NCBI GenBank assembly: GCA_012974305.1
Contig: JAAXQN010000213.1
Span: 1 to 52,509 of the forward strand
Source: Candidatus Methylomirabilis sp.
GTDB lineage: Bacteria; Methylomirabilota; Methylomirabilia; Methylomirabilales; CSP1-5
Direction: 5' to 3'
Length of the DNA: 52,509 nucleotides
Part shown: in pieces, positions 1 to 52,509 of the stretch
Layout of the letters: the number at the start of each line of letters is the position of its first letter
Position numbering within the stretch: the first letter of the stretch is position 1
Program-made: the position numbers and the translations under genes
Notes under the pieces: generated by a model
The model's database searches: none
Seen by the model: only the letters and a program-made list of their open reading frames with translations
What the model was told of the DNA's origin: nothing

Positions 1-136
1 AGGAGAAGCCACATACGAAAATAATCAGGTTCTCTTTTCACGCGCACCTCGAAGATCCTACCGGACCGTTACCGTGACCGTATGATACCCGGACGCCTCA
101 TCCAAAAAATGGAACTGGACCCGGGCATTTTGGACC

Positions 137-883
137 TCATAGACGCTCAAACAGCCACTCGGGAGTGAAGCGGAGTGCGAAAGTCGAAAGCAGGGTGAAG
201 TAGTCGGTGAGGAGGAGCACCCCCACCAGGATGAGAAACAGGCCACTCACCCGATTCACCCAGGGAAGGAGGCGCTTGAACCGGTTAAAGAAGAGGAGAA
301 ACCGGCCAAAAAGCAGGGCGCTTAAGAGGAAGGGGATGGCGAGTCCCGCAGAATAGGCAACGAGGAGCAGGATCCCTTGGCCTGCCGTTTCGGAAGTCGA
401 GGCCAACACCAGGATCGACCCCAGGATGGGGCCGACGCAGGGGATCCAGGCGGCTGCAAAGGTGACTCCAACAAGAAAGGCACCCAGATGTCCGCTGGGA
501 TGCTCCTTCAGGTTAAAGTGCTTCTCCCGCATGAGAAAGGGGAGCGGTAGCCAGCCAGCGATGTATAGGCCGAAGAGGATGACCAACAACCCGCCTGCCT
601 TACGAATGACGAGCTGATAATCGAACAGGAGATGTCCGAGAGCCGTTGCCGAGGCGCCGAAGGAGATGAAGATGACAGAGAAGCCGGTGATAAAGGCCAC
701 CGAGCGTATCAGGAGCTGCCGTCGGTGTTTGATGTGGGCGGCCGAGTCCTGGATTTCCTCGAGGGAGAGGCCACCTACCAAGGCGAGGTACGAGGGGATG
801 AGGGGGAAGACACAGGGAGACAGGAACGAGAGCAGACCTGCCCCCATCGCAACCAGGACCGATACCTGTGTCGCCGCACTCAT
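137..883 (-). CDS. ccdA: Cytochrome c biogenesis / thiol:disulfide electron-transfer membrane protein, CcdA (DsbD-core) family
   Basis: 248-aa multi-TM ORF. It has the two Cys-Pro membrane motifs typical of CcdA ('LSFLSPCVFPLIPSYL' and 'AAAWIPCVGPILG'). Confidence 0.85.
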   Translation of the reverse strand: MSAATQVSVLVAMGAGLLSFLSPCVFPLIPSYLALVGGLSLEEIQDSAAHIKHRRQLLIRSVAFITGFSVIFISFGASATALGHLLFDYQLVIRKAGGLLVILFGLYIAGWLPLPFLMREKHFNLKEHPSGHLGAFLVGVTFAAAWIPCVGPILGSILVLASTSETAGQGILLLVAYSAGLAIPFLLSALLFGRFLLFFNRFKRLLPWVNRVSGLFLILVGVLLLTDYFTLLSTFALRFTPEWLFERL

Positions 884-1003
884 TTTGCCGATCGTCCTAC
901 CGCTGCCTTAGCCCTTTTCCCTTCCTTCCAATTCCACCCTCCCATCATGGTAATGGTCGGCCGCGCGTTTGGCAACCCCCGCCTTGAGCCTAACTGCTCA
1001 GGC

Positions 1004-1276
1004 CTACGCCACCTCCTGTACTTGTGGGTGGGCGCTCCCTTGACGTTGAATCTGGGGATGCTGCTCTGGAGGCAGGACCGGCAGGAAATACCGGATGGTA
1101 AATCCACAGACCCGGCAGCGGCGGTAATAATAGAGGAATCCCCGCTCCTCCTCGACCTTGCCCACCTGCATCATGTGGTCAGCACAGCAACTGTCGGGCT
1201 GGAATGGGGAGACAATCCGTTCCGGATAGGCGTTGAGGGGCTCCTTACGGGAATCGTACTCGACGATAGTGGCCAT
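1004..1276 (-). CDS. Small Cys-rich hypothetical protein (possible zinc-ribbon)
   Basis: 90-aa ORF. A strong SD (AGGGAGGG) lies 5 nt upstream of the ATG at 1276. Contains 'CCADH' and 'CRVCGF' motifs. I recognise no family. Confidence 0.45.
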   Translation of the reverse strand: MATIVEYDSRKEPLNAYPERIVSPFQPDSCCADHMMQVGKVEEERGFLYYYRRCRVCGFTIRYFLPVLPPEQHPQIQRQGSAHPQVQEVA

Positions 1277-1371
1277 CGTACCCTCCCTTACAGGATGTAT
1301 TGGTTGACCTGCGGAATTACCTTATAAACGGGGAAAGACGCTCCAAGGTTCCCGCAGGTGTTCAAGGGAGG

Positions 1372-2070
1372 CTACGGCCCACAGCACTTTTCCCCCTCTT
1401 TGGCTTCATCGCCGTGCTCAAGAGGCACTCCCGCTTTAGTTAATCGTTCTTCAAAAGAACCCCGCCATCCGGGTGAGAGCGCCTGGATACGCAGCGCCTT
1501 CTTGGCCCCTTCGAGATTCTTCTGATCGAAATAGAGTAAATGGCACACCTCCTGAACCGTCATGCGTTCGGGGTCAGTCTTGACTCGGGCCAGGACATCG
1601 CCCGCGCCGACCTCGCCCTCTTCCACGACCCGAAGGTAAAACCCCGGTCGGCCGCTCGCCAAGAACACCTTGGGGAATTGTGCCATTCCCATCTTGATCC
1701 CTAGCTTGAAACAGGGAACACGCGGCTGGGTCACCTCGACGAGCGCGGACCCCACGCGAAACTGATCACCAATGCAAATGTCATCGTCTAGCATTCCCTC
1801 GACGGTGAAGTTCTCTCCGAACTGGCCAAAGGTGAAATCCGCTTGCCCGAGCTCCCGCTTCCAGTAGTCGTAATTCTCGAACGAATAGGCGTAGGCTGCC
1901 TTGTAGATCCCGCCGTGGTTTTTCAAGTCCGCTTGGCCATCCCCATCCAGACTGAGTGTGCGCAGCATGACCCGGCTGGTCACTGGTTCTTTGAAAATAC
2001 CCGTCGTGGTCGTCTTATTCATATATGGAATTTCCTTGGGCAATGACACATTCACCGAGAGAAGCTTCAC
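1372..2070 (-). CDS. MOSC domain protein (YiiM-like, MOSC + 3-alpha domain)
   Basis: 232 aa with a GTG start. 'MKLLSVNVSLPKEI...GIFKEPV', 'DGQADLKNHGG' and 'QPRVPCFKLG' are MOSC hallmarks, including the conserved Cys. It is a paralog of the N-terminus of the next gene. Confidence 0.85.
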   Translation of the reverse strand: MKLLSVNVSLPKEIPYMNKTTTTGIFKEPVTSRVMLRTLSLDGDGQADLKNHGGIYKAAYAYSFENYDYWKRELGQADFTFGQFGENFTVEGMLDDDICIGDQFRVGSALVEVTQPRVPCFKLGIKMGMAQFPKVFLASGRPGFYLRVVEEGEVGAGDVLARVKTDPERMTVQEVCHLLYFDQKNLEGAKKALRIQALSPGWRGSFEERLTKAGVPLEHGDEAKEGEKCCGP

Positions 2071-2151
2071 TCCTTGTCCCCCCTAGTACTCAGTTCCTCC
2101 TCCGAACAGAAATCTCATGGGCAAACACGTTTACTTTCGCCGACGACGGCG

Positions 2152-3894
2152 TCACACCCCGACGACCACATTGCTTTTTGGCTTGGAGCAGCAGATCAGG
2201 ACCGATCCCTGAGCGGGCAGGTCAAGTGGCTCTTGAACGTACTCCACTTCACCTTCCTCGAGCGTGCATTTACAGGTATGACATATCCCAGACCGACAGC
2301 TGTAATCCGGGCTCAATCCATTTGCCTCAGCGAGGTCAAGAATGCTTTCGAATGACGGGTTCCAATTTACCTTGACCCCCGACTTGGAAAACGTCACCTC
2401 GATTTCTTCGCAGCACTCAGAGGCTGCTGCGGCACGCTTTGGTGTCGCAACCTTTGCCCTCTCTGTCAGCGCAGAGGCCGGCCCGAAAAACTCGTAATGA
2501 ATCCGGGTCTCAGGGATCTCCCAGGAAAGGAGCCCGTTGAACAGCGATTTCATGAAGGGTGTGGGGCCACACAGATAGAAATCGAAATCTGTGCTGGGTA
2601 GCAGACGTTTCACGAGTTCGATATCCACGTGTCCCTCGTCATCATAGTCGCGTCCTACGGTGTCTTCGGACAAGGGTCTGCTGTATCGAATGTGCACGTG
2701 GACGTTGCTCTTTTCTTCGGCAACGCGCCGGACATGTTCACCCAGGGCATGCTCCCGGCTGTTTCGGCTGCCGTGAATAAACCATGTCGGTCGATTCGAA
2801 CCCGCATCTACAATGGAGTTTAACATGCTAATTAAGGGCGTCATCCCAACGCCGGCACTTAAGAGAACCACGCCGGTTTCCCCATGAGAGCCGAGGAAGA
2901 ATTTACCTCTGGGGGACTTTGTTAATAGCTGTGAGCCTAGTTCCACCTGATCATGGAAGTAGTTAGAAGACGCTCCTGGGTATACGTCTGGTCGGTTAGG
3001 TGGGGCGAGTTCTCTCTTGATGGTCAGCCGGTAGTAATCCCTGGTGGGGCTGTCAGATAAGGAATACGTCCGCAGAACCGGCTTCCAATGCCCTGGGATG
3101 TCCAGCTTCAAGGGCAAAAACTGGCCTGGCAAGAAGGGTGCTAACGGCTTTCCATCCTCGGGCACGAGATAAAACGAGGTGATGGTTTCACTCTCCAGCG
3201 CTTTCCGGTTAACAATCAATGTTCGAAGTTCCTCTTGAGTCTCAGTTGCGGCCTGAGCTTTGGCCAACCGGCCTTCAAACGTGACTCGCCACCCCGGGGA
3301 AAATGCGGCAACACCAAGGGCTTTTCTGAATCCCTCCAGGTTGTCCTTGTCAAAATACATCAGCTTGTTGGCCTCGATGATCGTCATGCCGACGGGGTCA
3401 ACTCTTACTCTCTCGATCACATCGCCCGCACCAACCTCCCCCTCTTCCAGCACGCGAAAGTAAAAACCCAGCCGCCCGCTGGCGAGAATCTGACTGTAAA
3501 ATCCCTCAACATTCATTTTGATCCCTAGCTTGTAACACGGGACGCGAGGCGCCGTGACTTCGAAAAGGGCTGTTCCTATTCTGAAGATATCGCCCACATG
3601 AACATCTTGATCGAGCATACCCTCGACTGTGAGGTTTTCGCCGAACTGCCCAAATGTGAAATCCGTCCTTCCAAGTTCACGCGCCCAGTGGGCATAATTA
3701 TCGAACGAATACACATACACGGCTCTGAATTCCCCGCCGTGACCAACCAAGTCAGCCTGGCCGTCACCCTCGAGGTTGAGAGTCCTAACCTGTACCCGTC
3801 CCTGTACGGGCTCTTTAAAGATGCCCGTTCGAACCGTCTTTCCTTTAGACGTGATCTCTTTGGGAAGGGAGACATTCACAGACAAGAGCTTCAT
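2152..3894 (-). CDS. MOSC - FAD/NAD(P)-binding (FNR-like) - 2Fe-2S ferredoxin fusion oxidoreductase
   Basis: N-terminal MOSC domain ('APRVPCYKLG'), a central 'RTYSLS' flavin motif with 'GVGMTP' NAD-binding motif, and a C-terminal 'CRSGICHTCKC' plant-type ferredoxin motif. I placed the start at the internal ATG 3894, 6 nt downstream of SD GGAGGAG (3901-3907), because it matches the paralog's N-terminus. The ORF track extends to 3939. Confidence 0.85.
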   Translation of the reverse strand: MKLLSVNVSLPKEITSKGKTVRTGIFKEPVQGRVQVRTLNLEGDGQADLVGHGGEFRAVYVYSFDNYAHWARELGRTDFTFGQFGENLTVEGMLDQDVHVGDIFRIGTALFEVTAPRVPCYKLGIKMNVEGFYSQILASGRLGFYFRVLEEGEVGAGDVIERVRVDPVGMTIIEANKLMYFDKDNLEGFRKALGVAAFSPGWRVTFEGRLAKAQAATETQEELRTLIVNRKALESETITSFYLVPEDGKPLAPFLPGQFLPLKLDIPGHWKPVLRTYSLSDSPTRDYYRLTIKRELAPPNRPDVYPGASSNYFHDQVELGSQLLTKSPRGKFFLGSHGETGVVLLSAGVGMTPLISMLNSIVDAGSNRPTWFIHGSRNSREHALGEHVRRVAEEKSNVHVHIRYSRPLSEDTVGRDYDDEGHVDIELVKRLLPSTDFDFYLCGPTPFMKSLFNGLLSWEIPETRIHYEFFGPASALTERAKVATPKRAAAASECCEEIEVTFSKSGVKVNWNPSFESILDLAEANGLSPDYSCRSGICHTCKCTLEEGEVEYVQEPLDLPAQGSVLICCSKPKSNVVVGV

Positions 3895-3998
3895 TACATG
3901 CTCCTCCATTATTTCCTTTGATTCCTGCCCTGGTTCCATGTTTGCTGCGCCTGGAAGGGCCCAAGTATCCCCTACTGGGCAAGAGGTGTCAACCTTGC

Positions 3999-4718
3999 TC
4001 AGCTAATTCCACATCCTTTTTCTTCCCTCTGTGCCTCAGTGGTTAGGGAGGCTACGAGTTGCGCGCTAGGTTCTCTCTCTAGATCTTCAGGTGCAGCTTC
4101 ACCGAGCTTCTTTCTGAGAGCAGCATTCATTTCTTCCAGCTGAGCAATACACCGTTGAAGTTTGTGAACCTTCGGTGCCATTTCTTCGACCGTGAATCGT
4201 TGCTTGATATGTTGGGGGCAGTTGGGGCTCCACGCCTTCACGTGGAAGAGCAAGACGCGCTCCGGCCGTGCCTTGTAATCGGCGTCAACAATCCTCTGTA
4301 ACAGTGCAGGGTCATCTTCGATGAATTCGGCGGTACCCCAAATTTTGACCCGATGGCGGTTCGGATAGTCCATCAGGAAGATGAACGCCTTGTTGTTTTC
4401 CCTGAGGTTGCCAAGCGAGATGTATTGGGCATTCCCTGCAAAGTCCGCGAACGCGAGCGTGTGCTCGTCGAGCACCTTGAGGAAACCTTTCGGACCGCCG
4501 CGGTACTGAATGTAGGGTTGCCCATCCGCGCTGGCAGTCCCCAAGTAGAGCGAATCTCGCTCGGCGATGTATTGTGCAAGCTCCGGCGTCACCACGTCCC
4601 GCCAGGGGCCCTGCTCGCCCCGCTGCTCCATCTTGGCGTAGGAAGTGCGTGAGCCGCGTTTCTCCTGGGCTACCTTGACTATAGGGGTAAAGGCAATTTC
4701 ACTAATCGGGTGTTTCAT
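3999..4718 (-). CDS. Pyridoxamine 5'-phosphate oxidase-family FMN-binding protein
   Basis: 239 aa. 'SLYLGTASADGQPYIQYRGGPKGFLKVLD..LAFADFAGN' has the split-barrel PNPOx-like pattern. SD AGGAGGG lies 6 nt upstream of the ATG. Confidence 0.7.
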   Translation of the reverse strand: MKHPISEIAFTPIVKVAQEKRGSRTSYAKMEQRGEQGPWRDVVTPELAQYIAERDSLYLGTASADGQPYIQYRGGPKGFLKVLDEHTLAFADFAGNAQYISLGNLRENNKAFIFLMDYPNRHRVKIWGTAEFIEDDPALLQRIVDADYKARPERVLLFHVKAWSPNCPQHIKQRFTVEEMAPKVHKLQRCIAQLEEMNAALRKKLGEAAPEDLEREPSAQLVASLTTEAQREEKGCGIS

Positions 4719-4918
4719 GATAGGCCCTCCTTTCCTGCACGGAAACCGTCGCGGTTGTATAGCCGCTGACAGCCGAGCTATCTCCTGGGTTTATGGGCGC
4801 TGAAGCAGGTCGTGGAGTTTCTCGATAGGCACTCTCTTTGGTACCACACCGACTACCTTCTCCACAACTTGACCATCCTCCTTTATTTCATCCGGACATT
4901 GCCGGTTCAACCGGGCGC

Positions 4919-5323
4919 TCAGGCATTGAGGGTGAGGTGTGGCATGCGCTCACCCCTGATGTAGCGTAGGATATCAACCGCGTCGAAGATCAGTGAGAGG
5001 CTGTCCAGGACGATGACTGCAATCAACCAATACCCGAAGAAGCTGCCGAAGGACGTGAAATCAAGTCGAGTCCACAGCCAGGGAATCATGGGAACCCATG
5101 CAATGTGGCCAATTCCCAGCAAACGTACAAATCCCTTGGCCCCGAAGATTGCCGTCATGATCATCAGGCCGAACATTGCGGCGATGAGCACGACTTTGGC
5201 TTCGCGGGTGTGGATGTAGTAGAGCGGGATCACCATGTTGACAGCCACGAGCAAGCCCATCCATCCCAGCCAGGGTTTTGGCAATAACAGCATGGTCTTC
5301 GTGAATTCGATCATCACCTTCAT
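4919..5323 (-). CDS. Hypothetical integral membrane protein (about 4 TM)
   Basis: 134-aa hydrophobic ORF packed between neighbouring genes on the same strand. No recognised motif. Confidence 0.5.
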   Translation of the reverse strand: MKVMIEFTKTMLLLPKPWLGWMGLLVAVNMVIPLYYIHTREAKVVLIAAMFGLMIMTAIFGAKGFVRLLGIGHIAWVPMIPWLWTRLDFTSFGSFFGYWLIAVIVLDSLSLIFDAVDILRYIRGERMPHLTLNA

Positions 5324-5348
5324 TTGAGGTACCTTTTTCCCTTCCTGA

Positions 5349-6383
5349 CTATTCGGCCCAGGGAAGAAGCACGATGTTGCCGGCGACCTGGTTCGTGGAG
5401 ATCAACCGATGTGCCTCGGCCGCCTGGCTCAGCGGAAGTTTTCGGTCGACCAACGGTTTGATCCGGCCTGCACGGACCTCTTCCAGTCCCCACTTGAGAT
5501 CCTCTGTATTGCTCGCCATTGATCCGCGTAACTGCTTCTCGGCGAAGAAGAGATTGCGGATGTCGAACTTGACCTCGGGGCCAGCCGCAAATCCATAAGC
5601 GACCACCACACCCAGTGGCCTAGCGGCATCGATGCTCTTGGGCAGCACGTCGCCAGCGAGGTTGTCGATCACTACATCAGCGCCACGGCCGCCGCTCCAT
5701 TCCTTGACGCGCCCGACAAAGTCTTCTTTGCGCGTGTTGATCACCAGGTCGGCGCCAATCTTCTTGGCAAACTCGCCCTTGGCATCGTCGCGGACCGTGG
5801 TGGCGACTTTCGCGCCCAGGGCCTTGGCCACCTGGATCTGCATGCTGCCAGAGCCCGAAGCGCCCGAGTGGACTAACACCTTGTCGCCAGCCTTGACCGC
5901 GCCCACCACTTTGACGGCCCGAACACTCGAGCCCAGGACTACGGGGAGCGTGGCTACTTCTTCCGGCTTCAGCCCGGTGTCATCCTTGATCACCCACTGC
6001 GCAGGGATTTCGATATACTGGGCATACATGCCCGGTATTCCGAGTCCGGCAAGCGTGAAGCTGGAAGCTGTTGCCGCTGGACGAATGTCGTATTCCTCTT
6101 CTTTGACCGGGAAACCGGGCACGGGAATCACGCGCTCACCGATTTTGAAGCTTTTGACTCCCTTGCCCAGTTCAGCCACCTCACCGGCGGCGTCGGAACC
6201 CAGGATATGGGGAAAGGGAAGCTCGGGGACGATCGACCCCTCGCGCAGGTAATCATCGAAGCGGTTAATGCCCGCGGCGAGGACCTTGATCAGAACGTGT
6301 CCGGGCTTGGGTGTTGGAGTCGGGACGTCTTCGTACTTGAGCACGTCGGGATCACCAAATTTGTGAATCACTGCTGCCTTCAT
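5349..6383 (-). CDS. Medium-chain dehydrogenase/reductase, quinone oxidoreductase-like (NADPH-dependent)
   Basis: 344 aa. 'MKAAVIHKFGDPDVLKYEDVPTP', the 'VLVHSGASGSGS' Rossmann motif and the 'GNIVL' C-terminus are typical of Qor/MDR proteins. SD AGGAGGG upstream. Confidence 0.85.
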   Translation of the reverse strand: MKAAVIHKFGDPDVLKYEDVPTPTPKPGHVLIKVLAAGINRFDDYLREGSIVPELPFPHILGSDAAGEVAELGKGVKSFKIGERVIPVPGFPVKEEEYDIRPAATASSFTLAGLGIPGMYAQYIEIPAQWVIKDDTGLKPEEVATLPVVLGSSVRAVKVVGAVKAGDKVLVHSGASGSGSMQIQVAKALGAKVATTVRDDAKGEFAKKIGADLVINTRKEDFVGRVKEWSGGRGADVVIDNLAGDVLPKSIDAARPLGVVVAYGFAAGPEVKFDIRNLFFAEKQLRGSMASNTEDLKWGLEEVRAGRIKPLVDRKLPLSQAAEAHRLISTNQVAGNIVLLPWAE

Positions 6384-6704
6384 TTCAGTTCCCTCCTATC
6401 CTTTTTATTGAGAAAGGTTGAACCTGGTTAGCACTCGTTGATCGACCGAGGTTGAGGCTGGAAATCATGTGGAGCGTAATGCGCTCCAGAATGCGGGGAA
6501 TATTGTTCTGAGGCGGGGCCATCCCCGGATCCGCCATGCCTCTTTTCCCTCGTCTGCTGGGCCGATATGACCTCCAACGAAGGTGTAGAGGCTCCGTGGC
6601 CGTAAAATCAGGCAGGTATGACTATCGGGAGATACAAATGATAATAAACGGACTCCAGGTTGGCAACCACTCGCTTCGGAGCTTCCTGAGTCTGGAGAGA
6701 CAAC

Positions 6705-6746
6705 AAACCCGCCGCTCCTGTAAGTCCCCGTTCGGAGGGCGGGTTT
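6705..6746 (-). terminator. Putative intrinsic terminator downstream of the anti-sigma gene
   Basis: AAACCCGCCGCTCC ... GGAGGGCGGGTTT inverted repeat. On the minus strand it is followed by a GTTTGTTGT tract, and it sits 12 nt past the stop at 6758. Confidence 0.5.
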
Positions 6747-6757
6747 GAAAAGAGGAT

Positions 6758-7555
6758 TCAGGACTGCTCAGCCTCGAAGAAGACCCGGGCACATTGGAAA
6801 AGCTCGTCCCAGCCCACATCCGAGACCAGCGCGTAGGTCATCTTCCCGCTTTCCCAGAGGAGAATCTGTTTCATGAGATACTCTCCGGTCAGAAAAGTTC
6901 TGCCGTCCCGCTGGATCTCTTGCAGGCCGCTGAGGGAGGCCTCGTATCTTGGGAACGCAAAGAGGGAGATGATATTGCGTCCCTTTTCGTACACGATATA
7001 GCCCGCGCGGCGACCGCGCAACTCCGTGACCCGTCCCCCCAGCAGTTGGATCCCCGAAGCGCTATAGTCAGGGACCCGAACCGAATGTCCTGTCTGCCGC
7101 TGAACCCAAAAGGCGACCTGCTCGGTATTTTTACTGGGGAGTTCGGCAGGGTTTTCCAAGGGGGCGAATTTCATGTGCTCCGACACCATTTCCGTTACCA
7201 GGGGGTGAATCCCGGGCTTGGAAACAGGCTGCGCGATGAGATACCCGAGAACCCCACCGAGGGCGAAGAAGGCAATCGAAGCGGCCAATGCCAATGACGA
7301 GACCGGCACCCGAGAGGGACGCTGCGGTTGCTCCTCCTCTGCGATCCTCGCTCTGAGACCTTCTGCGAGATGAGGTGGAACGGGTTCCCGAGCAATTTTT
7401 GTCCTGAGCTCCTCCCGGAAAGCCTGCTCTGCCTCCACCGCCTGGCGGCAGGAGGGACATGACTGAAGGTGGGCTTCCACATCCAGCATCTTGGGCGCCT
7501 CGAGCTCGCCGTCACAATAGGCTTGAAGATACGGCGCTATTTCGTGTGAGGTCAT
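6758..7555 (-). CDS. Anti-sigma factor (zf-HC2 N-terminus, single TM, periplasmic C-terminal domain)
   Basis: The 'HLQSCPSC' H-x3-C-x2-C motif lies near the N-terminus and a central TM segment follows. I placed the start at ATG 7555, which overlaps the sigma-factor stop as ATGA. The ORF track extends to 7660. Confidence 0.75.
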   Translation of the reverse strand: MTSHEIAPYLQAYCDGELEAPKMLDVEAHLQSCPSCRQAVEAEQAFREELRTKIAREPVPPHLAEGLRARIAEEEQPQRPSRVPVSSLALAASIAFFALGGVLGYLIAQPVSKPGIHPLVTEMVSEHMKFAPLENPAELPSKNTEQVAFWVQRQTGHSVRVPDYSASGIQLLGGRVTELRGRRAGYIVYEKGRNIISLFAFPRYEASLSGLQEIQRDGRTFLTGEYLMKQILLWESGKMTYALVSDVGWDELFQCARVFFEAEQS

Positions 7556-8118
7556 TCGTCCTCCTGTGGTGCTTTGTCGCCCCCCGCATACTGCTTCAGG
7601 GCGTCTCGAAGAGCCTGCCGGCCCCTGTACAACCGGGACATCACCGTCCCGATGGGACACTCACAGATCTTAGCGATCTCTCGATAGCTACAACCCTCGA
7701 TATCCGCCAGGACTACTGCCACCCGAAGCTTGGGGGAAAGCGCGTCGATGGCTCGTTCGATGTCCTCCCCCGCCAACCGGTGGATCAGATCGACTTCCGG
7801 ATTCCCCGGAAGTGAGCTGCTCGTCCCCCCTTCCCGGTACACCCGCTCTTCGTCTAAGTCCACCGTGGGGTACGAGGCTCGCCGGACACGATTCACAAAG
7901 AGACTGTGAAGGATCGCAAAGAGCCAGGCCCGACAATCGGTCCCCGACCGAAACTGGTGGAAGAAGCGGTAGGCCCGGAGAAATGTCTCCTGGAACAGGT
8001 CCTCCGCATCCGTCTTGTTTCGGATCAGCCGCAGGGCCGTACTGTATATACTTTGCATATGGACCAGGGCGGTCTCCTCAAACTCCTGCCGCCTCTGGTC
8101 CTCTTGGTCGGGTCCCAT
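7552..8118 (-). CDS. ECF (group 4) RNA polymerase sigma-70 factor
   Basis: Region 2 ('DAEDLFQETFLRAYR') and region 4 ('SYREIAKICECPIGTVMSRLYRGRQALR') are both present. The ATG at 8118 lies 6 nt after SD GGGAG. Confidence 0.9.
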   Translation of the reverse strand: MGPDQEDQRRQEFEETALVHMQSIYSTALRLIRNKTDAEDLFQETFLRAYRFFHQFRSGTDCRAWLFAILHSLFVNRVRRASYPTVDLDEERVYREGGTSSSLPGNPEVDLIHRLAGEDIERAIDALSPKLRVAVVLADIEGCSYREIAKICECPIGTVMSRLYRGRQALRDALKQYAGGDKAPQEDE

Positions 8119-8388
8119 CACCGACTCCCGGTGGAGGGGGAGAGGACCCTATTCTCTGCAAACACCTTCCGTGCCGAGAATATTCCTTTCCCCCGAGGTC
8201 GATACCCTGCCATCTTTGACGAATCTCCGCCGGCTGTCAACCGCCCAGGGCCGTCCCCGCATCAAGCCTTTCTGGCTGCAATGGGGAATATAACTCGCCA
8301 TCGCCCTGTTCATCACATATATATATGAGACTGAAGAGGCATTGGGGGATTCCGTGTCCTCCATGCCAGTGAAAAAAGGGGGACAACA

Positions 8389-9480
8389 GTGAACCTCATG
8401 AGGGGGAGCATGAAGGGATTTATCCTTGGTGCTGCATTCCTCCTGAGTCTTGCGTGGGTCCCTCATGGTCAGGCTAGTAGCCTCCCCTACCAGGGAAACC
8501 TGACCATTGATGGAGAACCGGTGATCACGGTACTCGGGAAAGATGCGATCCCGGCCATCGATCGGCCGGAGTTTCTGTCCCTCGAGGAGGCCGATCGGTA
8601 TATGCAAGACGACGAGCCAGTCTTGGGGGTCCGCCGAGGCGAGGAAGCCCGAGCCTACTCTCTCTGGCAGCTCAATCACCACGAGATTGTCAATGACCAG
8701 ATCGGGGATCTCCCCCTCGCCATTACCTGGTGACCCCTCTGCTTCTCGGGCATCGTGTATGTCCGACCCACGCATCAGGGAAAGCCGCTGACCTTCGGGG
8801 TCAGTGGGATGCTCTGGAAAGATGCGCTGGTTATGTACGACCGGGAGACCGAGACACTCTGGAGCCACCTCAATGCCAAGGCCATCCACGGCCCTCTCCA
8901 GGGGATGCAGCTCAAACCCTATCCCGCAATCCACACAACCTGGGAACAATGGAAGCAACTCCATCCCGATGGCCAGGTGTTGTCTAAGCGCTCCATTCTC
9001 GGTGGCACCGGGGTTCGGCATGACGTCTACCAGGGATACATGGCGGATCCGAATCGTATGGGGATCTTCGGGAGGCGCAATCCGGATACCGCCCTGCCCG
9101 GAAAGGAGCACGTCTTTGGCCTCACCCTGCATGAGGCGAGGGTTGCCTATCCTTTTCGGTATCTGAGCCGCTCCCCCCTCGCGCACGACACCGTGGCAAA
9201 CGAACCGATTCTGGTGGTCTTTGCAGCCACGGAGGCCACCGCAGTCGCCTTTTCCCGTCGAGTTGATGGAAAGACACTCGATTTTACCCATCTGCGCCGG
9301 ATGAACGGAGATTGGTTGATGGAAGATTCCTCGACCGGGTCCCAATGGCGGGCCGTGACGGGGGAAGCGATCGCCGGCCCATTAAGAGGGTCCCAGCTGA
9401 CTCGAGTTCCCGGCCACCAGGTGTTTTGGTTTGCCTGGAAGGGATTTTATCCGAACACGCGCATCTGGACCGGTTTATAA
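8389..9480 (+). CDS. Exported DUF3179-family protein with an in-frame UGA (candidate selenocysteine) at codon 115
   Basis: The track ORFs 8389-8733 and 8755-9480 are in the same frame and separated only by TGA 8731-8733. The joined product reads 'DAIPAIDRPEF...HEIVNDQIGDLPLAITW-U-PLCFSG...LTFGVSGMLWKDALVMYDRETETLWSH', which is the continuous DUF3179 signature with U in place of the first Cys of CPLC. The N-terminus looks like a signal peptide. Confidence 0.7.
8746..8766 (+). promoter_or_regulatory. SECIS-like hairpin downstream of UGA 8731
   Basis: UCGGGCAU-CGUGU-AUGUCCGA is an 8-bp stem (one G.U pair) with a 5-nt loop. The stem starts 12 nt after the UGA and the loop GUG lies at +22 to +24. 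Confidence 0.4.
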
Positions 9481-9613
9481 GTGGGAAAGGTCTGTATCTC
9501 TGTCCCTCCTTGAGTGTAGAGTAGGGCAAAGTGCGTAGGCTCACAGGGCATCCTGAGGAAGCCGGACCTGGGCTTGGTATCATTGGGTCCTGTGACTCAC
9601 AGGAGACTCGGAC

Positions 9614-10375
9614 GTGATAGCGACGGATCACAACGAATTATCCAAAACGGAATCCGCCACTCCACGACCGACGGTACCGTCTGACACACACAAGAAGCGG
9701 CACGACTGGTCGCGGCCGGTCGTGCTTGTGGTCGCGATTCTGGCCATGCTTGTGCTGGCCAGGGTCCTGGGACTCGGGGAGCGCTTAGGCGAGCTCAGAG
9801 ACTGGATTCAAGGGTTGGGCCCGTGGGGACCTGTCGTCTTCGTATTTCTGTACGCTGCTGCGGTCGTGGCCGCCATCCCGGGCTCGGCTCTCACCATTGC
9901 GGCCGGAGCGCTCTTTGGCTCCGTCCTCGGGGTCATCCTGGTCATCAATGCCGCCACCCTGGGGGCCAGCCTTGCCTTTCTCGTCTCCCGCTACTTTGCT
10001 CGCGAAGCCATTGCCCAGCGGCTCGCTGTCAATGAGAAATTCCAAAAGCTGGATCGTCTCACGGAAGAGCATGGGGCCATCATCGTAGCCATCACCCGCC
10101 TGGTCCCCCTCTTTCCCTTCAATCTTCTCAATTACGGCTTCGGCCTCACCCGCGTCCCCTTCTGGACCTACGTGGGCTGGTCCTGGCTCTGCATGCTGCC
10201 TGGCACGATTCTCTACGTCGTAGGAGCGGATGTCTTCACCACGGGCCTGTCCGAAGGCCGGGTCCCCTGGCCCTTGGTCGGGGCCCTGGTTGTAGCCGTG
10301 CCGATCCTCACCGTCCTCGTCCGGCAGGCCCGGCGCAGGCTGAAAGAGAAGGAAGCTCAGGCAAAAGTGAACTAA
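9614..10375 (+). CDS. TVP38/TMEM64 (DedA/SNARE-associated) family membrane protein
   Basis: 253 aa. The 'VFVFLYAAAVVAAIPGSALTIAAGALFG' and 'RLVPLFPFNLLNYGFGLT' motifs are present. GTG start after SD AGGAG. Confidence 0.85.
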   Translation: MIATDHNELSKTESATPRPTVPSDTHKKRHDWSRPVVLVVAILAMLVLARVLGLGERLGELRDWIQGLGPWGPVVFVFLYAAAVVAAIPGSALTIAAGALFGSVLGVILVINAATLGASLAFLVSRYFAREAIAQRLAVNEKFQKLDRLTEEHGAIIVAITRLVPLFPFNLLNYGFGLTRVPFWTYVGWSWLCMLPGTILYVVGADVFTTGLSEGRVPWPLVGALVVAVPILTVLVRQARRRLKEKEAQAKVN

Positions 10376-10444
10376 TGCGTTTGAACTACTAGGGGTAGCT
10401 CAACCATATGCGGTAGATTCGAGCCTCTGCTTCGGAAATAAATA

Positions 10445-10473
10445 TTGACAATTTCACTGCGGCTTACTAATAG
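10445..10473 (+). promoter_or_regulatory. Putative sigma-70 promoter for the glycoconjugate operon
   Basis: TTGACA (10445-10450), a 17-nt spacer, then TAATAG (10468-10473). An AT-rich 'GGAAATAAATA' tract precedes it. Confidence 0.4.
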
Positions 10474-10582
10474 AGGAAGGATTCTTTTGTCCACCCCCTC
10501 CCCGGAGAACGGCGTGTGCCTGCCCCCCAAGTCCGGGGCGGAGATATCAGATAGGCCCCAGGACTTCGACCCGGGGTCAACG

Positions 10583-11392
10583 ATGTCCACGCTAATATCC
10601 ATGAATTTCGGCGAACGCGTCTCTGCGTATGAGGCCTACCTCGAGAGCCCACACGGGCGCCTCCGCTCGGAGATCGTCTGGCAACAGTTATCGAGCTTCA
10701 TGGCAAAGTCATGGAGCCCTGAACCGCCCCCCCTTCAGGTCCTCGACATCGGTTGCGGGACCGGAGAACTTGCCCTTCGCCTTGCCGCTCGGGGCCACGC
10801 GGTGACCCTCCTCGACCCTGTCAAGCAAATGCTTGATCGCGCTCAGGAAAAGGCGCAAGTGCTGGAGCCTACTCCGAGTGTTCCGCCGCGGTTCATCGCT
10901 GGATCCGTCGAAGAAGCCCCCGATCTTACCGAAGGAAAAACCTTTGACCTCCTCCTTTGCCACACCGTTGTCGAGTACTTGCCGAGCCCTGAGAGTGCCC
11001 TGGTCCCGTTGTGTTCTCTTTTGAACTCGGGAGGATTCCTCTCCCTCGTTGCACTGAACCACTGGCAAGGGCCCCTCCGACATGCCATTCGGGACCACAA
11101 ATTCGATGAAGCGAAAAGGGCCCTCGCCGGAGAGTCATTCAGAGATACAGTCTTCGAACTTCCCCGCAAGGCGGTGGTCCCCGAAGAGCTTCACAACCAC
11201 CTCGAGGCCGCCGGGATCGAAATCATTGATCAGGGAGGAATTTTGGTCTTTTCAGACTACCTGCCGCCGGCGATGCTCGACGATCCGTCCCATGCCCCCA
11301 CCCTGTTTCGCCTGGAATTGGAGGCCGGAGCCCTCTCTCCTTTCAAGGATGTGGCCCGCTACCTTCATCTTTGGGGACGACGGGCAGGATAA
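10583..11392 (+). CDS. Class I SAM-dependent methyltransferase (SmtA/CmoM-like architecture)
   Basis: 'VLDIGCGTGELALRLAARGHAVTLLDPVKQML' is motif I plus the acidic loop. I placed the start at ATG 10583; the track ORF begins at 10445 inside the promoter. Confidence 0.8.
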   Translation: MSTLISMNFGERVSAYEAYLESPHGRLRSEIVWQQLSSFMAKSWSPEPPPLQVLDIGCGTGELALRLAARGHAVTLLDPVKQMLDRAQEKAQVLEPTPSVPPRFIAGSVEEAPDLTEGKTFDLLLCHTVVEYLPSPESALVPLCSLLNSGGFLSLVALNHWQGPLRHAIRDHKFDEAKRALAGESFRDTVFELPRKAVVPEELHNHLEAAGIEIIDQGGILVFSDYLPPAMLDDPSHAPTLFRLELEAGALSPFKDVARYLHLWGRRAG

Positions 11393-11407
11393 CCAAAAAG
11401 GACACGA

Positions 11408-12088
11408 ATGCACATCACGGTCATCATTCCAGCTCTGGATGAAGAGGCGGCCATCGGTGCGGTGGTGCGGGACATCTCCCGAGACCTCGTTGAGGAGATT
11501 GTCGTCGTGGATAACGGAAGCACCGACCGCACGGCAGAGGTGGCACGAGCTGCCGGCGCCAGGGTGATTCACGAGCCAATGCGTGGCTACGGTGCGGCCT
11601 GTTTGGCCGGAGCAATGGCGGCGCAGGATGCCGACATCCTCGTCTTTCTCGATGGCGATAGAAGCGATGACCCCGCTGAAATGCCCGTCGTCTTGCGACC
11701 GATTCTGGATGGCCAGGCCGACCTGGTGGTTGGATCGCGAACGACTGGCGTCACCGAGAAGGGGGCCCTCACATCCCAACAGCGGTTTGGCAACCGGCTG
11801 GTGACGAGGATGGTGTGGCTCCTCTACGGTCTCACCTTGACCGACATCGGTCCCTTCCGGGCCATCAAAGGACCAGTCCTTTGGGACCTCGGGATGGAGC
11901 ACAAGACGTATGGATGGCCTGTGGAGATGATCGTCAAGGCGGCCAAGAAGGGATATCGAGTCGTGAACGTCCCAGTCAGTTGTCGCAAGAGAATCGGCCG
12001 GTCAAAGGTGGCAGGCACGCTGAAAGGCAGCCTCCTGGCCGGCTATCATCTGCTCTCCACCACTATGCGGTATGCCTGGAGGAGGTAA
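11408..12088 (+). CDS. GT2 glycosyltransferase, polyprenyl-phosphate sugar synthase-like (DPM1/Ppm1-type)
   Basis: 226 aa. 'VIIPALDEE', 'VVVDNGSTDRT' and 'LDGDRSDDP' (the DxD region) are present, and the protein is short and soluble like GT2 enzymes of this type. Confidence 0.8.
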   Translation: MHITVIIPALDEEAAIGAVVRDISRDLVEEIVVVDNGSTDRTAEVARAAGARVIHEPMRGYGAACLAGAMAAQDADILVFLDGDRSDDPAEMPVVLRPILDGQADLVVGSRTTGVTEKGALTSQQRFGNRLVTRMVWLLYGLTLTDIGPFRAIKGPVLWDLGMEHKTYGWPVEMIVKAAKKGYRVVNVPVSCRKRIGRSKVAGTLKGSLLAGYHLLSTTMRYAWRR

Positions 12089-12092
12089 CGCA

Positions 12093-13085
12093 ATGGCATT
12101 CTCCGTCGGTATCGGTCTCACCAACGAATGTAATCTCCGTTGTCCTCATTGCTACCGGCCGGATATGGTGATTGACCGTCTCACGTTTCAGGATATCCGG
12201 CAGGTTTGCGAAAGCATTCCGATCAGATCGATGAACCTGGGGGTCGGAGAAAATGGACTCCACCCCGAATATCAGGCCATTCTCGATTATCTCTGGGACC
12301 GAGGGGTCAAGACGACGATCACCTCCAACGGCTTGAGCATTCAAGCCCTCACAGACCAGGCGGTGAAACGCTTTCACAGCGTGGAGTTCTCACTGGACTT
12401 CCCCACGGAACGGGAGCATGACGCCTTCAGGGGACAGGGGAACTGGCGAGGAGTGATAACCGCGATCGAGCGGTGTGCCGACATCGGCCTCTCGGTCACG
12501 GTGACGTCGGTCATGATGAGCATCAACTACAACAAATTGGGGGATCTTGCCAAGGTGGCTTCCTCGCTGGGCGCCAATCTCAGAGTAAACGTCTATCAAC
12601 CCGCAAAGACCGATCAGTTCACTCTGACGTACGACCAATTCTGGCAAGGCATCAAGCGGCTGCTGGGGAGTGCTCGTCTTGTGGCCACCACCGAGCCCGT
12701 CCTCGCCGCAGTGTTGGGTATCGAGGAGTTCGCCGGCCCGGCATGTGGCCGTACGACGGTCCGCGTGGCCCCTGACGGCCGCATCCTTCCCTGTACCTAC
12801 TGGCCCAACAGTCGACTGACCCTTGCCGATCTCGCCACACTCGGAGAGCAAATCGTGCAGGCGCCGGAGTTCCTCGAGGCAACGCAGCCCCCCCCAGCGT
12901 GCGACGGCTGTCCGTGTCTAGGAGGCTGTGCGGGCAGGCGAGCCTTGGTTGGTGGCCTTCATCAATCCGATCCGTACTGTCCCTTTGTGCGAAAGGATAG
13001 GATCCTTATCGACTGGGAACAGGTGCCGGGGCAAGATCTCCCCAAGGTGGGGAGTGCCTGTACGACCGTTGTCTCGGCGAGGTAG
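12093..13085 (+). CDS. Radical SAM / SPASM-domain protein
   Basis: 'NECNLRCPHCY' is a CX3CX2C motif. The C-terminal Cys cluster 'CGRTTVRVAPDGRILPC...CDGCPCLGGCAGR' matches SPASM. The ATG at 12093 lies 7 nt after SD GGAGGAGG. Confidence 0.85.
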   Translation: MAFSVGIGLTNECNLRCPHCYRPDMVIDRLTFQDIRQVCESIPIRSMNLGVGENGLHPEYQAILDYLWDRGVKTTITSNGLSIQALTDQAVKRFHSVEFSLDFPTEREHDAFRGQGNWRGVITAIERCADIGLSVTVTSVMMSINYNKLGDLAKVASSLGANLRVNVYQPAKTDQFTLTYDQFWQGIKRLLGSARLVATTEPVLAAVLGIEEFAGPACGRTTVRVAPDGRILPCTYWPNSRLTLADLATLGEQIVQAPEFLEATQPPPACDGCPCLGGCAGRRALVGGLHQSDPYCPFVRKDRILIDWEQVPGQDLPKVGSACTTVVSAR

Positions 13086-13106
13086 AGCTTGGTTTGGAGG
13101 AATGAG

Positions 13107-14114
13107 ATGAACGAGCCAAAGCGTCCACTGACTGTCGCAAAATTACCCCGGACTCTTTATCTTGAAACGACCAATCGCTGCGACTCAAAATGCCAGACGT
13201 GCATCCGGACCTTTCTGACCAACGAACCTCCCAAGGACCTCACGCTGGCGGAGCTCCAGGGAATCGTGGATCAGTTCCCGGTGCTGGAGCGGGTGGTCCT
13301 GCACGGGATCGGTGAGCCCCTCCTGAACCGAGAGCTTTTCGAGATGGTCGTGTACCTCAAGACCAAGGGGGCGGCCGTCGTGTTCAACTCTGACGCCATT
13401 AGCCTCACCCCGAAGCGTGCCATCAAGCTCATGGAGAGTGGCCTCGACGAATTTCGGGTCTCCATGGACGGCGCGACCCGTGAAACGTACGACAAGATCC
13501 GTGGCGTAGATCAGTTCGACCGGGTCGTCGAAAACGTGACGCATCTCATGGATCAGCAACGGAAGCTCGAGCGGCAGACGCCCCGCGTCTCCCTCTGGTT
13601 TACCGCCATTAAGGCCAATCTTGATGAGCTTCCGGCCTTTGTCCGCCTGGCCGCTCGCGTGGGGGTCCCAGAAGTCTACGTCCAGCGCCTTGTCTTCAAC
13701 AACCTGGGGATGGCCGTGGCCGAGCAGTCGCTGCACCACACGCTGCAAGAGCGGGAACAACGCTTGATCGAGGAGGCGGAAGGGCTGGCCCGCGAATTCG
13801 GGATGGCGTTCAAGGCCTCAGGCCTGACGACACCGATGGCCAGTCTCCAGGGCACAGAGCTCGCCAGTCGTCCCTGGTCCGGCTGCCAGCGACCATGGAC
13901 ACTCAGCTACGTGACCGCGAATGGCAACGTCCTGCCCTGCTGCATTGCCCCATTCTCGGCCAAAAACTATCGCGGGGCCCTTCTAGGTAATGCCTTTACC
14001 GAGGATTTTTCACGCATCTGGAACGGAGAACCGTATCAGCAGTTTCGAGAAACCTTTGAAAGCGATGTCCCTCCCGATGCCTGCCGGGGATGCGGACTGC
14101 TGTGGAGCATTTAA
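13107..14114 (+). CDS. Radical SAM / SPASM-domain protein (second copy, different subfamily)
   Basis: 'TNRCDSKCQTC' is a CX3CX2C motif. C-terminal 'CQRPWTLSYVTANGNVLPCCIAP...CRGCG' completes the SPASM region. SD GGAGGAA precedes ATG 13107. Confidence 0.85.
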   Translation: MNEPKRPLTVAKLPRTLYLETTNRCDSKCQTCIRTFLTNEPPKDLTLAELQGIVDQFPVLERVVLHGIGEPLLNRELFEMVVYLKTKGAAVVFNSDAISLTPKRAIKLMESGLDEFRVSMDGATRETYDKIRGVDQFDRVVENVTHLMDQQRKLERQTPRVSLWFTAIKANLDELPAFVRLAARVGVPEVYVQRLVFNNLGMAVAEQSLHHTLQEREQRLIEEAEGLAREFGMAFKASGLTTPMASLQGTELASRPWSGCQRPWTLSYVTANGNVLPCCIAPFSAKNYRGALLGNAFTEDFSRIWNGEPYQQFRETFESDVPPDACRGCGLLWSI

Positions 14115-14124
14115 GGAGGACACC

Positions 14125-14646
14125 ATGGGGTCTGGATTGATACGGGGCGGTCCCCCGATTTCCGTTGCACTCTTTCGGATGACGTTCGGTATCCTCTGGC
14201 TCGATTTGGCCTTGCAAAAGGCCCCGTGGGTCATCAACGACGGTCATCGCTTCGGGTGGCTCTACGGTTTTATCTGGACAGAGATCAAGAATCCCACGTT
14301 CGAATTCTATAAGAGCTTCCTCCATGACATCGTCCTGCCCAACTTCAACACCTTTGGCTATCTCACCTTCTTCAACGAGATGTTTTTTGGGATCTCGCTC
14401 CTCCTGGGATGCTTTACGGTTCTTGGGGGGATTGGTGGGGCCCTGTTCCAGGTCAACATTATGTTAGGCGCATACTCGGTGCCCGGCGAATGGTACTGGG
14501 TGTGGCCGCTCTTGATCTTCCCACAGCTGGTCTTTGCGCACACCCGGGCGGGACGCACCGTGGGAATAGATCGGCTGCTTTACGACCGGCTTGCTGGCGA
14601 GGCCGAGCCAGCGGGGATCAGAAAACTGCTCCTCTGGCTTGTCTAA
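14125..14646 (+). CDS. DoxX-like small integral membrane protein
   Basis: 173 aa with about 4 TM segments. The ATG at 14125 follows SD AGGAGGA. The track ORF begins at 13990, inside the upstream gene. Confidence 0.5.
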   Translation: MGSGLIRGGPPISVALFRMTFGILWLDLALQKAPWVINDGHRFGWLYGFIWTEIKNPTFEFYKSFLHDIVLPNFNTFGYLTFFNEMFFGISLLLGCFTVLGGIGGALFQVNIMLGAYSVPGEWYWVWPLLIFPQLVFAHTRAGRTVGIDRLLYDRLAGEAEPAGIRKLLLWLV

Positions 14647-14656
14647 GGGGGTGTCG

Positions 14657-16027
14657 ATGGGCTGGAGGAGTCGCTCCTTCCTTTTGCTCGCCGGGGTGGG
14701 GATTATATCGACGCTCCTATACCTCGCAAACTTCCGGCTCGCGCCCTTCCTGCAATATCTCGGCATGATCGACCCAAAACGGGGAGCGCTTGCCGCATAC
14801 CCCTATCTGTTCTTTCTTCTCTTCGCCCTCTACGGACTCGCGCTTGTTTCCGTCCTCAGGAAGCGGTCCGGACCTTCCCTGCTCGGCCTGATCCTAGGAA
14901 TTGCCCTACTTTTCCGGGTCACCCTGCTTGTTTCCCCCGTCGTCCTCTCAAGCGACATTTACCGCTATGTCTGGGATGGTCGGGTCCAGATGGCCGGGAT
15001 CAGCCCGTATCTGTACCCCCCCTCAGCTCAAGAGCTCACTCCGCTTCGAGATGAACAGATCTTTCCCCACATCAATCGACCAGAGGCTCGCACCATCTAT
15101 CCTCCGGGCGCGCAAATGTTCTTTGCACTGAACGCCAAACTCTTCCCCGACAGTATCAATGCCTTGAAAGCAATCATGATGCTGTTCGACATCGGTACAA
15201 TCCTTTTGATCCTGACTCTCCTGAAAAAAACAGGATTCCGTTCGGATCGGGTGCTGCTGTACGCGTGGTCACCCCTGGTGCTTTTTGAGCTCGCCGGAAG
15301 CGGCCATCTCGAGGCGGTGATGCTCCCCTTTGTTCTGCTCGCCATCCTGGCGAGAATGAGCGGAAAGCCGGGCCTCGCTGGAGTGACGCTCGGCATGGCC
15401 ACTTTGATCAAACTGTATCCGGCGGCCCTGCTCCCCGTTCTGTACCAGAGGGGTGACAGGCGGTTCCCGCTTGCCTTTGGGGCCACTATCCTCCTCGGGT
15501 ACCTGCCCTATTTCTACGGCGCCGGCGGGAAGGTGTTGGGTTTTCTTCCTGCCTACTTCGGCCGCTGGGAGGACTTTAACGTCGGTCTCCGGTATTTCCT
15601 TACTTTGGCCCTGACTCCACTCACCGCCTCTCCCCGCCTCGTTGCGATGCTCTGCGTCACCGCCCTTCTTGGTGCGATAGCCCTCTACCTTGTACGGAAA
15701 GGGGAAGGACAAGACTTTCCCTGGCGCGCATACGTGATGGTGAGTGCCTACCTTCTCCTGCTGCCGACGAGTTTTCATCCATGGTACCTGATCTGGATCC
15801 TCCCCTTCCTTTGCCTCTACCCCTCGTGGGGCTGGCTGTATCTCAGTGGATCGATTAGCTTGTCTTACCTCAAATACGTCCAAGACCTCGGGATCCTTCC
15901 CCTCGGGATTCGGCTGTTGGAGTTCCTCCCCCTCTACGTGCTGCTTGGGTTGGAGGCCTTCCGGCATCGTCACTCGGAAGCGCATTCCGACGAGGTCATG
16001 ACGTTCATGATGGAGAAATCGCCATGA
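14657..16027 (+). CDS. GT-C fold polyprenyl-phosphate-sugar-dependent glycosyltransferase (DUF2029 / GT87-like)
   Basis: About 456 aa and polytopic. 'SSDIYRYVWDGR' in the first loop is the typical GT87/DUF2029 motif. Start placed at ATG 14657. Confidence 0.7.
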   Translation: MGWRSRSFLLLAGVGIISTLLYLANFRLAPFLQYLGMIDPKRGALAAYPYLFFLLFALYGLALVSVLRKRSGPSLLGLILGIALLFRVTLLVSPVVLSSDIYRYVWDGRVQMAGISPYLYPPSAQELTPLRDEQIFPHINRPEARTIYPPGAQMFFALNAKLFPDSINALKAIMMLFDIGTILLILTLLKKTGFRSDRVLLYAWSPLVLFELAGSGHLEAVMLPFVLLAILARMSGKPGLAGVTLGMATLIKLYPAALLPVLYQRGDRRFPLAFGATILLGYLPYFYGAGGKVLGFLPAYFGRWEDFNVGLRYFLTLALTPLTASPRLVAMLCVTALLGAIALYLVRKGEGQDFPWRAYVMVSAYLLLLPTSFHPWYLIWILPFLCLYPSWGWLYLSGSISLSYLKYVQDLGILPLGIRLLEFLPLYVLLGLEAFRHRHSEAHSDEVMTFMMEKSP

Positions 16028-17604
16028 TACCTTCGAGCATCCCCCTCGTGCTTTTGCTTCTCGTCTATTTTGTCTCGCTCTTTTTTCTCTTCCTCTATGG
16101 GATCAATTGCTACGTCATGATCTTTCTCCACCGCCGCGCGAAAGCGCAGATGCTGCGACAAGATGAAGAGGTCTGGAAGGGATGGCAGGCTGCGGACCAC
16201 CAACTCCCATGGGTCACGGTGCAACTGCCGATCTACAACGAGCGATACGTCATCCAGCGACTGATCGAAGCCGTGGTGCTCTTGGACTATCCGAGGGACC
16301 GGCTCGAGATCCAGGTCCTCGATGACTCCACAGATGAGACCACGGCCATCGCCACCCCGCTTATCGAGCGCTATCGGCAGGCAGGATTTGATATCACACT
16401 CCTTCATCGCGCCAAAAGGACCGGATACAAGGCCGGAGCGCTCAAGGAAGGACTCGGCGTCAACCGGGGAGAGTTCATTGTCATTTTTGACGCCGACTTC
16501 ATTCCCGACCCGGATTTCCTGATGAAAACCCTCCCCTTCTTCCAGGATCCTTCCATCGCCATGGTCCAGGTCCGGTGGGGACACATCAACCGCGACTATT
16601 CCCTCCTCACGTTAGCCCAGAGTTTTGGGATCGACGGCCACTTCTACGTGGAGCAGGCAGCCCGCTGTTGGTCGGGCCTCTTCATGAACTTCAATGGCAC
16701 CGCCGGGATCTGGCGGCGAAAGGCCATCGACGACGCCGGGGGTTGGCAAGCGGACACCTTGACAGAGGATCTGGATCTGAGCTACCGGGCGCAGCTCAAG
16801 GGCTGGCGGATGAAATTCTTGCCGCAGGTCGTTTGTCCGGCCGAGGTCCCGGTGCAGATGTCCGCCGTCAAAAGTCAACAGCACCGATGGGCCAAGGGCT
16901 CGATCCAGACCGCCATAAAGCTCATTCCACAGATTCTGAAGGCTGATGTCCCCCTGTTTACCAAGTATCAAGCGATCTTCCATCTCACGAACTACATGGT
17001 CCATCCCCTCATGCTGGTCGTGGCCATGAGCTCGCCACTGCTGCTCTGGTTTGAGGGATTCTTTTCACTCCGGGAGCATCTCTTTGCGGCGGCAGCCTTC
17101 TTTTCGATCGCGACCTTTGGGCCTTCCAGCATGTACCTGTATGCGCAAAAGCATTTGTATCCCGACTGGAAGCAACGGCTCCGGTACTTTCCGTCCCTGT
17201 TGATCTTCGGGACCGGAATCGCCCTGAACAATACCAAGGCTATCCTGGAGGCCTTCTTGAACGTGGACGGAGCATTCGTGCGAACCCCGAAATTCCGCAT
17301 CGAAAAAGGGTCCGACACCTGGGTGGGCAAGCGATATCGCCCCCCCATACCTTGGTTGAGTTTCCTCGAGGGCCTCGTCGCGCTCTACTGCATCTACGGC
17401 GTATCTCTATTTATCGAGCGGGCCCGGCTCGTCGATCCCTTCCTTCTCCTCTACACTATGGGATTCGCTACTGTGGCCTTGTATAGTCTCTGGGAGGCCC
17501 TTCGGAGTGCCACAAAACGCCCAGAAAGCATCAGCGAAGCCCCGGCAGAGCCTCAGCCCGTCACGGCGTCAGTCGTCTCAGCGAAAGGGAGACCGATGAC
17601 ATGA
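16024..17604 (+). CDS. Membrane GT2 glycosyltransferase, cellulose-synthase-like (CslA / glucosyl-diacylglycerol-synthase type)
   Basis: Contains 'LPIYNE', 'VLDDSTDET', 'FDADF', 'TEDLDLSYR' and the 'QQHRWAKG' QxxRW motif. ATGA overlap with the upstream gene. Confidence 0.85.
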   Translation: MIPSSIPLVLLLLVYFVSLFFLFLYGINCYVMIFLHRRAKAQMLRQDEEVWKGWQAADHQLPWVTVQLPIYNERYVIQRLIEAVVLLDYPRDRLEIQVLDDSTDETTAIATPLIERYRQAGFDITLLHRAKRTGYKAGALKEGLGVNRGEFIVIFDADFIPDPDFLMKTLPFFQDPSIAMVQVRWGHINRDYSLLTLAQSFGIDGHFYVEQAARCWSGLFMNFNGTAGIWRRKAIDDAGGWQADTLTEDLDLSYRAQLKGWRMKFLPQVVCPAEVPVQMSAVKSQQHRWAKGSIQTAIKLIPQILKADVPLFTKYQAIFHLTNYMVHPLMLVVAMSSPLLLWFEGFFSLREHLFAAAAFFSIATFGPSSMYLYAQKHLYPDWKQRLRYFPSLLIFGTGIALNNTKAILEAFLNVDGAFVRTPKFRIEKGSDTWVGKRYRPPIPWLSFLEGLVALYCIYGVSLFIERARLVDPFLLLYTMGFATVALYSLWEALRSATKRPESISEAPAEPQPVTASVVSAKGRPMT

Positions 17605-19250
17605 TCCGACCGCCGTGGAGAGTCGTGGGGAGAACTGCCCTCGGGGCACTCAGCGTCTTTTTACTCGGGATGCTCTTGTATCTCGGAGAGGGTTTCCGTC
17701 CCGCCACCGTTGCCGGGCAGGCAAGCCAAGCCTTGGCCAAGTCTCCCTGGCCCAAGTACCGCGGTGATAAGACGCTTACTGGTCGAAGCACCCACACCGG
17801 ACCCGCATCGAACCGGCTCAGGTGGACCTTCTCAACGGGCAGGCGGGACAAGGAAGGAGGAATCGAAACGGACCCGGTGATCGGTCCGGACGGGACCGTC
17901 TATTTTGGGGCGAACAACGGGATCTTTTACGCGCTCGACCCCGACAACGGGGATATCCGTTGGGCCTTTCCGACCGGCTTTGACATCTTTGCGATTTATT
18001 CCTCGCCCTATGTCGACTCGAACGGGATCGTCTATTTTGGCGCCAAGGACGGGACCGTGTACGCTCTGAGGGCACCGCCCAGGGGGATCATGGGAGAGGT
18101 GGTATGGTCCTTTAACATCGGAACCACAATTCAGACCTCGCCGACCTTCACCCCTGATGGGACCCTTGTCATCGGTGCCGACGACTGGGCCTATTACGGG
18201 ATCACCCCACCTCAAGGGACCGCGGGCCCGAAGGTGAAGTGGCGGTTTCAGACGCAAGGGACCCTCATCACCTCTCCCGCGGTAGACGCCGATGGGACCG
18301 TTTATGTGGCTTCAATGGATGGGAAGGTCTACGCCCTCGAGCCGCCCAAGGACGCGGGACAGCCGGTTAAGGTTCGGTGGACGTTCAGCTCGGGGGCGCG
18401 GGATGCCGAAGGGGGATTCGAGAACGCCCCAGCCATCGACGACAAGGGAACACTATACATCGCTGGAAACAACGGGATCCTCTATGCCCTTGATTCGAAG
18501 ACGGGAGAGGAGAAATGGACCTTCGATGCCGTGGCGCGGGCTGGTTACCGGACGTTTGCGATCTTCTCTTCGGCCGCCATCGGGTCAGAGCAAACCATTT
18601 ATTTTGGGGGAAAGAACGGTGTCCTGTATGCCATCCGCGAGAGCAGAGGCTTCTTCTCGACTGGTGCAAAAATTCTTTGGCGGTACAATTTGGGGCCGGG
18701 CATTCAGACCTCTCCCCTGCTTGCGGTCGACGGGACGATCTACCTCGGCGATGAGAAAGGGACCTTCCATGCGGTTCGGCCCCCCGAATCAGGCGAGTGG
18801 TCAACTCCTCTGTGGAAGTTCGCCACGAAGGGGATCTTGATCTCTTCCGCCGCCCTCGCAGCTGATGGGACCCTCTATACCGCCTCGATGGACGGAAACG
18901 CATACGCCTTTCACGACACAAAAAAGGGGAAACCTTCCCAAGGGCCCCTATCAGGCACGTGGTACGGTACCTACAGCGATTCCGGCAGCATGGGACGAAT
19001 CACCCTCGTGCTCGTGCAGAGAGGCGAGGAAATTCAAGGGGTCTGGAGGGTAGAGGGGGGTTCCCGAGGCTCTCTGGAAGGAAAGGCGGAAGCGGGCGGG
19101 GGAAGCTTTGCCCTCCGTCCATTGTCGGAAAAATGTCCGGGAAGTGGCGAAGGCACCATCAGGATCGACGGCACAAAGCTCAGTGGCGAGTACCGTGGCC
19201 AGGATTGCCGGGGGAAGATCGACGATGGCAAATTCGAAGTACAGCGGTAA
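17601..19250 (+). CDS. Membrane-anchored PQQ-like (BamB-type) beta-propeller repeat protein
   Basis: 'DGTVYFGANNGIFYALD..G...W' blades recur many times. N-terminal TM anchor. ATGA overlap with the upstream GT2. Confidence 0.8.
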   Translation: MIRPPWRVVGRTALGALSVFLLGMLLYLGEGFRPATVAGQASQALAKSPWPKYRGDKTLTGRSTHTGPASNRLRWTFSTGRRDKEGGIETDPVIGPDGTVYFGANNGIFYALDPDNGDIRWAFPTGFDIFAIYSSPYVDSNGIVYFGAKDGTVYALRAPPRGIMGEVVWSFNIGTTIQTSPTFTPDGTLVIGADDWAYYGITPPQGTAGPKVKWRFQTQGTLITSPAVDADGTVYVASMDGKVYALEPPKDAGQPVKVRWTFSSGARDAEGGFENAPAIDDKGTLYIAGNNGILYALDSKTGEEKWTFDAVARAGYRTFAIFSSAAIGSEQTIYFGGKNGVLYAIRESRGFFSTGAKILWRYNLGPGIQTSPLLAVDGTIYLGDEKGTFHAVRPPESGEWSTPLWKFATKGILISSAALAADGTLYTASMDGNAYAFHDTKKGKPSQGPLSGTWYGTYSDSGSMGRITLVLVQRGEEIQGVWRVEGGSRGSLEGKAEAGGGSFALRPLSEKCPGSGEGTIRIDGTKLSGEYRGQDCRGKIDDGKFEVQR

Positions 19251-19256
19251 TCGCCT

Positions 19257-20636
19257 ATGGGTTCGCCTACTCAGCGTGAGGGAAGCGACCCTCTGATGGC
19301 TGCGCCACAGACCACTCCCCTTCCGATTGGCGGACGCGTCCTGGCACGTCCCTCAACGTCGCTCGCCCCGCGCATCATGATCCTCGGCGGCGGATTCGCA
19401 GGCGTGACCACCGCCCTCGAGCTGGCCAAACGGACCGCCGGCGTCTTGCCAGTCGACATTACCCTCGTGAGCGAGCAAAATTTCTTTTTATTCACTCCCA
19501 TGCTGGCCGAGGCTGCCACCGGAGCCGTCGAGACTCGTCACGTCCTCTATCCCATCCGTCCCCTGTGTGGGAAATGGGGCGTTGAATTCGGAGAGATGTC
19601 GGTCGAGGCCATCGATCTCGATCGGCGCCGAGTGATCGTCCGCCATCGCCGGTCAGCGGTCCGCCAGCGGGTGCACTATGACAAGCTCGTGCTTGCCCTT
19701 GGCGCCACCCCCACCGTGGACATCGCCCCCGGAGCGGCGGAGCACGCCCTGCCCTTCAAGGAGGCAGGGGACGCCATGCGTATTCGCAACCATGTGATCA
19801 ACCTTTTTGAATCGGCCGCCTTGACAGACGATCCCTGGGTCCAGCGGCAACTCCTCACGTTCATCGTGGTGGGAGCGGGTCACGCCGGGACCGAGCTGAT
19901 GGCCGCCCTGGAGGAACTGACGCGTGGAATCCTCCTCTCACACTATCCCTCGATTCGCCAAGACAGCGTACGCCTCGTCCTCGTCGGAAGCACTATCCTT
20001 CCCCAGACGGTGACGAAGCTTGCTGCTTATGCCCAGGAGCAACTGCTTGCCCGAGGGATCGAGCATGAGAAGGCACGGGCTGCCGCGGTATCACGGGAAG
20101 GACTGACCCTCAAAGACGGGCGCACCATCCCGAGCCAGTGTGTCATTTGGACTGCCGGAACCCGGGTGAGCCCTGTGGTGGCCAGCCTCCACCTCCCCAA
20201 AGCGCGGGACGACCGCTTGAAAGTGAACGAATTCTTCGAAGTCGAGGGGGCGCGTGACGTATACGCGCTGGGTGATAATGCTGCCCAGATCAATCCTCAT
20301 ACCGGAGCCCCCTACGTGGCAACCGCTCAGGTGGCTATCCGCCAAGCACGGGCGCTCGCGGACGTGTTGGAGGCAGAGCTTACCGGCGGGCAGAAGAAAC
20401 CTTTCCGGTTCCGGGTACTTGGAGAGATGGTACCTCTCAGTCGGCGGACCGCCGTCGCCGATCTGAGTGGGGTCAAGCTCGTCGGCTTTCCGGCCTGGTT
20501 TATCTGGAAAACCATCTACATGCTAAAGCTCCCCACCCTGGCGGCCCGCGTGCGGGTCGTCCTGGACTGGACGGTCGAGCTGTTCTTCGAGCGAGATGTT
20601 TCGGAACTCACCGTCAAGCCAGAGCAAGAGACCTGA
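19257..20636 (+). CDS. ndh: Type II NADH dehydrogenase-like FAD/NAD(P) oxidoreductase (NDH-2)
   Basis: The first dinucleotide fold is 'ILGGGFAGVTTALEL' and the second is 'IVVGAGHAGTELMAAL'. A 'GD' motif lies near the C-terminus. The start is uncertain (19257 or 19296). Confidence 0.75.
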   Translation: MGSPTQREGSDPLMAAPQTTPLPIGGRVLARPSTSLAPRIMILGGGFAGVTTALELAKRTAGVLPVDITLVSEQNFFLFTPMLAEAATGAVETRHVLYPIRPLCGKWGVEFGEMSVEAIDLDRRRVIVRHRRSAVRQRVHYDKLVLALGATPTVDIAPGAAEHALPFKEAGDAMRIRNHVINLFESAALTDDPWVQRQLLTFIVVGAGHAGTELMAALEELTRGILLSHYPSIRQDSVRLVLVGSTILPQTVTKLAAYAQEQLLARGIEHEKARAAAVSREGLTLKDGRTIPSQCVIWTAGTRVSPVVASLHLPKARDDRLKVNEFFEVEGARDVYALGDNAAQINPHTGAPYVATAQVAIRQARALADVLEAELTGGQKKPFRFRVLGEMVPLSRRTAVADLSGVKLVGFPAWFIWKTIYMLKLPTLAARVRVVLDWTVELFFERDVSELTVKPEQET

Positions 20637-20637
20637 C

Positions 20638-22050
20638 ATGAATGAAGGTCCCATACGGAAACCCGTCAAGGCTCGCTTGCCGGTCTGGCGTCGACTCGGG
20701 GTGCGCCTGGGTGCCAGCTTCCTTCTGGTCACCGCAGTCGCGATCTTCCTGAGCGGTCTCCTCCAATACTGGGACCAGAAGGAGCGGCTCCGGGAAAACT
20801 TGGCATCCCGGCTGCTGGCTATAGCGGGTACCGGTGCTTTGTTACTGGACGGGGACCTTCACCAGCGGGTTGTGACGGAAGGAGGGAAAGACACACCGGC
20901 CCATGAAAAGATCCGTTCACAGCTCCTGCAGATTGAGAAGACAAACCAGCTCAGGGACCGGGTCTATACACTCGTTGACGTCAAGGGGGATAAGGCGAAG
21001 TTCGCCGTCTTTAGCCGGGGAGAAGAATCGATTGGAAAGCATTATTCGCTTGCTCGGGAGACTCAGCCTATCCTGCATCAGGTTCTGAAGGAGGGGAAAC
21101 CAGCATACACGGACATCTACACGAACGTGCACGGAACCTGGATTACCGCGTTTGCCCCAATCCAAAATACGGCAGGTGAAATCGTGGCCACTCTGGAGGT
21201 CGACTACCGGGTTGACGTCTATCTCGAGCAGTTGAGGACGATAATGCTCTGGCTCTACATCAACTCGCTGGCCGGTGCCATGCTCGCACTGGTGGCTGGG
21301 GTGATTCTCGCCCGGCAAATCACCCGCCCCGTGGGCCAACTGTCAAGGATGGCCCGGCGGGTCGTTGAGGGAGACCTCACCACTCCGGAACGCATTAAGT
21401 CCCGAGACGAGATTGGCCTGCTCGGCAACGTGCTCCACCTCGTGGTCGAGCGGGTCCACCTTTCCCACCGGAACGTGGTGGATGTTCTGGTGCGGGTGGT
21501 ACAGGCACAGAGCAGAGAGACCGGGTCACTTTCGCAATTAGCGGGTGCCGCGCTCGCCCTGGCGGATCGCTTGGACCTCTCCACTACTCAGCGCGAGGCG
21601 TTAGAGCTGGGTGCGCTACTCCACGATATCGGCGAGATCCGCGTCCCTGATGCAGTGCTGGAAAAGGCTGGTCCATTGACGCCCGAGGAACGGGGACTCG
21701 TCCAGCAGCATCCTGCGTGGGGTGTGGAGATCCTCGAGACAGTACCGGTGCTCACCCCGGCCCTTGATGTGGTTGGTGGACATCACGAGCGATACGACGG
21801 CGGTGGGTACCCCCAAGGCCTGCGCGGGGAAGAAATCCCTCTCACGGCCCGGATCTTTGCGGTAGTGGACTCGCTGGACGCCATGATCCACGACCGGCCG
21901 CACCGGCGTGCCCGCCCGGTTTCCGAGGCGCTGGAGGAGCTGCAGAGAGAGTCGCAGAAGCAGTTTGACCCGCGGTTCGTGGATGCGGCTCTGAAAATCC
22001 CGCCAGAGCGTTGGGCGGAGCTGTTAGTTCGCCATGTGAGCACTGAATGA
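20638..22050 (+). CDS. Membrane sensor protein with HAMP and HD-GYP domains (cyclic-di-GMP phosphodiesterase type)
   Basis: 'LHDIGEIRVP', 'HHERYDGGGYPQGL' and 'DSLDAM' motifs follow a HAMP-like linker after the second TM segment. The ATG at 20638 lies 1 nt after the upstream stop. Confidence 0.85.
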   Translation: MNEGPIRKPVKARLPVWRRLGVRLGASFLLVTAVAIFLSGLLQYWDQKERLRENLASRLLAIAGTGALLLDGDLHQRVVTEGGKDTPAHEKIRSQLLQIEKTNQLRDRVYTLVDVKGDKAKFAVFSRGEESIGKHYSLARETQPILHQVLKEGKPAYTDIYTNVHGTWITAFAPIQNTAGEIVATLEVDYRVDVYLEQLRTIMLWLYINSLAGAMLALVAGVILARQITRPVGQLSRMARRVVEGDLTTPERIKSRDEIGLLGNVLHLVVERVHLSHRNVVDVLVRVVQAQSRETGSLSQLAGAALALADRLDLSTTQREALELGALLHDIGEIRVPDAVLEKAGPLTPEERGLVQQHPAWGVEILETVPVLTPALDVVGGHHERYDGGGYPQGLRGEEIPLTARIFAVVDSLDAMIHDRPHRRARPVSEALEELQRESQKQFDPRFVDAALKIPPERWAELLVRHVSTE

Positions 22051-22104
22051 CTCAAGGGTAACCCACATGGCGCCCGTGAGTGCTAATTGCCGTGTGCGGC
22101 CACT

Positions 22105-24768
22105 ATGATCATGGATCTTCTCATCACTATTCGGCATCGTCCCTCACCAACAGCTCCCCGCACATTAGGGCTACTCTCTTTCATCCCTTGGCTCCAGTTG
22201 TTCGGCGCACTGTTGGCTTTCGTACTCATCGCTTTCTTTACCGCGACGCAAAGCGATCTCTCCAACTATATCTCCCCGGGAGAAAGTCCGTTCTTCCAGT
22301 GGATCAGGATCCACATCACCGAGTTCCTCTGGCTTGGGCTCGCGTACCTCGTGCTCACCTCGATCCTGCAGTACGTGGCAATGCGCGGCGCTCGCGAGAA
22401 CTTTCCCCGTGCCGTGACTGCTTTGGTGGGGCTGGAATTGTGCGCGGTTGGCATGCTCGCGTACGCGCTCGTCTACCGGTGGGACGGGCTGTTGGGCTGG
22501 GGACACACGCTGCTCCAATTATCTCTCTTAGTCCAGATTTATCTGATGCTCTGGCGCCTGCACGAACCAGCGCCAAAGCAACCCGATCGCATTCTGGAGT
22601 TCCGGGACACAGGTGGTGTGCTATTTCTCTCGTCGCTTTTCTTCTTCGCTGCTCTCCCCGTGTTCGTCGATCCCTCCTGGCAGCACATGCAGCAATATAC
22701 GCAGTTGGATTCCAGCCGTGAGCTCATCCTGAGTCGACTCTTCCCGGCAGTGATTTCAGGTGTGACCGGCATGTGGTTCGGGATCGGGACCTTGGTGTTG
22801 TTGGCCGGGGTGCGGTTTTTCTCGAGGAGACTGGACGTCTACCCGCGCCTGCGGAGCTGGGTCCCCTTCCTTCCCTTCTTCTCCATCGCTGGACTCTATG
22901 TCGCGCTATGCCTGATGTCCCTGGCGTATGCGATCGCATGGGAGCTCCGTGCGCTCCGCCTCGACACTGCCTTAGCGCCCCTGTTCATTTTTCTGGCTGG
23001 AGGCGGAGGAGCCGTGAGTTACGCCGCCTTTCGACGGATTGCACCCCTTGCTCCCCGAAATAGCGGCCACAGCCTGATCGGAATGATCACCCTCTCCATG
23101 GGAGCTGCGCTGGTATTCCCGGTCACGTGGCTCCTAACCCGCCGCGGGTGCGGTCGATGGGCCTGGCGGCTTGTGCTGGCCTCTTCGCTGTTGGCACCTC
23201 TGGTATTGGGGTACTTGGTGGTGTACGGTGATCTTTTTAATCCCTGGTACACGGTGTTTTCCTACCTAAAAGGCGCCATGTTGAAGATCGCCGCCGTGAT
23301 CGCGGCGGGAATCCAAGTCTTAATCTTTGAGGAGCTTCGCGTATCTGACTCAGTCCGCCAGACTGAAACAAAGAGGCGGTGGGTTGTGATTGCTGCCACC
23401 GTTGCCGCAGGGTTCCTTCCGTTCGCTGCGCTTGAGCAATACCGAGAAATCAAGGCCTCCATGTTAGAGTCCAACGAGTTCAGTATCGTCGATGCGACCT
23501 ATGCGAGAGCGTTGTCCGATCTCGTGGGAGCAGAAAGTTGGGCCCGCCTGGGTCAGGATCCAAAGCCCAACCACCATCAAGAACCTTGGCCCCTCCCCTG
23601 GACCTTAAAAAAAACCGGTCCCTCTCTCCTTCCTGAGAATTTCAATCTCATCGTGATTGTCGTGGATGCGCTCCGCGGGGATGCCTTTCACTCCTCAGGA
23701 TATTATCGCAATCTCACTCCCTTTTTGGACCAGTGGGCCAACGAGGAAGCCATTGCTTTCCGCCGAGCCTATAGTCAGGGAGGCGGAACGTTCGCTGCCT
23801 TTCCCTTCTTGGTTGCTGGAAGAAGCCGTTTTACCATGTATGGGCCACATCTGCAGCACGAGAATCTCTTTTTCAAGATCGCACAAGCCGAGGGCATACA
23901 AAAGATAATGGTGGTGAAGGAGTTCGGACCTCGGGCGATATTTCCCCCAGATTATCCGGTCATCGAATTGCGTGGATCACGGCCCGCTAGTGATCAACAC
24001 TCGGTTCCTGCCGACGAAGTGTTCGGCTGGGCCCAAGATGCCATTACGAAGCATGTCAAGGGGGAACGGTTCCTTGCCTTTCTCCACCTGATGGATGTGC
24101 ATAATGATCTGTGGAAGAAAGCAGATGGCATAGACTTTGGCAACAGCCTGAGGGACCTCTACGACAACAACCTTTCGTATGTGGACAAGGCATTTCACAG
24201 GTTCGTCGTGTGGTTGAAACGCCATGGCATTTACGATCGAACCGTCATCTTACTGATCTCTGACCATGGTGAGCAGTTCTGGGAACATGGAGCAAGCCTT
24301 CACGGCCACACCGTGTACGAAGAGGAGATTCGGATCCCCCTGATCCTGCTGGTGCACGGCATTCGAGGGCAGGTGGATGTTCCGGTGGTCGCCGCAGATA
24401 TAGCGCCCACCTTGGCTGAGCTGGCGGGCTACGCAGTCCATCCGCCATACAACGATCCCCACATGGGGATCTCCCTTGTTCCTCTCCTGCTCGGAAAGGA
24501 ACAGGACCGGTATCTCCACAGGGATATCGTTGGAAGGGCGTCTTTTAAGCGCCGATTCTTTCTGTATCGGAATTGGGAATGGAAATTGGTCTACTCTGCC
24601 GAATTCGATCTTTTGCAGCTGTTCAATACAGTCAAAGACCCCATGGAGAGGAGTAATCTGCTCCAAGAGGAACCGGAGCTGGCAACTGAGCTGGAAATGG
24701 AATTACTGGGATATCTCGAAAAAGTGGAGGGAAAATCCTATCGGAGGCTTCTCTCGAACATTTGGTGA
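22105..24768 (+). CDS. Polytopic membrane protein with C-terminal alkaline-phosphatase-superfamily (sulfatase-like) transferase domain
   Basis: About 430 aa of TM segments are followed by 'IVIVVDALRGD', 'GGGTFAAFP' and 'LISDHGEQFWEHG...HGHTVYEEEIRIPL'. Start uncertain (22087 TTG or 22105 ATG). Confidence 0.8.
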   Translation: MIMDLLITIRHRPSPTAPRTLGLLSFIPWLQLFGALLAFVLIAFFTATQSDLSNYISPGESPFFQWIRIHITEFLWLGLAYLVLTSILQYVAMRGARENFPRAVTALVGLELCAVGMLAYALVYRWDGLLGWGHTLLQLSLLVQIYLMLWRLHEPAPKQPDRILEFRDTGGVLFLSSLFFFAALPVFVDPSWQHMQQYTQLDSSRELILSRLFPAVISGVTGMWFGIGTLVLLAGVRFFSRRLDVYPRLRSWVPFLPFFSIAGLYVALCLMSLAYAIAWELRALRLDTALAPLFIFLAGGGGAVSYAAFRRIAPLAPRNSGHSLIGMITLSMGAALVFPVTWLLTRRGCGRWAWRLVLASSLLAPLVLGYLVVYGDLFNPWYTVFSYLKGAMLKIAAVIAAGIQVLIFEELRVSDSVRQTETKRRWVVIAATVAAGFLPFAALEQYREIKASMLESNEFSIVDATYARALSDLVGAESWARLGQDPKPNHHQEPWPLPWTLKKTGPSLLPENFNLIVIVVDALRGDAFHSSGYYRNLTPFLDQWANEEAIAFRRAYSQGGGTFAAFPFLVAGRSRFTMYGPHLQHENLFFKIAQAEGIQKIMVVKEFGPRAIFPPDYPVIELRGSRPASDQHSVPADEVFGWAQDAITKHVKGERFLAFLHLMDVHNDLWKKADGIDFGNSLRDLYDNNLSYVDKAFHRFVVWLKRHGIYDRTVILLISDHGEQFWEHGASLHGHTVYEEEIRIPLILLVHGIRGQVDVPVVAADIAPTLAELAGYAVHPPYNDPHMGISLVPLLLGKEQDRYLHRDIVGRASFKRRFFLYRNWEWKLVYSAEFDLLQLFNTVKDPMERSNLLQEEPELATELEMELLGYLEKVEGKSYRRLLSNIW

Positions 24769-24793
24769 CACCGTCACCAACACCCTCTGGAAA

Positions 24794-25750
24794 ATGTCCA
24801 CCGCTCTCATGATTGTTGCGGTTGTCGGATGCACGCCGAGCCGTGAGGTCCCCCGCGTCACAACGGTTCCGGTCGGTCAGTGGCCCAACGATGTTGTATT
24901 CGACCCGAGTTCAGATCAAGTCTTTGTCGCCAATGAGGGAAGTGCTACCATTACCGTCCTCCGATCGGATGGGCAGAAGGTGGGTACGACGCCGCTCGCA
25001 ACTAGGGCGCGCCATCTGGCCGTTGATCCTGGGCTCGGCCATCTCTACGCACCGAATGAATGGAGCGCATTCGTTGTCGCCTTCGATACCCGGGATCTCA
25101 AAGAGCGCTTCCGGGTCGCTGTGGGGAGAGGGCCCCATGGGATTGCAGTCGATCCCTCATCCCATCGGGTCTTTGTCGGCAATGAAGGCGAGGGAAGCCT
25201 CACGGCCTTTGATGGCCGGACGGGACAGGTTCTCTTTACGGTCCCGGTGGGACCGGGGCCCGGGGGTGTCGCCGCGGATCCTGTAACCGGACGGATCTTC
25301 GTGGTGAGCGTGAAAACGGATCGGGTCATTGTGGTCGATGGGGAAAAGGGTCGCCGACTCGGCGAGATCCCGGTCGGTCATGGTCCTACTCATCTCGGTG
25401 TTAACGCGGAGACCGGCCTCGTGTACGTCCTGAATACAAAGGCCAACAGTGTTACCGTTTTTGATGGTCGAACCATGGGCCTTCTTGCTACCCTCCCCGT
25501 CGGCAACTACCCCATCGGTATCGCCCTTGATGAGAAGGCAGGGAGGGTCTATATAATAAACAACCGAGCGAATACCCTTTCCATTGTGAATGAGTCGTCA
25601 TTGGAGGTGCTCGGAACGAGCCGGATCCCGCAGAACGTCTCGAACATAACACTCAACTCCTCTGAAGGGCTTCTGTACCTCGCGCTGAAGAGCGACAATC
25701 AGATTGCCCTCATCCGAGTCCGCGACCTCAGATGGAAAACGATGCAATGA
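24794..25750 (+). CDS. YVTN/YncE-type beta-propeller repeat lipoprotein
   Basis: Lipobox 'AVVGC' after the start at ATG 24794. 'P.GIAVDP..GRVFVAN..S.SVTV.D' blades recur. The track ORF starts at 24476, inside the upstream gene. Confidence 0.75.
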   Translation: MSTALMIVAVVGCTPSREVPRVTTVPVGQWPNDVVFDPSSDQVFVANEGSATITVLRSDGQKVGTTPLATRARHLAVDPGLGHLYAPNEWSAFVVAFDTRDLKERFRVAVGRGPHGIAVDPSSHRVFVGNEGEGSLTAFDGRTGQVLFTVPVGPGPGGVAADPVTGRIFVVSVKTDRVIVVDGEKGRRLGEIPVGHGPTHLGVNAETGLVYVLNTKANSVTVFDGRTMGLLATLPVGNYPIGIALDEKAGRVYIINNRANTLSIVNESSLEVLGTSRIPQNVSNITLNSSEGLLYLALKSDNQIALIRVRDLRWKTMQ

Positions 25751-26415
25751 TGCAATTTGCGGTATCGATCATGGCAAAGGCACCACGGGCAGGCGAGGTG
25801 AAGACGAGGCTCTGTCCTCCCCTCTCGACCAATGAAGCAGCTGAGTTGTACCGCTGTTTCCTGCTCGACAAGATTGAACAGGTGAGGACGCTCACCAAGG
25901 CGAGTCCCGCCATCGCCTACACGCCTGACGAAGGAAGGACCTTCTTTGAAGAGTTCGCGCCGGGCTTTGTCTTGCTCCCCCAACGAGGCGCCGATTTGGG
26001 GTTCAGGCTGGCAAATAACTTCGATCAGCTTCTTGGAATGGGATATCAGGGGGCACTCGCCATCGATAGCGACACGCCCACGCTCCCCACTCATTTTTTG
26101 GAGGAGGCCGTCGATCTCATTGCGACACCAACGATCGATCTTGTGCTGGGCCCGAGCGACGATGGCGGCTACTACCTGATTGGGTTACGCAAACTGTACG
26201 GGGAACTGTTTGAGAAGATGGCCTGGAGCACCGCCGATGTCATGCCAGAGACTATCGGGCGGGCCGAGGCCAAGGGGCTGAAGGTGGCCACGCTTCCCCT
26301 CTGGTTCGATGTTGACACCGCCGAGGATCTGGAGCGATTAAAAGCCTCGCTCCAGAATGCACAAGAGGATGCGGCCCGTCATACTCGGAGATTTTTCAAG
26401 GAGCGCACAGAATGA
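25747..26415 (+). CDS. DUF2064 / TIGR04282-like nucleotidyl- or glycosyl-transferase ('transferase 1, rSAM/selenodomain-associated')
   Basis: The 'AKAPRAGEVKTRLCPPL', 'IDSDTPTLP' and 'GPSDDGGYYLIGL' motifs are present. ATG 25747 overlaps the upstream stop as ATGA. Confidence 0.7.
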   Translation: MMQFAVSIMAKAPRAGEVKTRLCPPLSTNEAAELYRCFLLDKIEQVRTLTKASPAIAYTPDEGRTFFEEFAPGFVLLPQRGADLGFRLANNFDQLLGMGYQGALAIDSDTPTLPTHFLEEAVDLIATPTIDLVLGPSDDGGYYLIGLRKLYGELFEKMAWSTADVMPETIGRAEAKGLKVATLPLWFDVDTAEDLERLKASLQNAQEDAARHTRRFFKERTE

Positions 26416-26963
26416 AGAAACCGTCAGAGATCCCGTGGAAGACCCTCTCCAGCAAACCTATCTACAGCAATAAATGGCTCTCCCTCCGAGAAGATGTGGC
26501 AGAGCTGCCCGATGGACGCACGACCATCTATGGCGTGGTCACGTGTGGCCATTGTGTCGGTATCCTCCCCTTCTTAGATCCCGACACCGTGCTGCTGATT
26601 CAGCAATACCGTTACGTGGCCCAACGGGTAACATGGGAGATGCCCACGGGAGGATCCCATGCCGGCGAATCGACTGAGGAGGCGGCCCAACGCGAACTCG
26701 CTGAGGAGATTGGCTACCGCGCCGGCCGACTGGTCCCCGTGAGCACCTATCACACCAGCAAGAGCGTCATGGACGAGACGGCCCACCTCTTTCTCGCCGA
26801 AGAGTTGGTCAAACTGGAGCGGCCGCCCCGCGATGAGACGGAGTTCATTGAGATCCGCCCCTTCCCCTTTCGTGAGGTTCTGCAGATGGTCCTTGCCGGC
26901 GAGATCGTGGATGGCATGACCGTAATTGCCGTACTTCTCGCCGCCCGCCTGAAAACCTGCTGA
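26412..26963 (+). CDS. Nudix hydrolase (ADP-ribose/NDP-sugar pyrophosphatase-like)
   Basis: Nudix box 'GGSHAGESTEEAAQRELAEEIGY'. ATGA overlap with the DUF2064 gene. Confidence 0.85.
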   Translation: MKKPSEIPWKTLSSKPIYSNKWLSLREDVAELPDGRTTIYGVVTCGHCVGILPFLDPDTVLLIQQYRYVAQRVTWEMPTGGSHAGESTEEAAQRELAEEIGYRAGRLVPVSTYHTSKSVMDETAHLFLAEELVKLERPPRDETEFIEIRPFPFREVLQMVLAGEIVDGMTVIAVLLAARLKTC

Positions 26964-27028
26964 TTCCACGCAAAAGGGATTCCCGAACGCACAAAAAACT
27001 TGACCCCTTCGCCCTAGACTCAGAACAT

Positions 27029-27514
27029 CTAGCCCTCGCTTACCTGTACCCGCTCCATCCGATCGCCCTGCCGAATTGCGTCCACAACCTCTTGCCCCTT
27101 CACTACCTTCCCGAACACTGTGTGCTTCCCATTCAAGTGTGGCTGTGACGAAAGCGTAATGAAGAACTGGCTCCCGTTCGTGTTCGGGCCAGCGTTCGCC
27201 ATCGCGATCACTCCCCCCTCGTGGTTCAGTGGATTCCCCTCTACTTCATCTTCAAACTTGTAGCCAGGACCACCTCGACCTGTACCCGTAGGATCCCCCC
27301 CCTGGATCATGAAATCGCTGATCACGCGGTGAAACGATACGCCATCGTAGAACCCCTCGCGGGCGAGGAAAACGAAGTTGTTGACCGTTTTCGGTGCATG
27401 TTGCGGAGAGAGTTCCACCTCAATGCTGCCCTTGTTGGTCTCGATCATTGCTCGATACGTCTTGCTTGGATCAACCTGCATTCCAGGTTGAGTACCCCAC
27501 TGCTTCGTAGCCAT
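27029..27514 (-). CDS. ppiB: Cyclophilin-type peptidyl-prolyl cis-trans isomerase (cytoplasmic)
   Basis: '[15 protein letters not shown]', '[15 protein letters not shown]' and 'HTVFGKVV' are present. No signal peptide. Confidence 0.9.
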
Positions 27515-27561
27515 AGATGATCCTCCTTAACAAGAGCGCTCAATAACTTTGACAAACGTTC

Positions 27562-27591
27562 AAGAAGAAAATGGGGTCAGACCCCATTTTT
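27562..27591. terminator. Bidirectional hairpin terminator, copy 1 of an identical 30-bp repeat
   Basis: AAGAAGAAAATGGGGTCAGACCCCATTTTT has a 9-10 bp stem (AAAATGGGG/CCCCATTTT) with T-tracts on both strands. It lies 12 nt past the SagB-like stop. Confidence 0.65.
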
Positions 27592-27602
27592 CACGGTTCC
27601 CT

Positions 27603-29321
27603 TCACCGCGACCAGCCCTCCTCTTCAACCCTTGCGCTGTCTAAGTGAAAATAGGGCGACAGCGTCATCAGCCGCGGGTCGTCGACCGGACCGCCAACGG
27701 TAAAGTGGTACAGGCTCTGAAAGCGATCTCCGCGCAGGCTGAGCAAGTTATGAAAGGCGTCGTCGAAGTAACATCCGATCCCAGTGCCGCGGACACCGGC
27801 GGCCTCTGCTTCTAGGTACAGCACCTGACCCAGCAGGCCGGATTCCCAAAACAGTTTTCGATACCACCATGCACCTGTTCCACGGATGCTTTCGGCGAAT
27901 TCGGCAATCATACCGAGGCTGAAGGCGCCGGCGGCGGCAATCTCCTGATGGCAGCTCACCACCTCTGCCTGCTCGCGGAAGTTTCCCTCGACCAGTGTGA
28001 ACAGTGGCAGGTACTCCGGGCATCCCTCCGGACGTTTCCAGAGGAAGTCGGCACGGAGGGCAGACCGTAGGCACTCGTGGACCGTCGGACTTCGCTCAAA
28101 GACGTACAGGCCTGACGGTAAACCCTGCACCCGATGCACAAAGATGCCGCAATGGAGATGCGGCGGCCAAGGCCAGACGTCCCAGGGCGGCACTCCGGGC
28201 CGTGGCAGCAGCCGGTCAAGCATGGCATAAAATGTCTCGGCCGAGATCGAGGTGATGCCGTCGAGAGCAAGACAGCTGCGGCGCTGCTTGATAAGCTGAA
28301 CAGCGTTGATTTGCGAAGAGACACTCGGGCGAGCTGGCCACGCCGCGTCCTTGTCTCCAATAACCGTGTCACCACGTCTTCGTGTCCCCGTGGCTCCGTC
28401 CTCCTGCCAGGTCGCCTCGGCGGCAGCATCAATCGCTGACCAGTGGACATGATCAGGGCTGAGTGAGTTGGCCCGGCCCGCCCAAGCACTAGCATGGAGC
28501 ACTTCCCGCAGCTTCGCAATGTCAACCCCCTCTGATTCCTCACCTTTCCCGGGAGGATGGGAAGGGCCGATGAGCAGAAGGGCGTCGGGATGTTCGCGGT
28601 CCTCCTCGGCAATGGCCGAGAAGCTCTCTAGCTGGGCCAGCCCCAGCACGGCGGCAATGTCCGTATCTGAAACATCTGCTATCAGCCTGGCCGACCATCC
28701 CAGCGACGCGGCCGCATATCGCACGGTGGCGATGGCATGGCCGGCATCGTGCTGGCAGTAGCGAAAAGCGCGCTCGCCGTACTTCCAGGCCTCGCGCCAA
28801 TGAATCGAAGACAGGCCCACGAGAAAGGAAGCTGGCGGGAGCGACTCCGCCAGCTGCTGTGCCGCTCGACCTTCCAGAACACAGCGCCGCTCCAGGTAGT
28901 GGTCCCGGCTGACGTAGTGATAGACACCGGCATTCATGCCCGGCATCTCCGGAAGGATTGCATAGCCTTCCGTGGGGTGAAGGTTGCCGCTGGACGGGTT
29001 GCAACGCAAGGCCCAGCGACTACCCTTGTACTCCTTCCAGGCTGACAGTCCCAGGGCCAGCTCGAACAGTATAGCCACGCTGTTCCGTTCCAGCGGCATG
29101 GGAGGGATGGCACCGGGAAAATAAAGGTCGGGATAGGCCGCGTCGAGCCGGCCAGCTAGAAGAGGAAGTTCGACCCTTTCCGCGCCAACGAAGGTGCGAA
29201 AGGGATCAGGCTGAGTGGCCCAGTCCAGATATCCCAGCGACGCGGCGTACTGGTGCAAGTGATGCTTGGTGCGGTGATGGTAGGCCAGCACGGCTTCGAC
29301 CGAGTCCTGTTCTTTGGTCAT
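27603..29321 (-). CDS. SagB/ThcOx-family (double nitroreductase-fold) dehydrogenase
   Basis: 572 aa. The N-terminal 'AYHHRTKHHL' signature is present, and both halves have nitroreductase-like segments. The protein ends with 'GIGCYFDD'. Confidence 0.7.
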   Translation of the reverse strand: MTKEQDSVEAVLAYHHRTKHHLHQYAASLGYLDWATQPDPFRTFVGAERVELPLLAGRLDAAYPDLYFPGAIPPMPLERNSVAILFELALGLSAWKEYKGSRWALRCNPSSGNLHPTEGYAILPEMPGMNAGVYHYVSRDHYLERRCVLEGRAAQQLAESLPPASFLVGLSSIHWREAWKYGERAFRYCQHDAGHAIATVRYAAASLGWSARLIADVSDTDIAAVLGLAQLESFSAIAEEDREHPDALLLIGPSHPPGKGEESEGVDIAKLREVLHASAWAGRANSLSPDHVHWSAIDAAAEATWQEDGATGTRRRGDTVIGDKDAAWPARPSVSSQINAVQLIKQRRSCLALDGITSISAETFYAMLDRLLPRPGVPPWDVWPWPPHLHCGIFVHRVQGLPSGLYVFERSPTVHECLRSALRADFLWKRPEGCPEYLPLFTLVEGNFREQAEVVSCHQEIAAAGAFSLGMIAEFAESIRGTGAWWYRKLFWESGLLGQVLYLEAEAAGVRGTGIGCYFDDAFHNLLSLRGDRFQSLYHFTVGGPVDDPRLMTLSPYFHLDSARVEEEGWSR

Positions 29322-29339
29322 TTTCCGAGCTCGCCTAGG

Positions 29340-29369
29340 AAGAAGAAAATGGGGTCAGACCCCATTTTT
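29340..29369. terminator. Bidirectional hairpin terminator, copy 2 of the identical 30-bp repeat
   Basis: Same 30-mer as 27562-27591. It lies 15 nt past the msrB stop and 19 nt upstream of the SagB-like start. Confidence 0.65.
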
Positions 29370-29383
29370 AGACATATCAGAAC

Positions 29384-30019
29384 TCATTTCCTTTTGCCGT
29401 CAAAAAACTTTCTGTATTTTCCATATCCTTCTTTTTCTAAATCCTCTTTTGAAATGAAACGAAGAGCAGCAGAGTTCATGCAATACCGAAGGCCTGTTGG
29501 CGGAGGACCGTCAGGGAATAGGTGCCCTAGATGAGAATCAGCATGTTTACTTCTCAGTTCTGTCCTTACCATAAACAAGTTTCGATCTTCTTTTTCTACA
29601 ATATTTTCAGGTTCAAGTGGTTTAGTAAAACTTGGCCACCCTGTTCTAGAGTCATACTTATCAACAGAGGCGAAAAGAGGCTCTCCAGAAACTATATCGA
29701 CATAAATTCCTTCTCTCTTGTTATCCAAATACTCATTGGCATATGCCCTTTCTGTACCGTCTTCCTGAGTAACATAATACTGTAATGGAGTCAGGGTTTT
29801 TCTGAGTTGCTCTGGGCTCGGCTTTTCGAATCTCCCAGATGCAGCTTCAGAACGGCTCGTTTCTAATTTGTCTTGCGATTGTTCTCCTCCAGGTGTATTC
29901 AGTTCTTCCCCTGATTTCTTTGCTCGAAGTTTTTGTTGCCCAACAGAGTTTTCTTTACACGATGATATGAGAAGCAATAGAGGCAAGATAAATAAGAGTT
30001 TAAGTTTTTTCCCTGACAT
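29384..30019 (-). CDS. msrB: Methionine-R-sulfoxide reductase MsrB, lipoprotein form
   Basis: Signal peptide with lipobox 'LISSC'. SelR domain motifs 'TGWPSF' and '[21 protein letters not shown]' are present. The gene is markedly AT-rich. Confidence 0.85.
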
Positions 30020-30290
30020 ATTTAACTCCCTTCACTACTTAAAAGATTCTACCATTCAGCCTTTCTACCTACAATTACACAGAACTGCCAGGAAATACTG
30101 AAGCTTCTTGCAGTCTATTTCACTAATCTCTCATCGAGACTTGTGGTGCATCAATCTGGATCAACAAGTGTCATCTGACCAAGACGGAGTTTCAATTTTA
30201 CCTTATTCTGGAGCTGTCCGCCACTCACGTCAAGCCTCTTCCTTCGAGGTTATGGAATCATCCACGGCAAGAGGTAGTACTGGACCATCG

Positions 30291-31829
30291 CTAATATACC
30301 GAATGCCGAAGTGCTCCGGCACCCGTGGCGAGCGCGAGGGACTGCGGGGCGATCGCTTTTCCCATGCTCCCCCCAGCGGCGAGAGACGCCGCCCCAAACA
30401 CGTCGGGCACGGCGGCCTGGGAGCTAGCAACCGCCACCAAATTGCCAAACAGCGCATTGGACGCTGTGTTGGTCCCGGCCACCGCGTTGCCGAGAAGCCC
30501 CAGGAAGACGGCAGCGAGCGGAAACCAAAAGCCCGAGGCGGAGAAGGCAATACCGATGGTCAGACTGAGACCAGAGTAGTTCATCAGGTAGCCGAGACCA
30601 AGTATGTTCAGCGTCGTCTTGATAGCGGATGAAAGCTGTCGAATGGTATTCACGTAAACGCGAATGGCTCGGGCAGGAGGAATCCGGAGCACGGCAACCG
30701 ACAGGAGGCCGGTGATCAGCGCGAGGGTCCCCGGCACCACGAGCACGGGGTAGCTGTACACGGCGGCATACGGTCCAGGCTCGGCCACGATCGGCGTCGT
30801 TTTCCAGACGAAGTTGTGCAGACCCGGCCAGTCGACACTGAACGTGCTCAACGAGGCAAGCCCTTCACGCAGCGGCGTCGCGTTGACCAGACCCATGACC
30901 ACAATCAGAAGACCAATCGGCGACCAGGCCTGTACAATCTGACGCCAGGATAACCGAACACCTGAATGCAACGCCTCCTCAGGCACCCGCTCGCCAGGAA
31001 AGTACCAGGCAGTTCTGGGTCTCCAGCGGGATAAGACAACGACGGTCGTCAGCATGCCTGCCAACGCGCCGACAATTCCAGCCGCGTACAGGGTCAGGTA
31101 GTTAGAGGCCACAAAGGTGCCCACCGCGAAGGCGAAGCCTGTGGCGAGAGTTATTTGCCATACTTCTTTGAATCCTCGCCAGCCTGACACGGCTATAACT
31201 ACGGCAGGAGCGGTAACAAGGGTGTAAAAAGGAACCTGTCGTCCGATCATGGCACCGAGCAGATCGAGGTCGAGCCCGGTGGTCACCGAGTGCAGGACGA
31301 TGATGGGCAAGCCCATAGGCCCCCAGACACCAGGATGGCTGAAGGCGAGCAAGGCTACAATGGCGGCGGTAAATGGGGGAAATCCAAAGCCGACGAGCAT
31401 AGGTGTACCAATCGCGACGGGAGAGCCAATCGCCACCAGTCCCTCCAGGAGTCCGATAAACCCATAGCCGATCAGCAACGTCTGCATGCGGCGATCGCGT
31501 GTAATATATCCGATGGACTCCTTGATCACGCTGAAATGGCCGCTATCCATGAGCAAGTTCACCAGCCACACCGCATTGACCAACGTCCACAGTAAGGGCA
31601 TTACCGCTACAGCCATTCCCATGAGCGTGCTGGCAACGGCCAGATGCAGCGGCATGTGCCAGATGGTCACCGCAAAAACCAGCGCCGATGACAGCCCGAC
31701 GAAGCTCGAAAGGGATGCGGGTTTGCGAAATCCCCCAAGCAAGATGAACATGAGGGCAATGGGGAGCAGGGCAACGGCAGCGGAAAGCATGACGCTGTCC
31801 AGCACGGGCGAATATGACTGCAGCCACAT
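30291..31829 (-). CDS. lctP: L-lactate permease (LctP family)
   Basis: 512 aa and polytopic. The C-terminal 'NYSGLS...GTNTASNALFGNL...GGSMGKAIAPQSLA' region matches LctP signatures. Confidence 0.85.
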   Translation of the reverse strand: MWLQSYSPVLDSVMLSAAVALLPIALMFILLGGFRKPASLSSFVGLSSALVFAVTIWHMPLHLAVASTLMGMAVAVMPLLWTLVNAVWLVNLLMDSGHFSVIKESIGYITRDRRMQTLLIGYGFIGLLEGLVAIGSPVAIGTPMLVGFGFPPFTAAIVALLAFSHPGVWGPMGLPIIVLHSVTTGLDLDLLGAMIGRQVPFYTLVTAPAVVIAVSGWRGFKEVWQITLATGFAFAVGTFVASNYLTLYAAGIVGALAGMLTTVVVLSRWRPRTAWYFPGERVPEEALHSGVRLSWRQIVQAWSPIGLLIVVMGLVNATPLREGLASLSTFSVDWPGLHNFVWKTTPIVAEPGPYAAVYSYPVLVVPGTLALITGLLSVAVLRIPPARAIRVYVNTIRQLSSAIKTTLNILGLGYLMNYSGLSLTIGIAFSASGFWFPLAAVFLGLLGNAVAGTNTASNALFGNLVAVASSQAAVPDVFGAASLAAGGSMGKAIAPQSLALATGAGALRHSVY

Positions 31830-32133
31830 GCGCTACCCCTCCCGGAGGTCCCCGCTCCTTAGGAATGACGCGTCGGTACCCTGAGATTTGGCAGGCTCGC
31901 CTCTGCGAATATTAGCATCCGCCAGCAATTGAGCATAGGACGGTCCTTCCCCCCATCCAACCATCCCGAGTCCGGAAACCCCGCCTCCCCTTTTCGGGTT
32001 CATCTCCGTCTAACTCCAGCGCCGAATATTTCTCCTGCTAGGCCTATATGAGCCCAGCAGGGCGTGGCGATTATCCGCGCTTTTCCACCTATTAGCTTGA
32101 CCTGGCAAACCAAATCCTTTAGAAAGAGAGATT

Positions 32134-32879
32134 GTGTCTCAGTTTTGCAGGGAGTATTTGCGGGGTGACTTACGCTCATGGATTGTAATGAAAACTCTCA
32201 AGAGTGATCCCCCGGACACGGTGTCAATTCCACGAATTTCTGTCATCATTCCGGCACGGAACGACGCCGCCGCCCTCGGCCAGACCCTTGACTACCTGGA
32301 TGGCCTCGTGAGGAACGACGCGGTCGAGGTCATCGTGGCAGCCTCCGGCGACCCTGGCGGCACGGAACGCGCTGTGGCGGGGCGGGCAAAGCTCCTCTGG
32401 CCCTCGGGGTCCACACGATCCACCCTGATGAATGCAGGTGCGGAAACCGCGCGCGGTGAAATTCTCTTCTTCCTCCATGCCGATTCCTTCCCGCCGGCGA
32501 GTGTTTTCGAGCTCATTGACCAGGCCCTGTCCAGCAATGACGTTGCTGGTGGCGCCTTCGAGCATCTCTTTGTGTCCGAGCCGCCCTGTTCCGCGAAATG
32601 GACGGGTACAAGGACCTTTGGGTCTTGGAAGATCTCGAATTCACCCAGCGCCTCAAGCGGGTTGGACGATCCATCCTGATCCCGGTGCCGGTGCTCACGT
32701 CTGGACGGCGCCTGCTCGCCCGCGGACCCTGGCGCACTTTTTGCTTCATTGTATGGTTGCTGTTTCTGCACACCATGCGGCTCGATACCCAGCGGCATGC
32801 CGAGCGCTGGCGTGGCCCGGGAGACAGTCCGCCGGGAAGCCCATGCCCCCGTGGTCGTCTGCAACAAGGAGTTTGCTGA
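32134..32879 (+). pseudogene. Frameshifted and internally shortened TIGR04283-like GT2 glycosyltransferase (third paralog)
   Basis: Frame 1 reads 'ISVIIPARNDA...LMNAGAETARGEILFFLHADSFPP...GGAFEHLF'. Homology continues only in another frame from about 32572: 'VRAALFREMDGYKDLWVLEDLEFTQRLKRVG...TSGRR'. About 30 aa found in the intact paralogs between 'GGxF' and 'FVR' are missing. Confidence 0.55.
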
Positions 32880-33890
32880 ATGAGGCCGAGTCCTCCGACC
32901 CTTCCTGTGGTGGTTATCGGCAGCAAGGTGATGCACTGTCTGCTGGCCAGAGGCCGACCCGTACTCACCCTAGCCCGCCGCCGATTGTTGATCCTCCTTA
33001 TCGGCTTGCTCCTTGTATCCCCCACAGCCACCGCAAGATCAGAGTCATCCTCACTCGTAGCAGAGTTTCAAGAATTTTCCACACGCTTCCACGAGGACCC
33101 GGCGCGGCTCGACCAAATCCTAGAAGGATTGGACCAAGCCCTCAAGACCAATTCCAATAACTCCAATACCTCCACCAACTCTACCAAACCTAGCATCTCT
33201 ACATACTCCACCAGCTCTACCAAATCCTATATGGAAAAGCTCCTGGCGATGGCACAGGTGTGCTTCATCTGGGGCGATATACGCGCCACGACAGACAACC
33301 AAAAGTTAGAGGCCTACGAGCGCGGGCAAGAGGTAGCCAGGCGATCTCTTGAGCTGGAACCGAACAACCCGGCCGCCCATTTCTGGTTCGCTGTCAATAC
33401 CGGACGATGGGGACAGACCAATGGGGTGTTGAGTTCCCTCTTCCTCGCGACGACCGTCAAAAGGGAGATCGAGATCATCCTCAACCTGGATCCACAATTC
33501 ACGCTGGCATACTCGCTGGCCGGCAATTTCTACTATGAAGTACCCAGTTTCCTAGGTGGAGATGTTCACAAGGCTGAAGCGATGTTCCGCAAGGGACTGG
33601 AGCAAGACCCGACGTTTACTGAATTGCGCGTGGGCCTGGCCAAGACGCTCATCAGTCAAAGGCGGATTGATGAGGCGCGGCAAGAGCTCCAGGCCGTGCT
33701 GGACGAGAAGGAACCACGAAATCTGGCCTACTGGACCCTGAAGGATTCCAAGGAGGCCCTGGAGCTTCTTCATTCTGTCGATATGGAAGAGCCAGAGGCC
33801 CGCCTCGATGCCATAACCGTGGGCCACCACGTTCAACAGCCCGAACCGGGCCTCAGGCACCTAGGGCATCAAACAGGAGTCCCAATCTGA
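32880..33890 (+). CDS. TPR-like protein resembling the TatT component of TRAP-T systems, secreted
   Basis: Signal-like 'RRRLLILLIGLLLVSPTATA'. 'AAHFWFAVNTGRWG' and 'LGGDVHKAEAMFRKGLEQDP' are present. The start may be ATG 32931. An S/T/N-rich insert lies at 33150-33230. Confidence 0.55.
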   Translation: MRPSPPTLPVVVIGSKVMHCLLARGRPVLTLARRRLLILLIGLLLVSPTATARSESSSLVAEFQEFSTRFHEDPARLDQILEGLDQALKTNSNNSNTSTNSTKPSISTYSTSSTKSYMEKLLAMAQVCFIWGDIRATTDNQKLEAYERGQEVARRSLELEPNNPAAHFWFAVNTGRWGQTNGVLSSLFLATTVKREIEIILNLDPQFTLAYSLAGNFYYEVPSFLGGDVHKAEAMFRKGLEQDPTFTELRVGLAKTLISQRRIDEARQELQAVLDEKEPRNLAYWTLKDSKEALELLHSVDMEEPEARLDAITVGHHVQQPEPGLRHLGHQTGVPI

Positions 33891-34287
33891 CAGGATGGAA
33901 AAGAATGATGCGAGGGGAATAAAGACAGCTCGATCCCTGTTAAGCTCTATAATAGAGAGCCGAATCCGCAGATTCGATCGACCGGGTTAGTTCCTCGGAG
34001 GAATGATATGCTCGAAGCAATTCTCGGGATCGCATTGGTGTTGGGTCTCGTCTTGCTCCAGTCCAAGTATGGCTGAGGTCCGAAAGCCTCCTCTGGACAG
34101 GGGAGTTGTAGCTTGCCTCTCTCGGATCAGGAGTCCCGCCCTGCCAAGAAGCCAACAGATTCGAATCGTTGACCATCCCTCTTCAGGCACTCCTCAACGA
34201 GCGGAGAACTCTCCCGCCATCCTCTTGCCCTTACGTTGTCTTACTCCTCGGAAAATGCTATAGTTTCCAGTCAAAATTGGGGGTGAT

Positions 34288-35691
34288 ATGACGCTGCTCT
34301 GGGTGGCCCTTGTCGGCTACGGGATATTGATGTATCTCGTCTCGCCCCGGGCCACCGACTCCAAAGCGTTCTACTGGGGATACGACGCCCAAGGGCGAAA
34401 GACCGGTTTCTGGTTGCTCACGTGCAGCACCTTTATCACCTGGATATTCGCCAAGTCGGTGACCAACGCTGCCAACCTGGGAGCAACGTACGGCATCGTG
34501 GGCGGCCTCGCCTATGCCACGTATTATCTCTCTATCCCGGTGGCGGGGATCGTTATCGTTTCGATCCGCAAACGCTGGGGCTCTCGGAGCCTCTCCGAGT
34601 TCCTCGTCAGCAAATACGGCCGAACCGCCGCCACGGCCTTCCTTCTCGTCGTCACCATTCGGCTCTTCAACGAGGTGTGGAGCAATACTGCCGTCGTGGG
34701 CTCCTACTTCGGGGGGAAAGGAACCTTTCCGTATTACGCCGCCGCCTTTGTCTTTACCGCCCTGACCCTCATTTACAGTCTCAAAGGGGGGCTCAGGAGC
34801 TCGATCATTACAGACATGCTGCAACTCGTGCTGGCCGGATTCTTTCTCTTCCTCCTCCTGTTCCACCTCTTCCCCCGGGTCGGACCGGGAGAACTCCTCC
34901 AGGCGGGCGAGTTTTCTTTTCGCGGAGGCCTCGATATCCTCCTGGTCGCTTTCCTCCAGATCTGGAGCTACCCCTTCCATGACCCGGTCCTCACAGACCG
35001 GGCTTTCATTGCGGACCGTCAAGCGACGGTTCCAGCCTTCTGGGCGGCGGGGATCGGCGGGATTCTGTTCATCCTCCTCTCCAGTCTGATCGGCATCTAC
35101 GCCTTTAAGGAGGGATTGGCCTTTACCGACGATGCGCCCCGGGTCGTGGCGGCGTCTTTCGGCCTCGGCATTCTCTTTGCGATGAACGTCATCATGCTCT
35201 GCTCTGCCGGCTCCACCCTCGACTCCACGTTCAGCTCTGTTTCCAAGGAAGCCGGAGTTGACCTGGCCGCGATCGGGTTCGACCGCTGGAGGGACCGTGT
35301 GGGGATTGGAAAGTTGGCCATGGTGGTCATCGCGCTCCTAGGGAACCTTCCTCTCTTTGCCGGGGCCTCGATCCTTCAGGCCACTACCATCAGCGGAACC
35401 ATGGTGATGGGGCTGGCGCCCATCTTCATTCTCCACTTCCTCCCGTCTGTCCCGCGCGCGTCCTTCCATTTCGCATTCTGGCCCGGACTGGGACTTGGCA
35501 TCCTGTACACCCTGGGGTGGGTCCCATCTGCCCTGGCGATCGGGAACGGCCGGTATGCTATGCTGCTGGGCGTGAACTTCTATGGGCTGCTTCTGTGCAC
35601 GGGCCTCTTTCTCGTCCCCTGGGCCTATGAACGCGTGGCCTATACGAAATTCGCTCGCCGCTTGGCCGCCGTGATGGAGAACCGACGTTGA
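34288..35691 (+). CDS. Sodium:solute symporter (SSS) family transporter
   Basis: 467 aa with about 13 TM segments. The N-terminal 'FYWG....G.W.L..S.FITWIFAKSVTNAANLG' pattern is present. Confidence 0.8.
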   Translation: MTLLWVALVGYGILMYLVSPRATDSKAFYWGYDAQGRKTGFWLLTCSTFITWIFAKSVTNAANLGATYGIVGGLAYATYYLSIPVAGIVIVSIRKRWGSRSLSEFLVSKYGRTAATAFLLVVTIRLFNEVWSNTAVVGSYFGGKGTFPYYAAAFVFTALTLIYSLKGGLRSSIITDMLQLVLAGFFLFLLLFHLFPRVGPGELLQAGEFSFRGGLDILLVAFLQIWSYPFHDPVLTDRAFIADRQATVPAFWAAGIGGILFILLSSLIGIYAFKEGLAFTDDAPRVVAASFGLGILFAMNVIMLCSAGSTLDSTFSSVSKEAGVDLAAIGFDRWRDRVGIGKLAMVVIALLGNLPLFAGASILQATTISGTMVMGLAPIFILHFLPSVPRASFHFAFWPGLGLGILYTLGWVPSALAIGNGRYAMLLGVNFYGLLLCTGLFLVPWAYERVAYTKFARRLAAVMENRR

Positions 35692-36542
35692 CCATCCCGA
35701 CCGCACCGCTTTTGGAATTGAGCACTCTCTGGATCCAGGTGACCGGGACATGGTGTAACCTGACCTGCACCCATTGTCTCAACAGCAGCGGTCCCCACAA
35801 TCCCTGGCTCAAAAGCTTGGACACAGATATGGTGATCCGGTCCATCAAGGAGGGAGCCGAACTCGGCATCAAAGAGATCTACTACACCGGAGGAGAGCCT
35901 TTCCTTCACAAAGATATGCTCCTTCTCACCGCCCACGCCCTCGAGGTGGCACCGACCACGATCCTGACAAACGGAACCCTGATTACAGAACAGGTTGCGG
36001 ACCATCTGGCGGCGTTGGCCCAAAACTCTCCCTACTCCCTCGAGATCCGGATCAGCATCGACGATGTGGATCCGGAAAAGAATGACCGAATCAGAGGAAA
36101 GGGGGCATTTTCGAAAGCCATCCGGGCGCTGCAGGTGCTTCACAGTCGCGGACTTCTCCCTATCGTCACTGCCACGGAAATCTTGAGGGATGAGCTGCCA
36201 GAAGGGAGCGGGATGTACGAGCAATTTCGGGACCTCCTCCTCTCGCTCGGCATCACCAAGCCTCGAATGAAGATCATGCCCGTTTTTTCCATTGGGCGGA
36301 TGGAAGGAGAGGGGGGGCCGCTGCTCACGCCGGAAATGCTTGACGGGTTCGACTATTCCCTCCTCCAGTGTTCGGAGACCCGCGTGGTGGCTGAAGGGGG
36401 GGTGTACGCCTGTCCCATCCTGGCCGGGCTGCCGCAGGCACGCCTTTCCGAGAAGAGCCTCAAGGAGGCATTCAAACCCTGCGACCTCTACCACACGGCG
36501 TGCGTGACCTGCTATGAGACAGGGATGACGTGCAAGAACTGA
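35688..36542 (+). CDS. Radical SAM protein with C-terminal Cys-rich domain, ArsS (TIGR04167)-like
   Basis: 'WCNLTCTHC' is a CX3CX2C motif. 'YYTGGEPFL' and 'DRIRGKGAFSKAIRALQVL' follow, and the C-terminus is 'CSETRVVAEGGVYACP...CDLYHTACVTCYETGMTC'. The TTG start overlaps the SSS stop as TTGA. Confidence 0.75.
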   Translation: MTIPTAPLLELSTLWIQVTGTWCNLTCTHCLNSSGPHNPWLKSLDTDMVIRSIKEGAELGIKEIYYTGGEPFLHKDMLLLTAHALEVAPTTILTNGTLITEQVADHLAALAQNSPYSLEIRISIDDVDPEKNDRIRGKGAFSKAIRALQVLHSRGLLPIVTATEILRDELPEGSGMYEQFRDLLLSLGITKPRMKIMPVFSIGRMEGEGGPLLTPEMLDGFDYSLLQCSETRVVAEGGVYACPILAGLPQARLSEKSLKEAFKPCDLYHTACVTCYETGMTCKN

Positions 36543-36545
36543 GAT

Positions 36546-36580
36546 GGTTCAGGGTTGAGAGTTGAGGGTTCAGGGTCACA
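36546..36580. repeat. Tandem heptanucleotide array (5 units, GGTTSAG)
   Basis: ggttcag ggttgag agttgag ggttcag ggtcaca, beginning 4 nt after the rSAM stop codon. Confidence 0.8.
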
Positions 36581-36636
36581 TAAGGCGTAAAGAACAAATC
36601 ATGAATCCCGACCGCTAACAAAACGTCTTGAATCTA

Positions 36637-36692
36637 TGAACCATGAACTCTGAACTATGAACTGTGAGCAGTGAACCATGAACCGTGAACCA
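36637..36692. repeat. Tandem heptanucleotide array (8 units, TGAACYN), inverted relative to 36546-36580
   Basis: tgaacca tgaactc tgaacta tgaactg tgagcag tgaacca tgaaccg tgaacca, with exact 7-nt phasing. It overlaps the phosphoesterase start codon at 36678. Confidence 0.8.
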
Positions 36693-37478
36693 AAGGAGTA
36701 CAGGCGGATTGCCGTCTGTGGGGGGATCTACAACAACTATCTCGCCCTCGAGGCCGCGCTGGAAGATATTCGGCGGCGAGAGGTCGAGGCCGTTTTTTGC
36801 CTCGGAGATATGGGGGCCTTTGGTCCACACCCGGATCGGGTCTTCCCCCTGCTGGGGGAGGGAAAGGTCCTGGCCATCCAGGGCAATTACGACCAGTCCC
36901 TCGCGACCGGCCTGGATAACTGTCATTGCGGCTACACTGACCCACGGGACAACTACTTCGCCCAACTGAGCTACGAGTACACCTTCCGAAAGACCTCGCA
37001 CGAAAACAAGGCGTGGCTTGGCAAGCTGGCGACGCATCGGCGTGTGAAACTCGGACAGTACCGCGTTCTCATGTGTCACGGCTCTCCGCGGCGGACCAAC
37101 GAGTTCCTGTGGGAGAGCACCTCGCCCAACTGCCTTCTGGAAAAGTTCTGTCGGGACTTCGAGACCGACATCCTCCTCTGCACCCACACCGGGATCAAAT
37201 GGCATCGGGCCCTCGACGGGTACGGCCACATCATTAACGTGGGGACCATTGGCCGACCCGAGAACGACGGTCAAGTGCATGTCTGGTACACTCTGCTTAC
37301 CGCTGGGGATGACCTCCAGGTGGAGTTTATCCCGGTGCGCTACGACCACGAAACGCTGGCGCGGGAGATGGAAAAAGAGGGTCTACCGTCGGAGTTCATC
37401 GAGACCATCCGGACCGGCTGGTGGACTACGTGCCTCGAAATCCTCCCGGCCAAGGAGCGAGCTCGCGGCAAATATTGA
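36678..37478 (+). CDS. Metallophosphoesterase-family protein with an atypical motif I
   Basis: 'LGDMGAFGP', 'QGNYD', 'MCHGSPR' and 'CTHTGIKW' match calcineurin-like phosphoesterase motifs II-V. Motif I reads 'CGGIYNN' instead of 'DxHG'. Confidence 0.8.
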   Translation: MNREPKEYRRIAVCGGIYNNYLALEAALEDIRRREVEAVFCLGDMGAFGPHPDRVFPLLGEGKVLAIQGNYDQSLATGLDNCHCGYTDPRDNYFAQLSYEYTFRKTSHENKAWLGKLATHRRVKLGQYRVLMCHGSPRRTNEFLWESTSPNCLLEKFCRDFETDILLCTHTGIKWHRALDGYGHIINVGTIGRPENDGQVHVWYTLLTAGDDLQVEFIPVRYDHETLAREMEKEGLPSEFIETIRTGWWTTCLEILPAKERARGKY

Positions 37479-37480
37479 GA

Positions 37481-37578
37481 GACCGTTGACCGTTCACCGA
37501 CGACCGACGACAGCTTGGAAGAGAACAACAGCAGAAAGAGGAAGGGTCTTGGCGGTCAACGGTCGTCGGACGTCGGTC
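37481..37578. repeat. Second pair of heptanucleotide arrays (GACCGTT/GACCGAC units and their complements)
   Basis: Left arm 37481-37511: gaccgtt gaccgtt caccgac gaccgac gac. Right arm 37551-37578: ggcggtc aacggtc gtcggac gtcggtc. The right-arm units are complements of the left-arm units but in the same order. Confidence 0.75.
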
Positions 37579-37599
37579 ATCTCCAGTGGTGATGCCGAG

Positions 37600-38339
37600 A
37601 TGAAGAGCACCCGTTGGGTAAGTAAATTCACGAACAGTGTACTCGTTCAGGTCTTCAAACATTTTCCGTGGTTGGCCGAGCGCTGGGCAAGAAGCCACCA
37701 GTTTATCGAAGGCAAGGGCATCCCCTGGACCCCCCTCGGCAAGCCTCTTCGAGAGTGCCGCATTGCAATGGTCACCACCGCGCCTTTCCCGCTGATGTGG
37801 ACAAAACCGACCTCACGATCACCCACAAGTACTACGATCATTCCGCGGCAGATAGCGACATCAACGTCGTCCTCCCCATCGACCGGCTCCAGGAACTCAG
37901 GGATGAAGGAGTGATCGGAAACATCACGTCCACCCTGTATAGCTTCATGGGCCACATCGACGGTCCGCACCTGAAGACCCTCATGGAGGAGACAGCGCCC
38001 GAGGTCGCGGAACTCCTGGTCCGGGACGGGGCCGAGGCCGTTTTTCTCACGCCCGCCTGAGGTCTGTGCAACCAGGCCGTGGGCCTGATGCAGCGGACGA
38101 TCGAGGCCAGGGGGATTCCCACCATAGGCATCACCCTCCAGAAAGAGATCACAAAGCAGGTCAAGCCCCCCCGGGCCCTCTACCTTCGTTATCCCTTTGG
38201 CCATCCGCTCGGGGAGGCTTTTCAGGTTAAGCAGCAGCGGACCATTTTGCTCGAGACGCTCAAGGGTCTGGAGACCATCAAGGACCCAGGGACTATTCTG
38301 GAACCAGGCTATGTCTGGCGACGGCACCGCTTTGACTGA
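37600..38339 (+). pseudogene. GrdB-family (glycine/sarcosine/betaine reductase selenoprotein B-like) gene with in-frame UGA (candidate Sec) and an apparent frameshift near 37780-37790
   Basis: Frame 1 reads 'GIPWTPLGKPLRECRIAMVTTA'. Frame 0 continues 'AFPADVDKTDLTITHKYYDHSAADSDINVVLPIDRLQELRDEGVIG...AVFLTPA-[TGA 38058-38060]-GLCNQAVGLMQRTIEARGIPTIGITL...PPRALYLRYPFGHPLG'. The track ORFs 37668-38060 and 38079-38339 share a frame. Confidence 0.6.
38073..38087 (+). promoter_or_regulatory. SECIS-like hairpin downstream of UGA 38058
   Basis: CAGGCC-GUG-GGCCUG is a perfect 6-bp stem that can be extended by flanking GCA/UGC pairing. The loop GUG lies at +19 to +21 from the UGA. Confidence 0.4.
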
Positions 38340-38452
38340 AGTGGTAGCGGGATTGACTTATGAACCTACTGGCCTAGTATTAAGATGGTACTGGAACCTG
38401 ATTGTCCTCACCTCTCACAGTTCATCTGCGATGTTTGTTAGGAGTTTAGCCG

Positions 38453-39124
38453 ATGCGACTCCTCGTCGTGGAAGACGAGAAAAAGGTTGCCCGCTTCGTC
38501 AAGAAAGGGCTGGAAGAGGAGGGCTACGCGGTTGACGTCGCCCCCGATGGGGAGGAGGGCTTAGCGATGGCCCTGGATGGAGTCCATGACCTCCTCATCC
38601 TCGACATCCACCTGCCCAGAATGGATGGACTCGGCATCCTACAAGAGCTCCGAAAGAAAAAAGTGGCCACACCCGTCCTCCTCCTCACGGTGCGGGCCGC
38701 CATTGAGGACAAGGTCTTGGGCCTGGATGCGGGTGCTGACGACTACCTCACCAAGCCCTTCGCATTCCAGGAACTCCTCGCCAGAGTCCGGGCCTTGCTC
38801 CGACGACGAGCTGAGGCAGAGGCGCCGGTCCTCCAGGTTGCCGATCTGACGCTCGACCCGGCCCGGCGTCTTGCCTCGCGTGGCGGTGAGAAGATCGACC
38901 TGACCTCGAAAGAGTTCGCCCTTTTGGCCTACTTCATGCGAAACCCTGGACGGGTGCTGACCAGGACCATGATTTCCGAGCACGTCTGGGACTATGACTT
39001 CGACACCATGACCAACGTCATCGATGTCTACGTGAACTACCTCAGGAAGAAGATCGACGCCGGCCGGGAGCCGAAGTTGATCCACACGGTGCGAGGAGCG
39101 GGCTACGTGCTGAAAGCGGAGTGA
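38453..39124 (+). CDS. OmpR/PhoB-family response regulator
   Basis: Receiver domain ('LLVVEDE', 'DLLILDIHLPRMDG', 'LTKPF') plus a winged-helix output domain ('LTSKEFALLAYFMRNPGRVLTR...IHTVRGAGYVL'). Confidence 0.9.
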   Translation: MRLLVVEDEKKVARFVKKGLEEEGYAVDVAPDGEEGLAMALDGVHDLLILDIHLPRMDGLGILQELRKKKVATPVLLLTVRAAIEDKVLGLDAGADDYLTKPFAFQELLARVRALLRRRAEAEAPVLQVADLTLDPARRLASRGGEKIDLTSKEFALLAYFMRNPGRVLTRTMISEHVWDYDFDTMTNVIDVYVNYLRKKIDAGREPKLIHTVRGAGYVLKAE

Positions 39125-40533
39125 CCATGCGCATCCGGTCCATCAGGGCACGCCTCACCCTCTGGTACACAAGCCTCCTGACCGTGACCTTTCTCCTCTT
39201 GGGAGGCACGGCCTATGGACTCTTGGTGTATAACCTTTCCCATGACTCGGATTCCGCCCTCAAAGGGGTCGCCCAGATCCTGGCCCAACAGACCCCTCGG
39301 GGATCCACCACGTTCTTTCGCCCGGACATCGATGATGTTTTCCGCCGCTTCTTCGGTTTCTCCCCGTTCGATCGATACTTTGAGATGCGTGATCCGTTTG
39401 GCCGGCGCGATCCCCGATGGCCTCGCCCCAGCTCCGGGAAGCTGCCGCTCAGCCCAGCAGCCCTGAAGAACGCCTCAGACGGACGTCCCACGTTCGAGAC
39501 AATAGAGGGCATGGGGCAATATCCGGTCCGGGTGCTGACCTTTCCCATCGTCAGGGCCGGCCGTGTCGTAAATCTCATCCAGGTGGGCATGTCACTGGAG
39601 AGTATGTACATGACGCGTCATCGCTTTCTCCTGATCATGGCAGCGATGCTTCCCCTCAGTCTTTTGTTAGCAGGCGGGGGCGGATGGATCTTGGCCCATC
39701 GGGCACTCAAGCCGGTGGACCGCATGACGGATGCCGCCCGTCGAATCAGCGCGGAACATCTCGCCGAGCGCCTCGGAGAGACCGGTACCCAAGACGAACT
39801 GGACCGGCTGGCGAAAACCCTCAACGAAATGCTCGGGCGTTTAGACGCCGCCTTTAGCCAGATCCGTCAATTTAGTGCCGACGCCTCCCACGAACTTCAA
39901 ACCCCCCTTACCATCCTGAAAGGTGAGCTGGAGGTCGCCCTTCGCTCGCCGAGGAGCCCAGACGAATATCAGCGCATCCTCAAGAGTGCCCTCGAAGAGA
40001 TCGACAGGATCGCCCATCTGGTAGAGGGCCTTTTACTCCTCGCACGCGCCGATGCCGGGGTGCTTCGAATGGACCGCCAACCGGTCGACTTAGCCCAGCT
40101 CGTGGAAGAGGTCTATGGACAGACCAAGGTCCTGGCCGACACCCATGCCCTCACCCTCGACCTAGGGCTGGTCGAGCCCATTTCAATCCAGGGGGATTAC
40201 GAGCGCCTCAGGCGGCTTCTCCTGAACCTGGTGGACAACGGGATCAAGTACACGCCAACCGGCGGCCACGTCACACTTTCCGTGCAACGGGATGGAGGAT
40301 GGGTATCTCTCCAGGTCTCAGATACCGGGATTGGCCTCTCCGGTGAAGACCAGGAGCGGATCTTTCAACGGTTCTACCGAGCTGTCGAGGCCCGCTCGCA
40401 CGGTGAAAGCGGTGCCGGTCTGGGACTCTGTATCGCCCGCTCGATCGCCGAGGCCCATGGCGGAAGGATCGAGGTCGAAAGCACCACCGGGCAAGGAAGT
40501 ACCTTTACCGTCCTGCTTCCCCTCAATTCCTGA
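39121..40533 (+). CDS. Sensor histidine kinase (2 TM, HAMP, HisKA, HATPase_c; CusS/BaeS-like)
   Basis: H-box 'FSADASHELQTPLT', N-box 'NLVDNGIKYT', G-boxes 'DTGIGL' and 'GAGLGL'. GTGA overlap with the regulator gene. Confidence 0.9.
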   Translation: MTMRIRSIRARLTLWYTSLLTVTFLLLGGTAYGLLVYNLSHDSDSALKGVAQILAQQTPRGSTTFFRPDIDDVFRRFFGFSPFDRYFEMRDPFGRRDPRWPRPSSGKLPLSPAALKNASDGRPTFETIEGMGQYPVRVLTFPIVRAGRVVNLIQVGMSLESMYMTRHRFLLIMAAMLPLSLLLAGGGGWILAHRALKPVDRMTDAARRISAEHLAERLGETGTQDELDRLAKTLNEMLGRLDAAFSQIRQFSADASHELQTPLTILKGELEVALRSPRSPDEYQRILKSALEEIDRIAHLVEGLLLLARADAGVLRMDRQPVDLAQLVEEVYGQTKVLADTHALTLDLGLVEPISIQGDYERLRRLLLNLVDNGIKYTPTGGHVTLSVQRDGGWVSLQVSDTGIGLSGEDQERIFQRFYRAVEARSHGESGAGLGLCIARSIAEAHGGRIEVESTTGQGSTFTVLLPLNS

Positions 40534-40582
40534 GCAAGCCACCCATCGGCCCCCCTTTTCGATTCCCTTCCATGAGCAATTT

Positions 40583-40609
40583 CTAACCCTTGGCTAATCT
40601 CCCTCTAAT
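40583..40609 (+). promoter_or_regulatory. Three CTAAY direct repeats phased 11 bp apart upstream of degP (possible response-regulator site)
   Basis: CTAAC at 40583, CTAAT at 40594 and CTAAT at 40605. A TATATT -10-like hexamer follows at 40620-40625. Confidence 0.3.
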
Positions 40610-40709
40610 GGTCTTCCTCTATATTCATCTCTGTTAAAGCCAAAGGGGCGTTCCGTCATCGGGGCGGATGGCTCGGCAAATCCTTGACAGAAACAGAGGA
40701 GGATCACTA

Positions 40710-42200
40710 ATGGGGTACAGAGTACGGGAGTACTTGAACCACAAGCGATTTGGGCCAACGACGTTGGCGGCTGTCGCCTTGTCTTTTCTCCTGGTCGGCC
40801 TTGGTATGGCGGCCGACCTCCATGGAAAAGGCCCTTCAGAGCTTGAGGATCACGACACCAGAGCCAAGACATTGGCGGCGCCGGCCAAACCCAGCTCCTT
40901 TGCCGATCTGGCGAATAAACTGGGACCGACCGTCGTCAATATTAAGGTAACCAAGATTGAGAAAGTTGCAGCCTTTCAATGGCCCCAGAGTCCAGAAGGG
41001 CCCTTCGGAGAGTTCTTTAAACGATTTTCCAAGGAGATGCCACACCCCCCCGAGCACTTTCGTACCCAGGGGGCAGGGTCGGGAGTCATCATCAGCCGTG
41101 ACGGCTACATCGTGACGAACAACCATGTGGTGGAAGGCGCCAAGGAGGTGACCGTTACCTTGTCCGACAAGCAGGAGCGCACAGCGCGGATCGTGGGACG
41201 AGATCCCAAAACAGACCTGGCGGTGCTGAGGATCGACACATCGGAGCCTCTCCCCGTCGCGGCCATGGGTGACTCCGATCACCTGAACGTCGGTGACTGG
41301 GTCGTTGCCATCGGGAACCCGTTTGGCTTGAGCAACACCGTGACCGCCGGGATCGTGAGCGCCAAGGGACGCATCATCGGTGCCGGCCCTTACGATGATT
41401 TCATTCAGACCGATGCTTCCATCAACCCAGGTAACTCCGGCGGCCCCCTGTTCAACGTGAGGGGTGAGGTGGTCGGTATCAACACTGCGATCAATCCCAT
41501 GGGGCAAGGGATCGGATTTGCCATCCCGATCAACATGGTCAAGCCTCTGATTCCGCAGTTGGTGGCGACCGGTGAGGTAACCCGCGGCTACCTCGGGGTC
41601 AGCATCCAGTCGATCACCCCTGACTTGGCGAAGGCGCTCAAGCTAGAGAACAGGAAAGGAGCCCTTGTGGGAGACGTTGTATCGGCGAGCCCTGCTAAAA
41701 AGGCAGGGATCCGGCGCGGTGACGTGATCATCGCCTTTAACAACAAGACGGTTGAAGGCGTCCGCAACCTGCCAGCCACGGTTGCCGAAACTCCGGTGGG
41801 CCAGGAGGTCACCGTCACCATTCTCCGGGAGGGCATAAAACACCAGCTTCCCATCACCGTGGGAAAGCTCTCCTCCGAGTCGGCCAATGGTGAGGAGTCC
41901 AGCAAGGCCGCAAAGGGCAAGTGGGGATTTCTGCTCCAGGATGTAACCCCTCAGATGGCGAAGGAGCTTGGCCTGAACGCTGATCACGGCGTAGTAGTCG
42001 CCGGCGTCCAGCCTGGGAGCCCTGCGGATCTGGCAGGCATCCGTACGGGTGACATCATCCTCCAGGTGAATCGCCAACCGGCGAACTCGGTTAAAGACGT
42101 CACGGATGTCATCGCCAAAGCCGACGACGAAGAAACGCTCTTGCTCCTGGTGAAGCGGGACCGAGGAAGTTTCTTCGTCGCTCTGGAGAAGAAAGCATGA
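40710..42200 (+). CDS. htrA: Periplasmic serine endoprotease DegP/HtrA (Do family, two PDZ domains)
   Basis: Catalytic motifs 'TNNHVV', 'DLAVLRI' and 'GNSGGPLF' are followed by two PDZ-like regions. ATG 40710 follows SD AGAGGAGGA. Confidence 0.9.
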   Translation: MGYRVREYLNHKRFGPTTLAAVALSFLLVGLGMAADLHGKGPSELEDHDTRAKTLAAPAKPSSFADLANKLGPTVVNIKVTKIEKVAAFQWPQSPEGPFGEFFKRFSKEMPHPPEHFRTQGAGSGVIISRDGYIVTNNHVVEGAKEVTVTLSDKQERTARIVGRDPKTDLAVLRIDTSEPLPVAAMGDSDHLNVGDWVVAIGNPFGLSNTVTAGIVSAKGRIIGAGPYDDFIQTDASINPGNSGGPLFNVRGEVVGINTAINPMGQGIGFAIPINMVKPLIPQLVATGEVTRGYLGVSIQSITPDLAKALKLENRKGALVGDVVSASPAKKAGIRRGDVIIAFNNKTVEGVRNLPATVAETPVGQEVTVTILREGIKHQLPITVGKLSSESANGEESSKAAKGKWGFLLQDVTPQMAKELGLNADHGVVVAGVQPGSPADLAGIRTGDIILQVNRQPANSVKDVTDVIAKADDEETLLLLVKRDRGSFFVALEKKA

Positions 42201-42451
42201 GACCGACAAGAGCAATAAAGTCAAGCAGTCAGAACGTTGATCAAAAGCTTGTCATCTTAAACCGGGCAAAGCGCGGCGACCCTCGGGCGAGGAAGACGCT
42301 ACGGGAGATAGGTCTGTTGTATTGGGAGCATAACGGAAGAGTGATCGTGAGACGACTTTGGGAAAGGAGTACCGAAGGCATAAGCCCGATATGGTTGACA
42401 TTCTCCCGATACGCGCGCTACCCGGGATAGTTCTGCACTTCTTTCTCAAAC

Positions 42452-42481
42452 GGGACGAGGGTGCTACGGCACCCTCGTCCC
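42452..42481 (+). terminator. Perfect 13-bp GC-rich hairpin downstream of degP
   Basis: GGGACGAGGGTGC-TACG-GCACCCTCGTCCC. No clear U-tract follows on the plus strand, so its role as a terminator is tentative. Confidence 0.45.
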
Positions 42482-42691
42482 GTACCCACGCTCCAGTTTA
42501 CCCTCCGACCCATTGTCCCACCGGATACCTCACCAAGGATGGTACAGGTACCCTTGCTTCTCCGGCCCTCGAATCTACTGAAACAGGATCTCGGGCCCTC
42601 CCTTGATAAACCGTTTCAGATGAGGTAACGTCCTGTCATCGTTGTCCGATTCACATGGACTTGCCAGGACAGGCGGATCCGTCGTGCACAG

Positions 42692-43384
42692 ATGCTGAGT
42701 GTTATCATCCCCGTCTTGAATGAGGCACCCAACCTCGAGCGGCTCTTGTCGGACCTGCCCGACAAGTGTCCCGGGGCAGAGGTCATCGTGGTGGATGGGG
42801 GATCAACAGATGAAACTCTGCAGGTGGTGGGACGGTTTCCCTTTGCCCGGCCTGTCATGAGCCCGAGGGGAAGGGCCAAGCAGATGAATGCCGGGGTCCA
42901 CGAGGCCCAGGGAGAAGTCCTCCTCTTCCTCCATGCCGATGCGGTCTTACCCCATGGGGCCTCAGAGGCCATCCGCGGGGCACTGGCCGATCCCGACACC
43001 GTCGGTGGACGATTCGACATCAACCTGGAGAGTTCCAGGCTCGCCATGCAGGTCATCGCATTTTTTATGAACCTCCGTTCCCGTCTGACCCGGATCGCAA
43101 CCGGCGATCATGCCATCTTTGTAAGGCAGAAAATCTTTGCGGAGATGGGTGGCTACCCCAACATTCCGCTGATGGAGGATGTAGAGTTCACGAAACGCCT
43201 TAAGCGTCGGGGACGTATCGCCTGCCTTCCCCTCCGAGTGACCGCCTCGGTCCGGAAGTGGGAGCAGGAGGGACTCCTCAGGACGGTCCTTCTGATGTGG
43301 ACGCTTCGGTTTCTGTACTTCTTCGGGGTGAGCCCTGCCCGACTCCATCTACTGTATTATGGCCACGCCCCATCGGTAGAATGA
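42692..43384 (+). CDS. TIGR04283-like GT2 glycosyltransferase ('transferase 2, rSAM/selenodomain-associated'), copy A
   Basis: 'LSVIIPVLNEA', 'VVDGGSTDET', 'RGRAKQMNAG', 'LLFLHADAVLP', 'GGRFD', 'TGDHAIFVRQKIF', 'PLMEDVEFTKRLKRRG' and 'ASVRKWEQEG'. Confidence 0.8.
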   Translation: MLSVIIPVLNEAPNLERLLSDLPDKCPGAEVIVVDGGSTDETLQVVGRFPFARPVMSPRGRAKQMNAGVHEAQGEVLLFLHADAVLPHGASEAIRGALADPDTVGGRFDINLESSRLAMQVIAFFMNLRSRLTRIATGDHAIFVRQKIFAEMGGYPNIPLMEDVEFTKRLKRRGRIACLPLRVTASVRKWEQEGLLRTVLLMWTLRFLYFFGVSPARLHLLYYGHAPSVE

Positions 43385-43494
43385 TCCTCGAAGCAATTGG
43401 TATTTCCGGGAGAGCTAGCAGGAAACGCGGCCCTGATTCCAGAGGTTTTGTCAGCCTATTGAGTGGACACACAGAGGGGTAAATTGGGCGGGAT

Positions 43495-43677
43495 TCAAAT
43501 GTACCAGTCAGACTGATCTTGTTCCTCGCTTTCCTGCTGAGCGAACAATCTACGAAGCGAGGAGGGATCGATATTGTTCCGAAGGGCTTCGAGGAAACGA
43601 GCAATGTGGTACGGGGATATTCCCCTCTCCTGAAGTTCCTCGAGCTCCTGATCGCTAAATTCTTTGATCGTATGCAT
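43495..43677 (-). CDS. Small acidic hypothetical protein
   Basis: 60 aa from the internal ATG at 43677 ('MHTIKEFSDQELEELQERGISPYHIARFLEAL...'). It lies in a lower-GC intergenic-like region and I recognise no family. Confidence 0.3.
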   Translation of the reverse strand: MHTIKEFSDQELEELQERGISPYHIARFLEALRNNIDPSSLRRLFAQQESEEQDQSDWYI

Positions 43678-44090
43678 GCTCAATTCCGGATCCTCATTTG
43701 TGGTCGGGATAGAGCGTTCGCGTAACCCCCATCCCATACCTCGTGCTCAACCAACAATTAGTCTGGCAATCCTTATGCCAGATACAAAATGCTCGGTTGG
43801 TTCCCAGGTGTCTTTCTGTGACGGAGCCCTTCAGAGCTTACAGAAAGTAGGCCCCATACCCCAGAAACCCCTTATTTCTCGCCTGTTGTGTGGATCTCAC
43901 GCGGTGATCCTTTTTTGTCAGGCTCGACTATCAGAGGGATATTCCAATGCCACCCACGGCCGCATGCGCACGTCTCCGGTGGGCAAGATTTGCCGCGACA
44001 CACCACCGAGTGCTTCTCGAGGATAGACGACTATTTATATTTCTCAGTTGTTCAGCCTAAGCTCGGCTGGACGGCGAAGAAGAGTTGCAA

Positions 44091-45302
44091 TCACGATATG
44101 AGGGTCCGCACCGCCAGGTCGGCGATGTGCCGACCGATTGCCAGCGAAGCGGTCGCCGCGGGAGACGGGGCGTTGAGGACGTGGATCGCTTTGGGAGTTT
44201 CGACAATTCGAAAGTCGTCGACGAGGGTGCCATCCTTCTCGACCGCCTGGGCCCGGACACCGGCACCTCCTGGTTCGAGGTCGGCCGGACTGATCTCTGG
44301 GACCAAACGCTGCAGGGCTCGAACGAACGCCGACCTGCTGAGCGACCGGTAGACCTCATACAAGCCCATCCGCCAGTAGCGCGCCGCCATTCGCCACAAG
44401 CCAGGATAGGCGACCATCCCAGCGACCTCGCCGAGCCGGATGTGCCGGTACGTGTAGCCCTCGCGGGCGAAGGCAAGGACGGCATTCGGCCCGGCCTCGA
44501 CCCCTCCGTGGATCGTCCGGGTAAAGTGGACGCCGAGGAAAGGGAAGGCAGGGTCGGGAGCTGGGTAAATGAGTCCCCGAACTAGATGTCTCCGGTCTGG
44601 CACTAAGTTGTAGTATTCCCCCCGGAATGGGATGATTCGAACGTCGGTCCGCACGCCCATCAACCGGGCGACCCGGTCGGCATACAGGCCGGCGCAGTTA
44701 ATGAGGGCTCGGGCGCGGACGGTTCCCGAGGCGGTTTCAAGCACGACCCCTCCATTCGCACTGACGATCCGCCCGACGCGCGCCCCGGTGAGGATGGCTG
44801 TCTCCCGACCTCGCAGGACGCTGGCCATCGTCATCGACACCTTACCAAAGTCGACGATACCAGTCGCAGGCGAGTAGATGGCCGCCAGCGCATTGGCGTG
44901 GGGTTCAATCTCCCGGACCCGTTCCGGCCCGATCCGCTCCAAGCCCGCCACGCCGTTTGCTACCCCACGCTTGTAAAGTTGGGCGAGGCGAGGTAGTTCT
45001 TCAGGCGAGGTCGCAACGATGACTTTGCCGCAGCGCTCGTACTGGATTCCATACATGTCGCAGAAGGTGAGCATCAGCTTCACCCCCTCGACGCAGAGGC
45101 ACGCTTTGTATGAGCCCGGCGTGTAGTAGATACCGGCGTGGATCACGCCGCTGTTGTGACTGCTTTGGTGGGCAGCGAGGCGGGATTCCTTTTCCAGCAC
45201 GGCAAGCCGCAGTCTCGGGACCCGCTCGGACAAGGCCAAGGCGGTTGCCAGCCCGATGATCCCGCCACCGACGATCGCGATGTCACAGGATGTCTCGCTC
45301 AC
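44091..45302 (-). CDS. lhgO: L-2-hydroxyglutarate oxidase/dehydrogenase (FAD-dependent)
   Basis: 'DIAIVGGGIIGLATA', 'LEKE...A.HQSSHNSGVIHAGIYYTPGS', 'PFRGEY' and 'GVRAQAV..DG.LVDDF' are collinear with E. coli LhgO as I recall it. GTG start. Confidence 0.8.
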   Translation of the reverse strand: MSETSCDIAIVGGGIIGLATALALSERVPRLRLAVLEKESRLAAHQSSHNSGVIHAGIYYTPGSYKACLCVEGVKLMLTFCDMYGIQYERCGKVIVATSPEELPRLAQLYKRGVANGVAGLERIGPERVREIEPHANALAAIYSPATGIVDFGKVSMTMASVLRGRETAILTGARVGRIVSANGGVVLETASGTVRARALINCAGLYADRVARLMGVRTDVRIIPFRGEYYNLVPDRRHLVRGLIYPAPDPAFPFLGVHFTRTIHGGVEAGPNAVLAFAREGYTYRHIRLGEVAGMVAYPGLWRMAARYWRMGLYEVYRSLSRSAFVRALQRLVPEISPADLEPGGAGVRAQAVEKDGTLVDDFRIVETPKAIHVLNAPSPAATASLAIGRHIADLAVRTLIS

Positions 45303-45340
45303 GCGCCTTGCTCATCTAATGTTGGATTCATCGTTCTTCA

Positions 45341-45378
45341 AAAGAAAAACGCCCTCCCGAGCATGCCCGAGAAGGCGT
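45341..45378 (-). terminator. Putative intrinsic terminator after the DUF748-like gene
   Basis: An imperfect hairpin (ACGCC..CTC / GAG..GGCGT) is followed on the minus strand by TTTTTCTTT. Confidence 0.4.
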
Positions 45379-45403
45379 GTCTGATTTCTGGAGAAAGACC
45401 ACC

Positions 45404-46534
45404 CTACTTCTTTTTTGGGCCACCGAAGAGCCCCTGAACCTCCCTAAGAACTCCCTCCGCTTCCTTACCAGATTCGCCGGTCGCCTCCAGGGCCTTTTCC
45501 ACGGCTTCCGCTCCCTGGATGCTTCCCACCAGGGCCGACCCGACGCGCTTGGCGAAATATTCGTTCAGGGAAAACCGGGGATTGTCGATGTCACCTTCGA
45601 TCACGAAGTCTACTTCAATCTTGTCGTCCTTATTCTTGAGGGTGCTCACCACGGCCGAGGCTGGCACACCCATAAACGTGCCGCCGCCGCGAGCAAACTC
45701 GAGGTCCGAGATGACCACCCTTCCCGGGGCGTTTAGCCGCTTCTTGCTCACCCGGGAGTCGAGGTCCAAGTCCAAAGCCCCCTTTCGGAGCCGCGTCTCT
45801 GCCGCCTTGCTGAGGTAGGGTTGGAACGTTACCAGATCCACGGACCGAAGCCGGACCTTTACCGAGGAGTCCTTGCTCACCACCTCGGCCCATCCAGAGA
45901 CGGTTGCGCGCCCATCCTGCTGGACGCCTTTCACCACACCCGCCAGGGTGAATTTCGTCTTCCCCTCGAGCGTCGGAGTCACCACGTTCCGAATGGATGC
46001 CTGGATCTGCTCCATGCGGATCTTGAGGGGTGGCCGAGCGACGGTGGCGTCGAATAGCTCCACCACGCCGTCCTGTAACGTGATGCGCGAAAGAGTAACG
46101 GTCGGGGCTGACGTCGATCCGTTGCCCGATGCCTGTTGCTCCGTGTCCCGCTGTGCCAGCAGGGTAGGAACAACTTGCAGCCTCCCGTCCCGCGTCCGCA
46201 ACACCGAGACGTACGGCCTGTCGACAGTGATCGAACCCACCTGGACCCGGCCTGAGAGGAGACTCAGCAGGCTAGGAACGATGACCACCCGCTCGGCCCG
46301 CAGGGCGTCCTTCGCCGGCCACCCCGGGGTCCCCTTGATCCGGAGGCCCTGTACCTCCACCCCGGACCAGCCCACGCTCAGTTCTTTGATCTCGCTCCCC
46401 GGGCCCAAGGCCTGCACCACCTTGCCTTTAAGGACCCCAACGGCTGTCCGGAATGCGAGGGCGCCCCCCACGACAACGGCGACCAGCACCACGAGGCCGA
46501 TCAGGCCCCACATCTTTGCCCTTCCGTTTGCCAT
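45404..46534 (-). CDS. Membrane-anchored AsmA-like / DUF748-like protein
   Basis: 376 aa with an N-terminal TM anchor, then repetitive beta-rich segments ('VEVQGLRIKG', 'GSITVDRPYVSVLR', 'ITLQDGVVELFD'). Confidence 0.5.
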   Translation of the reverse strand: MANGRAKMWGLIGLVVLVAVVVGGALAFRTAVGVLKGKVVQALGPGSEIKELSVGWSGVEVQGLRIKGTPGWPAKDALRAERVVIVPSLLSLLSGRVQVGSITVDRPYVSVLRTRDGRLQVVPTLLAQRDTEQQASGNGSTSAPTVTLSRITLQDGVVELFDATVARPPLKIRMEQIQASIRNVVTPTLEGKTKFTLAGVVKGVQQDGRATVSGWAEVVSKDSSVKVRLRSVDLVTFQPYLSKAAETRLRKGALDLDLDSRVSKKRLNAPGRVVISDLEFARGGGTFMGVPASAVVSTLKNKDDKIEVDFVIEGDIDNPRFSLNEYFAKRVGSALVGSIQGAEAVEKALEATGESGKEAEGVLREVQGLFGGPKKK

Positions 46535-46783
46535 AGCCTCTCCCCATCACCGGGTAATAAACAAGTACCCCAAGTGATCCACCGATTTCCCGGTCCCCAC
46601 TGGCCTTCGTCCCTATCTGATTCCGGATCCAGTTCTGCCGCCGTTCGGCTAACAGCCCCTTTTCCGGTCCCGAACAGGTTTACGACCCTTAGAGCCCGCG
46701 ACTTCTGTGAACCTCTTGGGGTAAGCGAATATTACCCTTTCCGTCACTCACTTGTCAAGGAAATTCTTACGGCGAATGTAACC

Positions 46784-48157
46784 TCATTCCGAGGTGGGAT
46801 TTGGTGGGGGCTGGCTTAAGACGAGACTCTTGAGGCTCTTACCGGCCAGGGTGGTAGCGACCGCCCGATCTACCTGCTCGGACACATCATCGACCACATC
46901 CTTATTGCCCTCTCGATTCGGCAATTCTTCTGGTCCCCCGGCCGTCCGCAACGAATCCAGAATCTCCTTGAGGCCGATTCGCTCGAGATCACGGGCTGGG
47001 ACATATCCCTGTCCGTCCGATGCCGCAACAAGCAGCTGCTTCTGGGTGAGAGTATGCAACAGCTCGGTGATCAGCTGCCTGGGTGCGTTATACCGCCGGG
47101 CCAACGCTAGAGCGGTCCAGGGTTCCATCCCATAGTAGAAATTGTGTCCGATCAGTGTCATGAGGTGTAAAACCAGCCGTTCCCGGTCCGCCACGCTGGT
47201 CATCGAGGCCTTTCGTCCTTCCTGGTAGGTGTCCAAGTGCTGACTGGCAAAGGCCACCTGCCCTCCTAACAGCACAATCACCCACCCTACATAGAACCAG
47301 AGGAGTAACAGGAACAGGATGGCAAAGCTCGAGTAGATCGCGTAGTATTTGGTGGAAGAAGCCACAAACGTGGCAAATACCAATCCCGCGGTGACCCAGA
47401 GAATGGCCCCCACCAGGCCGCCGATCAGAGCCGACCCCATATGCACGTTCGTGTTGGGCATGAAAACGTAAAGGAAGGTGAGGGCTCCCCAGAGCATAAA
47501 ATACGGCACCAGCCGGAGGCTGGTCAGAATCATCGTACCAAAGGGCTCAATGTCCATGAGACTTTGCACCAGCGCGGAGCTCTGAAGCGAAGCGAAGACC
47601 GCAATGGCCGAGAACACCAAAACGGGACCGACCAGGAGCACGCTCAGGTAATCGGTGAACTTCCGGGCCAGCCCTCGTGGCGCTTTCACTCCCCAGACCT
47701 GATTAAAGGCCTGCTCGATACTTCCCATCAGGGACACGGTCGTAACAAACAGGGCGATCAGGCCTACCGCTCCTAGGGATCCCACGTCCACGTTATTCAC
47801 AAATCCGATCAGGCGAGTGGTGATCTCGTTCGCACTTGGACCGAGGGGAGCCAGCAACTCGACCAGGAACGGCTGCAGCCGATTAGGTACGCCGAAAGCC
47901 CTGAGGAGCGAGAAGGTCACGGCGAGGAACGGGGCGATGGAAAGCAACATGGTGAACGTCAGCGCGGCTGCCTGGCGCGGTACATTATTCTCAACAAACC
48001 CGTTGGCCACGATGTACAAAAGCCTGAGCTGTGGATACAGAAACCGGCGGACCTTGCTGAGCTGCGAAGATTCAACCTCCCACATCTCGTCCAGGATCTG
48101 CGTGTTGAGCCGATCTAGATAGCTATGGAGCCCTATGCTCATCGTTCCCCACCCCAT
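46784..48157 (-). CDS. YihY/BrkB-family inner membrane protein with C-terminal winged-helix-like extension
   Basis: 'AAALTFTMLLSIAPFLAV' and the six-TM core pattern are present. About 110 aa of soluble tail follows. The start may be ATG 48142. Confidence 0.75.
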   Translation of the reverse strand: MGWGTMSIGLHSYLDRLNTQILDEMWEVESSQLSKVRRFLYPQLRLLYIVANGFVENNVPRQAAALTFTMLLSIAPFLAVTFSLLRAFGVPNRLQPFLVELLAPLGPSANEITTRLIGFVNNVDVGSLGAVGLIALFVTTVSLMGSIEQAFNQVWGVKAPRGLARKFTDYLSVLLVGPVLVFSAIAVFASLQSSALVQSLMDIEPFGTMILTSLRLVPYFMLWGALTFLYVFMPNTNVHMGSALIGGLVGAILWVTAGLVFATFVASSTKYYAIYSSFAILFLLLLWFYVGWVIVLLGGQVAFASQHLDTYQEGRKASMTSVADRERLVLHLMTLIGHNFYYGMEPWTALALARRYNAPRQLITELLHTLTQKQLLVAASDGQGYVPARDLERIGLKEILDSLRTAGGPEELPNREGNKDVVDDVSEQVDRAVATTLAGKSLKSLVLSQPPPNPTSE

Positions 48158-48672
48158 ATGGGCATCGGCATTTTTCCAGCTTCCTTCTGCGTGTAAGTCC
48201 GGGGCTATAAACCATCACCCCTGCCTATAAATGGATCAGAAGTCCTGTTTGAATTCTCTTTGTAGCTATGCAGTTAGCGTGCCGATGGACGTTCGGAAAA
48301 ATCCGTTTCCGTGACAAGAGGGACGGGCTGGCCTACGGCTATCCCTCGTCGTCGGAGGGTTGTAAACGCCGATCACAACCCTACTGCTCGGGCCCCCGGA
48401 CGCTCAGCCTGGGGGGTGGGGGCGAACAGGCAAAACGCCCTACCGGATCTTGCCAGGTCCGAGAAGTCGCCTGGTCTTCTGGTATGTCGTGGATTGGCCC
48501 AAGGGAACAGGGAGTCCGTCCAGCTGGAGAAAAGCGGCTCTTTTCTGTCTCGAAGATGAGGATATTGACGCCTCGCGTATTTGGAACGAAATGTGCACTT
48601 GGCCTGGCGTGGAGCTGAACCGGAGATAGAATCATCTTCGGTGTTTGGGCTTCTGAGACGGAGGAGCATCTA

Positions 48673-49599
48673 ATGAGCAAGCGGCTGATAGTCATCAGCG
48701 TAGCGGGCCTTGTTCTCATCGGTGGTGCCTACGGGTATACCAATTGGTATAAGCAGCCTTCGCAGACGCCGCCACCACCACGGCCTCGCCCTGTCCGGCA
48801 GGTGGCGAAGCCTCGACCGCCCCAGCCCCCGACCGCGGCTAAGCGTCTCCAGGTAAAACCGAAGGCCGCCAGGCTTCCGGTAGCATCTAGTGCAACCGGA
48901 CCCACACAGAAGCAGGCGGCAGTATCTCCCAAGGTCGCAGGGCCCAAGGCAAAGAAGAGCCCCAAGCCAGCAGTAAAGCAGCTGCCAGCACCTCTCAAGG
49001 TGGAAGGTCCCAAAGCCCCCTCAAGGGTAGCCAAACCGGTCGTCACCCCGCGGAAGAGCCCAAAGCCGGCGTCGTCTCGGGCCCAAGTGGAGCAGCCGAC
49101 CCCAAAACGGCTGGCGAGGGCGTCTGAGCCCACGGCAAAGCCGGAAAAGCGGTACAGTGTCCAGGTCGCCTCTCTGGTGATCGAGCGAAACGCGCTCTCC
49201 CTCAAGAAGCGACTGGAAAAGCTCGGGTACAGCCCGACCATCGAAAAGACCACTGCTCCCATCAAGCGCCATCGGGTCTACGCGGGTGAGTTTAACAGCC
49301 GAGACGCAGCAGAGCAGACCGCGCGGAGACTTGGGGTGGACGGGTTTCCCTCAAATATGGTCGAGACAGAGCAACGGAAGTTCGCGCTCGAGGTCGGGTG
49401 GTCCTTCAGTCTAAACGAGGCACTCGATCTGGCCCACGGTCTTCACAAGAAAAACTATGCCTCGAAGATTGTCTCTAACGTCAGCCCCACCCCTGTACAC
49501 GTCGTGCGGGTTGGAGCGTACAAGAACCGTTCGGACGCCGTGCGAGCGAGCGAGGCTCTCAAGACAAAAGGGTTCGCACCTCTCATTGTGCGGAACTGA
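48673..49599 (+). CDS. SPOR-domain (peptidoglycan-binding) protein with Pro/Lys-rich linker
   Basis: N-terminal TM anchor, a P/K/A-rich low-complexity region, then two SPOR-like repeats ('YSVQVASL...RVYAGEFNSRDAAEQ' and 'VRVGAYKNRSDAVRA'). SD GGAGGAG upstream. Confidence 0.8.
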   Translation: MSKRLIVISVAGLVLIGGAYGYTNWYKQPSQTPPPPRPRPVRQVAKPRPPQPPTAAKRLQVKPKAARLPVASSATGPTQKQAAVSPKVAGPKAKKSPKPAVKQLPAPLKVEGPKAPSRVAKPVVTPRKSPKPASSRAQVEQPTPKRLARASEPTAKPEKRYSVQVASLVIERNALSLKKRLEKLGYSPTIEKTTAPIKRHRVYAGEFNSRDAAEQTARRLGVDGFPSNMVETEQRKFALEVGWSFSLNEALDLAHGLHKKNYASKIVSNVSPTPVHVVRVGAYKNRSDAVRASEALKTKGFAPLIVRN

Positions 49600-49658
49600 T
49601 CGTTTTCCTGAACCATCCATGTGACCCAGGCATTCGTTTCACTCTTTGGGGAGAAACA

Positions 49659-49705
49659 AAACGCCTTCCTGGGACGAAACAAGACCCTGGAGGGCGTTTC
49701 CTTTT
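49659..49705 (+). terminator. Intrinsic terminator after the SPOR gene
   Basis: AACGCCTTCCTGGG / CCCTGGAGGGCGTT form a 14-position stem (one mismatch, one G.U pair), followed by TTTCCTTTT. Confidence 0.6.
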
Positions 49706-49894
49706 ACTGACGACCCAACGAACGTGCTGCCAGTTTTCTCACACGATGCTTATCAGTGTGGCGTCGGGGTGCCCAAATGGGAGAAATTGGTCTGGAGCTT
49801 GCAAAACATCCCGGGAGGAGCCCTGACTGGTGTTCAGCGGGGGCGCAACCGTTCATGAGGACTTGCCACGATGACCAATCCAGACAATAAAGAG

Positions 49895-50590
49895 ATGCTG
49901 AGTATCATCATCCCCGCCGTGAATGAGGCTCACAATCTTCGACGACTCCTGCCGGACCTGTCAAAGAAGTTTCCTGGGGCAGAGGTGATTGTAGTGGACG
50001 GGGGATCGATAGATGGGAGCCCTCAGGTAGTACAACAGTTTCCCTTCGCCCGGTTTTTCGAGACCCCGCGGGGAAGGGCCCGACAAATGAACGCCGGGGC
50101 CAGGGAGGCCCGGGGGGAAATTCTTCTCTTCCTCCACGCCGATACCTCCTTACCGAATGGAGCCTTGGAGGCCATCCAAAAGGCACTGGCGGACCCCCAG
50201 GTTGTCGGCGGACGATTCGAGATCGAGTTGGATAGCAGTCGGCCTATCTTCCAGGCCATCGCCTATTTTCTGAATCTTCTTCGATCCCGCCCTGATTTGA
50301 TCGCGACCGGCGATCAGGCGGTCTTTGTGAGGCGGAAGATCTTCAGCGCAATGGACGGTTACCCAGAGATTCCGCTGATGGAAGATGTGGAGTTCATCAA
50401 AAACCTCAAGCGCCGTGGAAACATTGCCTACCTCCCTATTCCGGCAACAACCTCGACCCGCAAGTGGGAGCGAGAGGGGGTGCTCCAGACAACCCTCCTG
50501 ATGTTGACCGTTTGGCTTCTCCACTTCATTCGAGTCAGCCCAGCGAGACTCCACCAACTGTACTACGGCTATACTCTCCCGACCAAGTGA
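49895..50590 (+). CDS. TIGR04283-like GT2 glycosyltransferase, copy B
   Basis: Roughly two-thirds identical by eye to copy A along its full length ('LSIIIPAVNEA', 'RGRARQMNAG', 'LLFLHADTSLP', 'GGRFE', 'TGDQAVFVRRKIF', 'PLMEDVEFIKNLKRRG'). I chose ATG 49895 by alignment to copy A; the track ORF starts at 49871. Confidence 0.8.
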   Translation: MLSIIIPAVNEAHNLRRLLPDLSKKFPGAEVIVVDGGSIDGSPQVVQQFPFARFFETPRGRARQMNAGAREARGEILLFLHADTSLPNGALEAIQKALADPQVVGGRFEIELDSSRPIFQAIAYFLNLLRSRPDLIATGDQAVFVRRKIFSAMDGYPEIPLMEDVEFIKNLKRRGNIAYLPIPATTSTRKWEREGVLQTTLLMLTVWLLHFIRVSPARLHQLYYGYTLPTK

Positions 50591-50677
50591 CCCCTCATCC
50601 CTGTTGTCGTTGCTGTCTTGGTGGTATTCTCTGGTGAGAGATTCATCGTCGCGATCGAGGGGAGCGGGTTTCAGCAA

Positions 50678-52509
50678 ATGGAAGAGCTAGTATTTCTCAA
50701 AGATCTTATGCTCGTCTTCGGGGTTTCCACCCTGGTGGTGTATCTCTTCCACCGGCTGCGGCAACCGGCCATCGTGGGGTTCTTGGCATCGGGAGTCCTT
50801 ATGGGACCCCACGGATTGAGTCTCATCGCAGACGTGCATCAGGTGGAGCTGTTGGCCGAGATCGGCGTCGTGCTCCTCCTCTTCACCATCGGTCTGGAAT
50901 TCTCGATCTCCAAGCTGAACCAAATGCGACAGCTGGTTCTGGGGGGCGGGAGCCTTCAAGTACTGGGGACCATTCTGCTTATTGGCGGAGGAGCCTGGCT
51001 TTTGGGCCTGCCGCCGGCACAAGCGGTCTTCTTTGGATTCCTCCTGGCCTTGTCGAGTACCGCCATCGTCCTCAAGATTCTGATGGACCGGGGGGAGATT
51101 GATTCCCCCCAGGGACGTTTTGCCGTCGGCATCCTGATCTTCCAGGATCTGTGTGTCGTTCCCCTGATGCTCCTGACACCCGTCCTGAGCGGGAAGGAGG
51201 CCACGAGTGCCGTTGCCATCCTCCTGGTCCTGGGCAAGGTTGCCCTAACCGTCACCCTCATATTTTCCCTATCCCGTCTCGTCGTCCCCCGGCTGCTCTT
51301 TGAGGTGGTGAAGATGAGAAGTCCCGAAGTCTTTATCATCTCTATTATTCTTATCTGCCTCGGAACTGCCTGGGCCACCTCCCAGATCGGCCTTTCTCTC
51401 GCCCTGGGGGCCTTCCTGGCGGGGATGGTCATCGCAGAATCGGAGTATAGCCATCAGGTGTTGACAAACATCCTTCCACTGCGGGACGGCTTCATCAGTC
51501 TCTTCTTCATCTCGGTGGGGATGCTGATGGATGTTCGTACTCTCCTGAACCACCCCCTGGAGGTGGCCGGAACGCTTTCAGCAATTCTCATCGTAAAGAC
51601 GGTGGTGGTGGTTGGGAGTGTTCTCGTACTCGGGTACCCGCTTCGCGTGGCAGTTTTGGTGGGGTGCGCGTTAGCCCAAGTTGGGGAATTCTCCTTTGTC
51701 CTCTCCCGCGTGGGGTGGGAGTGGGGGCTTATCACCCCTCAGCTGAACCAGTATTTCCTCTCTGCCTCGGTCATCAGTCTTCTCCTCACCCCTTTCGCAA
51801 TTCACATCAGCCCGAAGCTGGCAGGTGGAATAGGCCGCCTGCGGTGGGTGGAGCGTTGGTTTCCGGGGCGTAAGTTCGAGGAACTCAAGCCTGAGCAGGT
51901 GGATATTCGAGACCACGTCATTATCGTGGGGTATGGCCCCGGCGGCCGAAACCTTTCCCGAGTCCTGAAGGCAATTGAGGTTCCCTATTGCATCCTAGAA
52001 CTCAACGGCGAGACCGTCAGACGGATGCGGCGGAACGGGGAGCCTATCTATTACGGGGACGCTGCCAGCCCAGAGGTCTTGAAGCACCTCGTGATTCATC
52101 ATGCCCGGGCTCTGGTGGTGGCGGTCTCCGATCCCGCATCGATCCGTCGGGCAGTTCGCGTGGCCCGGGACCTGAATCCGCGTCTTTACATCATCGTCCG
52201 GACCCGGTACATGGCCGAGATCGACGAGCTATACAGTCTAGGTGCCGATGAAGTGATTTCGGAGGAGTTCGAGACCTCAATCGAGCTCTTTGCCCGCGTC
52301 CTGCGCCGTTATCATATCCCCCGGACGGTGATCGGCGAACAGATAGAGAAGATCAGGCAAGAGAGATACGAGATGCTCCGGCAGCTCGAGGGACCTCGGC
52401 TTGCCCAGGCAGAATTGACCCGGATCTTTGCCCAGGTCGAGATGGAGACCTACCTTGTCGGAGAGGGGGGCTCCACCACGGGGAAGACCATCGCCGAGCT
52501 CCACGTCCG
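50678..52509 (+). CDS. CPA2-family K+/H+ antiporter (KefB/KefC-like) with C-terminal RCK/TrkA-N domain, 3' end outside the window
   Basis: My own translation from ATG 50678 reads 'MEELVFLKDLMLVFGVSTLVVYLFHRLRQPAIVGFLASGVLMGPHGL...LLAEIGVVLLLFTIGLEFS'. Further on comes 'HVIIVGYGPGGRNLSRVL...YYGDA'. The ORF runs open to the window end, which is why it is absent from the ORF track. Confidence 0.85.
   Translation, partial: MEELVFLKDLMLVFGVSTLVVYLFHRLRQPAIVGFLASGVLMGPHGLSLIADVHQVELLAEIGVVLLLFTIGLEFSISKLNQMRQLVLGGGSLQVLGTILLIGGGAWLLGLPPAQAVFFGFLLALSSTAIVLKILMDRGEIDSPQGRFAVGILIFQDLCVVPLMLLTPVLSGKEATSAVAILLVLGKVALTVTLIFSLSRLVVPRLLFEVVKMRSPEVFIISIILICLGTAWATSQIGLSLALGAFLAGMVIAESEYSHQVLTNILPLRDGFISLFFISVGMLMDVRTLLNHPLEVAGTLSAILIVKTVVVVGSVLVLGYPLRVAVLVGCALAQVGEFSFVLSRVGWEWGLITPQLNQYFLSASVISLLLTPFAIHISPKLAGGIGRLRWVERWFPGRKFEELKPEQVDIRDHVIIVGYGPGGRNLSRVLKAIEVPYCILELNGETVRRMRRNGEPIYYGDAASPEVLKHLVIHHARALVVAVSDPASIRRAVRVARDLNPRLYIIVRTRYMAEIDELYSLGADEVISEEFETSIELFARVLRRYHIPRTVIGEQIEKIRQERYEMLRQLEGPRLAQAELTRIFAQVEMETYLVGEGGSTTGKTIAELHV

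Follow-up and report, generated by a model that had tools for sequence, protein, structure and literature searches.

Does the UGA codon that interrupts a DUF3179-type reading frame in a metagenome-assembled genome (MAG) of Methylomirabilota (NC10) end a gene, mark a defect, or encode selenocysteine (Sec)? The codon lies in a stretch of DNA of 52,509 nucleotides, called the window here, and an earlier note had read the frame across it as that of an exported selenoprotein. Our analysis leads to the same reading: the region 8389–9480 is very probably one gene encoding an exported DUF3179 selenoprotein of NC10, in which the UGA is recoded as Sec by way of a hairpin downstream of the codon (Table 1).

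The reading frame across the UGA codon

The ORFs 8389–8733 and 8755–9480 share one frame, as described in the earlier note, and an ORF check found the TGA between them to be the only stop ahead of the terminal TAA. When this TGA was translated as Cys, residues 51–357 of the 363-residue product matched the DUF3179 profile (PF11376) end to end (profile positions 1–292 of 292, E = 3e-88; hmmscan against Pfam, 296.5 bits compared to a gathering cut-off of 27). The proposed profile search thus returned a single alignment running across the UGA, as expected for one DUF3179 protein, while the separate fragments cover complementary parts of the profile (1–64 and 77–292). The sequence reported around the codon was confirmed, with LPLAITW-[TGA]-PLCFSGIVY followed by LTFGVSGMLW and MYDRETETLWSH, and so was an antisense ORF of 398 aa (8149–9345), which matched no Pfam family. 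GTG 8389 is the probable start codon, with ATG 8398 and ATG 8410 as alternatives; both this GTG and its AAGGGGGA ribosome-binding site (8376–8383) are kept in the related locus L001. The gene caller for another locus, L081, picked a start equivalent to ATG 8410. Comparison with seven relatives revealed coding-type divergence in both halves (codon position third > first > second), and coding conservation was found in the same frame on both sides of the UGA, as in selenoprotein genes.

Table 1 Features of the DUF3179 locus and its divergent neighbours
Feature	Position	Strand	Remarks
Anti-sigma factor, zf-HC2 (ZAS) domain	6758..7660	-	Pfam; one predicted membrane span
ECF sigma-70 family factor	7552..8121	-	Divergent from the DUF3179 gene; Pfam Sigma70_r2, Sigma70_r4_2
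Putative autoregulatory promoter GGAAT-N18-GTT	8161..8186	-	Precedes the divergent ECF sigma gene by about 40 nt
Putative DUF3179 promoter GGAAT-N18-GTT	8285..8310	+	79 nt upstream of the start; ECF-type consensus match only
DUF3179 selenoprotein gene	8389..9480	+	Complete; 363 codons including Sec115; stop TAA 9478–9480
Predicted Sec-type signal peptide	8389..8475	+	Residues 1–29; cleavage after G-Q-A; sequence and hydropathy scan
Internal repeat 1, beta domain	8611..8976	+	Residues 75–196; carries U-P-L-C and the conserved DRET..LWSH
Sec-encoding UGA, residue 115	8731..8733	+	First position of U-P-L-C; aligned-codon comparison
TGC codon, Cys118	8740..8742	+	Second residue of the UxxC motif
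Bacterial SECIS hairpin	8746..8766	+	8-bp stem; 7-bp core 8747–8753/8759–8765; loop CGUGU 8754–8758
Internal repeat 2	9106..9465	+	Residues 240–359; homologous to repeat 1; A-A-T-E replaces U-P-L-C

The codon was compared with its counterparts in the 80 best related loci from independent assemblies, where it is TGA in 76 and TGT or TGC in the other four. Full-length protein homologues have a Cys exactly at this position (W-C-P-L-C as opposed to W-[TGA]-P-L-C), and the proposal that the UGA replaces the first Cys of the CPLC motif therefore stands, and both kinds of ortholog that the note had suggested looking for, with TGA or with a Cys codon, were found. What defines the UxxC/T subfamily is an in-frame UGA at the place where its Cys homologues carry the first Cys of the conserved CxxC motif. 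Of the 76 Sec-type loci, 72 have Cys as the second residue of the motif; the others, L018, L025, L048 and L068, have Ala. The TGA-type loci span at least six phyla (Methylomirabilota, Rokubacteria, Chloroflexota, Acidobacteriota, Nitrospinota and Tectomicrobia), and a separate contig that is 99.7% identical to the window also has TGA at the DUF3179 codon. Records titled as whole chromosomes are found among the TGA-type loci.

If the TGA had arisen by nonsense mutation, or by an error of sequencing or assembly, the locus would be a pseudogene or an artefact, a reading that agrees with its being called as two genes and with the lack of visible Sec machinery in the window. The recurrence of the TGA across several phyla and in the near-identical contig, the coding pattern of divergence in both halves, strongest at the third codon position, and the covarying hairpin that follows the codon effectively refute it, and we assign it a negligible probability. 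The in-frame UGA is almost certainly a real Sec codon of an exported DUF3179 protein.

Automated callers were expected to report two fragments, and the gene calls for L081, L082 and L085 do split the DUF3179 locus in two. Among the 120 best database proteins, 83 are C-terminal fragments covering 58–66% of the query, which derive from the same split in the loci checked. The main value of the present case accordingly lies in annotation: public gene calls and databases store the gene as two fragments, which a Sec-aware caller would merge.

The existence of a DUF3179 selenoprotein is already known, the present copy being one from a Methylomirabilota MAG. Two reviews, published in 2022 and 2026, include the DUF3179 domain-containing protein (pfam11376) with a UxxC/T motif in their tables of selenoproteins (PMC9312934, PMC13188914), and both credit the family to Zhang and Gladyshev 2007 (PMC1976440). 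The description as a candidate new selenoprotein lacking a prior report was thus mistaken; since the family is already listed with the same U-x-x-C, it was a correct call and not a discovery. The portions of the two reviews dealing with the family give no function, structure or SECIS covariation analysis for it.

The hairpin and the decoding of the UGA

The hairpin that the earlier note had placed after the UGA, with its 8-bp stem and CGUGU loop, is part of the minimum-free-energy fold and has a folding energy of -9.1 kcal/mol on its own. A published model of bacterial SECIS elements specifies a loop of 3–9 nt, an upper stem of 4–16 bp, a G in the first two loop positions, a UGA-to-loop distance of 16–37 nt and a minimum free energy of at most -7.5 kcal/mol (PMC13188914); besides its energy, the hairpin agrees with this model in loop length (5 nt), stem (8 bp), G at loop position 2 and spacing (20 nt). 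In an alignment of 78 sequences, 98.1% of the stem cells are paired, and compensatory changes occur in four of the seven pairs, with 60 cells changed on both sides. The resulting covariation score of 0.356, compared to 0.106 in shuffles, was reached by none of 500 shuffled alignments, and registers slid along the alignment as a control pair only 18–55% of their cells. Part of the covariation lies in synonymous sites, where Thr ACG/ACU changes with Arg CGN/AGA and the first position of Ile/Val with Tyr UAU/UAC, making the locus a clean teaching case of a bacterial SECIS stem that is maintained through covarying synonymous codon positions. Of the four homologues with a Cys codon, three form just 2–3 of the seven stem pairs. 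Compared to shuffled sequence, the 76-nt region in its entirety shows no advantage in folding energy (z = 0.35), and support for the hairpin thus comes from conservation and covariation and not from stability. Searches against Rfam gave no match on the whole window at the gathering threshold nor on 8600–8900 at E ≤ 10, an outcome that is uninformative for bacterial SECIS elements.

Among 47 ORFs of the 52.5-kb window that were scanned against Pfam, none matched SelA, SelB or SelD, and ARAGORN detected no tRNA in the window, including tRNA-Sec; we infer that SelA, SelB, SelD and tRNA-Sec are present in the organism. Indirect support comes from a second UxxC candidate on the near-identical contig, described below, and from the heavy Sec use published for Methylomirabilota. 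A 'SelR' match at 29384–30019 represents MsrB and not Sec machinery. TGA is the commonest stop of ordinary genes in the window (27 of 40), showing that the genetic code is not reassigned. When 88 open-frame pairs were scanned for other in-frame TGA read-through, only the one at 8731 looked real, those at 48616 and 50588 turning out to be separate genes.

Could the UGA be a true stop, dividing a stably split gene into an exported piece of 114 aa and a piece of 241 aa starting at GTG 8755? In the window, as in many relatives, a GTG or ATG is found seven codons past the TGA, which gives rise to the database proteins of about 240 aa starting with MYVRPTHQ. The GTG is, however, located within the hairpin loop with no ribosome-binding site before it, and the 241-aa piece would lack both a signal peptide and the PLCFSGI sequence, which separates the TGA from the GTG and is conserved in frame. 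The Cys-type homologues are moreover single polypeptides, and a split gene leaves the covariation of the hairpin unexplained. We regard this arrangement as very improbable.

The codon might also be read through by other means, by near-cognate Trp or Cys insertion, by a suppressor tRNA or by Cys carried on tRNA-Sec, with the hairpin acting only as a stimulator. The identity of residue 115 as Sec is a prediction and the machinery is out of sight in the window, both of which leave room for such decoding. Against it, the hairpin, down to the conserved G of its loop, fits the SelB-type bSECIS model, the codon alternates solely with Cys codons in the classic Sec/Cys pattern, and Sec use is documented both for the DUF3179 family and for the host phyla; general suppression would also be costly with TGA as the main ordinary stop. 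Read-through of this kind is consequently given a very small probability. In the favoured Sec-insertion model, the hairpin would act as a SECIS element that brings SelB with Sec-tRNA(Sec) to a ribosome halted at the UGA, yielding a pre-protein of 363 residues with W-U-P-L-C. A shortage of selenium or of the machinery would instead lead to termination and a fragment of 114 residues.

The exported protein, its neighbourhood and possible roles

The N-terminus had been described as resembling a signal peptide, and its residues and hydropathy fit the Sec type, with basic residues R5 and K9, a hydrophobic core at residues 10–24 (Kyte-Doolittle values up to 2.5) and a potential cleavage site G-Q-A|S. 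No twin-arginine motif is found in the N-terminus. Similar N-termini occur in full-length Cys homologues, and residues 1–21 are disordered in the modelled homologue. The signal peptide would direct the protein out of the cytoplasm in an unfolded state, and the mature protein would consist of two duplicated beta domains with U-x-x-C only in the first. The two halves share 27% identity over 122 aa (BLASTP, E = 3e-14), and an AlphaFold2 model of the Cys homologue P0038 is confidently all-beta with two beta-rich halves (pLDDT 89.9). In this model, the CPLC motif appears to lie at a turn between two adjacent beta strands, the position being approximate. A sequence search of the PDB returned only chance haemoglobin matches (E ≥ 0.02), no NCBIfam model matches the DUF3179 family, and a Foldseek search of the P0038 model against the PDB gave nothing at E ≤ 0.001, the best E-value being 0.016. 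His160 and His182 are nearly invariant.

Upstream of the gene, an ECF sigma factor and an anti-sigma factor are encoded divergently, an arrangement that is also found in L001, and an ECF sigma gene lies within 3 kb in eight other loci. When the neighbours in the window were searched for in the related loci by tblastn, the ECF sigma factor was found in nine and a VTT/DedA protein in six, indicating a lineage-restricted association. More generally, the 147 flanking ORFs of the 80 loci include no conserved gene partner, the commonest being SMC_N (9 of 74 upstream ORFs) and HAD hydrolase (7 of 73 downstream ORFs). A CcdA gene is located in the DUF3179 gene cluster in both the window and L001. On the 99.7%-identical contig, a second UxxC candidate, which is ResA-like (FWTYG-U-INC), is found approximately 7.6 kb upstream of the DUF3179 UGA; most of this gene would lie beyond the left edge of the window.

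The consensus of sigmaH/sigmaR-type promoters is GGAAT-N18-19-GTT (PMC10012870). Both motifs of this type upstream of the divergent genes are kept in L001, and the one facing the sigma gene falls within a nearly invariant block common to the two sequences (8122–8240). Across the whole window, GGAAT-N18-GTT occurs at chance level (5 found, 4.5 expected), and an ECF-type motif upstream of the gene was found in 10 of 86 sequences, with about 4 expected by a rough estimate, and is thus not family-wide. A scan for sigma-70 promoters found none, two terminator-like sites within the gene are at chance level, and the short minus-strand leader (8122–8160) showed no notable fold. Judging from the motif and its surroundings, the DUF3179 gene is probably transcribed from the ECF-sigma promoter in this lineage. 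The divergent sigma/anti-sigma pair would then supply the sigma factor, which suggests a role in envelope or thiol stress.

What the protein does once exported can be approached from its motif. We propose that it is an extracytoplasmic selenol/thiol redox protein, and it seems an even call whether Sec115 serves as the redox nucleophile, forming a selenenylsulfide with Cys118. Instead of catalysing redox reactions, U-x-x-C together with His160 and His182 may bind a metal in the periplasm, perhaps a soft one such as Cu(I) or Hg(II), or else Zn, for chaperoning or sequestration. The near-invariance of the two histidines points in this direction, as do the genes adjoining the NC10 locus L082 (MerR, an HMA P-type ATPase, an HMA protein and MerT), a MerR gene near L085, and the local resemblance of the modelled fold to the metal-cluster-binding Rieske domains. 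The reviews also list several selenoprotein families that handle metals and have UxxC or UxxU (PMC9312934, PMC13188914). The same lists, however, give Thr as the second residue in some DUF3179 members; with this and the U-P-L-A motif of four loci, the second Cys appears dispensable in some Sec forms, which speaks for a redox site with one nucleophile more than for a pair of chelating residues. Furthermore, the commonest immediate flanking ORFs of the 80 loci include no metal genes, and the CxH/CxxH ligand boxes of Rieske proteins are absent. Exported cofactor proteins require the Tat pathway, and export by the Sec pathway would therefore exclude a pre-assembled Fe-S cluster. Metal binding is accordingly a possible but less likely role than redox activity.

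Still more tentatively, the DUF3179 protein could be a very widespread extracytoplasmic selenoenzyme of undescribed fold, operating in NC10 within an ECF-sigma-controlled envelope redox-stress module fed by CcdA and the ResA-like selenoprotein, an extended proposal that we consider rather unlikely. The undescribed fold would be that of two duplicated beta domains with local Rieske-like resemblance only and with U-x-x-C kept in the first. If correct, this would be a pathway of periplasmic defence or repair that depends on selenium and lacks a characterised counterpart.

Comparison with known systems

The divergent ECF sigma and zf-HC2 anti-sigma genes, with two GGAAT-N18-GTT motifs facing both transcription units, are reminiscent of the SigmaH/SigmaR regulons, with their ZAS anti-sigma factors, that govern the thiol-oxidative stress response in actinobacteria. 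These belong to another phylum, however, the anti-sigma factor encoded here appears to be membrane-anchored, and the promoter here is a consensus match only.

Among redox proteins, ResA, TlpA and DsbE are likewise exported and carry a U/C-x-x-C motif with Sec/Cys interchange, and a CcdA gene accompanies DUF3179 in its gene cluster. These proteins have a thioredoxin fold, whereas the DUF3179 model shows two duplicated domains made up of beta structure throughout. No match of the thioredoxin type was found in Pfam, in NCBIfam or among the structural matches listed. The best local matches of the model were instead Rieske ferredoxins and Rieske domains (84–131 columns, probability 0.77–1.0, target-normalised TM-score 0.43–0.62). 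In contrast to Rieske [2Fe-2S] proteins, the DUF3179 protein lacks the CxH/CxxH ligand boxes and a twin-arginine motif and has both Cys positions in one loop, and the similarity is confined to local matches at the Foldseek E-value given above.

The hairpin resembles the SECIS element of the E. coli fdhF type in lying within the coding region shortly after the UGA, in a small apical loop where a conserved G precedes U, and in a spacing within the 16–37 nt of the bSECIS model. It shares no sequence similarity with the E. coli SECIS elements, and its recognition by SelB is a prediction. The closest counterpart is the DUF3179 selenoprotein family itself (PF11376), to which the present copy corresponds in Pfam family, Sec position, U-P-L-C motif, Cys homologues and a SECIS-like hairpin after the UGA, and from which it differs in nothing essential. 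The gene represents a common exported selenoprotein of Chloroflexota, Acidobacteriota, Nitrospinota and NC10, for which the structural model and the regulatory and genomic hints provide experimenters with a starting point.

A DUF3179 reading frame crossed by UGA

The reading frame of the DUF3179 gene holds one stop codon, TGA, ahead of its terminal TAA (9478–9480), and its translation around that codon is DLPLAITW-[TGA]-PLCFSGIVYVRPTHQ. Translated with Cys at the TGA, the frame yields 363 residues and one Pfam alignment, to DUF3179 (PF11376, E = 3e-88), in which residues 51–357 covered positions 1–292 of the 292-position profile. Scanned apart, the fragments on either side of the TGA matched complementary parts of the profile (1–64 and 77–292). 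The earlier note, made from the sequence alone, had claimed two ORFs in one frame interrupted by this TGA alone and, on read-through, one DUF3179 protein; both points were borne out. The antisense ORF that it described (398 aa) also exists and has no Pfam match.

A protein search returned 5,955 relatives at E ≤ 1e-10. Among the best 120 hits, 83 covered 58–66% of the query, including all of the closest 24 (62–94% identity), and those named by source came from NC10/Methylomirabilota. All fetched fragment proteins start at or beside MYVRPTHQ, and the gene is therefore split there exactly as in the window; the dominance of C-terminal fragments agrees with the two-fragment gene calls that had been predicted. 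Fetched full-length relatives (336–434 aa, 43–46% identity) carry (I/V)TW-C-PLC at the aligned position, which places the UGA at the first Cys of the CPLC motif, as proposed.

Following a check suggested in the same note, the aligned codon was read in the 80 best loci, on contigs from one genome per species, and was found to be TGA in 76 and TGT or TGC in four. The TGA loci belong to Methylomirabilota, Rokubacteria, Chloroflexota (Anaerolineae, Dehalococcoidia and Tepidiformaceae), Acidobacteriota, Nitrospinota and Tectomicrobia, several of them in records titled as whole chromosomes of 2.4–4.4 Mb. A nonsense mutation or assembly error cannot account for such a distribution across phyla. Compared with seven relatives, divergence both before and after the TGA followed a coding pattern, highest at the third and lowest at the second codon position, and both parts are therefore translated in frame. 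As 27 of 40 ordinary genes in the window end in TGA, the standard code applies and UGA 8731 needs local recoding. We consider it highly probable that this UGA is a selenocysteine codon and that the DUF3179 product is a selenoprotein.

Some Dehalococcoidia genomes encode two DUF3179 paralogues. Sec-type and Cys-type copies lie ~1.4 kb apart in one locus (L052:3217 and L052:4644), and two Sec-type copies occur in one genome for L035 and L065 (contig CBDBGE010000006.1) and for L045 and L070 (chromosome OZ253497.1).

Features of the window, with coordinates on the forward strand
Feature	Position	Strand	Remark
CcdA (DsbD_TM) gene	137–883
MOSC/YiiM genes	1372–3939	−
zf-HC2 anti-sigma factor	6758–7660		divergent from DUF3179 gene
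ECF sigma factor	7552–8121		divergent from DUF3179 gene
Antisense ORF	8149–9345
GGAAT-N18-GTT, ECF-type promoter-like	8161–8186	−	faces sigma/anti-sigma operon
GGAAT-N18-GTT, ECF-type promoter-like	8285–8310	+	faces DUF3179 gene
DUF3179 reading frame	8389–9480	+
In-frame TGA	8731–8733	+
Hairpin	8746–8766	+	downstream of UGA
DUF3179 tandem repeats, ~120-residue beta domain	8611–8976 and 9106–9465	+	self-alignment
VTT/DedA membrane protein gene	9614–10375		after DUF3179 gene
MsrB gene	29384–30019	−	Pfam 'SelR' domain

The hairpin downstream of the UGA

The claimed hairpin, with 8 bp and a CGUGU loop, is present within the minimum-free-energy fold. It fits the bacterial SECIS model described in PMC13188914, with an apical loop of 5 nt (required 3–9 nt), an upper stem of 8 bp (4–16 bp), G at loop position 2 followed by U (G required within the first two positions), a UGA-to-loop spacing of 20 nt (16–37 nt) and a minimum free energy of −9.1 kcal/mol (≤ −7.5 kcal/mol). 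The fold of the 76-nt region as a whole was not more stable than that of shuffled sequence (z = 0.35) and Rfam gave no match to the hairpin, both of which are neutral results.

When 60 nt from each TGA were folded for the Sec-type loci, the large majority formed the same hairpin, with a 7-bp stem that starts 13 nt past the UGA and a 5-nt loop (variants CGUGU, CGGGU, AGUGU and UGUAU). In a gap-free alignment of 78 sequences, standard pairs filled 98.1% of stem cells and four of the seven stem pairs had changed on both sides. The covariation score was 0.356 versus 0.106 when shuffled, with none of 500 shuffles reaching the former, and sliding the 3′ arm by 1–3 columns brought pairing down to 18–55%. 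Several of the columns that covary fall at synonymous or near-synonymous sites, with pairing between position 3 of a Thr codon (ACG/ACU) and position 1 of an Arg codon (CGN/AGA), between position 1 of an Ile/Val codon and position 3 of a Tyr codon (UAU/UAC), and between position 3 of a Gly codon and position 1 of an Ala/Ser/Val codon. Judged from this alignment, selection on the stem acts on RNA and not on protein. Of the homologues with a Cys codon, four in all, three keep just 2–3 of the seven stem pairs; the fourth, with TGT and from a Vicinamibacterales MAG (L009:3298–3339), keeps six, with an altered loop, and this looks like a fossil SECIS left by a recent Sec-to-Cys change.

Probable selenocysteine use and genomic context

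No tRNA was found in the window, and a scan of 47 ORFs in its 52.5 kb turned up neither selA nor selB nor selD. A contig from another assembly, L081, matches the window at 99.7% identity across 19.5 kb, and thus comes from essentially the same organism, and reaches 1,257 bp further left. It carries a gene for a ResA/TlpA-like exported thiol:disulfide oxidoreductase (L081:768–1304, − strand) split by an in-frame TGA (1092–1094) in the active-site motif, VILLEFWTYG-U-INCVHTIP; the first ~16 codons overlap window positions 1–47, and the gene adjoins that of CcdA. This gene is a candidate for a second selenoprotein. In one Methylomirabilota MAG, according to a 2026 review, 63 selenoprotein genes are predicted (PMC13188914), Sec-type [NiFeSe] hydrogenases are reported from Methylomirabilota, Acidobacteriota and Chloroflexota (PMC13582414), and BSepDB places Dehalococcoidia and Nitrospinota among the most selenoprotein-rich bacteria (PMC13326102). 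Together, the ResA-like UGA and the published Sec use in Methylomirabilota and the other phyla give indirect support for putative Sec machinery. The 'SelR' gene of the window was rejected as part of such machinery, being MsrB despite the Pfam name; it encodes a 75-residue N-terminal extension and showed no TGA in frame.

The 267-bp divergent intergenic region contains two GGAAT-N18-GTT motifs. In the NC10 locus L001 the genes are arranged as in the window but more compactly, and CcdA adjoins them. Because both motifs are conserved in L001 and match the sigmaH/sigmaR-type ECF consensus, GGAAT-N18-19-GTT (PMC10012870), they suggest that the DUF3179 gene is a putative member of the neighbouring ECF sigma factor's regulon, with the sigma factor controlling its own gene and, directly, that of the selenoprotein. 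The motif was found five times across the whole window versus 4.5 expected by chance and upstream of the gene in 10 of 86 related sequences, and no neighbour is conserved across the 80 loci; the sigma link would thus hold within this lineage at most. Upstream of the sigma gene, the noncoding block 8122–8240, which contains one of the motifs, is ~95% identical to L001, compared with just ~75% for the flanking proteins and ~36% difference at third codon positions. It is probably promoter plus leader, and the short leader (8122–8160) has no notable fold.

An acidobacterial locus with a Cys-type homologue has its sigma gene, a small ORF and the DUF3179 gene all in one orientation, and VTT and MOSC genes close by. 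The MOSC/YiiM proteins of the window and of the acidobacterial Cys-type locus L083 (10387–12178) share 63–72% identity across phyla, one gene being fused to FNR-like and 2Fe-2S ferredoxin domains, and may reflect a common mobile or co-regulated context. In the NC10 locus L082 (GCA_003104975.1), MerR and an HMA-domain P-type ATPase follow the split DUF3179 gene, with HMA and MerT nearby. Upstream lies a GRDB-family gene of 172 aa, which may be part of a further selenoprotein gene that was split (the features described lie at 1175–1693, and at 6892–9770 with 12040–12753).

Fold, function and relation to described families

The N-terminus resembles a Sec-type signal peptide and lacks a twin-arginine motif, in line with the export proposed earlier, and GTG 8389 and its ribosome-binding site, AAGGGGGA, are conserved in L001. 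Residues 75–196 and 240–359 form an internal duplication (27% identity, E = 3e-14), in which U-P-L-C of the first repeat sits opposite A-A-T-E of the second, and U/CxxC occurs in the first copy only. We found no mention of this duplication in the literature consulted, no solved DUF3179 structure and no NCBIfam model. The AlphaFold2 model of P0038, a Cys homologue, is confident, almost all beta and in two halves (pLDDT 89.9, pTM 0.87); CPLC, placed by eye and hence approximately, appears to lie at a turn between two adjacent strands. Foldseek gave no match in the PDB at E ≤ 0.001, and the sole consistent resemblance was local, to Rieske-type ferredoxin domains over 84–131 alignment columns. Unlike those, DUF3179 lacks the Rieske ligand boxes, and a Rieske protein was therefore rejected. 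A protein exported by the Sec pathway would fold only after leaving the cytoplasm, and an Fe-S cluster assembled before export is therefore less likely here.

Sec/Cys interchange at the first CxxC position is typical of a redox nucleophile. Four Sec-type loci from Acidobacteriota/Thermoanaerobaculia MAGs carry Ala for the second Cys, as W-U-P-L-A-H (L018:3343, L025:3334, L048:2029) or W-U-P-L-A-G (L068:3304), so that some members can do without a resolving Cys; in other members the residue is Thr (UxxT; PMC9312934, PMC13188914). From these replacements, a single-nucleophile redox site fits better than a chelating pair. Given the interchange and the replaceable second Cys, we favour a selenol/thiol redox function, to which we assign an even chance. 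Soft-metal binding is a serious rival, held more tentatively: the metal genes beside DUF3179 in L082, a MerR near it in L085 and the nearly invariant His160 and His182 are compatible with it, whereas Ala or Thr at the second Cys suits a chelating pair less well.

DUF3179 is already in the literature as a selenoprotein family, which refutes the earlier note's suggestion of a new one. Selenoprotein tables list 'DUF3179 domain-containing protein' (pfam11376/PF11376) with UxxC/T (PMC9312934, PMC13188914), so family, Sec position and motif are already described; both reviews credit the Olavius algarvensis symbiont study of Zhang and Gladyshev 2007 (PMC1976440), in whose table other designations appear (OS_HP1 and OS_HP2 among them). 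The duplication, structure model and regulatory hints are modest leads on what this very widespread exported selenoprotein does and how it folds; the window gene is an ordinary member of the family, split by gene callers.

Follow-up and report, generated by a model that had tools for sequence, protein, structure and literature searches.

The radical S-adenosylmethionine (SAM) enzyme DesII acts on a TDP-sugar, and ArsS, HpnH, and MqnE attach the 5'-deoxyadenosyl moiety of SAM to nucleophiles. The protein family TIGR04282 is defined by its association with ArsS. By analogy, the closest described system to the locus presented here appears to be the methylthioxylose (MTX; MtxS/MtxT) pathway of mycobacteria, in which the MTX donor originates from 5'-methylthioadenosine (PMC11127046). 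An earlier note on this DNA reported not recognizing the combination of genes that it carries; the combination in fact recurs in hundreds of genomes, with the mycobacterial pathway as a characterized cousin, and our literature search returned no paper describing the cassette. On balance, we favor the reading that this region is a modular extracytoplasmic glycosylation cassette whose unusual sugar would be re-tailored by one radical SAM enzyme, rSAM2.

Organization of the locus

The window, by which we mean the whole 52,509-nucleotide stretch of Candidatus Methylomirabilis DNA that was analyzed, contains the following features, with the evidence for each assignment in parentheses.

10445..10473, +, candidate promoter, TTGACA-17 nt-TAATAG (within 10376-10582, the one long intergenic gap)
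10583..11392, +, SAM-dependent methyltransferase (MT), CmoM/SmtA-like (Pfam and NCBIfam)
11408..12088, +, small soluble GT2 (GT2s), predicted polyprenyl-phosphate sugar synthase, core (PF00535)
12093..13085, +, rSAM1, radical SAM enzyme with SPASM-type C-terminal half, optional (PF04055)
13107..14114, +, rSAM2, radical SAM enzyme with BtrN-like twitch-type domain, core (PF04055 and PF13186)
14125..14646, +, DoxD/DoxX-like small polytopic membrane protein (PF04173)
14657..16027, +, GT87/DUF2029-type GT-C enzyme, predicted extracytoplasmic transferase (PF09594)
16024..17604, +, membrane GT2 (GT2m) with QQHRW, BcsA-like processive synthase (Glyco_tranf_2_3, CelA)
17601..19250, +, membrane-anchored PQQ/BamB-like beta-propeller (PF13360, PF13570)
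19257..20636, +, NDH-2/SQR-like flavoprotein (family profile matches)
20638..22050, +, HAMP-HD-GYP phosphodiesterase (family profile matches)
25732..26415, +, DUF2064/TIGR04282 nucleotidyl-transferase-like protein, core (TIGR04282)
26412..26963, +, Nudix hydrolase, NudE/ADP-sugar pyrophosphatase-like (PF00293)

The tight packing of the eight genes from MT to the propeller, as described in the earlier note, is real: the spacers from MT through GT87 measure 15, 4, 21, 10, and 10 nt and are followed by two ATGA overlaps. The cluster does not close at 19250, however, as had been proposed; the same-strand array continues through six further plus-strand genes with gaps of at most 54 nt to the Nudix stop codon at 26963, and a search between these genes found no convincing terminator. 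The flavoprotein and HAMP-HD-GYP genes, with gaps of 6 and 1 nt, are kept in close relatives only (synteny in six loci). Overlooked until now, 6.5 kb downstream of the eight-gene block, were DUF2064 and the Nudix hydrolase, whose start overlaps the DUF2064 end via ATGA, so that the two are translationally coupled. Both lie inside the cluster in other genomes, and this DUF2064 gene, the sole copy in the genome, is a core cassette member that has been displaced downstream.

To call the sequence ahead of MT a good sigma-70 promoter overstates the case. The −35 element at 10445 is TTGACA without a mismatch. Of the six positions of the −10 consensus TATAAT, in contrast, just three are matched, the last T not among them, and our consensus scan, which found 5 promoter-like sites between 9.5 and 27.6 kb against 5.6 expected, did not list the site. 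The −35 block (GGAAATAAAnnTTGACAAT...GTTACTA) is conserved ahead of MT in three genomes of this genus, and a promoter there is plausible.

A conserved four-gene core

We compared about 130 related loci, sampled by their similarity to this cluster and including related, non-independent genomes; proximity was counted only where each flank extended for at least 5 kb (26 loci from Chloroflexota and 11 labeled Methylomirabilota). Across these 130 or so loci, the conserved core is GT2s, DUF2064, rSAM2, and a GT-C enzyme, not the rSAM-rSAM-DoxX-GT87 set put forward earlier; many genomes do without rSAM1 and DoxX. GT2s lies near rSAM2 in 24 of the 26 Chloroflexota and all 11 Methylomirabilota-labeled loci, and DUF2064 does so in 23 and 11, respectively. 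About 30 Ktedonobacteria loci, three of them from cultured isolates, carry GT2s-DUF2064-rSAM2 as a tight trio with start-to-stop overlaps and unrelated flanks, and two Acidobacteriota genomes have DUF2064-GT87-rSAM2-GT2s as an uninterrupted run. Orthologues of rSAM2 span Methylomirabilota, Chloroflexota, and Acidobacteriota. The core is co-inherited as well as co-localized: among 200 Methylomirabilota genomes, 69 encode both rSAM2 and GT2s, 6 rSAM2 only, 9 GT2s only, and 116 neither, and TIGR04282 is present in 72 of the 75 that are rSAM2 positive.

The pairing of a polyprenyl-phosphate-sugar synthase with a GT-C enzyme, suggested from the start, is borne out. GT2s, in which we found no hydrophobic segment, matches the AglJ model (136.8 bits) and Dol-P-hexose transferase models and aligns over its full length with ArnC and the dolichol-P-mannose synthase of Pyrococcus (PDB 5mlz, residues 1-204). 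The GT87 protein (36 bits against a cutoff of 25) has at least seven hydrophobic segments and, in its first loop, invariant S98-x-D100 and Y104. Its gene accompanies GT2s in three phyla and adjoins the core in 10 of 11 Methylomirabilota-labeled and both Acidobacteriota loci; elsewhere DUF2079 or PMT_2 proteins take its position. DUF2064 scores 178.7 bits against a TIGR04282 cutoff of 134 and matches PDB 3cgx (E value of 2.5e-26) as well as CofC. Because it occurs without rSAM2 in 71 of the 200 phylum genomes, and because one same-genus genome retains DUF2064-Nudix while missing the whole MT-to-YVTN block, DUF2064 is not dedicated to the rSAM2 branch. The Nudix protein, which matches NudE below the cutoff (75.9 bits), lies within the cluster in 8 of 11 Methylomirabilota-labeled loci. 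No recognized flippase family is present in the cassette.

Around this core stand optional or lineage-specific members: rSAM1, MT, DoxX, Nudix, the membrane GT2, and the propeller. Profile assignment confirmed the identities first given to MT, the DoxX-like protein, the membrane GT2 (QQHRW), and the anchored PQQ-like propeller. MT (Methyltransf_11/25; CmoM at 117.7 bits, under the cutoff of 366) adjoins rSAM1 in nine loci and usually accompanies it. The DoxX-like protein (27.9 bits against a cutoff of 22.7, with hydrophobic segments) is found near rSAM2 in 6 of 11 Methylomirabilota-labeled versus 3 of 26 Chloroflexota loci and may serve as the flippase or as a redox partner linked to quinones. 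The membrane GT2 (CelA at 126 bits) matches BcsA (4hg6) over residues 58-442, has no PilZ domain, and follows GT87 in 16 loci; it is lineage specific and may make an acceptor polymer or glycolipid. The propeller, with a single N-terminal hydrophobic segment, is likewise lineage specific (nine loci).

Two radical SAM enzymes

Both proteins described as radical SAM/SPASM enzymes are radical SAM enzymes, but only rSAM1 has a full seven- to eight-cysteine SPASM complement. Its invariant cysteines are C13/C17/C20 and C218, C234, C273, C275, C279, C296, and C323, and the AlphaFold2 (AF2) model (pLDDT of 89) has SkfB, BlsE, CteB, SuiB, and anSME as fold neighbors. It matches the GeoRSP model over its full length at 72 bits (cutoff of 400). 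We found no rSAM1 orthologue in the whole genome of Ktedonobacter robiniae, and the enzyme is a frequent but optional member.

The invariant cysteines of rSAM2 are C25/C29/C32 and C260, C278, C279, C326, and C329; the five auxiliary cysteines are spaced as in the single-cluster "twitch" domain of BtrN, the only match in a PDB sequence search (E value of 1e-10, residues 257-336). Judging from this pattern, it is possible that four of them ligate a cluster and that the spare one serves as a hydrogen atom donor. The AF2 model (pLDDT of 92) has DesII as its top fold match, followed by SuiB, SkfB, BlsE, and BtrN, with BlsE and BtrN within the top 13. By fold, and in the case of BtrN by sequence, rSAM2 thus resembles the carbohydrate-modifying radical SAM enzymes DesII, BlsE, and BtrN, but fold does not settle its substrate, since the E values of sugar-acting and peptide-acting relatives fall within two logs. 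As anticipated, both enzymes stand outside the curated cofactor and peptide families (for rSAM2, a best NCBIfam score of 132.7 against a cutoff of 380), and an RRE domain was sought in both and found in neither. Because neither carries a cobalamin or HemN-type domain, C-methylation, one of the chemistries first suggested, is unlikely.

Alternation of rSAM2 with SDR epimerases/dehydratases

Where genomes have GT2s but lack rSAM2, the cluster usually contains a GalE-like or HpnA-like SDR epimerase/dehydratase, sometimes in the exact rSAM2 slot. This holds for four of the six Methylomirabilota loci without rSAM2 and for 11 of the 20 Chloroflexota loci that have a GT2s orthologue but no rSAM2 (of the nine in which no SDR was seen, two are too short for a verdict and two have other radical SAM enzymes), and three loci have the order GT2s-DUF2064-SDR. 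The same SDR queries returned zero matches in about 93 rSAM2-bearing loci and zero in the window. In a maximum-likelihood tree of GT2s, the rSAM2 and SDR types interleave: the number of well-supported switches required is at least five for the rSAM2 label and at least six for the SDR label, so that use of the two enzymes is both mutually exclusive and phylogenetically interleaved. From this alternation within one cluster, we infer that the most likely role of rSAM2 is that of a radical sugar epimerase or oxidoreductase whose substrate is nucleotide or lipid linked, although mutual exclusivity would also be expected if the two enzymes marked two different sugars instead of catalyzing one reaction. 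Of the radical chemistry on a glycan or glycolipid originally envisaged, it is epimerization that gains this comparative support.

Other roles for the radical SAM enzymes

An unlikely reading is that rSAM2 builds the sugar in the manner of ArsS, HpnH, and MqnE, by 5'-deoxyadenosyl transfer from SAM to a nucleophile, with DUF2064 and GT2s processing a 5-substituted ribose, as in the arsenosugar proposal. The origin of the MTX donor offers a precedent, DUF2064 is a genuine member of TIGR04282, and one locus places an ArsS-type radical SAM enzyme (DUF3641) 0.4 kb from DUF2064 and about 3 kb from a GT87-GT2m-GT2s block; an ArsS-like enzyme and two TIGR04283 glycosyltransferases are also encoded in the window itself. 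rSAM2, however, is not among the TIGR04167 matches of this genome (the best, another gene, reaches 58.5 bits against a cutoff of 300), it carries a BtrN-like redox auxiliary cluster, and its commonest alternate is the SDR, not ArsS. No cluster examined contains a nucleoside phosphorylase or nucleosidase, and no MTAP scores above the cutoff in this 94%-complete genome.

We regard it as quite unlikely that rSAM1 and rSAM2 are maturases of a protein, a peptide, or a metallo-cofactor, for instance of a nearby periplasmic redox protein, with the glycosylation genes as mere neighbors. The best NCBIfam models for rSAM2 are a "tungsten cofactor oxidoreductase maturase" (132.7 bits) and a "putative metalloenzyme maturase" (127.2 bits), SuiB, SkfB, CteB, and anSME are among the fold neighbors, and redox neighbors recur (cytochrome c or cupredoxin fusions, the PQQ-like propeller, and, in about 20 loci, a SorA-like Mo enzyme). 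Yet all of the maturase scores fall far under their cutoffs, no single redox partner is kept across loci, and, besides the missing RRE domain, gaps of at most 21 nt leave a precursor gene no room. The overlapping Ktedonobacteria trio with its unrelated flanks also speaks against maturation, which would make displacement by an NDP-sugar-type SDR hard to explain. The same swap favors a sugar over a lipid substrate, and action on a polyprenyl carrier or a membrane-spanning or ether lipid, like that of GDGT-MAS/Tes, seems highly improbable: the cluster encodes many membrane proteins and both enzymes match GDGT-MAS (7tol) weakly, but these matches span only the radical SAM core (E value of 1.9e-4 by sequence), the match to the Tes model reaches 36.7 bits (cutoff of 450), and the cassette is devoid of lipid-synthesis genes.

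A proposed glycosylation pathway

Under the favored reading, a glycosylation cassette whose sugar is re-tailored by rSAM2, we infer substrates, step order, flippase, and acceptor as follows. DUF2064 and its coupled Nudix hydrolase would make or edit a nucleotide-activated sugar, from which rSAM2 would abstract a hydrogen atom, the likeliest outcome being epimerization or oxidation/dehydration at a ring carbon. GT2s would transfer the sugar to polyprenyl phosphate, and the lipid-linked sugar would be flipped across the membrane, with DoxX as the only in-cluster candidate. The GT87 enzyme would then pass it to an acceptor in the envelope, which in this lineage may be the polymer or glycolipid product of the adjacent BcsA-like GT2, while rSAM1 and MT may form a second, optional tailoring pair. 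The rSAM2 step would be the counterpart of the reaction of a GalE-type enzyme: a radical SAM enzyme here fills the slot that is held, in sister clusters, by an ordinary NAD-dependent sugar epimerase.

The gene array of the window

As contig C79, the window belongs to a 2.8-Mb genome that is 94% complete. All eight plus-strand genes described in the earlier note are found on it, with the families they had been given.

Genes of the eight-gene array
10583-11392, +, MT: CmoM/SmtA-like SAM methyltransferase
11408-12088, +, GT2s: small soluble GT2 of 226 aa
12093-13085, +, rSAM1: radical SAM enzyme
13107-14114, +, rSAM2: radical SAM enzyme
14125-14646, +, DoxX: DoxD/DoxX-like membrane protein
14657-16027, +, GT87: GT87/DUF2029 GT-C protein
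16024-17604, +, GT2m: BcsA-like membrane GT2 with QQHRW
17601-19250, +, PQQ propeller: PQQ/BamB-like protein anchored at its N terminus

Starts chosen with Shine-Dalgarno sequences leave gaps of 15, 4, 21, 10, and 10 nt between these genes, followed by two ATGA overlaps. The unit had been taken to end at 19250; the array runs on through six further plus-strand genes up to 26963, with gaps of no more than 54 nt and no convincing terminator between the two positions. These genes encode, in order, an NDH-2/SQR-like flavoprotein, a HAMP-HD-GYP protein of the c-di-GMP phosphodiesterase type (20638-22050, +), a sulfatase-fold membrane protein (22105-24768, +), a YVTN propeller, and a pair (25732-26963, +) made up of DUF2064, a nucleotidyl-transferase-like protein of TIGR04282, and a Nudix hydrolase. 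Downstream of GT2m, the propeller, and the flavoprotein, the HAMP-HD-GYP gene holds a position that is syntenic in close relatives and would be in keeping with control of a synthase-type polymer by c-di-GMP, though GT2m is without PilZ.

The "good" sigma-70 promoter proposed for the array keeps its perfect -35 box but is weaker than had been stated, since its -10 box (TAATAG) agrees at only 3 of 6 positions and does not end in the conserved T. The site is absent from the promoter-scan list, and the region is no richer in promoter-like sites than shuffles are; three genomes of the same genus keep the -35 block ahead of their MT gene. An Rfam search for a riboswitch or leader RNA across the leader and array (9000-27600) gave no match at E <= 0.1. 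In G012, a 96% complete genome of the same genus, TVP38 and the DUF2064-Nudix pair lie ~1.6 kb apart (L109, G012:C7, 7266-10845) with a pyridine-nucleotide-disulfide oxidoreductase between them. This genome lacks the entire 14-kb block from MT to the YVTN propeller (10376-25750 in the window), making the block a presence/absence polymorphism within the genus.

The conserved core and its distribution

A core of the form rSAM-rSAM-DoxX-GT87 had been proposed for the cassette. We compared 12 loci from relatives, 80 from an rSAM2 profile scan of one genome per species, and 2 from Acidobacteriota, using tblastn and all-versus-all clustering of open reading frames, and counted the neighbors of rSAM2.

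Genes within 8 kb of rSAM2, at loci flanked by 5 kb or more on each side (Chloroflexota; Methylomirabilota-labelled)
GT2s: 24/26; 11/11
DUF2064: 23/26; 11/11
GT87: 6/26; 10/11
rSAM1: 5/26; 10/11
Nudix: 3/26; 8/11
DoxX: 3/26; 6/11
GT2m: 0/26; 5/11
PQQ propeller: 0/26; 3/11
MT: 2/26; 2/11

The Ktedonobacteria carry an rSAM2 trio, GT2s-DUF2064-rSAM2, with start-to-stop overlaps and unrelated flanks, and this minimal three-gene form is present in cultured, non-pathogenic Ktedonobacter, Dictyobacter, and Tengunoibacter. Ktedonobacter robiniae has rSAM1 nowhere in its genome and a single GT87 homologue ~60 kb from the trio. Two Acidobacteriota have DUF2064-GT87-rSAM2-GT2s contiguously. As the GT-C partner, a DUF2079 protein replaces GT87 in Anaerolineae, and a PMT_2 protein does so in other Chloroflexota. 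Taken together, the neighbor counts, these layouts, and the swapped GT-C enzymes give a different core from the one proposed, namely GT2s, DUF2064, rSAM2, and some GT-C enzyme; the DUF2064-Nudix pair of the window is a core member displaced downstream. Clustering of 4300 open reading frames from 93 loci brought up no further conserved members, only antisense shadow frames and lineage-specific flanks. Full-text literature searches found no publication on the cassette.

Beyond the phylum, rSAM2 orthologues occur in Chloroflexota at 46-55% identity, including the isolates K. robiniae, Dictyobacter alpinus, and Tengunoibacter tsumagoiensis. Two of the 200 Acidobacteriota sampled have one as well, besides the center genome, whose match looks mis-binned. 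Two other public contigs are probably mis-binned or mislabelled as well: L040 (DATJQT010000335, labelled Baltobacteraceae) carries a GT2s identical to the copy at L014, a locus of a Methylomirabilota genome, and L061 (DATIEW010000676, labelled Vicinamibacterales) has 65-71% identity to Rokubacteria genes. Among 200 Methylomirabilota genomes of at least 80% completeness, rSAM2 is patchy (75 genomes; only 7 of 19 in the genus to which the complete genome G036 belongs) and a GT2s orthologue is present in 78. Both genes occur in 69 genomes, rSAM2 only in 6, GT2s only in 9, and neither in 116; rSAM2 and GT2s form one accessory branch. The genomes are related, and these counts are therefore descriptive and carry no statistical test.

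Transferases and donor supply

GT2s matches PF00535, AglJ (136.8 bits), and Dol-P-hexose transferase (91.7 bits), and aligns over its full length to the Pyrococcus dolichol-phosphate-mannose synthase (5mlz, residues 1-204), with matches to ArnC structures too. It has no hydrophobic segment and ends in R-x-x-G-x-SK and an amphipathic helix, as read from the sequence; from homology, we predict that it charges polyprenyl phosphate as a synthase of the DPMS/GtrB/ArnC type. GT87 scores 36 bits against a cut-off of 25 for PF09594 and has at least seven hydrophobic segments and, in the S-x-D-x-Y-R-Y motif of the first loop, a D100 that is invariant across 14 orthologues; it has no sequence match in the PDB. 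The BcsA structure 4hg6 aligns to residues 58-442 of GT2m, spanning the catalytic and channel helices, and QQHRW is present; there is no PilZ match, and the CelA model gives 126 bits against a cut-off of 699.

DUF2064 passes TIGR04282 (178.7 bits against 134) and is single copy in the genome. TIGR04282 is found in 72 of the 75 rSAM2-positive Methylomirabilota genomes and also in 71 without rSAM2, and G012 keeps the DUF2064-Nudix pair without the block, so DUF2064 looks like a supply enzyme common to several branches. We rejected a tie between DUF2064 and a pentose-phosphate operon: in the Methylomirabilis-type G036 the gene is last in an overlapping gnd-zwf-pgl-glk operon of the oxidative pentose phosphate pathway (L108, G036:C1, 9549-14695), ~100 kb from that genome's own rSAM cluster, and this arrangement is not kept in related genomes. 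No flippase (GtrA, SMR, MATE, or Wzx) is among the Pfam and NCBIfam matches of the 14 genes. The DoxD/DoxX-like protein is the sole small polytopic candidate for that role; alternatively, it belongs with the redox genes discussed below.

The radical SAM enzymes

The earlier note had named membership in well-characterised cofactor families as one outcome that would count against its glycan interpretation. We reject an assignment of the two enzymes as cofactor or peptide maturases, since every NCBIfam score falls far under its cut-off and no curated cut-off is reached. Neither enzyme has a Pfam match to RRE or PqqD, both beginning directly with the radical SAM core, and the gaps of the eight-gene array, at most 21 nt, are too short for a precursor peptide gene. 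An anSME-like maturation of the sulfatase-fold protein (22105-24768) was likewise rejected, because the sulfatase-fold gene matched only L022 among the loci searched.

rSAM2 has a CxxxCxxC motif (C25/C29/C32) and five further invariant cysteines, C260, C278, C279, C326, and C329, spaced as in the single auxiliary cluster of BtrN. It matches PF13186, and its sole sequence match in the PDB is the twitch domain of BtrN (E 1e-10). The nearest fold to its model (pLDDT 92) is DesII, followed by SuiB, SkfB, BlsE, and BtrN, but these matches all lie within two logs of E-value, and the fold is therefore suggestive only. DesII is a radical SAM enzyme that modifies a TDP-sugar, and BlsE is a nucleoside-sugar decarboxylase. 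rSAM2 shares with BtrN, DesII, and BlsE a radical SAM core and a C-terminal auxiliary [4Fe-4S] domain, but identity is only 16-19%, and its context of a GT2, DUF2064, and a GT-C enzyme is unlike antibiotic pathways. HygY and NeoN are carbohydrate-modifying twitch/SPASM radical SAM epimerases, and by analogy with radical epimerases the spare conserved cysteine of rSAM2 could return a hydrogen atom. rSAM1 has C13/C17/C20 and seven further invariant cysteines, a 7-8-Cys SPASM pattern without RRE whose fold neighbors are generic SPASM proteins; it is usually adjacent to MT, and the two are sometimes present without rSAM2 (L112, L114).

We propose a pathway in which every substrate is one that we infer. 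DUF2064 and the coupled Nudix hydrolase would supply a nucleotide-activated sugar, which rSAM2 would tailor by hydrogen-atom abstraction. Epimerisation is its most likely reaction, with four cysteines holding the auxiliary cluster and the fifth invariant one free to return the hydrogen; the alternative would be oxidation/dehydration of the DesII or BtrN type. GT2s would then load the sugar onto polyprenyl phosphate and the GT-C enzyme would transfer it outside the membrane, with rSAM1 and MT as an optional second tailoring pair. Given that GT87 is followed by GT2m and the propeller, with the HD-GYP gene nearby, the acceptor in the lineage of the window may be a synthase-made polymer or glycolipid.

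rSAM2 alternates with SDR epimerases/dehydratases

The new element of this analysis is the probable displacement between rSAM2 and SDRs, NAD-dependent epimerases/dehydratases that are GalE-like or HpnA-like. When loci in genomes lacking rSAM2 were picked by GT2s similarity, four of six such GT2s loci in Methylomirabilota had an SDR immediately upstream.

Layouts of rSAM2-less loci in Methylomirabilota
L116, L117: HpnA-like SDR, then GT2s
L112: GalE-like SDR - rSAM1 - GT2s - DUF2064 - GT87/Nudix
L113: GalE-like SDR - GT2s - DUF2064 - Nudix

Across 201 Chloroflexota genomes, 17 are positive for rSAM2, 38 for GT2s, and 16 for both. A GalE-like SDR stands in the cluster at 11 of 20 rSAM2-less Chloroflexota loci, three of these 11 (L121, L127, L128) having the exact order GT2s-DUF2064-SDR, in which the SDR takes the slot that rSAM2 has in Ktedonobacteria. 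Others among the 20 include two too short to judge, one with another radical SAM enzyme, and one with an ArsS-type enzyme (DUF3641). Conversely, tblastn with three cluster-associated SDRs found none in the window or in ~93 rSAM2-bearing loci.

In a maximum-likelihood tree of 102 GT2s sequences, clusters of the rSAM2 and SDR types interleave. Its well-supported branches force the rSAM2 label to change at least five times and the SDR label at least six times, and the SDR-type loci L112 and L113 nest with the rSAM2-type loci L049 and L079 (support 99/84). Repeated non-orthologous displacement is the simplest reading; on it, rSAM2 and a nucleotide-sugar SDR would act on one shared intermediate of the pathway, in equivalent or at least alternative roles. 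Two enzymes that each define a different sugar would likewise exclude one another, and the displacement reading leaves outside it those rSAM2-less loci that have neither. The earlier note's observation of an eight-gene operon is partly confirmed, and its interpretation, radical chemistry on a glycan or glycolipid, is partly supported and sharpened.

An ArsS-type radical SAM gene (Radical_SAM and DUF3641) lies 0.4 kb from DUF2064 at L126 (G545:C28, 3328-9827) and L129, adjoining a GT87-GT2m-GT2s block with a PIG-L deacetylase; a radical SAM enzyme of a third kind thus has this chassis as a near neighbor.

Comparison with known systems

The closest parallel in logic is mycobacterial. Methylthioxylose (MTX), an unusual pentose, caps the lipoarabinomannan of Mycobacterium tuberculosis; the GT2 MtxS (Rv0539) makes its decaprenyl-phosphate-linked donor and the GT-C enzyme MtxT (Rv0541c) transfers it (PMC8780516, PMC12088412, PMC11127046). 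The donor derives from 5'-methylthioadenosine (MTA), and the existence of the reaction outside lipoarabinomannan assembly is called unclear in the latter source (PMC11127046). The MTX pathway and the cassette share a GT2 that charges polyprenyl phosphate and a GT-C enzyme that acts outside the membrane, both roles being predicted ones in the cassette. Angala et al. (2017) reportedly described a five-gene MTX cluster that further encodes an epimerase of the GalE type, a putative nucleotidyl-transferase, and an MTA phosphorylase. If this layout is right, the SDR-type sister clusters (GT2s-DUF2064-SDR with a GT-C enzyme) would have it too, and the window would be its radical SAM variant. Where the SDR epimerase would stand, the window has a radical SAM enzyme, and it adds a second one together with a methyltransferase, DoxX, and a Nudix hydrolase; the hosts of the cassette are NC10, Rokubacteria, and Chloroflexota, whereas those of MTX are actinomycetes. 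Against the MTA phosphorylase model TIGR01694, the 94%-complete genome shows nothing beyond one 45-residue fragment (35.8 bits; cut-off, 274.85). One locus of an Actinomycetota metagenome-assembled genome (MAG) reads aminotransferase-GT2-DUF2064-Mo enzyme.

Other polyprenyl-phosphate-sugar systems include GtrA/GtrB/GtrC, ArnC/ArnT, PpgS/Rv3779, and the Citrobacter pentofuranose GT136 (PMC11127046). As predicted for the cassette, the three-component systems have a cytoplasmic synthase that charges polyprenyl phosphate, a GT-C enzyme that uses the donor outside the membrane, and auxiliary epimerases that diversify the sugar. The cassette differs from them in having no GtrA, SMR, or MATE flippase, an interchangeable GT-C enzyme (GT87, DUF2079, or PMT_2), a radical SAM tailoring enzyme, and a DUF2064/Nudix pair that would supply the donor.

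The ArsS "arsenosugar" set of NCBIfam (TIGR04167, TIGR04282, and TIGR04283) likewise joins a radical SAM enzyme, DUF2064, and a small GT2, but rSAM1 and rSAM2 are not ArsS and the cassette includes a GT-C enzyme. Nothing in the genome exceeds the cut-off for ArsS (TIGR04167, DUF3641): the best match, 58.5 bits at 35715-36152, lies within an ArsS-like radical SAM gene (35688-36542), the rSAM1 region reaches 35.1 bits, and the matches listed do not include rSAM2. Nor does GT2s belong to TIGR04283, which it matches over its N-terminal 90 residues only (55 bits against a cut-off of 182). Since DUF2064 passes TIGR04282 while rSAM1, rSAM2, and GT2s fall outside the ArsS set, the "arsenosugar" name on TIGR04282 is too narrow. 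Elsewhere in the window stand two full TIGR04283 GT2 genes (42692-43384, 256.6 bits; 49871-50590, 241.7 bits) and an apparent split third copy (32236-32801). Across its 52 kb, the window may form an island of related branches of sugar transfer with one DUF2064 in common.

Redox neighbors and a possible 5-substituted pentose

A divergent Mo enzyme of the sulfite-dehydrogenase family adjoins the GT2s-DUF2064 cluster at ~20 loci of both the rSAM2 and SDR types, including one in an Actinomycetota MAG. Its SorA and SoxC scores are under the cut-offs, and it matches MsrP weakly. Two copies carry an N-terminal extension of ~250 aa. The presence of this enzyme beside the cluster may indicate sulfur redox chemistry.

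Redox neighbors at comparison loci
Mo enzyme: L059, 12563-14191; L128, 6025-7674; L131, 9589-10689; L138, 6926-7759; ~16 further loci
CarboxypepD_reg fusions: L052, 4463-6526; L073, 10991-14454; L118, 6778-8133; L119, 9564-10946

The CarboxypepD_reg domains are fused to periplasmic electron carriers, either a multi-haem cytochrome c or a sulfocyanin-like cupredoxin; the fusions recur within variants of the cluster, often with an EB_dh haem-domain protein, and accompany DUF2079 or PMT_2 GT-C enzymes. The redox-type genes of the window itself are the DoxD-like, SQR/NDH-2-like, and PQQ-like ones.

The redox theme, together with the MTX and arsenosugar parallels, would allow a reading in which the sugar is a chalcogen-bearing 5-deoxypentose. 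In its full form, which we consider unlikely, this reading has the cassette attach a 5-deoxy-5-substituted pentose to a polymer of the cell envelope in NC10, Rokubacteria, and Chloroflexota. The sugar, of the MTX or arsenosugar kind, would then originate from the adenosyl half of SAM and bear a chalcogen (S or Se) or similar. rSAM2 would be a radical C-epimerase swapped repeatedly with a GalE-type epimerase, and making or varying the 5-substituent would fall to rSAM1 and the methyltransferase. The redox partners, which would comprise the SorA/MsrP-family Mo enzyme, DoxD, the SQR/NDH-2-like flavoprotein, and the cytochrome c and cupredoxin fusions, would keep the thioether/sulfoxide state in the periplasm.

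Implications

To our knowledge, radical SAM enzymes that act on nucleotide- or lipid-linked sugars for envelope glycans, as opposed to antibiotics, are essentially undescribed. A natural and repeated swap between a radical enzyme and an NAD-dependent one would give a clean comparative handle on the job of the radical enzyme, and the pair would offer oxygen-sensitive and oxygen-tolerant enzymes for study. The database name of DUF2064/TIGR04282 is "arsenosugar biosynthesis glycosyltransferase"; our data suggest instead a general role in supplying donors to several GT2 branches, in which case many database names are probably too narrow. Cultured Ktedonobacteria with the three-gene form make the cassette testable experimentally. 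By analogy, the cassette would carry the logic of mycobacterial MTX into environmental phyla; its occurrence elsewhere is a question that the discoverers of the pathway raised (PMC11127046). If the pentose reading is true, MTX-like sugars would be a widespread feature of bacterial envelopes rather than a mycobacterial curiosity.

Follow-up and report, generated by a model that had tools for sequence, protein, structure and literature searches.

A radical SAM enzyme and a cysteine-rich phosphoesterase-like protein in Methylomirabilota and neighbouring phyla: a candidate head module of an ArsS-type organo-metalloid system

Two radical SAM enzymes are described as acting on arsenic: ArsS adenosylates DMAs(III) (PMC13598754), and ArsL binds As(III) by means of its RCCLKC tail (bioRxiv 10.1101/2024.02.01.577332). 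We analyzed a 52,509-nucleotide stretch of a Candidatus Methylomirabilis sp. contig (JAAXQN010000213.1; hereafter the window), in which a first-pass annotation had placed all four TIGRFAM families of one pathway, namely an ArsS-type radical SAM enzyme (TIGR04167), an associated phosphoesterase, and the transferase families TIGR04282 and TIGR04283. Both transferase families, which carry the label "arsenosugar biosynthesis" by association only, are present in the window; TIGR04167 and the phosphoesterase family are not. The TIGR04282-family (DUF2064, CofC-like) protein (178.7 bits, cut-off 134) is encoded at 25732-26415 on the forward strand, as are the transferase, two-component and cluster genes given below; its gene overlaps that of a Nudix hydrolase (26412-26963; PF00293, 65 bits) and is collinear in L001. 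Two intact TIGR04283-family glycosyltransferases are encoded at 42692-43384 (256.6 bits, cut-off 182) and 49871-50590 (241.7 bits), and the decayed third copy anticipated by the annotation was found by tblastn and three-frame translation at about 32188-32830, where two segments in different frames are ∼40% identical to the intact copy, the frame shifts near 32560 and ∼30 residues are gone.

The glycosyltransferase gene at 42692-43384 lies 4.3 kb downstream of the cluster described below, and its orthologue comes straight after the cluster in L007, L009, L052 and L057. In the window, a DegP protease gene and a heavy-metal-type two-component system stand in between. The latter comprises a response regulator (38453-39124; TIGR01387, 280.6 bits, cut-off 279.2) and a sensor kinase (39121-40533; TIGR01386, 289.4 bits, cut-off 292.55), and occurs at the equivalent place only in L001 and L002; it is a neighbour, and only perhaps a part, of the system. 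A separate promoter-like site was returned by a consensus scan beside the pair, at 38353-38380.

The cluster itself has the layout first described for it. An SSS-like membrane transporter of the divergent sodium:solute-symporter family (34288-35691, 467 aa) is followed by a radical SAM enzyme (35688-36542, 284 aa; hereafter rSAM') and a metallophosphoesterase-fold protein (36678-37478, 266 aa; hereafter MPE), and the symporter stop TGA shares bases with the rSAM' start TTG in the overlap TTGA. The rSAM' protein matches PF04055 (82.9 bits) and carries the expected CNLTCTHC (a CX3CX2C motif, C23/C27/C30), GGEP and DRIRGKGAFSKAIRAL, together with five C-terminal cysteines (C228, C242, C272, C275 and C282), the last three of which form C272-x2-C275-x6-C282; the Cys residues are invariant across 30 homologues. 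We considered whether rSAM' is a divergent ArsS orthologue with an unchanged reaction, 5'-deoxyadenosyl transfer to DMAs(III), as the two share a superfamily, 29% identity over the N-terminal 137 residues, similar genomic company and a Cys-rich extreme C-terminus, which in ArsS reads CxxCx7(C/U). However, the TIGR04167 score is 59.1 bits (cut-off 300), while true ArsS proteins of the same phylum reach 391-437, and nine other radical SAM families score above TIGR04167, the top NCBIfam match being the Rv1681 family (108, cut-off 380). A domain profile search for DUF3641 found none in rSAM', and the C-terminal halves are unalignable. In one locus, L008, both enzymes are encoded together, and this speaks for separate roles. 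The low profile score, the lack of DUF3641 and the restricted identity rule out the TIGR04167/ArsS assignment, so that on family membership the orthologue reading is already contradicted by these comparisons, and we regard it as extremely improbable. Judged by its sequence, rSAM' is not ArsS; it is a member of a small, uncurated and uncharacterized family, with only 126 clusters at E ≤ 1e-30 and about 1,400 matches versus >7,600 for the MPE family.

The MPE-like protein matches PF12850 (41.7 bits), and its metal site is degenerate, with DxH replaced by GGxYxN and GNHD replaced by GNYD. Four of its cysteines (41, 82, 84 and 168) never vary, and a fifth, Cys 252, varies rarely if at all. An AlphaFold model (pLDDT 82) best matches the SapH Ap4A hydrolase (TM 0.73-0.79) and the Pyrococcus structures 1nnw/2gju. 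Searches against the curated NCBIfam library, TIGR04169 included, gave no family match and only a weak hit to PRK09453 (15.9 bits), and we reject its earlier placement in the associated phosphoesterase family of the pathway. The symporter is likewise divergent: PF00474 scores 34.5 bits (cut-off 22.8) over residues 36-201 only, the N-terminal third, TIGR00813 scores 38.7 (cut-off 184), and SGLT1 is a weak PDB match. A consensus scan found a promoter-like site (TTGTCT-17-TATAGT, with TG ahead of the -10) at 34236-34264 on the forward strand, ending 24 nt 5' of the symporter start; the block is kept in L001 and L005 and in part in L004, which hints weakly at a candidate promoter.

The fourth gene encodes a GrdB/PrdB-like selenoprotein (37600-38339; PF07355, 41 bits) and is disrupted here, as seen by three-frame translation. 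A full-length orthologue scores 187.7 on TIGR04483 (cut-off 300) and 65.6 on TIGR01918 (cut-off 65.45). The gene follows the phosphoesterase gene as had been proposed; its start is ATG 37600, in another frame from the 37668 originally given. The in-frame TGA (38058-38060), read as selenocysteine from its conservation in LTPA-U-GLCNQ (U-x-x-C), keeps its position in 9/9 translated orthologues and in L052 and L057, and the protein sequence beyond it is also conserved; 119/120 database homologues end near 172 aa. A SECIS-like hairpin, CAGGCC-GUG-GGCCUG (38073-38087), begins 15 nt past the U of the UGA. In an RNAalifold analysis of 12 orthologues, it has a 6-bp stem in which double changes preserve two pairs (6 cells) and 0 are broken. 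Aligned with the DNA of L001, L002 and L005, the window lacks 67 nt between its positions 37778 and 37779; this deletion costs the protein 22 residues (GVHLKSQPPFNMEDPDGDxxFR) and throws the gene out of frame.

The broken selenoprotein gene suggests that this copy may be in decay, and the cluster in the window could be a non-functional remnant. The deletion is missing from the three aligned loci and from P0246, the closest relative examined, whose GrdB-like gene is intact, with 98% identity in a comparison of 61 N-terminal residues; the 22 deleted residues are retained by 9/9 translated orthologues. The frameshifted TIGR04283-like gene upstream points the same way, and a DedA or flavoprotein gene was not found adjoining the window's cluster. 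However, the SSS, rSAM' and MPE frames are intact, 79-88% identical to their orthologues and retain all invariant residues, and one deletion could be an assembly error. We consider decay a substantial possibility, somewhat short of an even chance; it bears on how this copy has fared, whatever the system does, and so does not conflict with the explanation that we prefer below.

Symporter, rSAM' and MPE genes were expected to be conserved as a triad. The symporter lies immediately 5' of rSAM' in 9 loci, all Methylomirabilota, and beyond this phylum only the rSAM'-MPE pair is kept, so the conserved core is the pair, not the symporter triad. The two genes adjoin in 18 distinct loci of several phyla, plus 1 decayed remnant, with conservation in Methylomirabilota, Rokubacteria, Acidobacteriota and Entotheonellia. 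DedA/VTT, MerA-like flavoprotein, TIGR04283 or TIGR04282 genes lie near the pair in 15/18 distinct loci (those listed as linked are L001, L005-L009, L011, L012, L014, L052, L057, L059-L061, L063 and the window; L053 is a duplicate of L052). The TIGR04282-like gene of L014 is close to the pair, and transferases linked to the pair pass the TIGR04283 cut-off (270.5, 271.9 and 276 vs 182). L062 has an MPE-like gene with VTT-DUF3047-GT2 and without rSAM'. Two observations count against the proposal made below: L013, L055 and L058 have the pair without a linked module gene, and the MPE family is much the larger of the two. Coincidental arsenic-type neighbours within a few related lineages would be expected if rSAM' had no part in the system and were instead a twitch/SPASM-type maturase for some peptide or cofactor. 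Its top sequence and structure matches are indeed SPASM/twitch enzymes (SkfB, anSME, MoaA, PqqE, MftC-like), a structure search also returned BtrN, and its C-x13-C ... C-x2-C suits a twitch domain. Nevertheless, the linkage survives in several phyla and through changes of gene order, the genes adjoining rSAM' include none for a precursor peptide or a cofactor, and the fusions described next cannot be explained by neighbourhood coincidence. We therefore regard the maturase reading as improbable.

Ties to arsenic come from related loci. Ca. M. lanthanidiphila and one further MAG share the gene order ArsM-like / ArsS / (PiT) / selenoprotein / VTT / DUF3047 / TIGR04283 / MerA-like, with an ArsS that scores 436.6 (cut-off 300) and contains DUF3641. 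The GrdB-like selenoprotein module of the rSAM'-type loci thus also comes after ArsM-like and true ArsS genes in Ca. Methylomirabilis, with selenoprotein identities of 55-76% between the two types of locus, much as within the rSAM' type (56-84%). L008 holds SSS / rSAM' / MPE / selenoprotein / TIGR04169 / Sec-ArsS / VTT / flavoprotein / TIGR04283 in one run (TIGR04169, 183.6 vs 120; Sec-ArsS, 390.7 vs 300). Three rSAM'-ArsM-like fusions (P0375, P0457 and P0501), in both domain orders, keep full-length rSAM' hallmarks and ArsM-type (As(III)-binding) Cys motifs, and best match arsenite methyltransferase at 237, 193 and 188 bits, all below the curated cut-off of 263.

Arsenic need not be the substrate, since most rSAM'-type loci were found to lack ArsM/ArsS nearby when viewed at the level of the locus. 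The system could instead serve Se, Te or Sb, or a metalloid-free lipid-linked glycoconjugate, with the arsenic tie confined to the ArsS-containing sub-type. DedA, the MerA-like flavoprotein and the conserved selenoprotein are parts of general use in redox or chalcogen handling, Methylomirabilota are exceptionally rich in selenoproteins (PMC13188914), and lipid genes border the pair in L013, namely those of a patatin lipase and an acyl-CoA-synthetase fusion. The transferase names add little here, reflecting association. Against this stand the three independent fusions, the true ArsS and TIGR04169 that share L008 with the pair, and the PiT (phosphate/arsenate-type) transporters of the sister ArsS-type clusters, and we find a different substrate rather unlikely.

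On balance, it is somewhat more likely than not that the SSS-like/rSAM'/Cys-rich MPE-like/GrdB-like cluster is a head module, alternative or additional to ArsS, of an organo-metalloid system of the ArsS type, with organoarsenicals as its most probable object; we propose that its range covers Methylomirabilota and neighbouring phyla. The first-pass annotation is thus partly confirmed in its observations and partly supported in its interpretation. Its core idea, that the genes represent a variant of the rSAM/selenodomain (arsenosugar) pathway not described before, stands on evidence from outside the window's sequence alone, namely the recurrent DedA/MerA-like/TIGR04283/TIGR04282 linkage at other loci, the ArsM-like/ArsS module of Ca. 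Methylomirabilis, L008 and the ArsM-like fusions. In such a system, rSAM' would direct a radical derived from SAM at a thiophilic metalloid substrate, e.g., methylated arsenite, held by its C-terminal Cys tail or by an auxiliary Fe-S cluster. C228/C242/C272/C275 also suit an auxiliary cluster of the BtrN twitch type, and an "As-binding tail" would then not be needed. The MPE-like partner, with a SapH-like nucleotide-hydrolase fold that has lost DxH and gained at least four invariant Cys, may bind the metalloid or process a nucleoside/phosphoester product. The U-x-x-C selenoprotein and the flavoprotein would keep the metalloid reduced, the transporter and DedA would carry substrate or product, and the transferases would attach a sugar or aglycone.

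That rSAM' and MPE travel with the ArsS-type gene set (NC10-group), with rSAM' sometimes fused to ArsM-like domains, makes rSAM' a candidate arsenic-directed radical enzyme; if the proposal is true, it would be the third kind, and as a candidate it is open to testing. Its proposed reaction may be likened to the 5'-deoxyadenosyl transfer of ArsS or the 3-amino-3-carboxypropyl transfer of ArsL, and the Cys or Sec tails of these two arsenic enzymes are precedents for the tail of rSAM'.

Going by how its nearest homologues are named, the window comes from a Methylomirabilota (NC10) bacterium. Four genes follow one another on its + strand between 34.2 and 38.4 kb. The first (34288-35691) encodes a 467-aa symporter-like (SSS) membrane protein, which matches PF00474 at 34.5 bits against 22.8 over its N-terminal third only (residues 36-201) and TIGR00813 at 38.7 bits against a cut-off of 184. 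The start codon of the second, TTG, overlaps the SSS stop codon TGA (TTGA), and its product is the 284-aa radical SAM protein rSAM' (35688-36542; PF04055, 82.9 bits). Next come the metallophosphoesterase-fold protein MPE (266 aa; 36678-37478; PF12850, 41.7 bits) and a GrdB/PrdB-like selenoprotein gene (37600-38339), which starts at ATG 37600 and has an in-frame TGA at 38058-38060. A first-pass annotation had suggested that this run could be an undescribed variant of the ArsS-type pathway, an idea that independent comparative evidence supports. What it had observed in the window is largely correct; its family assignment of both central genes is wrong.

The radical SAM gene had been assigned to TIGR04167, the ArsS family. 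rSAM' scores 59.1 bits on that model against a cut-off of 300, with the match spanning only residues 10-155, the radical SAM core, whereas true ArsS proteins from two of our comparison loci, L064 and L008, reach 436.6 and 390.7 bits. Nine other NCBIfam families outscore TIGR04167 on rSAM', and the best curated model is that of the Rv1681 (MoeX) family, NF049973, at 108 bits against a cut-off of 380. We know of no established function for Rv1681 itself. A Pfam scan of rSAM' matched only PF04055 and PF13353; DUF3641 (PF12345), a domain that the ArsS proteins of L064-L066 carry, was absent. Alignment with a genuine ArsS of the same phylum gives 29% identity over 137 N-terminal residues, and the rest is not alignable. 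When 1.84 billion cluster representatives were searched with a profile, no more than 126 clusters reached E <= 1e-30, which makes the rSAM' family a small one, and a search of the literature on this gene combination and on TIGR04282, TIGR04283, or DUF2064 found no description of it. Loci L018-L051 of the genome-collection scan, which have the peptide GEGEPFLHKDM in common with the family by chance, were rejected as ArsS or rSAM' family members and discarded; they belong to an unrelated radical SAM family of ~360-385 aa, with some ORF calls longer.

Invariant in rSAM' are the CX3CX2C motif (C23-x3-C27-x2-C30), which is a feature of the superfamily and not specific to ArsS, the motifs GGEPF, LTNG, and NDxxRG, and five C-terminal cysteines arranged as C228-x13-C242 and C272-x2-C275-x6-C282-K-N. 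The protein ends in ACVTCYETGMTCKN and lacks the RCCLKC motif by which ArsL is defined (bioRxiv 10.1101/2024.02.01.577332); the ArsL model (NF040542) is not among its best 25 NCBIfam matches. The nearest structures to the AlphaFold model (pLDDT 73.8) are SkfB, anSME, MoaA, PqqE, and BtrN (TM 0.46-0.60), and PDB searches by sequence and by fold assign rSAM' to the twitch/SPASM enzymes in general terms only; the SPASM domain PF13186 was not detected in the Pfam scan. The C-terminal cysteines can be read in two ways. The C228-x13-C242 ... C272-x2-C275 pattern and the structural neighbors are compatible with a twitch domain, in which C228, C242, C272, and C275 may bind a BtrN-like auxiliary [4Fe-4S] cluster. 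Alternatively, the C-terminal thiol tail may bind a metalloid, by analogy with the ArsS tail, CxxCx7(C/U), and the RCCLKC tail of ArsL, which has been shown to bind As(III) (bioRxiv 10.1101/2024.02.01.577332).

Some members of the family are fused to a methyltransferase, as in the database proteins P0375 and P0457 and, in reverse domain order, P0501. The best curated match of these methyltransferase domains is arsenite methyltransferase (237, 193, and 188 bits; cut-off 263), and the next-best models are the arsinothricin and arsenosugar ArsM families. The domains carry the motifs CC, YGCGSP, SNCVINL, and EC(I/L)xGA, whose cysteines correspond to those that bind As(III) in ArsM. In these fusions the radical SAM half can be aligned along the entire rSAM' profile and retains its characteristic residues, among them C228, C242, and the Cys tail at the C-terminus. 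As a small, clearly bounded radical SAM family with members joined to ArsM-like domains in Rosetta-stone fashion, rSAM' is a concrete candidate for biochemistry and for new arsenic radical chemistry. We note a second kind of fusion partner in P0364 and P0389, rSAM' members that bear an N-terminal flavoprotein domain of ~370-430 aa (Pyr_redox_3 / Lys-Orn-oxygenase-like).

The assignment of the neighboring phosphoesterase to the family associated with the ArsS pathway did not hold either. MPE matches no curated NCBIfam family other than PRK09453 at 15.9 bits, and its orthologues from L052, L055, and L013 match none; for TIGR04168, we assumed that the model is in the library because its sibling TIGR04169 is. 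The best structural matches of the AlphaFold model of MPE (pLDDT 82) are the SapH Ap4A hydrolase (3qfm; TM 0.73-0.79) and two Pyrococcus proteins, and PDB sequence and fold searches put it among SapH/PF1291-type proteins. Set against the standard metal motifs (DxH, GD, GNH[DE], H, GHxH), MPE has an invariant GGxYxN where motif I should read DxH, and GNYD instead of GNHD. Cysteines 41, 82, 84, and 168 are invariant and lie directly beside the remaining active-site motifs, and Cys 252 is invariant or nearly so. From these sequence patterns we infer that the cysteines may form a new metal or metalloid site replacing one of the two canonical metals, which would make MPE a metallophosphoesterase fold with canonical metal ligands swapped for invariant cysteines. 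The MPE family is much larger than the rSAM' family (>7,600 matches versus ~1,400, the latter at E <= 1e-5), which argues for a wider role of MPE.

For the GrdB-like selenoprotein gene, the selenocysteine codon proposed initially is conserved, and the gene model had to be revised. From ATG 37600 the translation reads MKSTRWVSKF...MVTTA and is then picked up in a different frame (AFPADVDKTD...), the shift being due to a 67-nt deletion between 37778 and 37779 that appears in a DNA alignment with three orthologous loci. The 22 residues lost, GVHLKSQPPFNMEDPDGDxxFR, are retained in all nine of the nine translated orthologues, and P0246, the closest available relative, with 98% identity across a comparison of 61 N-terminal residues, is intact. 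The defect is therefore specific to the window sequence and is either a pseudogene or an assembly error. Taken with a glycosyltransferase pseudogene and the lack of an adjacent DedA or flavoprotein gene, the deletion may mean that the window copy of the cluster is decaying.

The GrdB/PrdB-like gene encodes a real selenoprotein. The in-frame TGA lies at the same position in the window and in all 11 orthologous loci examined (the nine translated, L052, and L057), within the motif LTP[AT]-U-GLC[NH]Q (U-x-x-C), and ~90 conserved residues follow it in the nine translated orthologues. Nearly all of the best database homologues (119 of 120) end at ~172 aa, that is, at the TGA. A hairpin, CAGGCC-GUG-GGCCUG, begins 15 nt downstream of the U in UGA; of its six stem pairs, two are maintained by compensatory substitutions in 6 of 12 sequences, and no pair is disrupted. 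In P0276, the only full-length homologue among the top matches, the Sec position is occupied by W (LLTPGWGICNQ); this is probably a TGA that was decoded with another genetic code and not a true Trp variant. As to family, the window fragment scores 41.1 bits against 22 on PF07355, while an intact orthologue barely passes the broad selenoprotein-B subfamily TIGR01918 (65.6 versus 65.45) and fails the PrdB equivalog TIGR04483 (187.7 versus 300). No PrdA/GrdE, GrdA, or GrdC partner was found at any locus examined.

By a scan of a genome collection and contig look-ups, we found rSAM' and MPE adjacent in 18 distinct loci from Methylomirabilota, Rokubacteria, Acidobacteriota, and Entotheonellia, and as a decayed remnant in a Binatia locus (L017). 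Of the symporter, radical SAM, and phosphoesterase triad whose conservation had been suggested as a check, the rSAM'-MPE pair recurs in several phyla, and the SSS gene in nine Methylomirabilota loci only; the selenoprotein gene is present in fourteen loci. Within a few kb of the pair, 15 of the 18 loci have some of a DedA-type membrane protein (VTT), a TIGR04282-like gene, a MerA-like FAD disulfide reductase of ~510 aa (805 bits on NF004991), and a TIGR04283 transferase (270.5 and 271.9 bits). Their arrangement varies: SSS / rSAM' / MPE / Sec-protein / VTT / flavoprotein / transferase in L057, VTT / transferase / rSAM' / MPE in L059, VTT / flavoprotein upstream of the pair in L011, rSAM' / MPE / transferase ... 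TIGR04282-like in L014, and MPE / VTT / DUF3047 / transferase without rSAM' in L062. A linkage that persists in several phyla despite such reshuffling speaks for a common function. ArsM or ArsS is absent from the vicinity of most rSAM'-type loci. In L013, from an Acidobacteriota MAG, the pair is flanked by a gene for an 893-aa acyl-CoA-synthetase fusion (3311-5992), whose stop overlaps the rSAM' start, and on the other side by a patatin-like phospholipase gene (7940-8773), which hints at a lipid substrate in this lineage.

The selenoprotein family also leads to true ArsS clusters. In Ca. Methylomirabilis lanthanidiphila and a second MAG, both reached through this family, the genes run VTT / ArsM-like methyltransferase / true ArsS / (PiT-type transporter) / the same selenoprotein and continue VTT / DUF3047 / TIGR04283 / MerA-like flavoprotein / DUF3179 x2 / MerR / P-type ATPase; the ArsS (436.6 bits on TIGR04167) has DUF3641, and the TIGR04283 transferase scores 276 bits. 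Across L064, L065, and L066, the selenoprotein, DedA, DUF3047, MerA-like flavoprotein, two DUF3179, MerR, and P-type ATPase genes form a fixed block after the ArsM-like and ArsS genes, an extended set that is not mirrored in curated family names. Selenoproteins of ArsS-type and rSAM'-type loci share 55-76% identity, compared with 56-84% within the rSAM' type, and because these ranges are alike, the selenoprotein block is one orthologous module. The GrdB/PrdB-like selenoprotein, DedA, and MerA-like flavoprotein are thus regular parts of NC10 ArsS-type clusters, which widens the known gene set and suggests that arsenic metabolism includes a redox step dependent on selenium.

One could suppose that SSS-rSAM'-MPE strictly replaces ArsM-ArsS at the head of these clusters. 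We rejected this idea on the evidence of L008, which carries both in one cluster (DUF3179 / SSS / rSAM' / MPE / selenoprotein / TIGR04169 / ArsS / VTT / flavoprotein / TIGR04283), with TIGR04169, the "arsenosugar biosynthesis-associated peroxidase-like protein", at 183.6 bits against 120 and ArsS at 390.7 against 300. The rSAM'-MPE module can therefore precede the shared core alone or together with ArsS. In L008, which comes from a Methylomirabilota MAG, the TIGR04169 protein (8488-8859) is AhpD-like with a CPYC motif and precedes ArsS (8861-9961). The latter ends ...CTAGSGST-TGA, the Sec form, where the Ca. Methylomirabilis ArsS ends ...CTAGTGSSC, so the L008 cluster would encode two selenoproteins.

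Elsewhere in the window, the two transferase families named in the first-pass annotation are confirmed. The TIGR04282 (DUF2064/CofC-like) gene at 25732-26415 (+) scores 178.7 bits against 134, and the TIGR04283 glycosyltransferase genes at 42692-43384 (+) and, as a second intact copy, 49871-50590 (+) score 256.6 and 241.7 bits against 182; the decayed copy, frameshifted and internally deleted, lies at ~32188-32830 (+). The window was searched by tblastn for an ArsM-like methyltransferase, for ArsS, and for a MerA-like flavoprotein, and none of the three turned up. A heavy-metal-type two-component system (TIGR01387, 280.6 versus 279.2; TIGR01386, 289.4 versus 292.55) and a DegP protease separate the cluster from its TIGR04283 gene. 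Locus L001 is collinear with the window from DegP back to the pair formed by the TIGR04282 gene and a Nudix hydrolase gene (26412-26963, +; NudE-like ADP-compound hydrolase, 75.9 bits), which overlaps the TIGR04282 stop; a nucleotide-diphosphate hydrolase would fit adenosyl or nucleotide-sugar intermediates in the pathway. Between the TIGR04282 gene and the cluster lie genes for a 572-aa protein with a SagB-type (nitroreductase-like) dehydrogenase domain (27603-29321, -) and MsrB (29384-30019, -); the PPIase-to-MsrB segment is missing from the collinear L001 and so looks like an insertion.

A second cluster at 8755-14114 (+) comprises a DUF3179-like gene, 61% identical to the DUF3179 beside ArsS clusters, DedA/VTT, a SAM methyltransferase (CmoM/UbiG-like), an AglJ-like GT2, and two radical SAM/SPASM proteins (12072-13085 and 13089-14114). 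It has DUF3179 and DedA in common with ArsS-type neighborhoods and is otherwise different.

In the 400 nt upstream of the SSS gene, where a riboswitch was sought, Rfam gave no match at gathering or E <= 1 thresholds; what the region contains is a small ORF with a hairpin and a promoter-like site. The ORF (34008-34076, +) has a good ribosome-binding site and encodes a 22-aa hydrophobic peptide, MLEAILGIALVLGLVLLQSKYG. The ORF, which has a TPR gene on one side and the symporter operon's promoter-like site on the other, is kept in L001, L004, and L005, always ending K(Y/H)G-stop, with the hairpin after it. It might serve as a leader peptide or as a small subunit in the membrane.

Taken together, these findings suggest to us a route in which the transporter would bring in a substrate and rSAM' would perform SAM-radical chemistry on a thiol-bound, probably methylated, arsenical, as ArsS adenosylates DMAs(III) to DDMAA (PMC13598754). 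MPE would bind the metalloid or trim a nucleoside or phosphoester product, the U-x-x-C selenoprotein would provide reduction and be recycled by the MerA-like flavoprotein, and the DedA proteins and transferases would finish and move the product. The bacterial C-As bond makers in the cited literature are the ArsM methyltransferase and two radical SAM enzymes, ArsS and ArsL. We offer only tentatively, as a possibility more doubtful than probable, that rSAM' makes up, after ArsS and ArsL, a third class of radical SAM enzyme that acts on metalloids by a distinct mechanism and forms or remodels a C-As (or other metalloid) bond to give an organoarsenical that has no assigned gene and is possibly lipid-soluble, partnered by an ex-phosphoesterase with a Cys site for its dimetal site and a GrdB-like selenoprotein as dedicated reductant. 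The element handled could instead be selenium, tellurium, or antimony. To our knowledge, no genes are assigned to the post-ArsS steps of arsenosugar synthesis or to the origin of arsenolipids. Clusters with different kinds of head enzyme fall under the "arsenosugar" labels that TIGR04282 and TIGR04283 carry automatically.

Several known systems resemble parts of this cluster. With GrdB/PrdB of the glycine and D-proline reductases, the selenoprotein shares PF07355, a PrdB-like length, Sec in U-x-x-C, and a SECIS-like hairpin after the UGA, but it falls below the PrdB equivalog cut-off, has no PrdA/GrdE pyruvoyl partner and no GrdA/GrdC nearby, and sits in a metalloid-type cluster of a non-fermenting phylum. 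MPE has the fold and length of SapH (Spr1479), an Ap4A hydrolase/phosphodiesterase, and of the Pyrococcus PF1291/PH1004-type proteins (TM 0.72-0.79; phmmer E 5e-16 to 1nnw), and the Pyrococcus proteins also lack DxH; its motifs C41-LGD, C82-x-C84-GYTDPRDN, and C168-THTG-KWHR and its Cys252, however, are absent from the solved structures. For rSAM', the Rv1681 (MoeX) model NF049973 is the top curated match, as it is for its relatives (89-120 bits; cut-off 380), but the match is partial, covering the radical SAM core to residue 203 of 284 and leaving the C-terminal domain unmatched. The twitch/SPASM enzymes (BtrN, SkfB, MoaA, anSME, PqqE) are its closest structures, and its C-x13-C hairpin, together with the C-x2-C after it, looks like a twitch auxiliary-cluster site, yet there is no Pfam SPASM match, the C-terminal cysteines number only five, and the partners are not of the peptide or aminoglycoside type. 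ArsL (NF040542, arsinothricin biosynthesis) has in common with it CX3CX2C, a three-Cys motif at the very C-terminus, and a functional tie to ArsM, whereas the rSAM' tail is C-x2-C-x6-C-K-N and not RCCLKC, and the gene context differs. The ArsS/rSAM-selenodomain system (TIGR04167, TIGR04168, TIGR04169, TIGR04282, TIGR04283) likewise joins a radical SAM enzyme with a Cys-rich extreme C-terminus to a metallophosphoesterase-superfamily partner, is linked to TIGR04283 and TIGR04282, shares the selenoprotein/DedA/flavoprotein module in true ArsS clusters of the phylum, and is associated with an ArsM-like methyltransferase, in rSAM' by fusion. It differs in that rSAM' fails the ArsS model, lacks DUF3641, and has an unrelated C-terminal half, that MPE lies outside the curated models, that SSS and not ArsM heads the cluster, and that selenium comes from a separate GrdB-like protein and not from Sec in the rSAM' tail; and rSAM' can coexist with ArsS, as in L008.

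Follow-up and report, generated by a model that had tools for sequence, protein, structure and literature searches.

A PrdB-like gene with a predicted selenocysteine codon and SECIS hairpin, interrupted by a 67-nt deletion in a Methylomirabilota contig

In a stretch of 52,509 nt from Candidatus Methylomirabilis sp. (contig JAAXQN010000213.1; hereafter the window), the region 37600-38339 raises two questions: whether an in-frame UGA in a gene of GrdB-like character is read as selenocysteine (Sec), and whether the change of reading frame upstream of this codon reflects the decay of the gene or an artefact of the record. A preliminary description of the locus had placed two ORFs, 37668-38060 and 38079-38339, in one common frame with TGA 38058-38060 between them, followed by the hairpin CAGGCC-GUG-GGCCUG at 38073-38087, whose GUG lies 19-21 nt past the UGA; translation and folding of the window recovered each of these at those positions. 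Read through the TGA on the plus strand, the product is ...DINVVLPIDRLQELRDEGVIG...AVFLTPA*GLCNQAVGLMQRTIEARGIPTIG...RHRFD*, and the ATG at 37600 starts a different frame, which translates as MKSTRW...GIPWTPLGKPLRECRIAMVTTA and then continues into unrelated sequence. The features of the locus are the following.

37600..37781, plus strand: 5' coding segment of the PrdB/GrdB-like gene (window frame 1; MKSTRWVSKF...GIPWTPLGKPLRECRIAMVTTA)
37778..37785, plus strand: deletion junction 37781/37782, located by DNA alignment to the intact relative L001 and to intact contigs
37782..38057, plus strand: middle coding segment (window frame 3; AFPADVDKTDLTITHKYYDHSAADSDINVVLPIDRLQELRDEGVIG...AVFLTPA), with the Pfam GRDB match
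38058..38060, plus strand: in-frame TGA, predicted Sec codon of U-G-L-C (UxxC), with TGA at the homologous codon in relatives
38061..38339, plus strand: 3' coding segment past the predicted Sec codon (GLCNQAVGLMQRTIEARGIPTIGITL...GYVWRRHRFD; stop TGA 38337-38339)
38071..38089, plus strand: predicted SECIS core hairpin within the coding sequence (RNAalifold consensus, covariation)
37647..38327, minus strand: 226-aa antisense ORF, shadow ORF of the GC-rich sense gene

Layout and family of the interrupted gene

The 5' segment (37600..37781) matches the intact orthologous contigs L083 and L087 at 100% identity, and the protein homologs P0133 and P0131 share its beginning. This frame-1 segment is homologous to the family, as the preliminary description had supposed, and the frameshift is real in this sequence. 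ATG 37600 is the likelier start, because TTG 37549, an alternative that some gene callers choose in orthologs (giving 192-aa calls), falls in an inverted repeat of the leader, within its right arm. The middle segment (37782..38057) has homologs at 70-80% identity, and the 3' segment corresponds by homology to the C-terminal halves of two full-length calls (P0022 and P0083) and matches the NCBIfam PrdB model at positions up to 235 of 238. The antisense ORF 37647-38327 was rejected as a gene: the matches to relatives, the conserved TGA and the covariation by codon position described below all lie on the plus strand, and on the intact orthologous contigs gene callers report the sense gene only, with no antisense call. 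Its earlier dismissal as a mis-call is consistent with this picture of a strongly conserved sense gene and its shadow on the minus strand. In annotation, the region should be entered as one selenoprotein gene, rather than as two short ORFs or as the antisense ORF, and flagged as disrupted in the record.

The assignment to the GrdB family was upheld by profile searches, in which the intact ortholog was scored with U replaced by C. Against Pfam GRDB (PF07355), even the broken conceptual product scores 39.5 bits, and the intact ortholog 48.1 bits, at a gathering score of 22. Against TIGR01918 ('reductase selenoprotein B family', cutoff 65.45), the intact ortholog passes with 67.5 bits and the window's deleted product falls slightly under the cutoff with 62.2 bits. 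The NCBIfam PrdB model is the most similar to the window's conceptual product; as an equivalog (TIGR04483, cutoff 300) it scores the window product at 137.4 bits and the intact ortholog at 180.9 bits, both below its cutoff. The GrdB equivalog (TIGR01917, cutoff 602) likewise stays below, with 65.9 bits over model positions 222-430 only. An uninterrupted frame for the whole GRDB domain is lacking in the window and present in orthologs at 99-100% DNA identity.

With E up to 1e-5 as the limit, a search of the protein collection returned 546 relatives. Annotations as 'selenoprotein B family protein' or 'PrdB', given by NCBI and JGI, are borne by the closest of them, which come from Candidatus Methylomirabilota. 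Most of the 546 are calls of 172-192 aa (mostly 172 aa) that end at the UGA, many of them named Methylomirabilota, and two full-length calls translate the UGA as W. In the related MAG MohnsGC08_bin020 the gene occurs in two copies. By these profiles and homologs, the locus belongs to the GrdB/'selenoprotein B' superfamily as a PrdB-like member, with a length of about 268 aa when intact, and its source lineage is the marine Methylomirabilota (NC10). The gene is of an already-known selenoprotein kind, of which only this copy is broken.

The in-frame UGA and the hairpin downstream of it

Relatives of the gene were collected by a scan of one genome per GTDB species, which gave at least 587 loci; the best 80 were kept and come from Methylomirabilota, Rokubacteria, Deltaproteobacteria/Desulfuromonadales, SAR324, Tectomicrobia, Nitrospirae and Caldilineaceae. 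Whether the family has Cys or Sec at the position of the UGA had been named as a check on the earlier reading, and among these best 80 of at least 587 loci TGA occupies the same codon in 79, as it does in L001 and in the window; the remaining locus (L076) has GGA in its place. In the same 79 loci, L001 and the window, TP[AGT] is followed by TGA and then by G-x-C-N-[QR]. The motif TP(A/V)-U-x-x-C that had been given for the family is thereby found across phyla in the form TP(A/G/T)-U-G-x-C, with TGA at U; the window has TPA-U-GLC, and coding conservation continues 3' of its TGA.

The hairpin was analyzed in an alignment of the TGA plus 60 nt from 81 sequences. RNAalifold returns one conserved stem, pairing columns 14-20 with 26-32 around a 5-nt loop N-G-U-N-G, and 97.1% of the cells in its 6-bp core are paired. 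In window coordinates, this conserved 7-bp stem joins 38071-38077 with 38083-38089 around the apical loop 38078-38082 (CGUGG); the window has a C·A mismatch at 38072/38088, and an extra C-G pair at 38078/38082 accounts for the perfect stem of 6 bp (38073-38078/38082-38087) closed by the GUG loop. Covariation across the alignment scores 0.308, vs 0.129 ± 0.011 for shuffled alignments (0 of 500 shuffles reach 0.308) and at most 0.09 in a control in which the 3' partner was slid, and three stem pairs show double changes across the 81 sequences. The compensatory sets comprise Ala GCC/Gly GGC, Thr ACC/GGU and Ser UCC/GGA or GGG, as well as Gln CAG/Leu CUG vs CAA/UUG and Asn AAU/Ile AUC vs AAC/Val GUC, and the informative stem changes fall at synonymous or near-synonymous codon positions. 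Judged from this alignment, the covariation of the stem cannot be explained by protein constraint alone. The SECIS-like hairpin of the preliminary description has, in short, proved to be conserved with compensatory changes, at a covariation far above the shuffled and slid controls.

In the loop (columns 21-25), G22 is nearly invariant and U23 invariant, and the two lie 19-20 nt past the UGA. The bSECISearch consensus reportedly places an apical-loop G(U) about 16-37 nt from the UGA, a range that includes the loop G-U observed here. As an in-ORF stem-loop with a loop G-U 19-20 nt past the UGA, the predicted hairpin fits the bacterial SECIS pattern. With the E. coli fdhF type it shares the placement of the stem-loop directly 3' of the UGA and within the ORF, and the loop G-U; it differs in the shortness of the conserved stem (7 bp) and in lacking a conserved bulged U. 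An Rfam scan of 37400-38450 gave chance-level matches only and no SECIS family. A longer lower stem, suggested by single-sequence folding (-22.1 kcal/mol, z -1.8), was rejected, since the alignment of 81 sequences does not preserve it. Protein constraint also acts on part of the hairpin, namely its Val GUN and Gly GGN codons, and the loop G22/U23 is likewise constrained by the conserved Val codon.

Because the TGA is conserved in 79 of these 80 loci and the hairpin is kept by compensatory changes, the UGA at 38058-38060 is predicted to be a genuine Sec codon and the hairpin a genuine SECIS. Gene callers do split all orthologs at the TGA, into products of 172-192 aa and 83-86 aa, as would be expected if the UGA were an ordinary stop between two small proteins, i.e., a GRDB N-domain protein and one of 83-86 aa. 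This alternative is nonetheless very improbable: across phyla the TGA keeps to one codon while those flanking it vary synonymously, the reading frame and the conservation of the protein run straight past it, the NCBIfam PrdB and GrdB models align over it, the UxxC that it opens is the catalytic motif of the family, and a covarying hairpin comes next, at SECIS distance. With the UGA read as a predicted Sec codon, the widespread PrdB-like family gains a clean SECIS supported by covariation.

The use of Sec by the host is addressed indirectly. As the preliminary description had noted, the window holds a second gene with an in-frame TGA (8731-8733), that of a DUF3179 protein with W-U-P-L-C; it is real, the part 3' of the TGA matching PF11376 with E 4e-57, and DUF3179 is a listed selenoprotein family. 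A review reports 63 selenoproteins predicted in a Methylomirabilota MAG (PMC13188914). Both this second selenoprotein gene and the Sec-rich Methylomirabilota literature were counted as indirect indications that the organism uses Sec. A tRNA-Sec scan and a crude SelB/SelA motif scan, covering the 52.5-kb window of the genome, revealed no tRNA gene of any kind and no SelB or SelA motif.

By analogy with bacterial SECIS elements, the UGA at 38058-60 would be decoded as selenocysteine in intact copies, where the 7-bp stem with its G-U-containing apical loop, beginning 11 nt past the UGA, would recruit SelB·GTP·Sec-tRNASec to the ribosome; from this analogy we infer that the decoding is SelB-dependent. 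The Sec of U-G-L-C would then form part of a redox-active selenol/thiol pair, with a selenenylsulfide arising during a reductive reaction, and UxxC presumably acts as such a pair as it does in PrdB and GrdB. The copy in the window is unable to make this protein, since the deletion removes 22 of its most conserved residues and shifts the frame.

The 67-nt deletion and its origin

The preliminary description had located the switch of frame within 37780-37790 and had estimated that 20-25 residues were missing. DNA alignment of the window to the intact relative L001 sharpens both figures: exactly 67 nt, equal to 22 codons plus 1 nt, are absent at 37781/37782. The absent DNA is CGGGGTTCACCTGAAGTCCCAGCCCCCCTTCAATATGGAGGATCCGGACGGGGACGCAACCTTCCGC and encodes GVHLKSQPPFNMEDPDGDATFR; in intact copies it lies between two CCGC direct repeats. 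The 22 codons are highly conserved; a dozen of the residues they encode (G62, V63, H64, K66, Q68, F71, M73, D75, G78, D79, F82 and R83) are invariant in the family or nearly so, and in an AlphaFold model the segment belongs to the high-confidence core, directly after the first beta-strand.

Among public copies, the deletion appears private to this sequence. Six near-identical contigs that encode an identical neighbouring response regulator (L082-L087; one NCBI MAG, two JGI metagenomes, a Logan assembly and two ENA assemblies) all carry the identical 67 nt, with flanks up to 100% identical to the window (the left flanks of L083 and L087 at 100%). Seven contigs in all were retrieved through this response regulator, the window's source not among them, and the window's own 86-aa C-terminal ORF has no entry in the contig collection. 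Logan contigs of runs X1 and X2 also cross the site, with the 67 extra nt and 0-4 flank mismatches, and loose ends in runs X4 and X8 have the intact sequence there. Altogether, the 67 nt are present in nine of nine independent public assemblies or run contigs that are near-identical to the window and cross the site. The flanking sequence is contained in 20 public metagenome runs (marine sediment, seawater, rock and cold seep). A 60-nt junction query, every 31-mer of which spans 37781/37782, was found in 0 indexed runs, in a collection where many runs are unindexed and Logan contigs drop rare variants, and an exact search for the junction in JGI metagenome contigs gave 0 matches, where the positive control with the intact junction gave only 1. 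A chimeric join at this point, suggested by the near-identity of L001 to 37464-37781 that ends at the junction, was rejected, as L083 and L087 are near-identical to the window on both sides; the pattern in L001 is best read as strain mosaicism in L001 and not as a property of the junction.

The deletion has company in the window. Comparison of the window with contigs of four runs (three studies) and with an independent 72.8-kb ENA contig (L090) showed 58 nt to be absent at 30313/30314, truncating a lactate permease (its Pfam model is matched only to position 490 of 522), and 91 nt to be absent at 32573/32574, splitting a family-2 glycosyltransferase. Both genes are intact in L090, which around these two sites is otherwise nearly the same as the window, with 4 substitutions over 6930 nt (99.94% identity) and 0 over 2260 nt (100%). 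In sum, three frameshifting deletions, each private to the window and 58-91 nt long, fall within 7.5 kb of it, and comparison of the rest of its 52.5 kb with the run contigs revealed no further ones of this kind. All three lengths (58, 67 and 91) are a multiple of 3, plus 1, and the 58- and 91-nt deletions show no microhomology.

The preliminary description had offered a choice between a decaying and a mis-assembled gene. Evolutionary decay is disfavoured, other public copies being intact, and judged from these copies the break is not lineage-wide decay; the evidence leans towards faulty assembly or an artefact of the record, or at the outside a lesion confined to one strain. Because three large frameshifting deletions sit in DNA with almost no substitutions, the break at 37781/37782 is probably an artefact of assembly, consensus or record. 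De Bruijn assemblers do not normally invent a junction with an overlap of 0-4 nt; the junction must rest on real molecules, on chimeric reads, or on an error of long-read consensus or post-processing. Were the three deletions real, which we regard as possible yet rather unlikely, they would mark a recent mutant strain in which the PrdB-like gene, the lactate permease and the glycosyltransferase are all inactivated, and the present copy would be a very young pseudogene. The position of the 67-nt deletion between 4-nt CCGC repeats, as in replication slippage or microhomology-mediated deletion, would suit such an event, as would the strain-level mosaicism that is obvious at the locus and the circumstance that short-read assemblers spell only junctions occurring in reads. 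It is harder to reconcile with the 58- and 91-nt deletions, which lack microhomology, with the 4 substitutions in 9.2 kb that separate the window from L090, a distance at which large indels so numerous are far above the substitution-based expectation, with a junction seen in 0 indexed runs vs flanks in 20 runs from many studies, and with nine of nine independent copies intact.

That the change of frame is instead bridged in expression, by programmed frameshifting or bypassing, so that the gene is functional as it stands, is scarcely conceivable. Two abutting open frames, and nothing else, speak for it; the 22 residues, with their invariant or nearly invariant positions, are absent from the DNA itself, no slippery site or bypass signal is conserved, and relatives have no change of frame at all. 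With an artefact as the favoured reading of the break, inferences of 'gene decay' or 'pseudogene' that draw on this assembly should await a read check of the three private deletions (30313, 32573 and 37781).

Structure, known relatives and gene neighbourhood

The AlphaFold model of the full-length homolog P0022 has a pLDDT of 82 and a pTM of 0.83, and places the Sec position in a loop between the strand 166-170 and the N-terminus of the helix 176-188. Redox-active selenol/thiol pairs are usually placed in such a strand-to-helix loop. PDB searches found no solved structure related by sequence or fold: the sequence search, run with both the family profile and the intact protein, returned no homolog, and Foldseek of the P0022 model gave no significant match (best E 0.016, TM at most 0.32), its hits being generic alpha/beta sandwiches. 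The one hint at mechanism from the model is the strand-loop-helix position of UxxC.

GrdB, GrdF and GrdH are the substrate-specific selenoprotein B subunits of glycine, sarcosine and betaine reductase. The C-terminal roughly 210 residues of GrdB (about 221-430), including the Sec region, are homologous to the present protein, which lacks the N-terminal half of GrdB (about 430 aa). Scores against the corresponding models (TIGR01917, NF040794 and NF040795) are 63-66 bits, vs cutoffs of 600-800, and no grdA, grdE or grdC lies nearby. A closer likeness is found in PrdB, the 26-kDa selenocysteine subunit of clostridial D-proline reductase (Kabisch et al., 1999): homology covers nearly the whole length (TIGR04483 positions 20-235 of 238), with Sec in UxxC. 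The differences are a score far under the cutoff of 300 and the absence of prdA and prdC near the gene; because of these two differences, D-proline reduction cannot be assumed. From sequence comparison, the gene is assigned to the GrdB/PrdB superfamily, but is no demonstrable D-proline reductase subunit.

The family itself has been known for some time. 'Proline reductase PrdB, pfam07355, UxxC' has been listed as an abundant marine selenoprotein family since 2005 (PMC1088965, PMC2398784); it is described in the Sargasso Sea selenoproteome (Zhang, Fomenko and Gladyshev, 2005, PMC1088965), covered by the GOS analysis (Zhang and Gladyshev, 2008, PMC2398784) and also present in Geobacter and Anaeromyxobacter genomes (PMC1794560). 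With this environmental and deltaproteobacterial 'PrdB' family the present gene shares the Pfam family, a UxxC with Sec first, a size near that of the 26-kDa PrdB (about 265 aa), an occurrence in marine metagenomes and Deltaproteobacteria, and a prevalence of Sec over Cys among its members. Nothing essential sets it apart, other than the 67-nt deletion by which this copy is broken. The marine Methylomirabilota lineage and the conserved upstream neighbours are not discussed in the three reports (PMC1088965, PMC2398784, PMC1794560).

Two of these neighbours lie directly upstream.

35688-36542, same strand as the PrdB-like gene: radical SAM protein
36678-37478, same strand as the PrdB-like gene: metallophosphoesterase

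Downstream of the PrdB-like gene is an OmpR-type two-component system, and the neighbours within about 5 kb comprise an SSF symporter, the radical SAM protein, the metallophosphoesterase, an OmpR-type response regulator, a histidine kinase and a DegP-like protease. None of prdA (the pyruvoyl proprotein), prdC, grdA, grdE and grdC was found near the locus, in the window or in nearby contigs. In Methylomirabilota the family thus has conserved radical SAM and phosphoesterase neighbours instead of PrdA. It is conceivable, as a quite speculative proposal that is more likely wrong than right, that the PrdB-like protein of Methylomirabilota and Rokubacteria is the terminal gene product of a conserved three-gene unit on one strand, and that it would serve an undescribed Sec-dependent reduction without PrdA rather than act as a proline reductase subunit. 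A weaker possibility still is that the cluster of three deletions is genuine, in which case the strain would have been sampled in the course of losing the last gene of this unit. The order radical SAM-metallophosphoesterase-PrdB-like is found in the window and in 17 of roughly 25 related Methylomirabilota/Rokubacteria loci, at 59-88% protein identity.

Gene neighbourhood and leader of the PrdB-like gene

On the plus strand of the window (35688-38339), a radical SAM protein gene is followed by a metallophosphoesterase gene and then by the PrdB-like selenoprotein gene, all on the same strand and closely spaced. Of the related loci from Methylomirabilota and Rokubacteria, 17 keep this three-gene order (among L002-L026 of the one-genome-per-GTDB-species scan, 59-88% protein identity); the deltaproteobacterial loci do not. 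The set may constitute an operon and provide a functional lead.

The leader of the gene holds the following element:

37481-37581, imperfect long inverted repeat, with arms of 28 nt and 75% complementarity

Its core is a perfect 12-nt pairing (GACCGTTGACCG/CGGTCAACGGTC), and the repeat folds in isolation at -42 kcal/mol (z -2.2). The repeat may act as a regulatory structure or as the upstream gene's terminator, or it may be a REP-like element. Inside it lies a Shine-Dalgarno-like GAGGAAGG together with a TTG at 37549, the start chosen by some gene callers.

Strain variation and paralogs

Among relatives, the N-terminus of the PrdB-like protein occurs in two forms, MKSTRWVSKFTNS... and MGRLHDLANT.... 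Additionally, one contig of the public metagenome run X4 has position 37471 fused to 37669, and L001, a contig with an intact ortholog, differs from the window by two mismatches only within 37464-37781, a stretch flanked on both sides by 8-14% divergence. The 5' end of the gene is mosaic among strains, which suggests recombination between them.

The related Methylomirabilota MAG MohnsGC08_bin020 carries two PrdB-like paralogs (L002 and L003), both with the TGA. At L076, a deltaproteobacterial locus, GGA (Gly) replaces the TGA and the hairpin sequence is retained.

Other deletions and variable regions in the window

Two segments missing from the window are present in contigs of four metagenome runs and in L090, an independent, near-identical ENA contig of 72.8 kb:

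30313|30314, missing segment of 58 nt (AGAAGGAGG...GGAATAC)
32573|32574, missing segment of 91 nt

With the 58-nt loss, whose ends show no microhomology, the lactate permease encoded at 30291-31829 on the minus strand is truncated C-terminally, to 512 aa from 545 aa. The 91-nt loss breaks a family-2 glycosyltransferase, which when intact has 260 aa and contains ...GGAFEHLFVERGWSLRTITWINRIRYRLTRNYYGDQGIFVRAALF..., into two ORFs (32134-32679 and 32598-32879).

Contigs of metagenome runs X1-X3 stop matching the window at two points, about 27570 and about 29347-29350, which flank an ORF that is also present in L090:

27603-29321, minus strand, 572-aa ORF with a weak nitroreductase-domain match

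The region 27570-29350 looks like a strain-variable island. Across the window's first 20 kb, the sole small-indel variation seen is a group of 1-6 nt indels at 6718-6757 relative to runs X2 and X3, adjoining the gene at 6758-7660.

A second selenoprotein candidate

The window holds another gene with an in-frame TGA:

8335-9480, plus strand, DUF3179 gene, second selenoprotein candidate, with TGA 8731-8733 in W-U-P-L-C

PF11376 was matched downstream of the TGA (E 4e-57), and DUF3179 is already included among the selenoprotein families of a 2026 review. A hairpin, GGGCAU-CGUGU-AUGUCC, was spotted by eye 3' of the TGA, at about 8746-8762.
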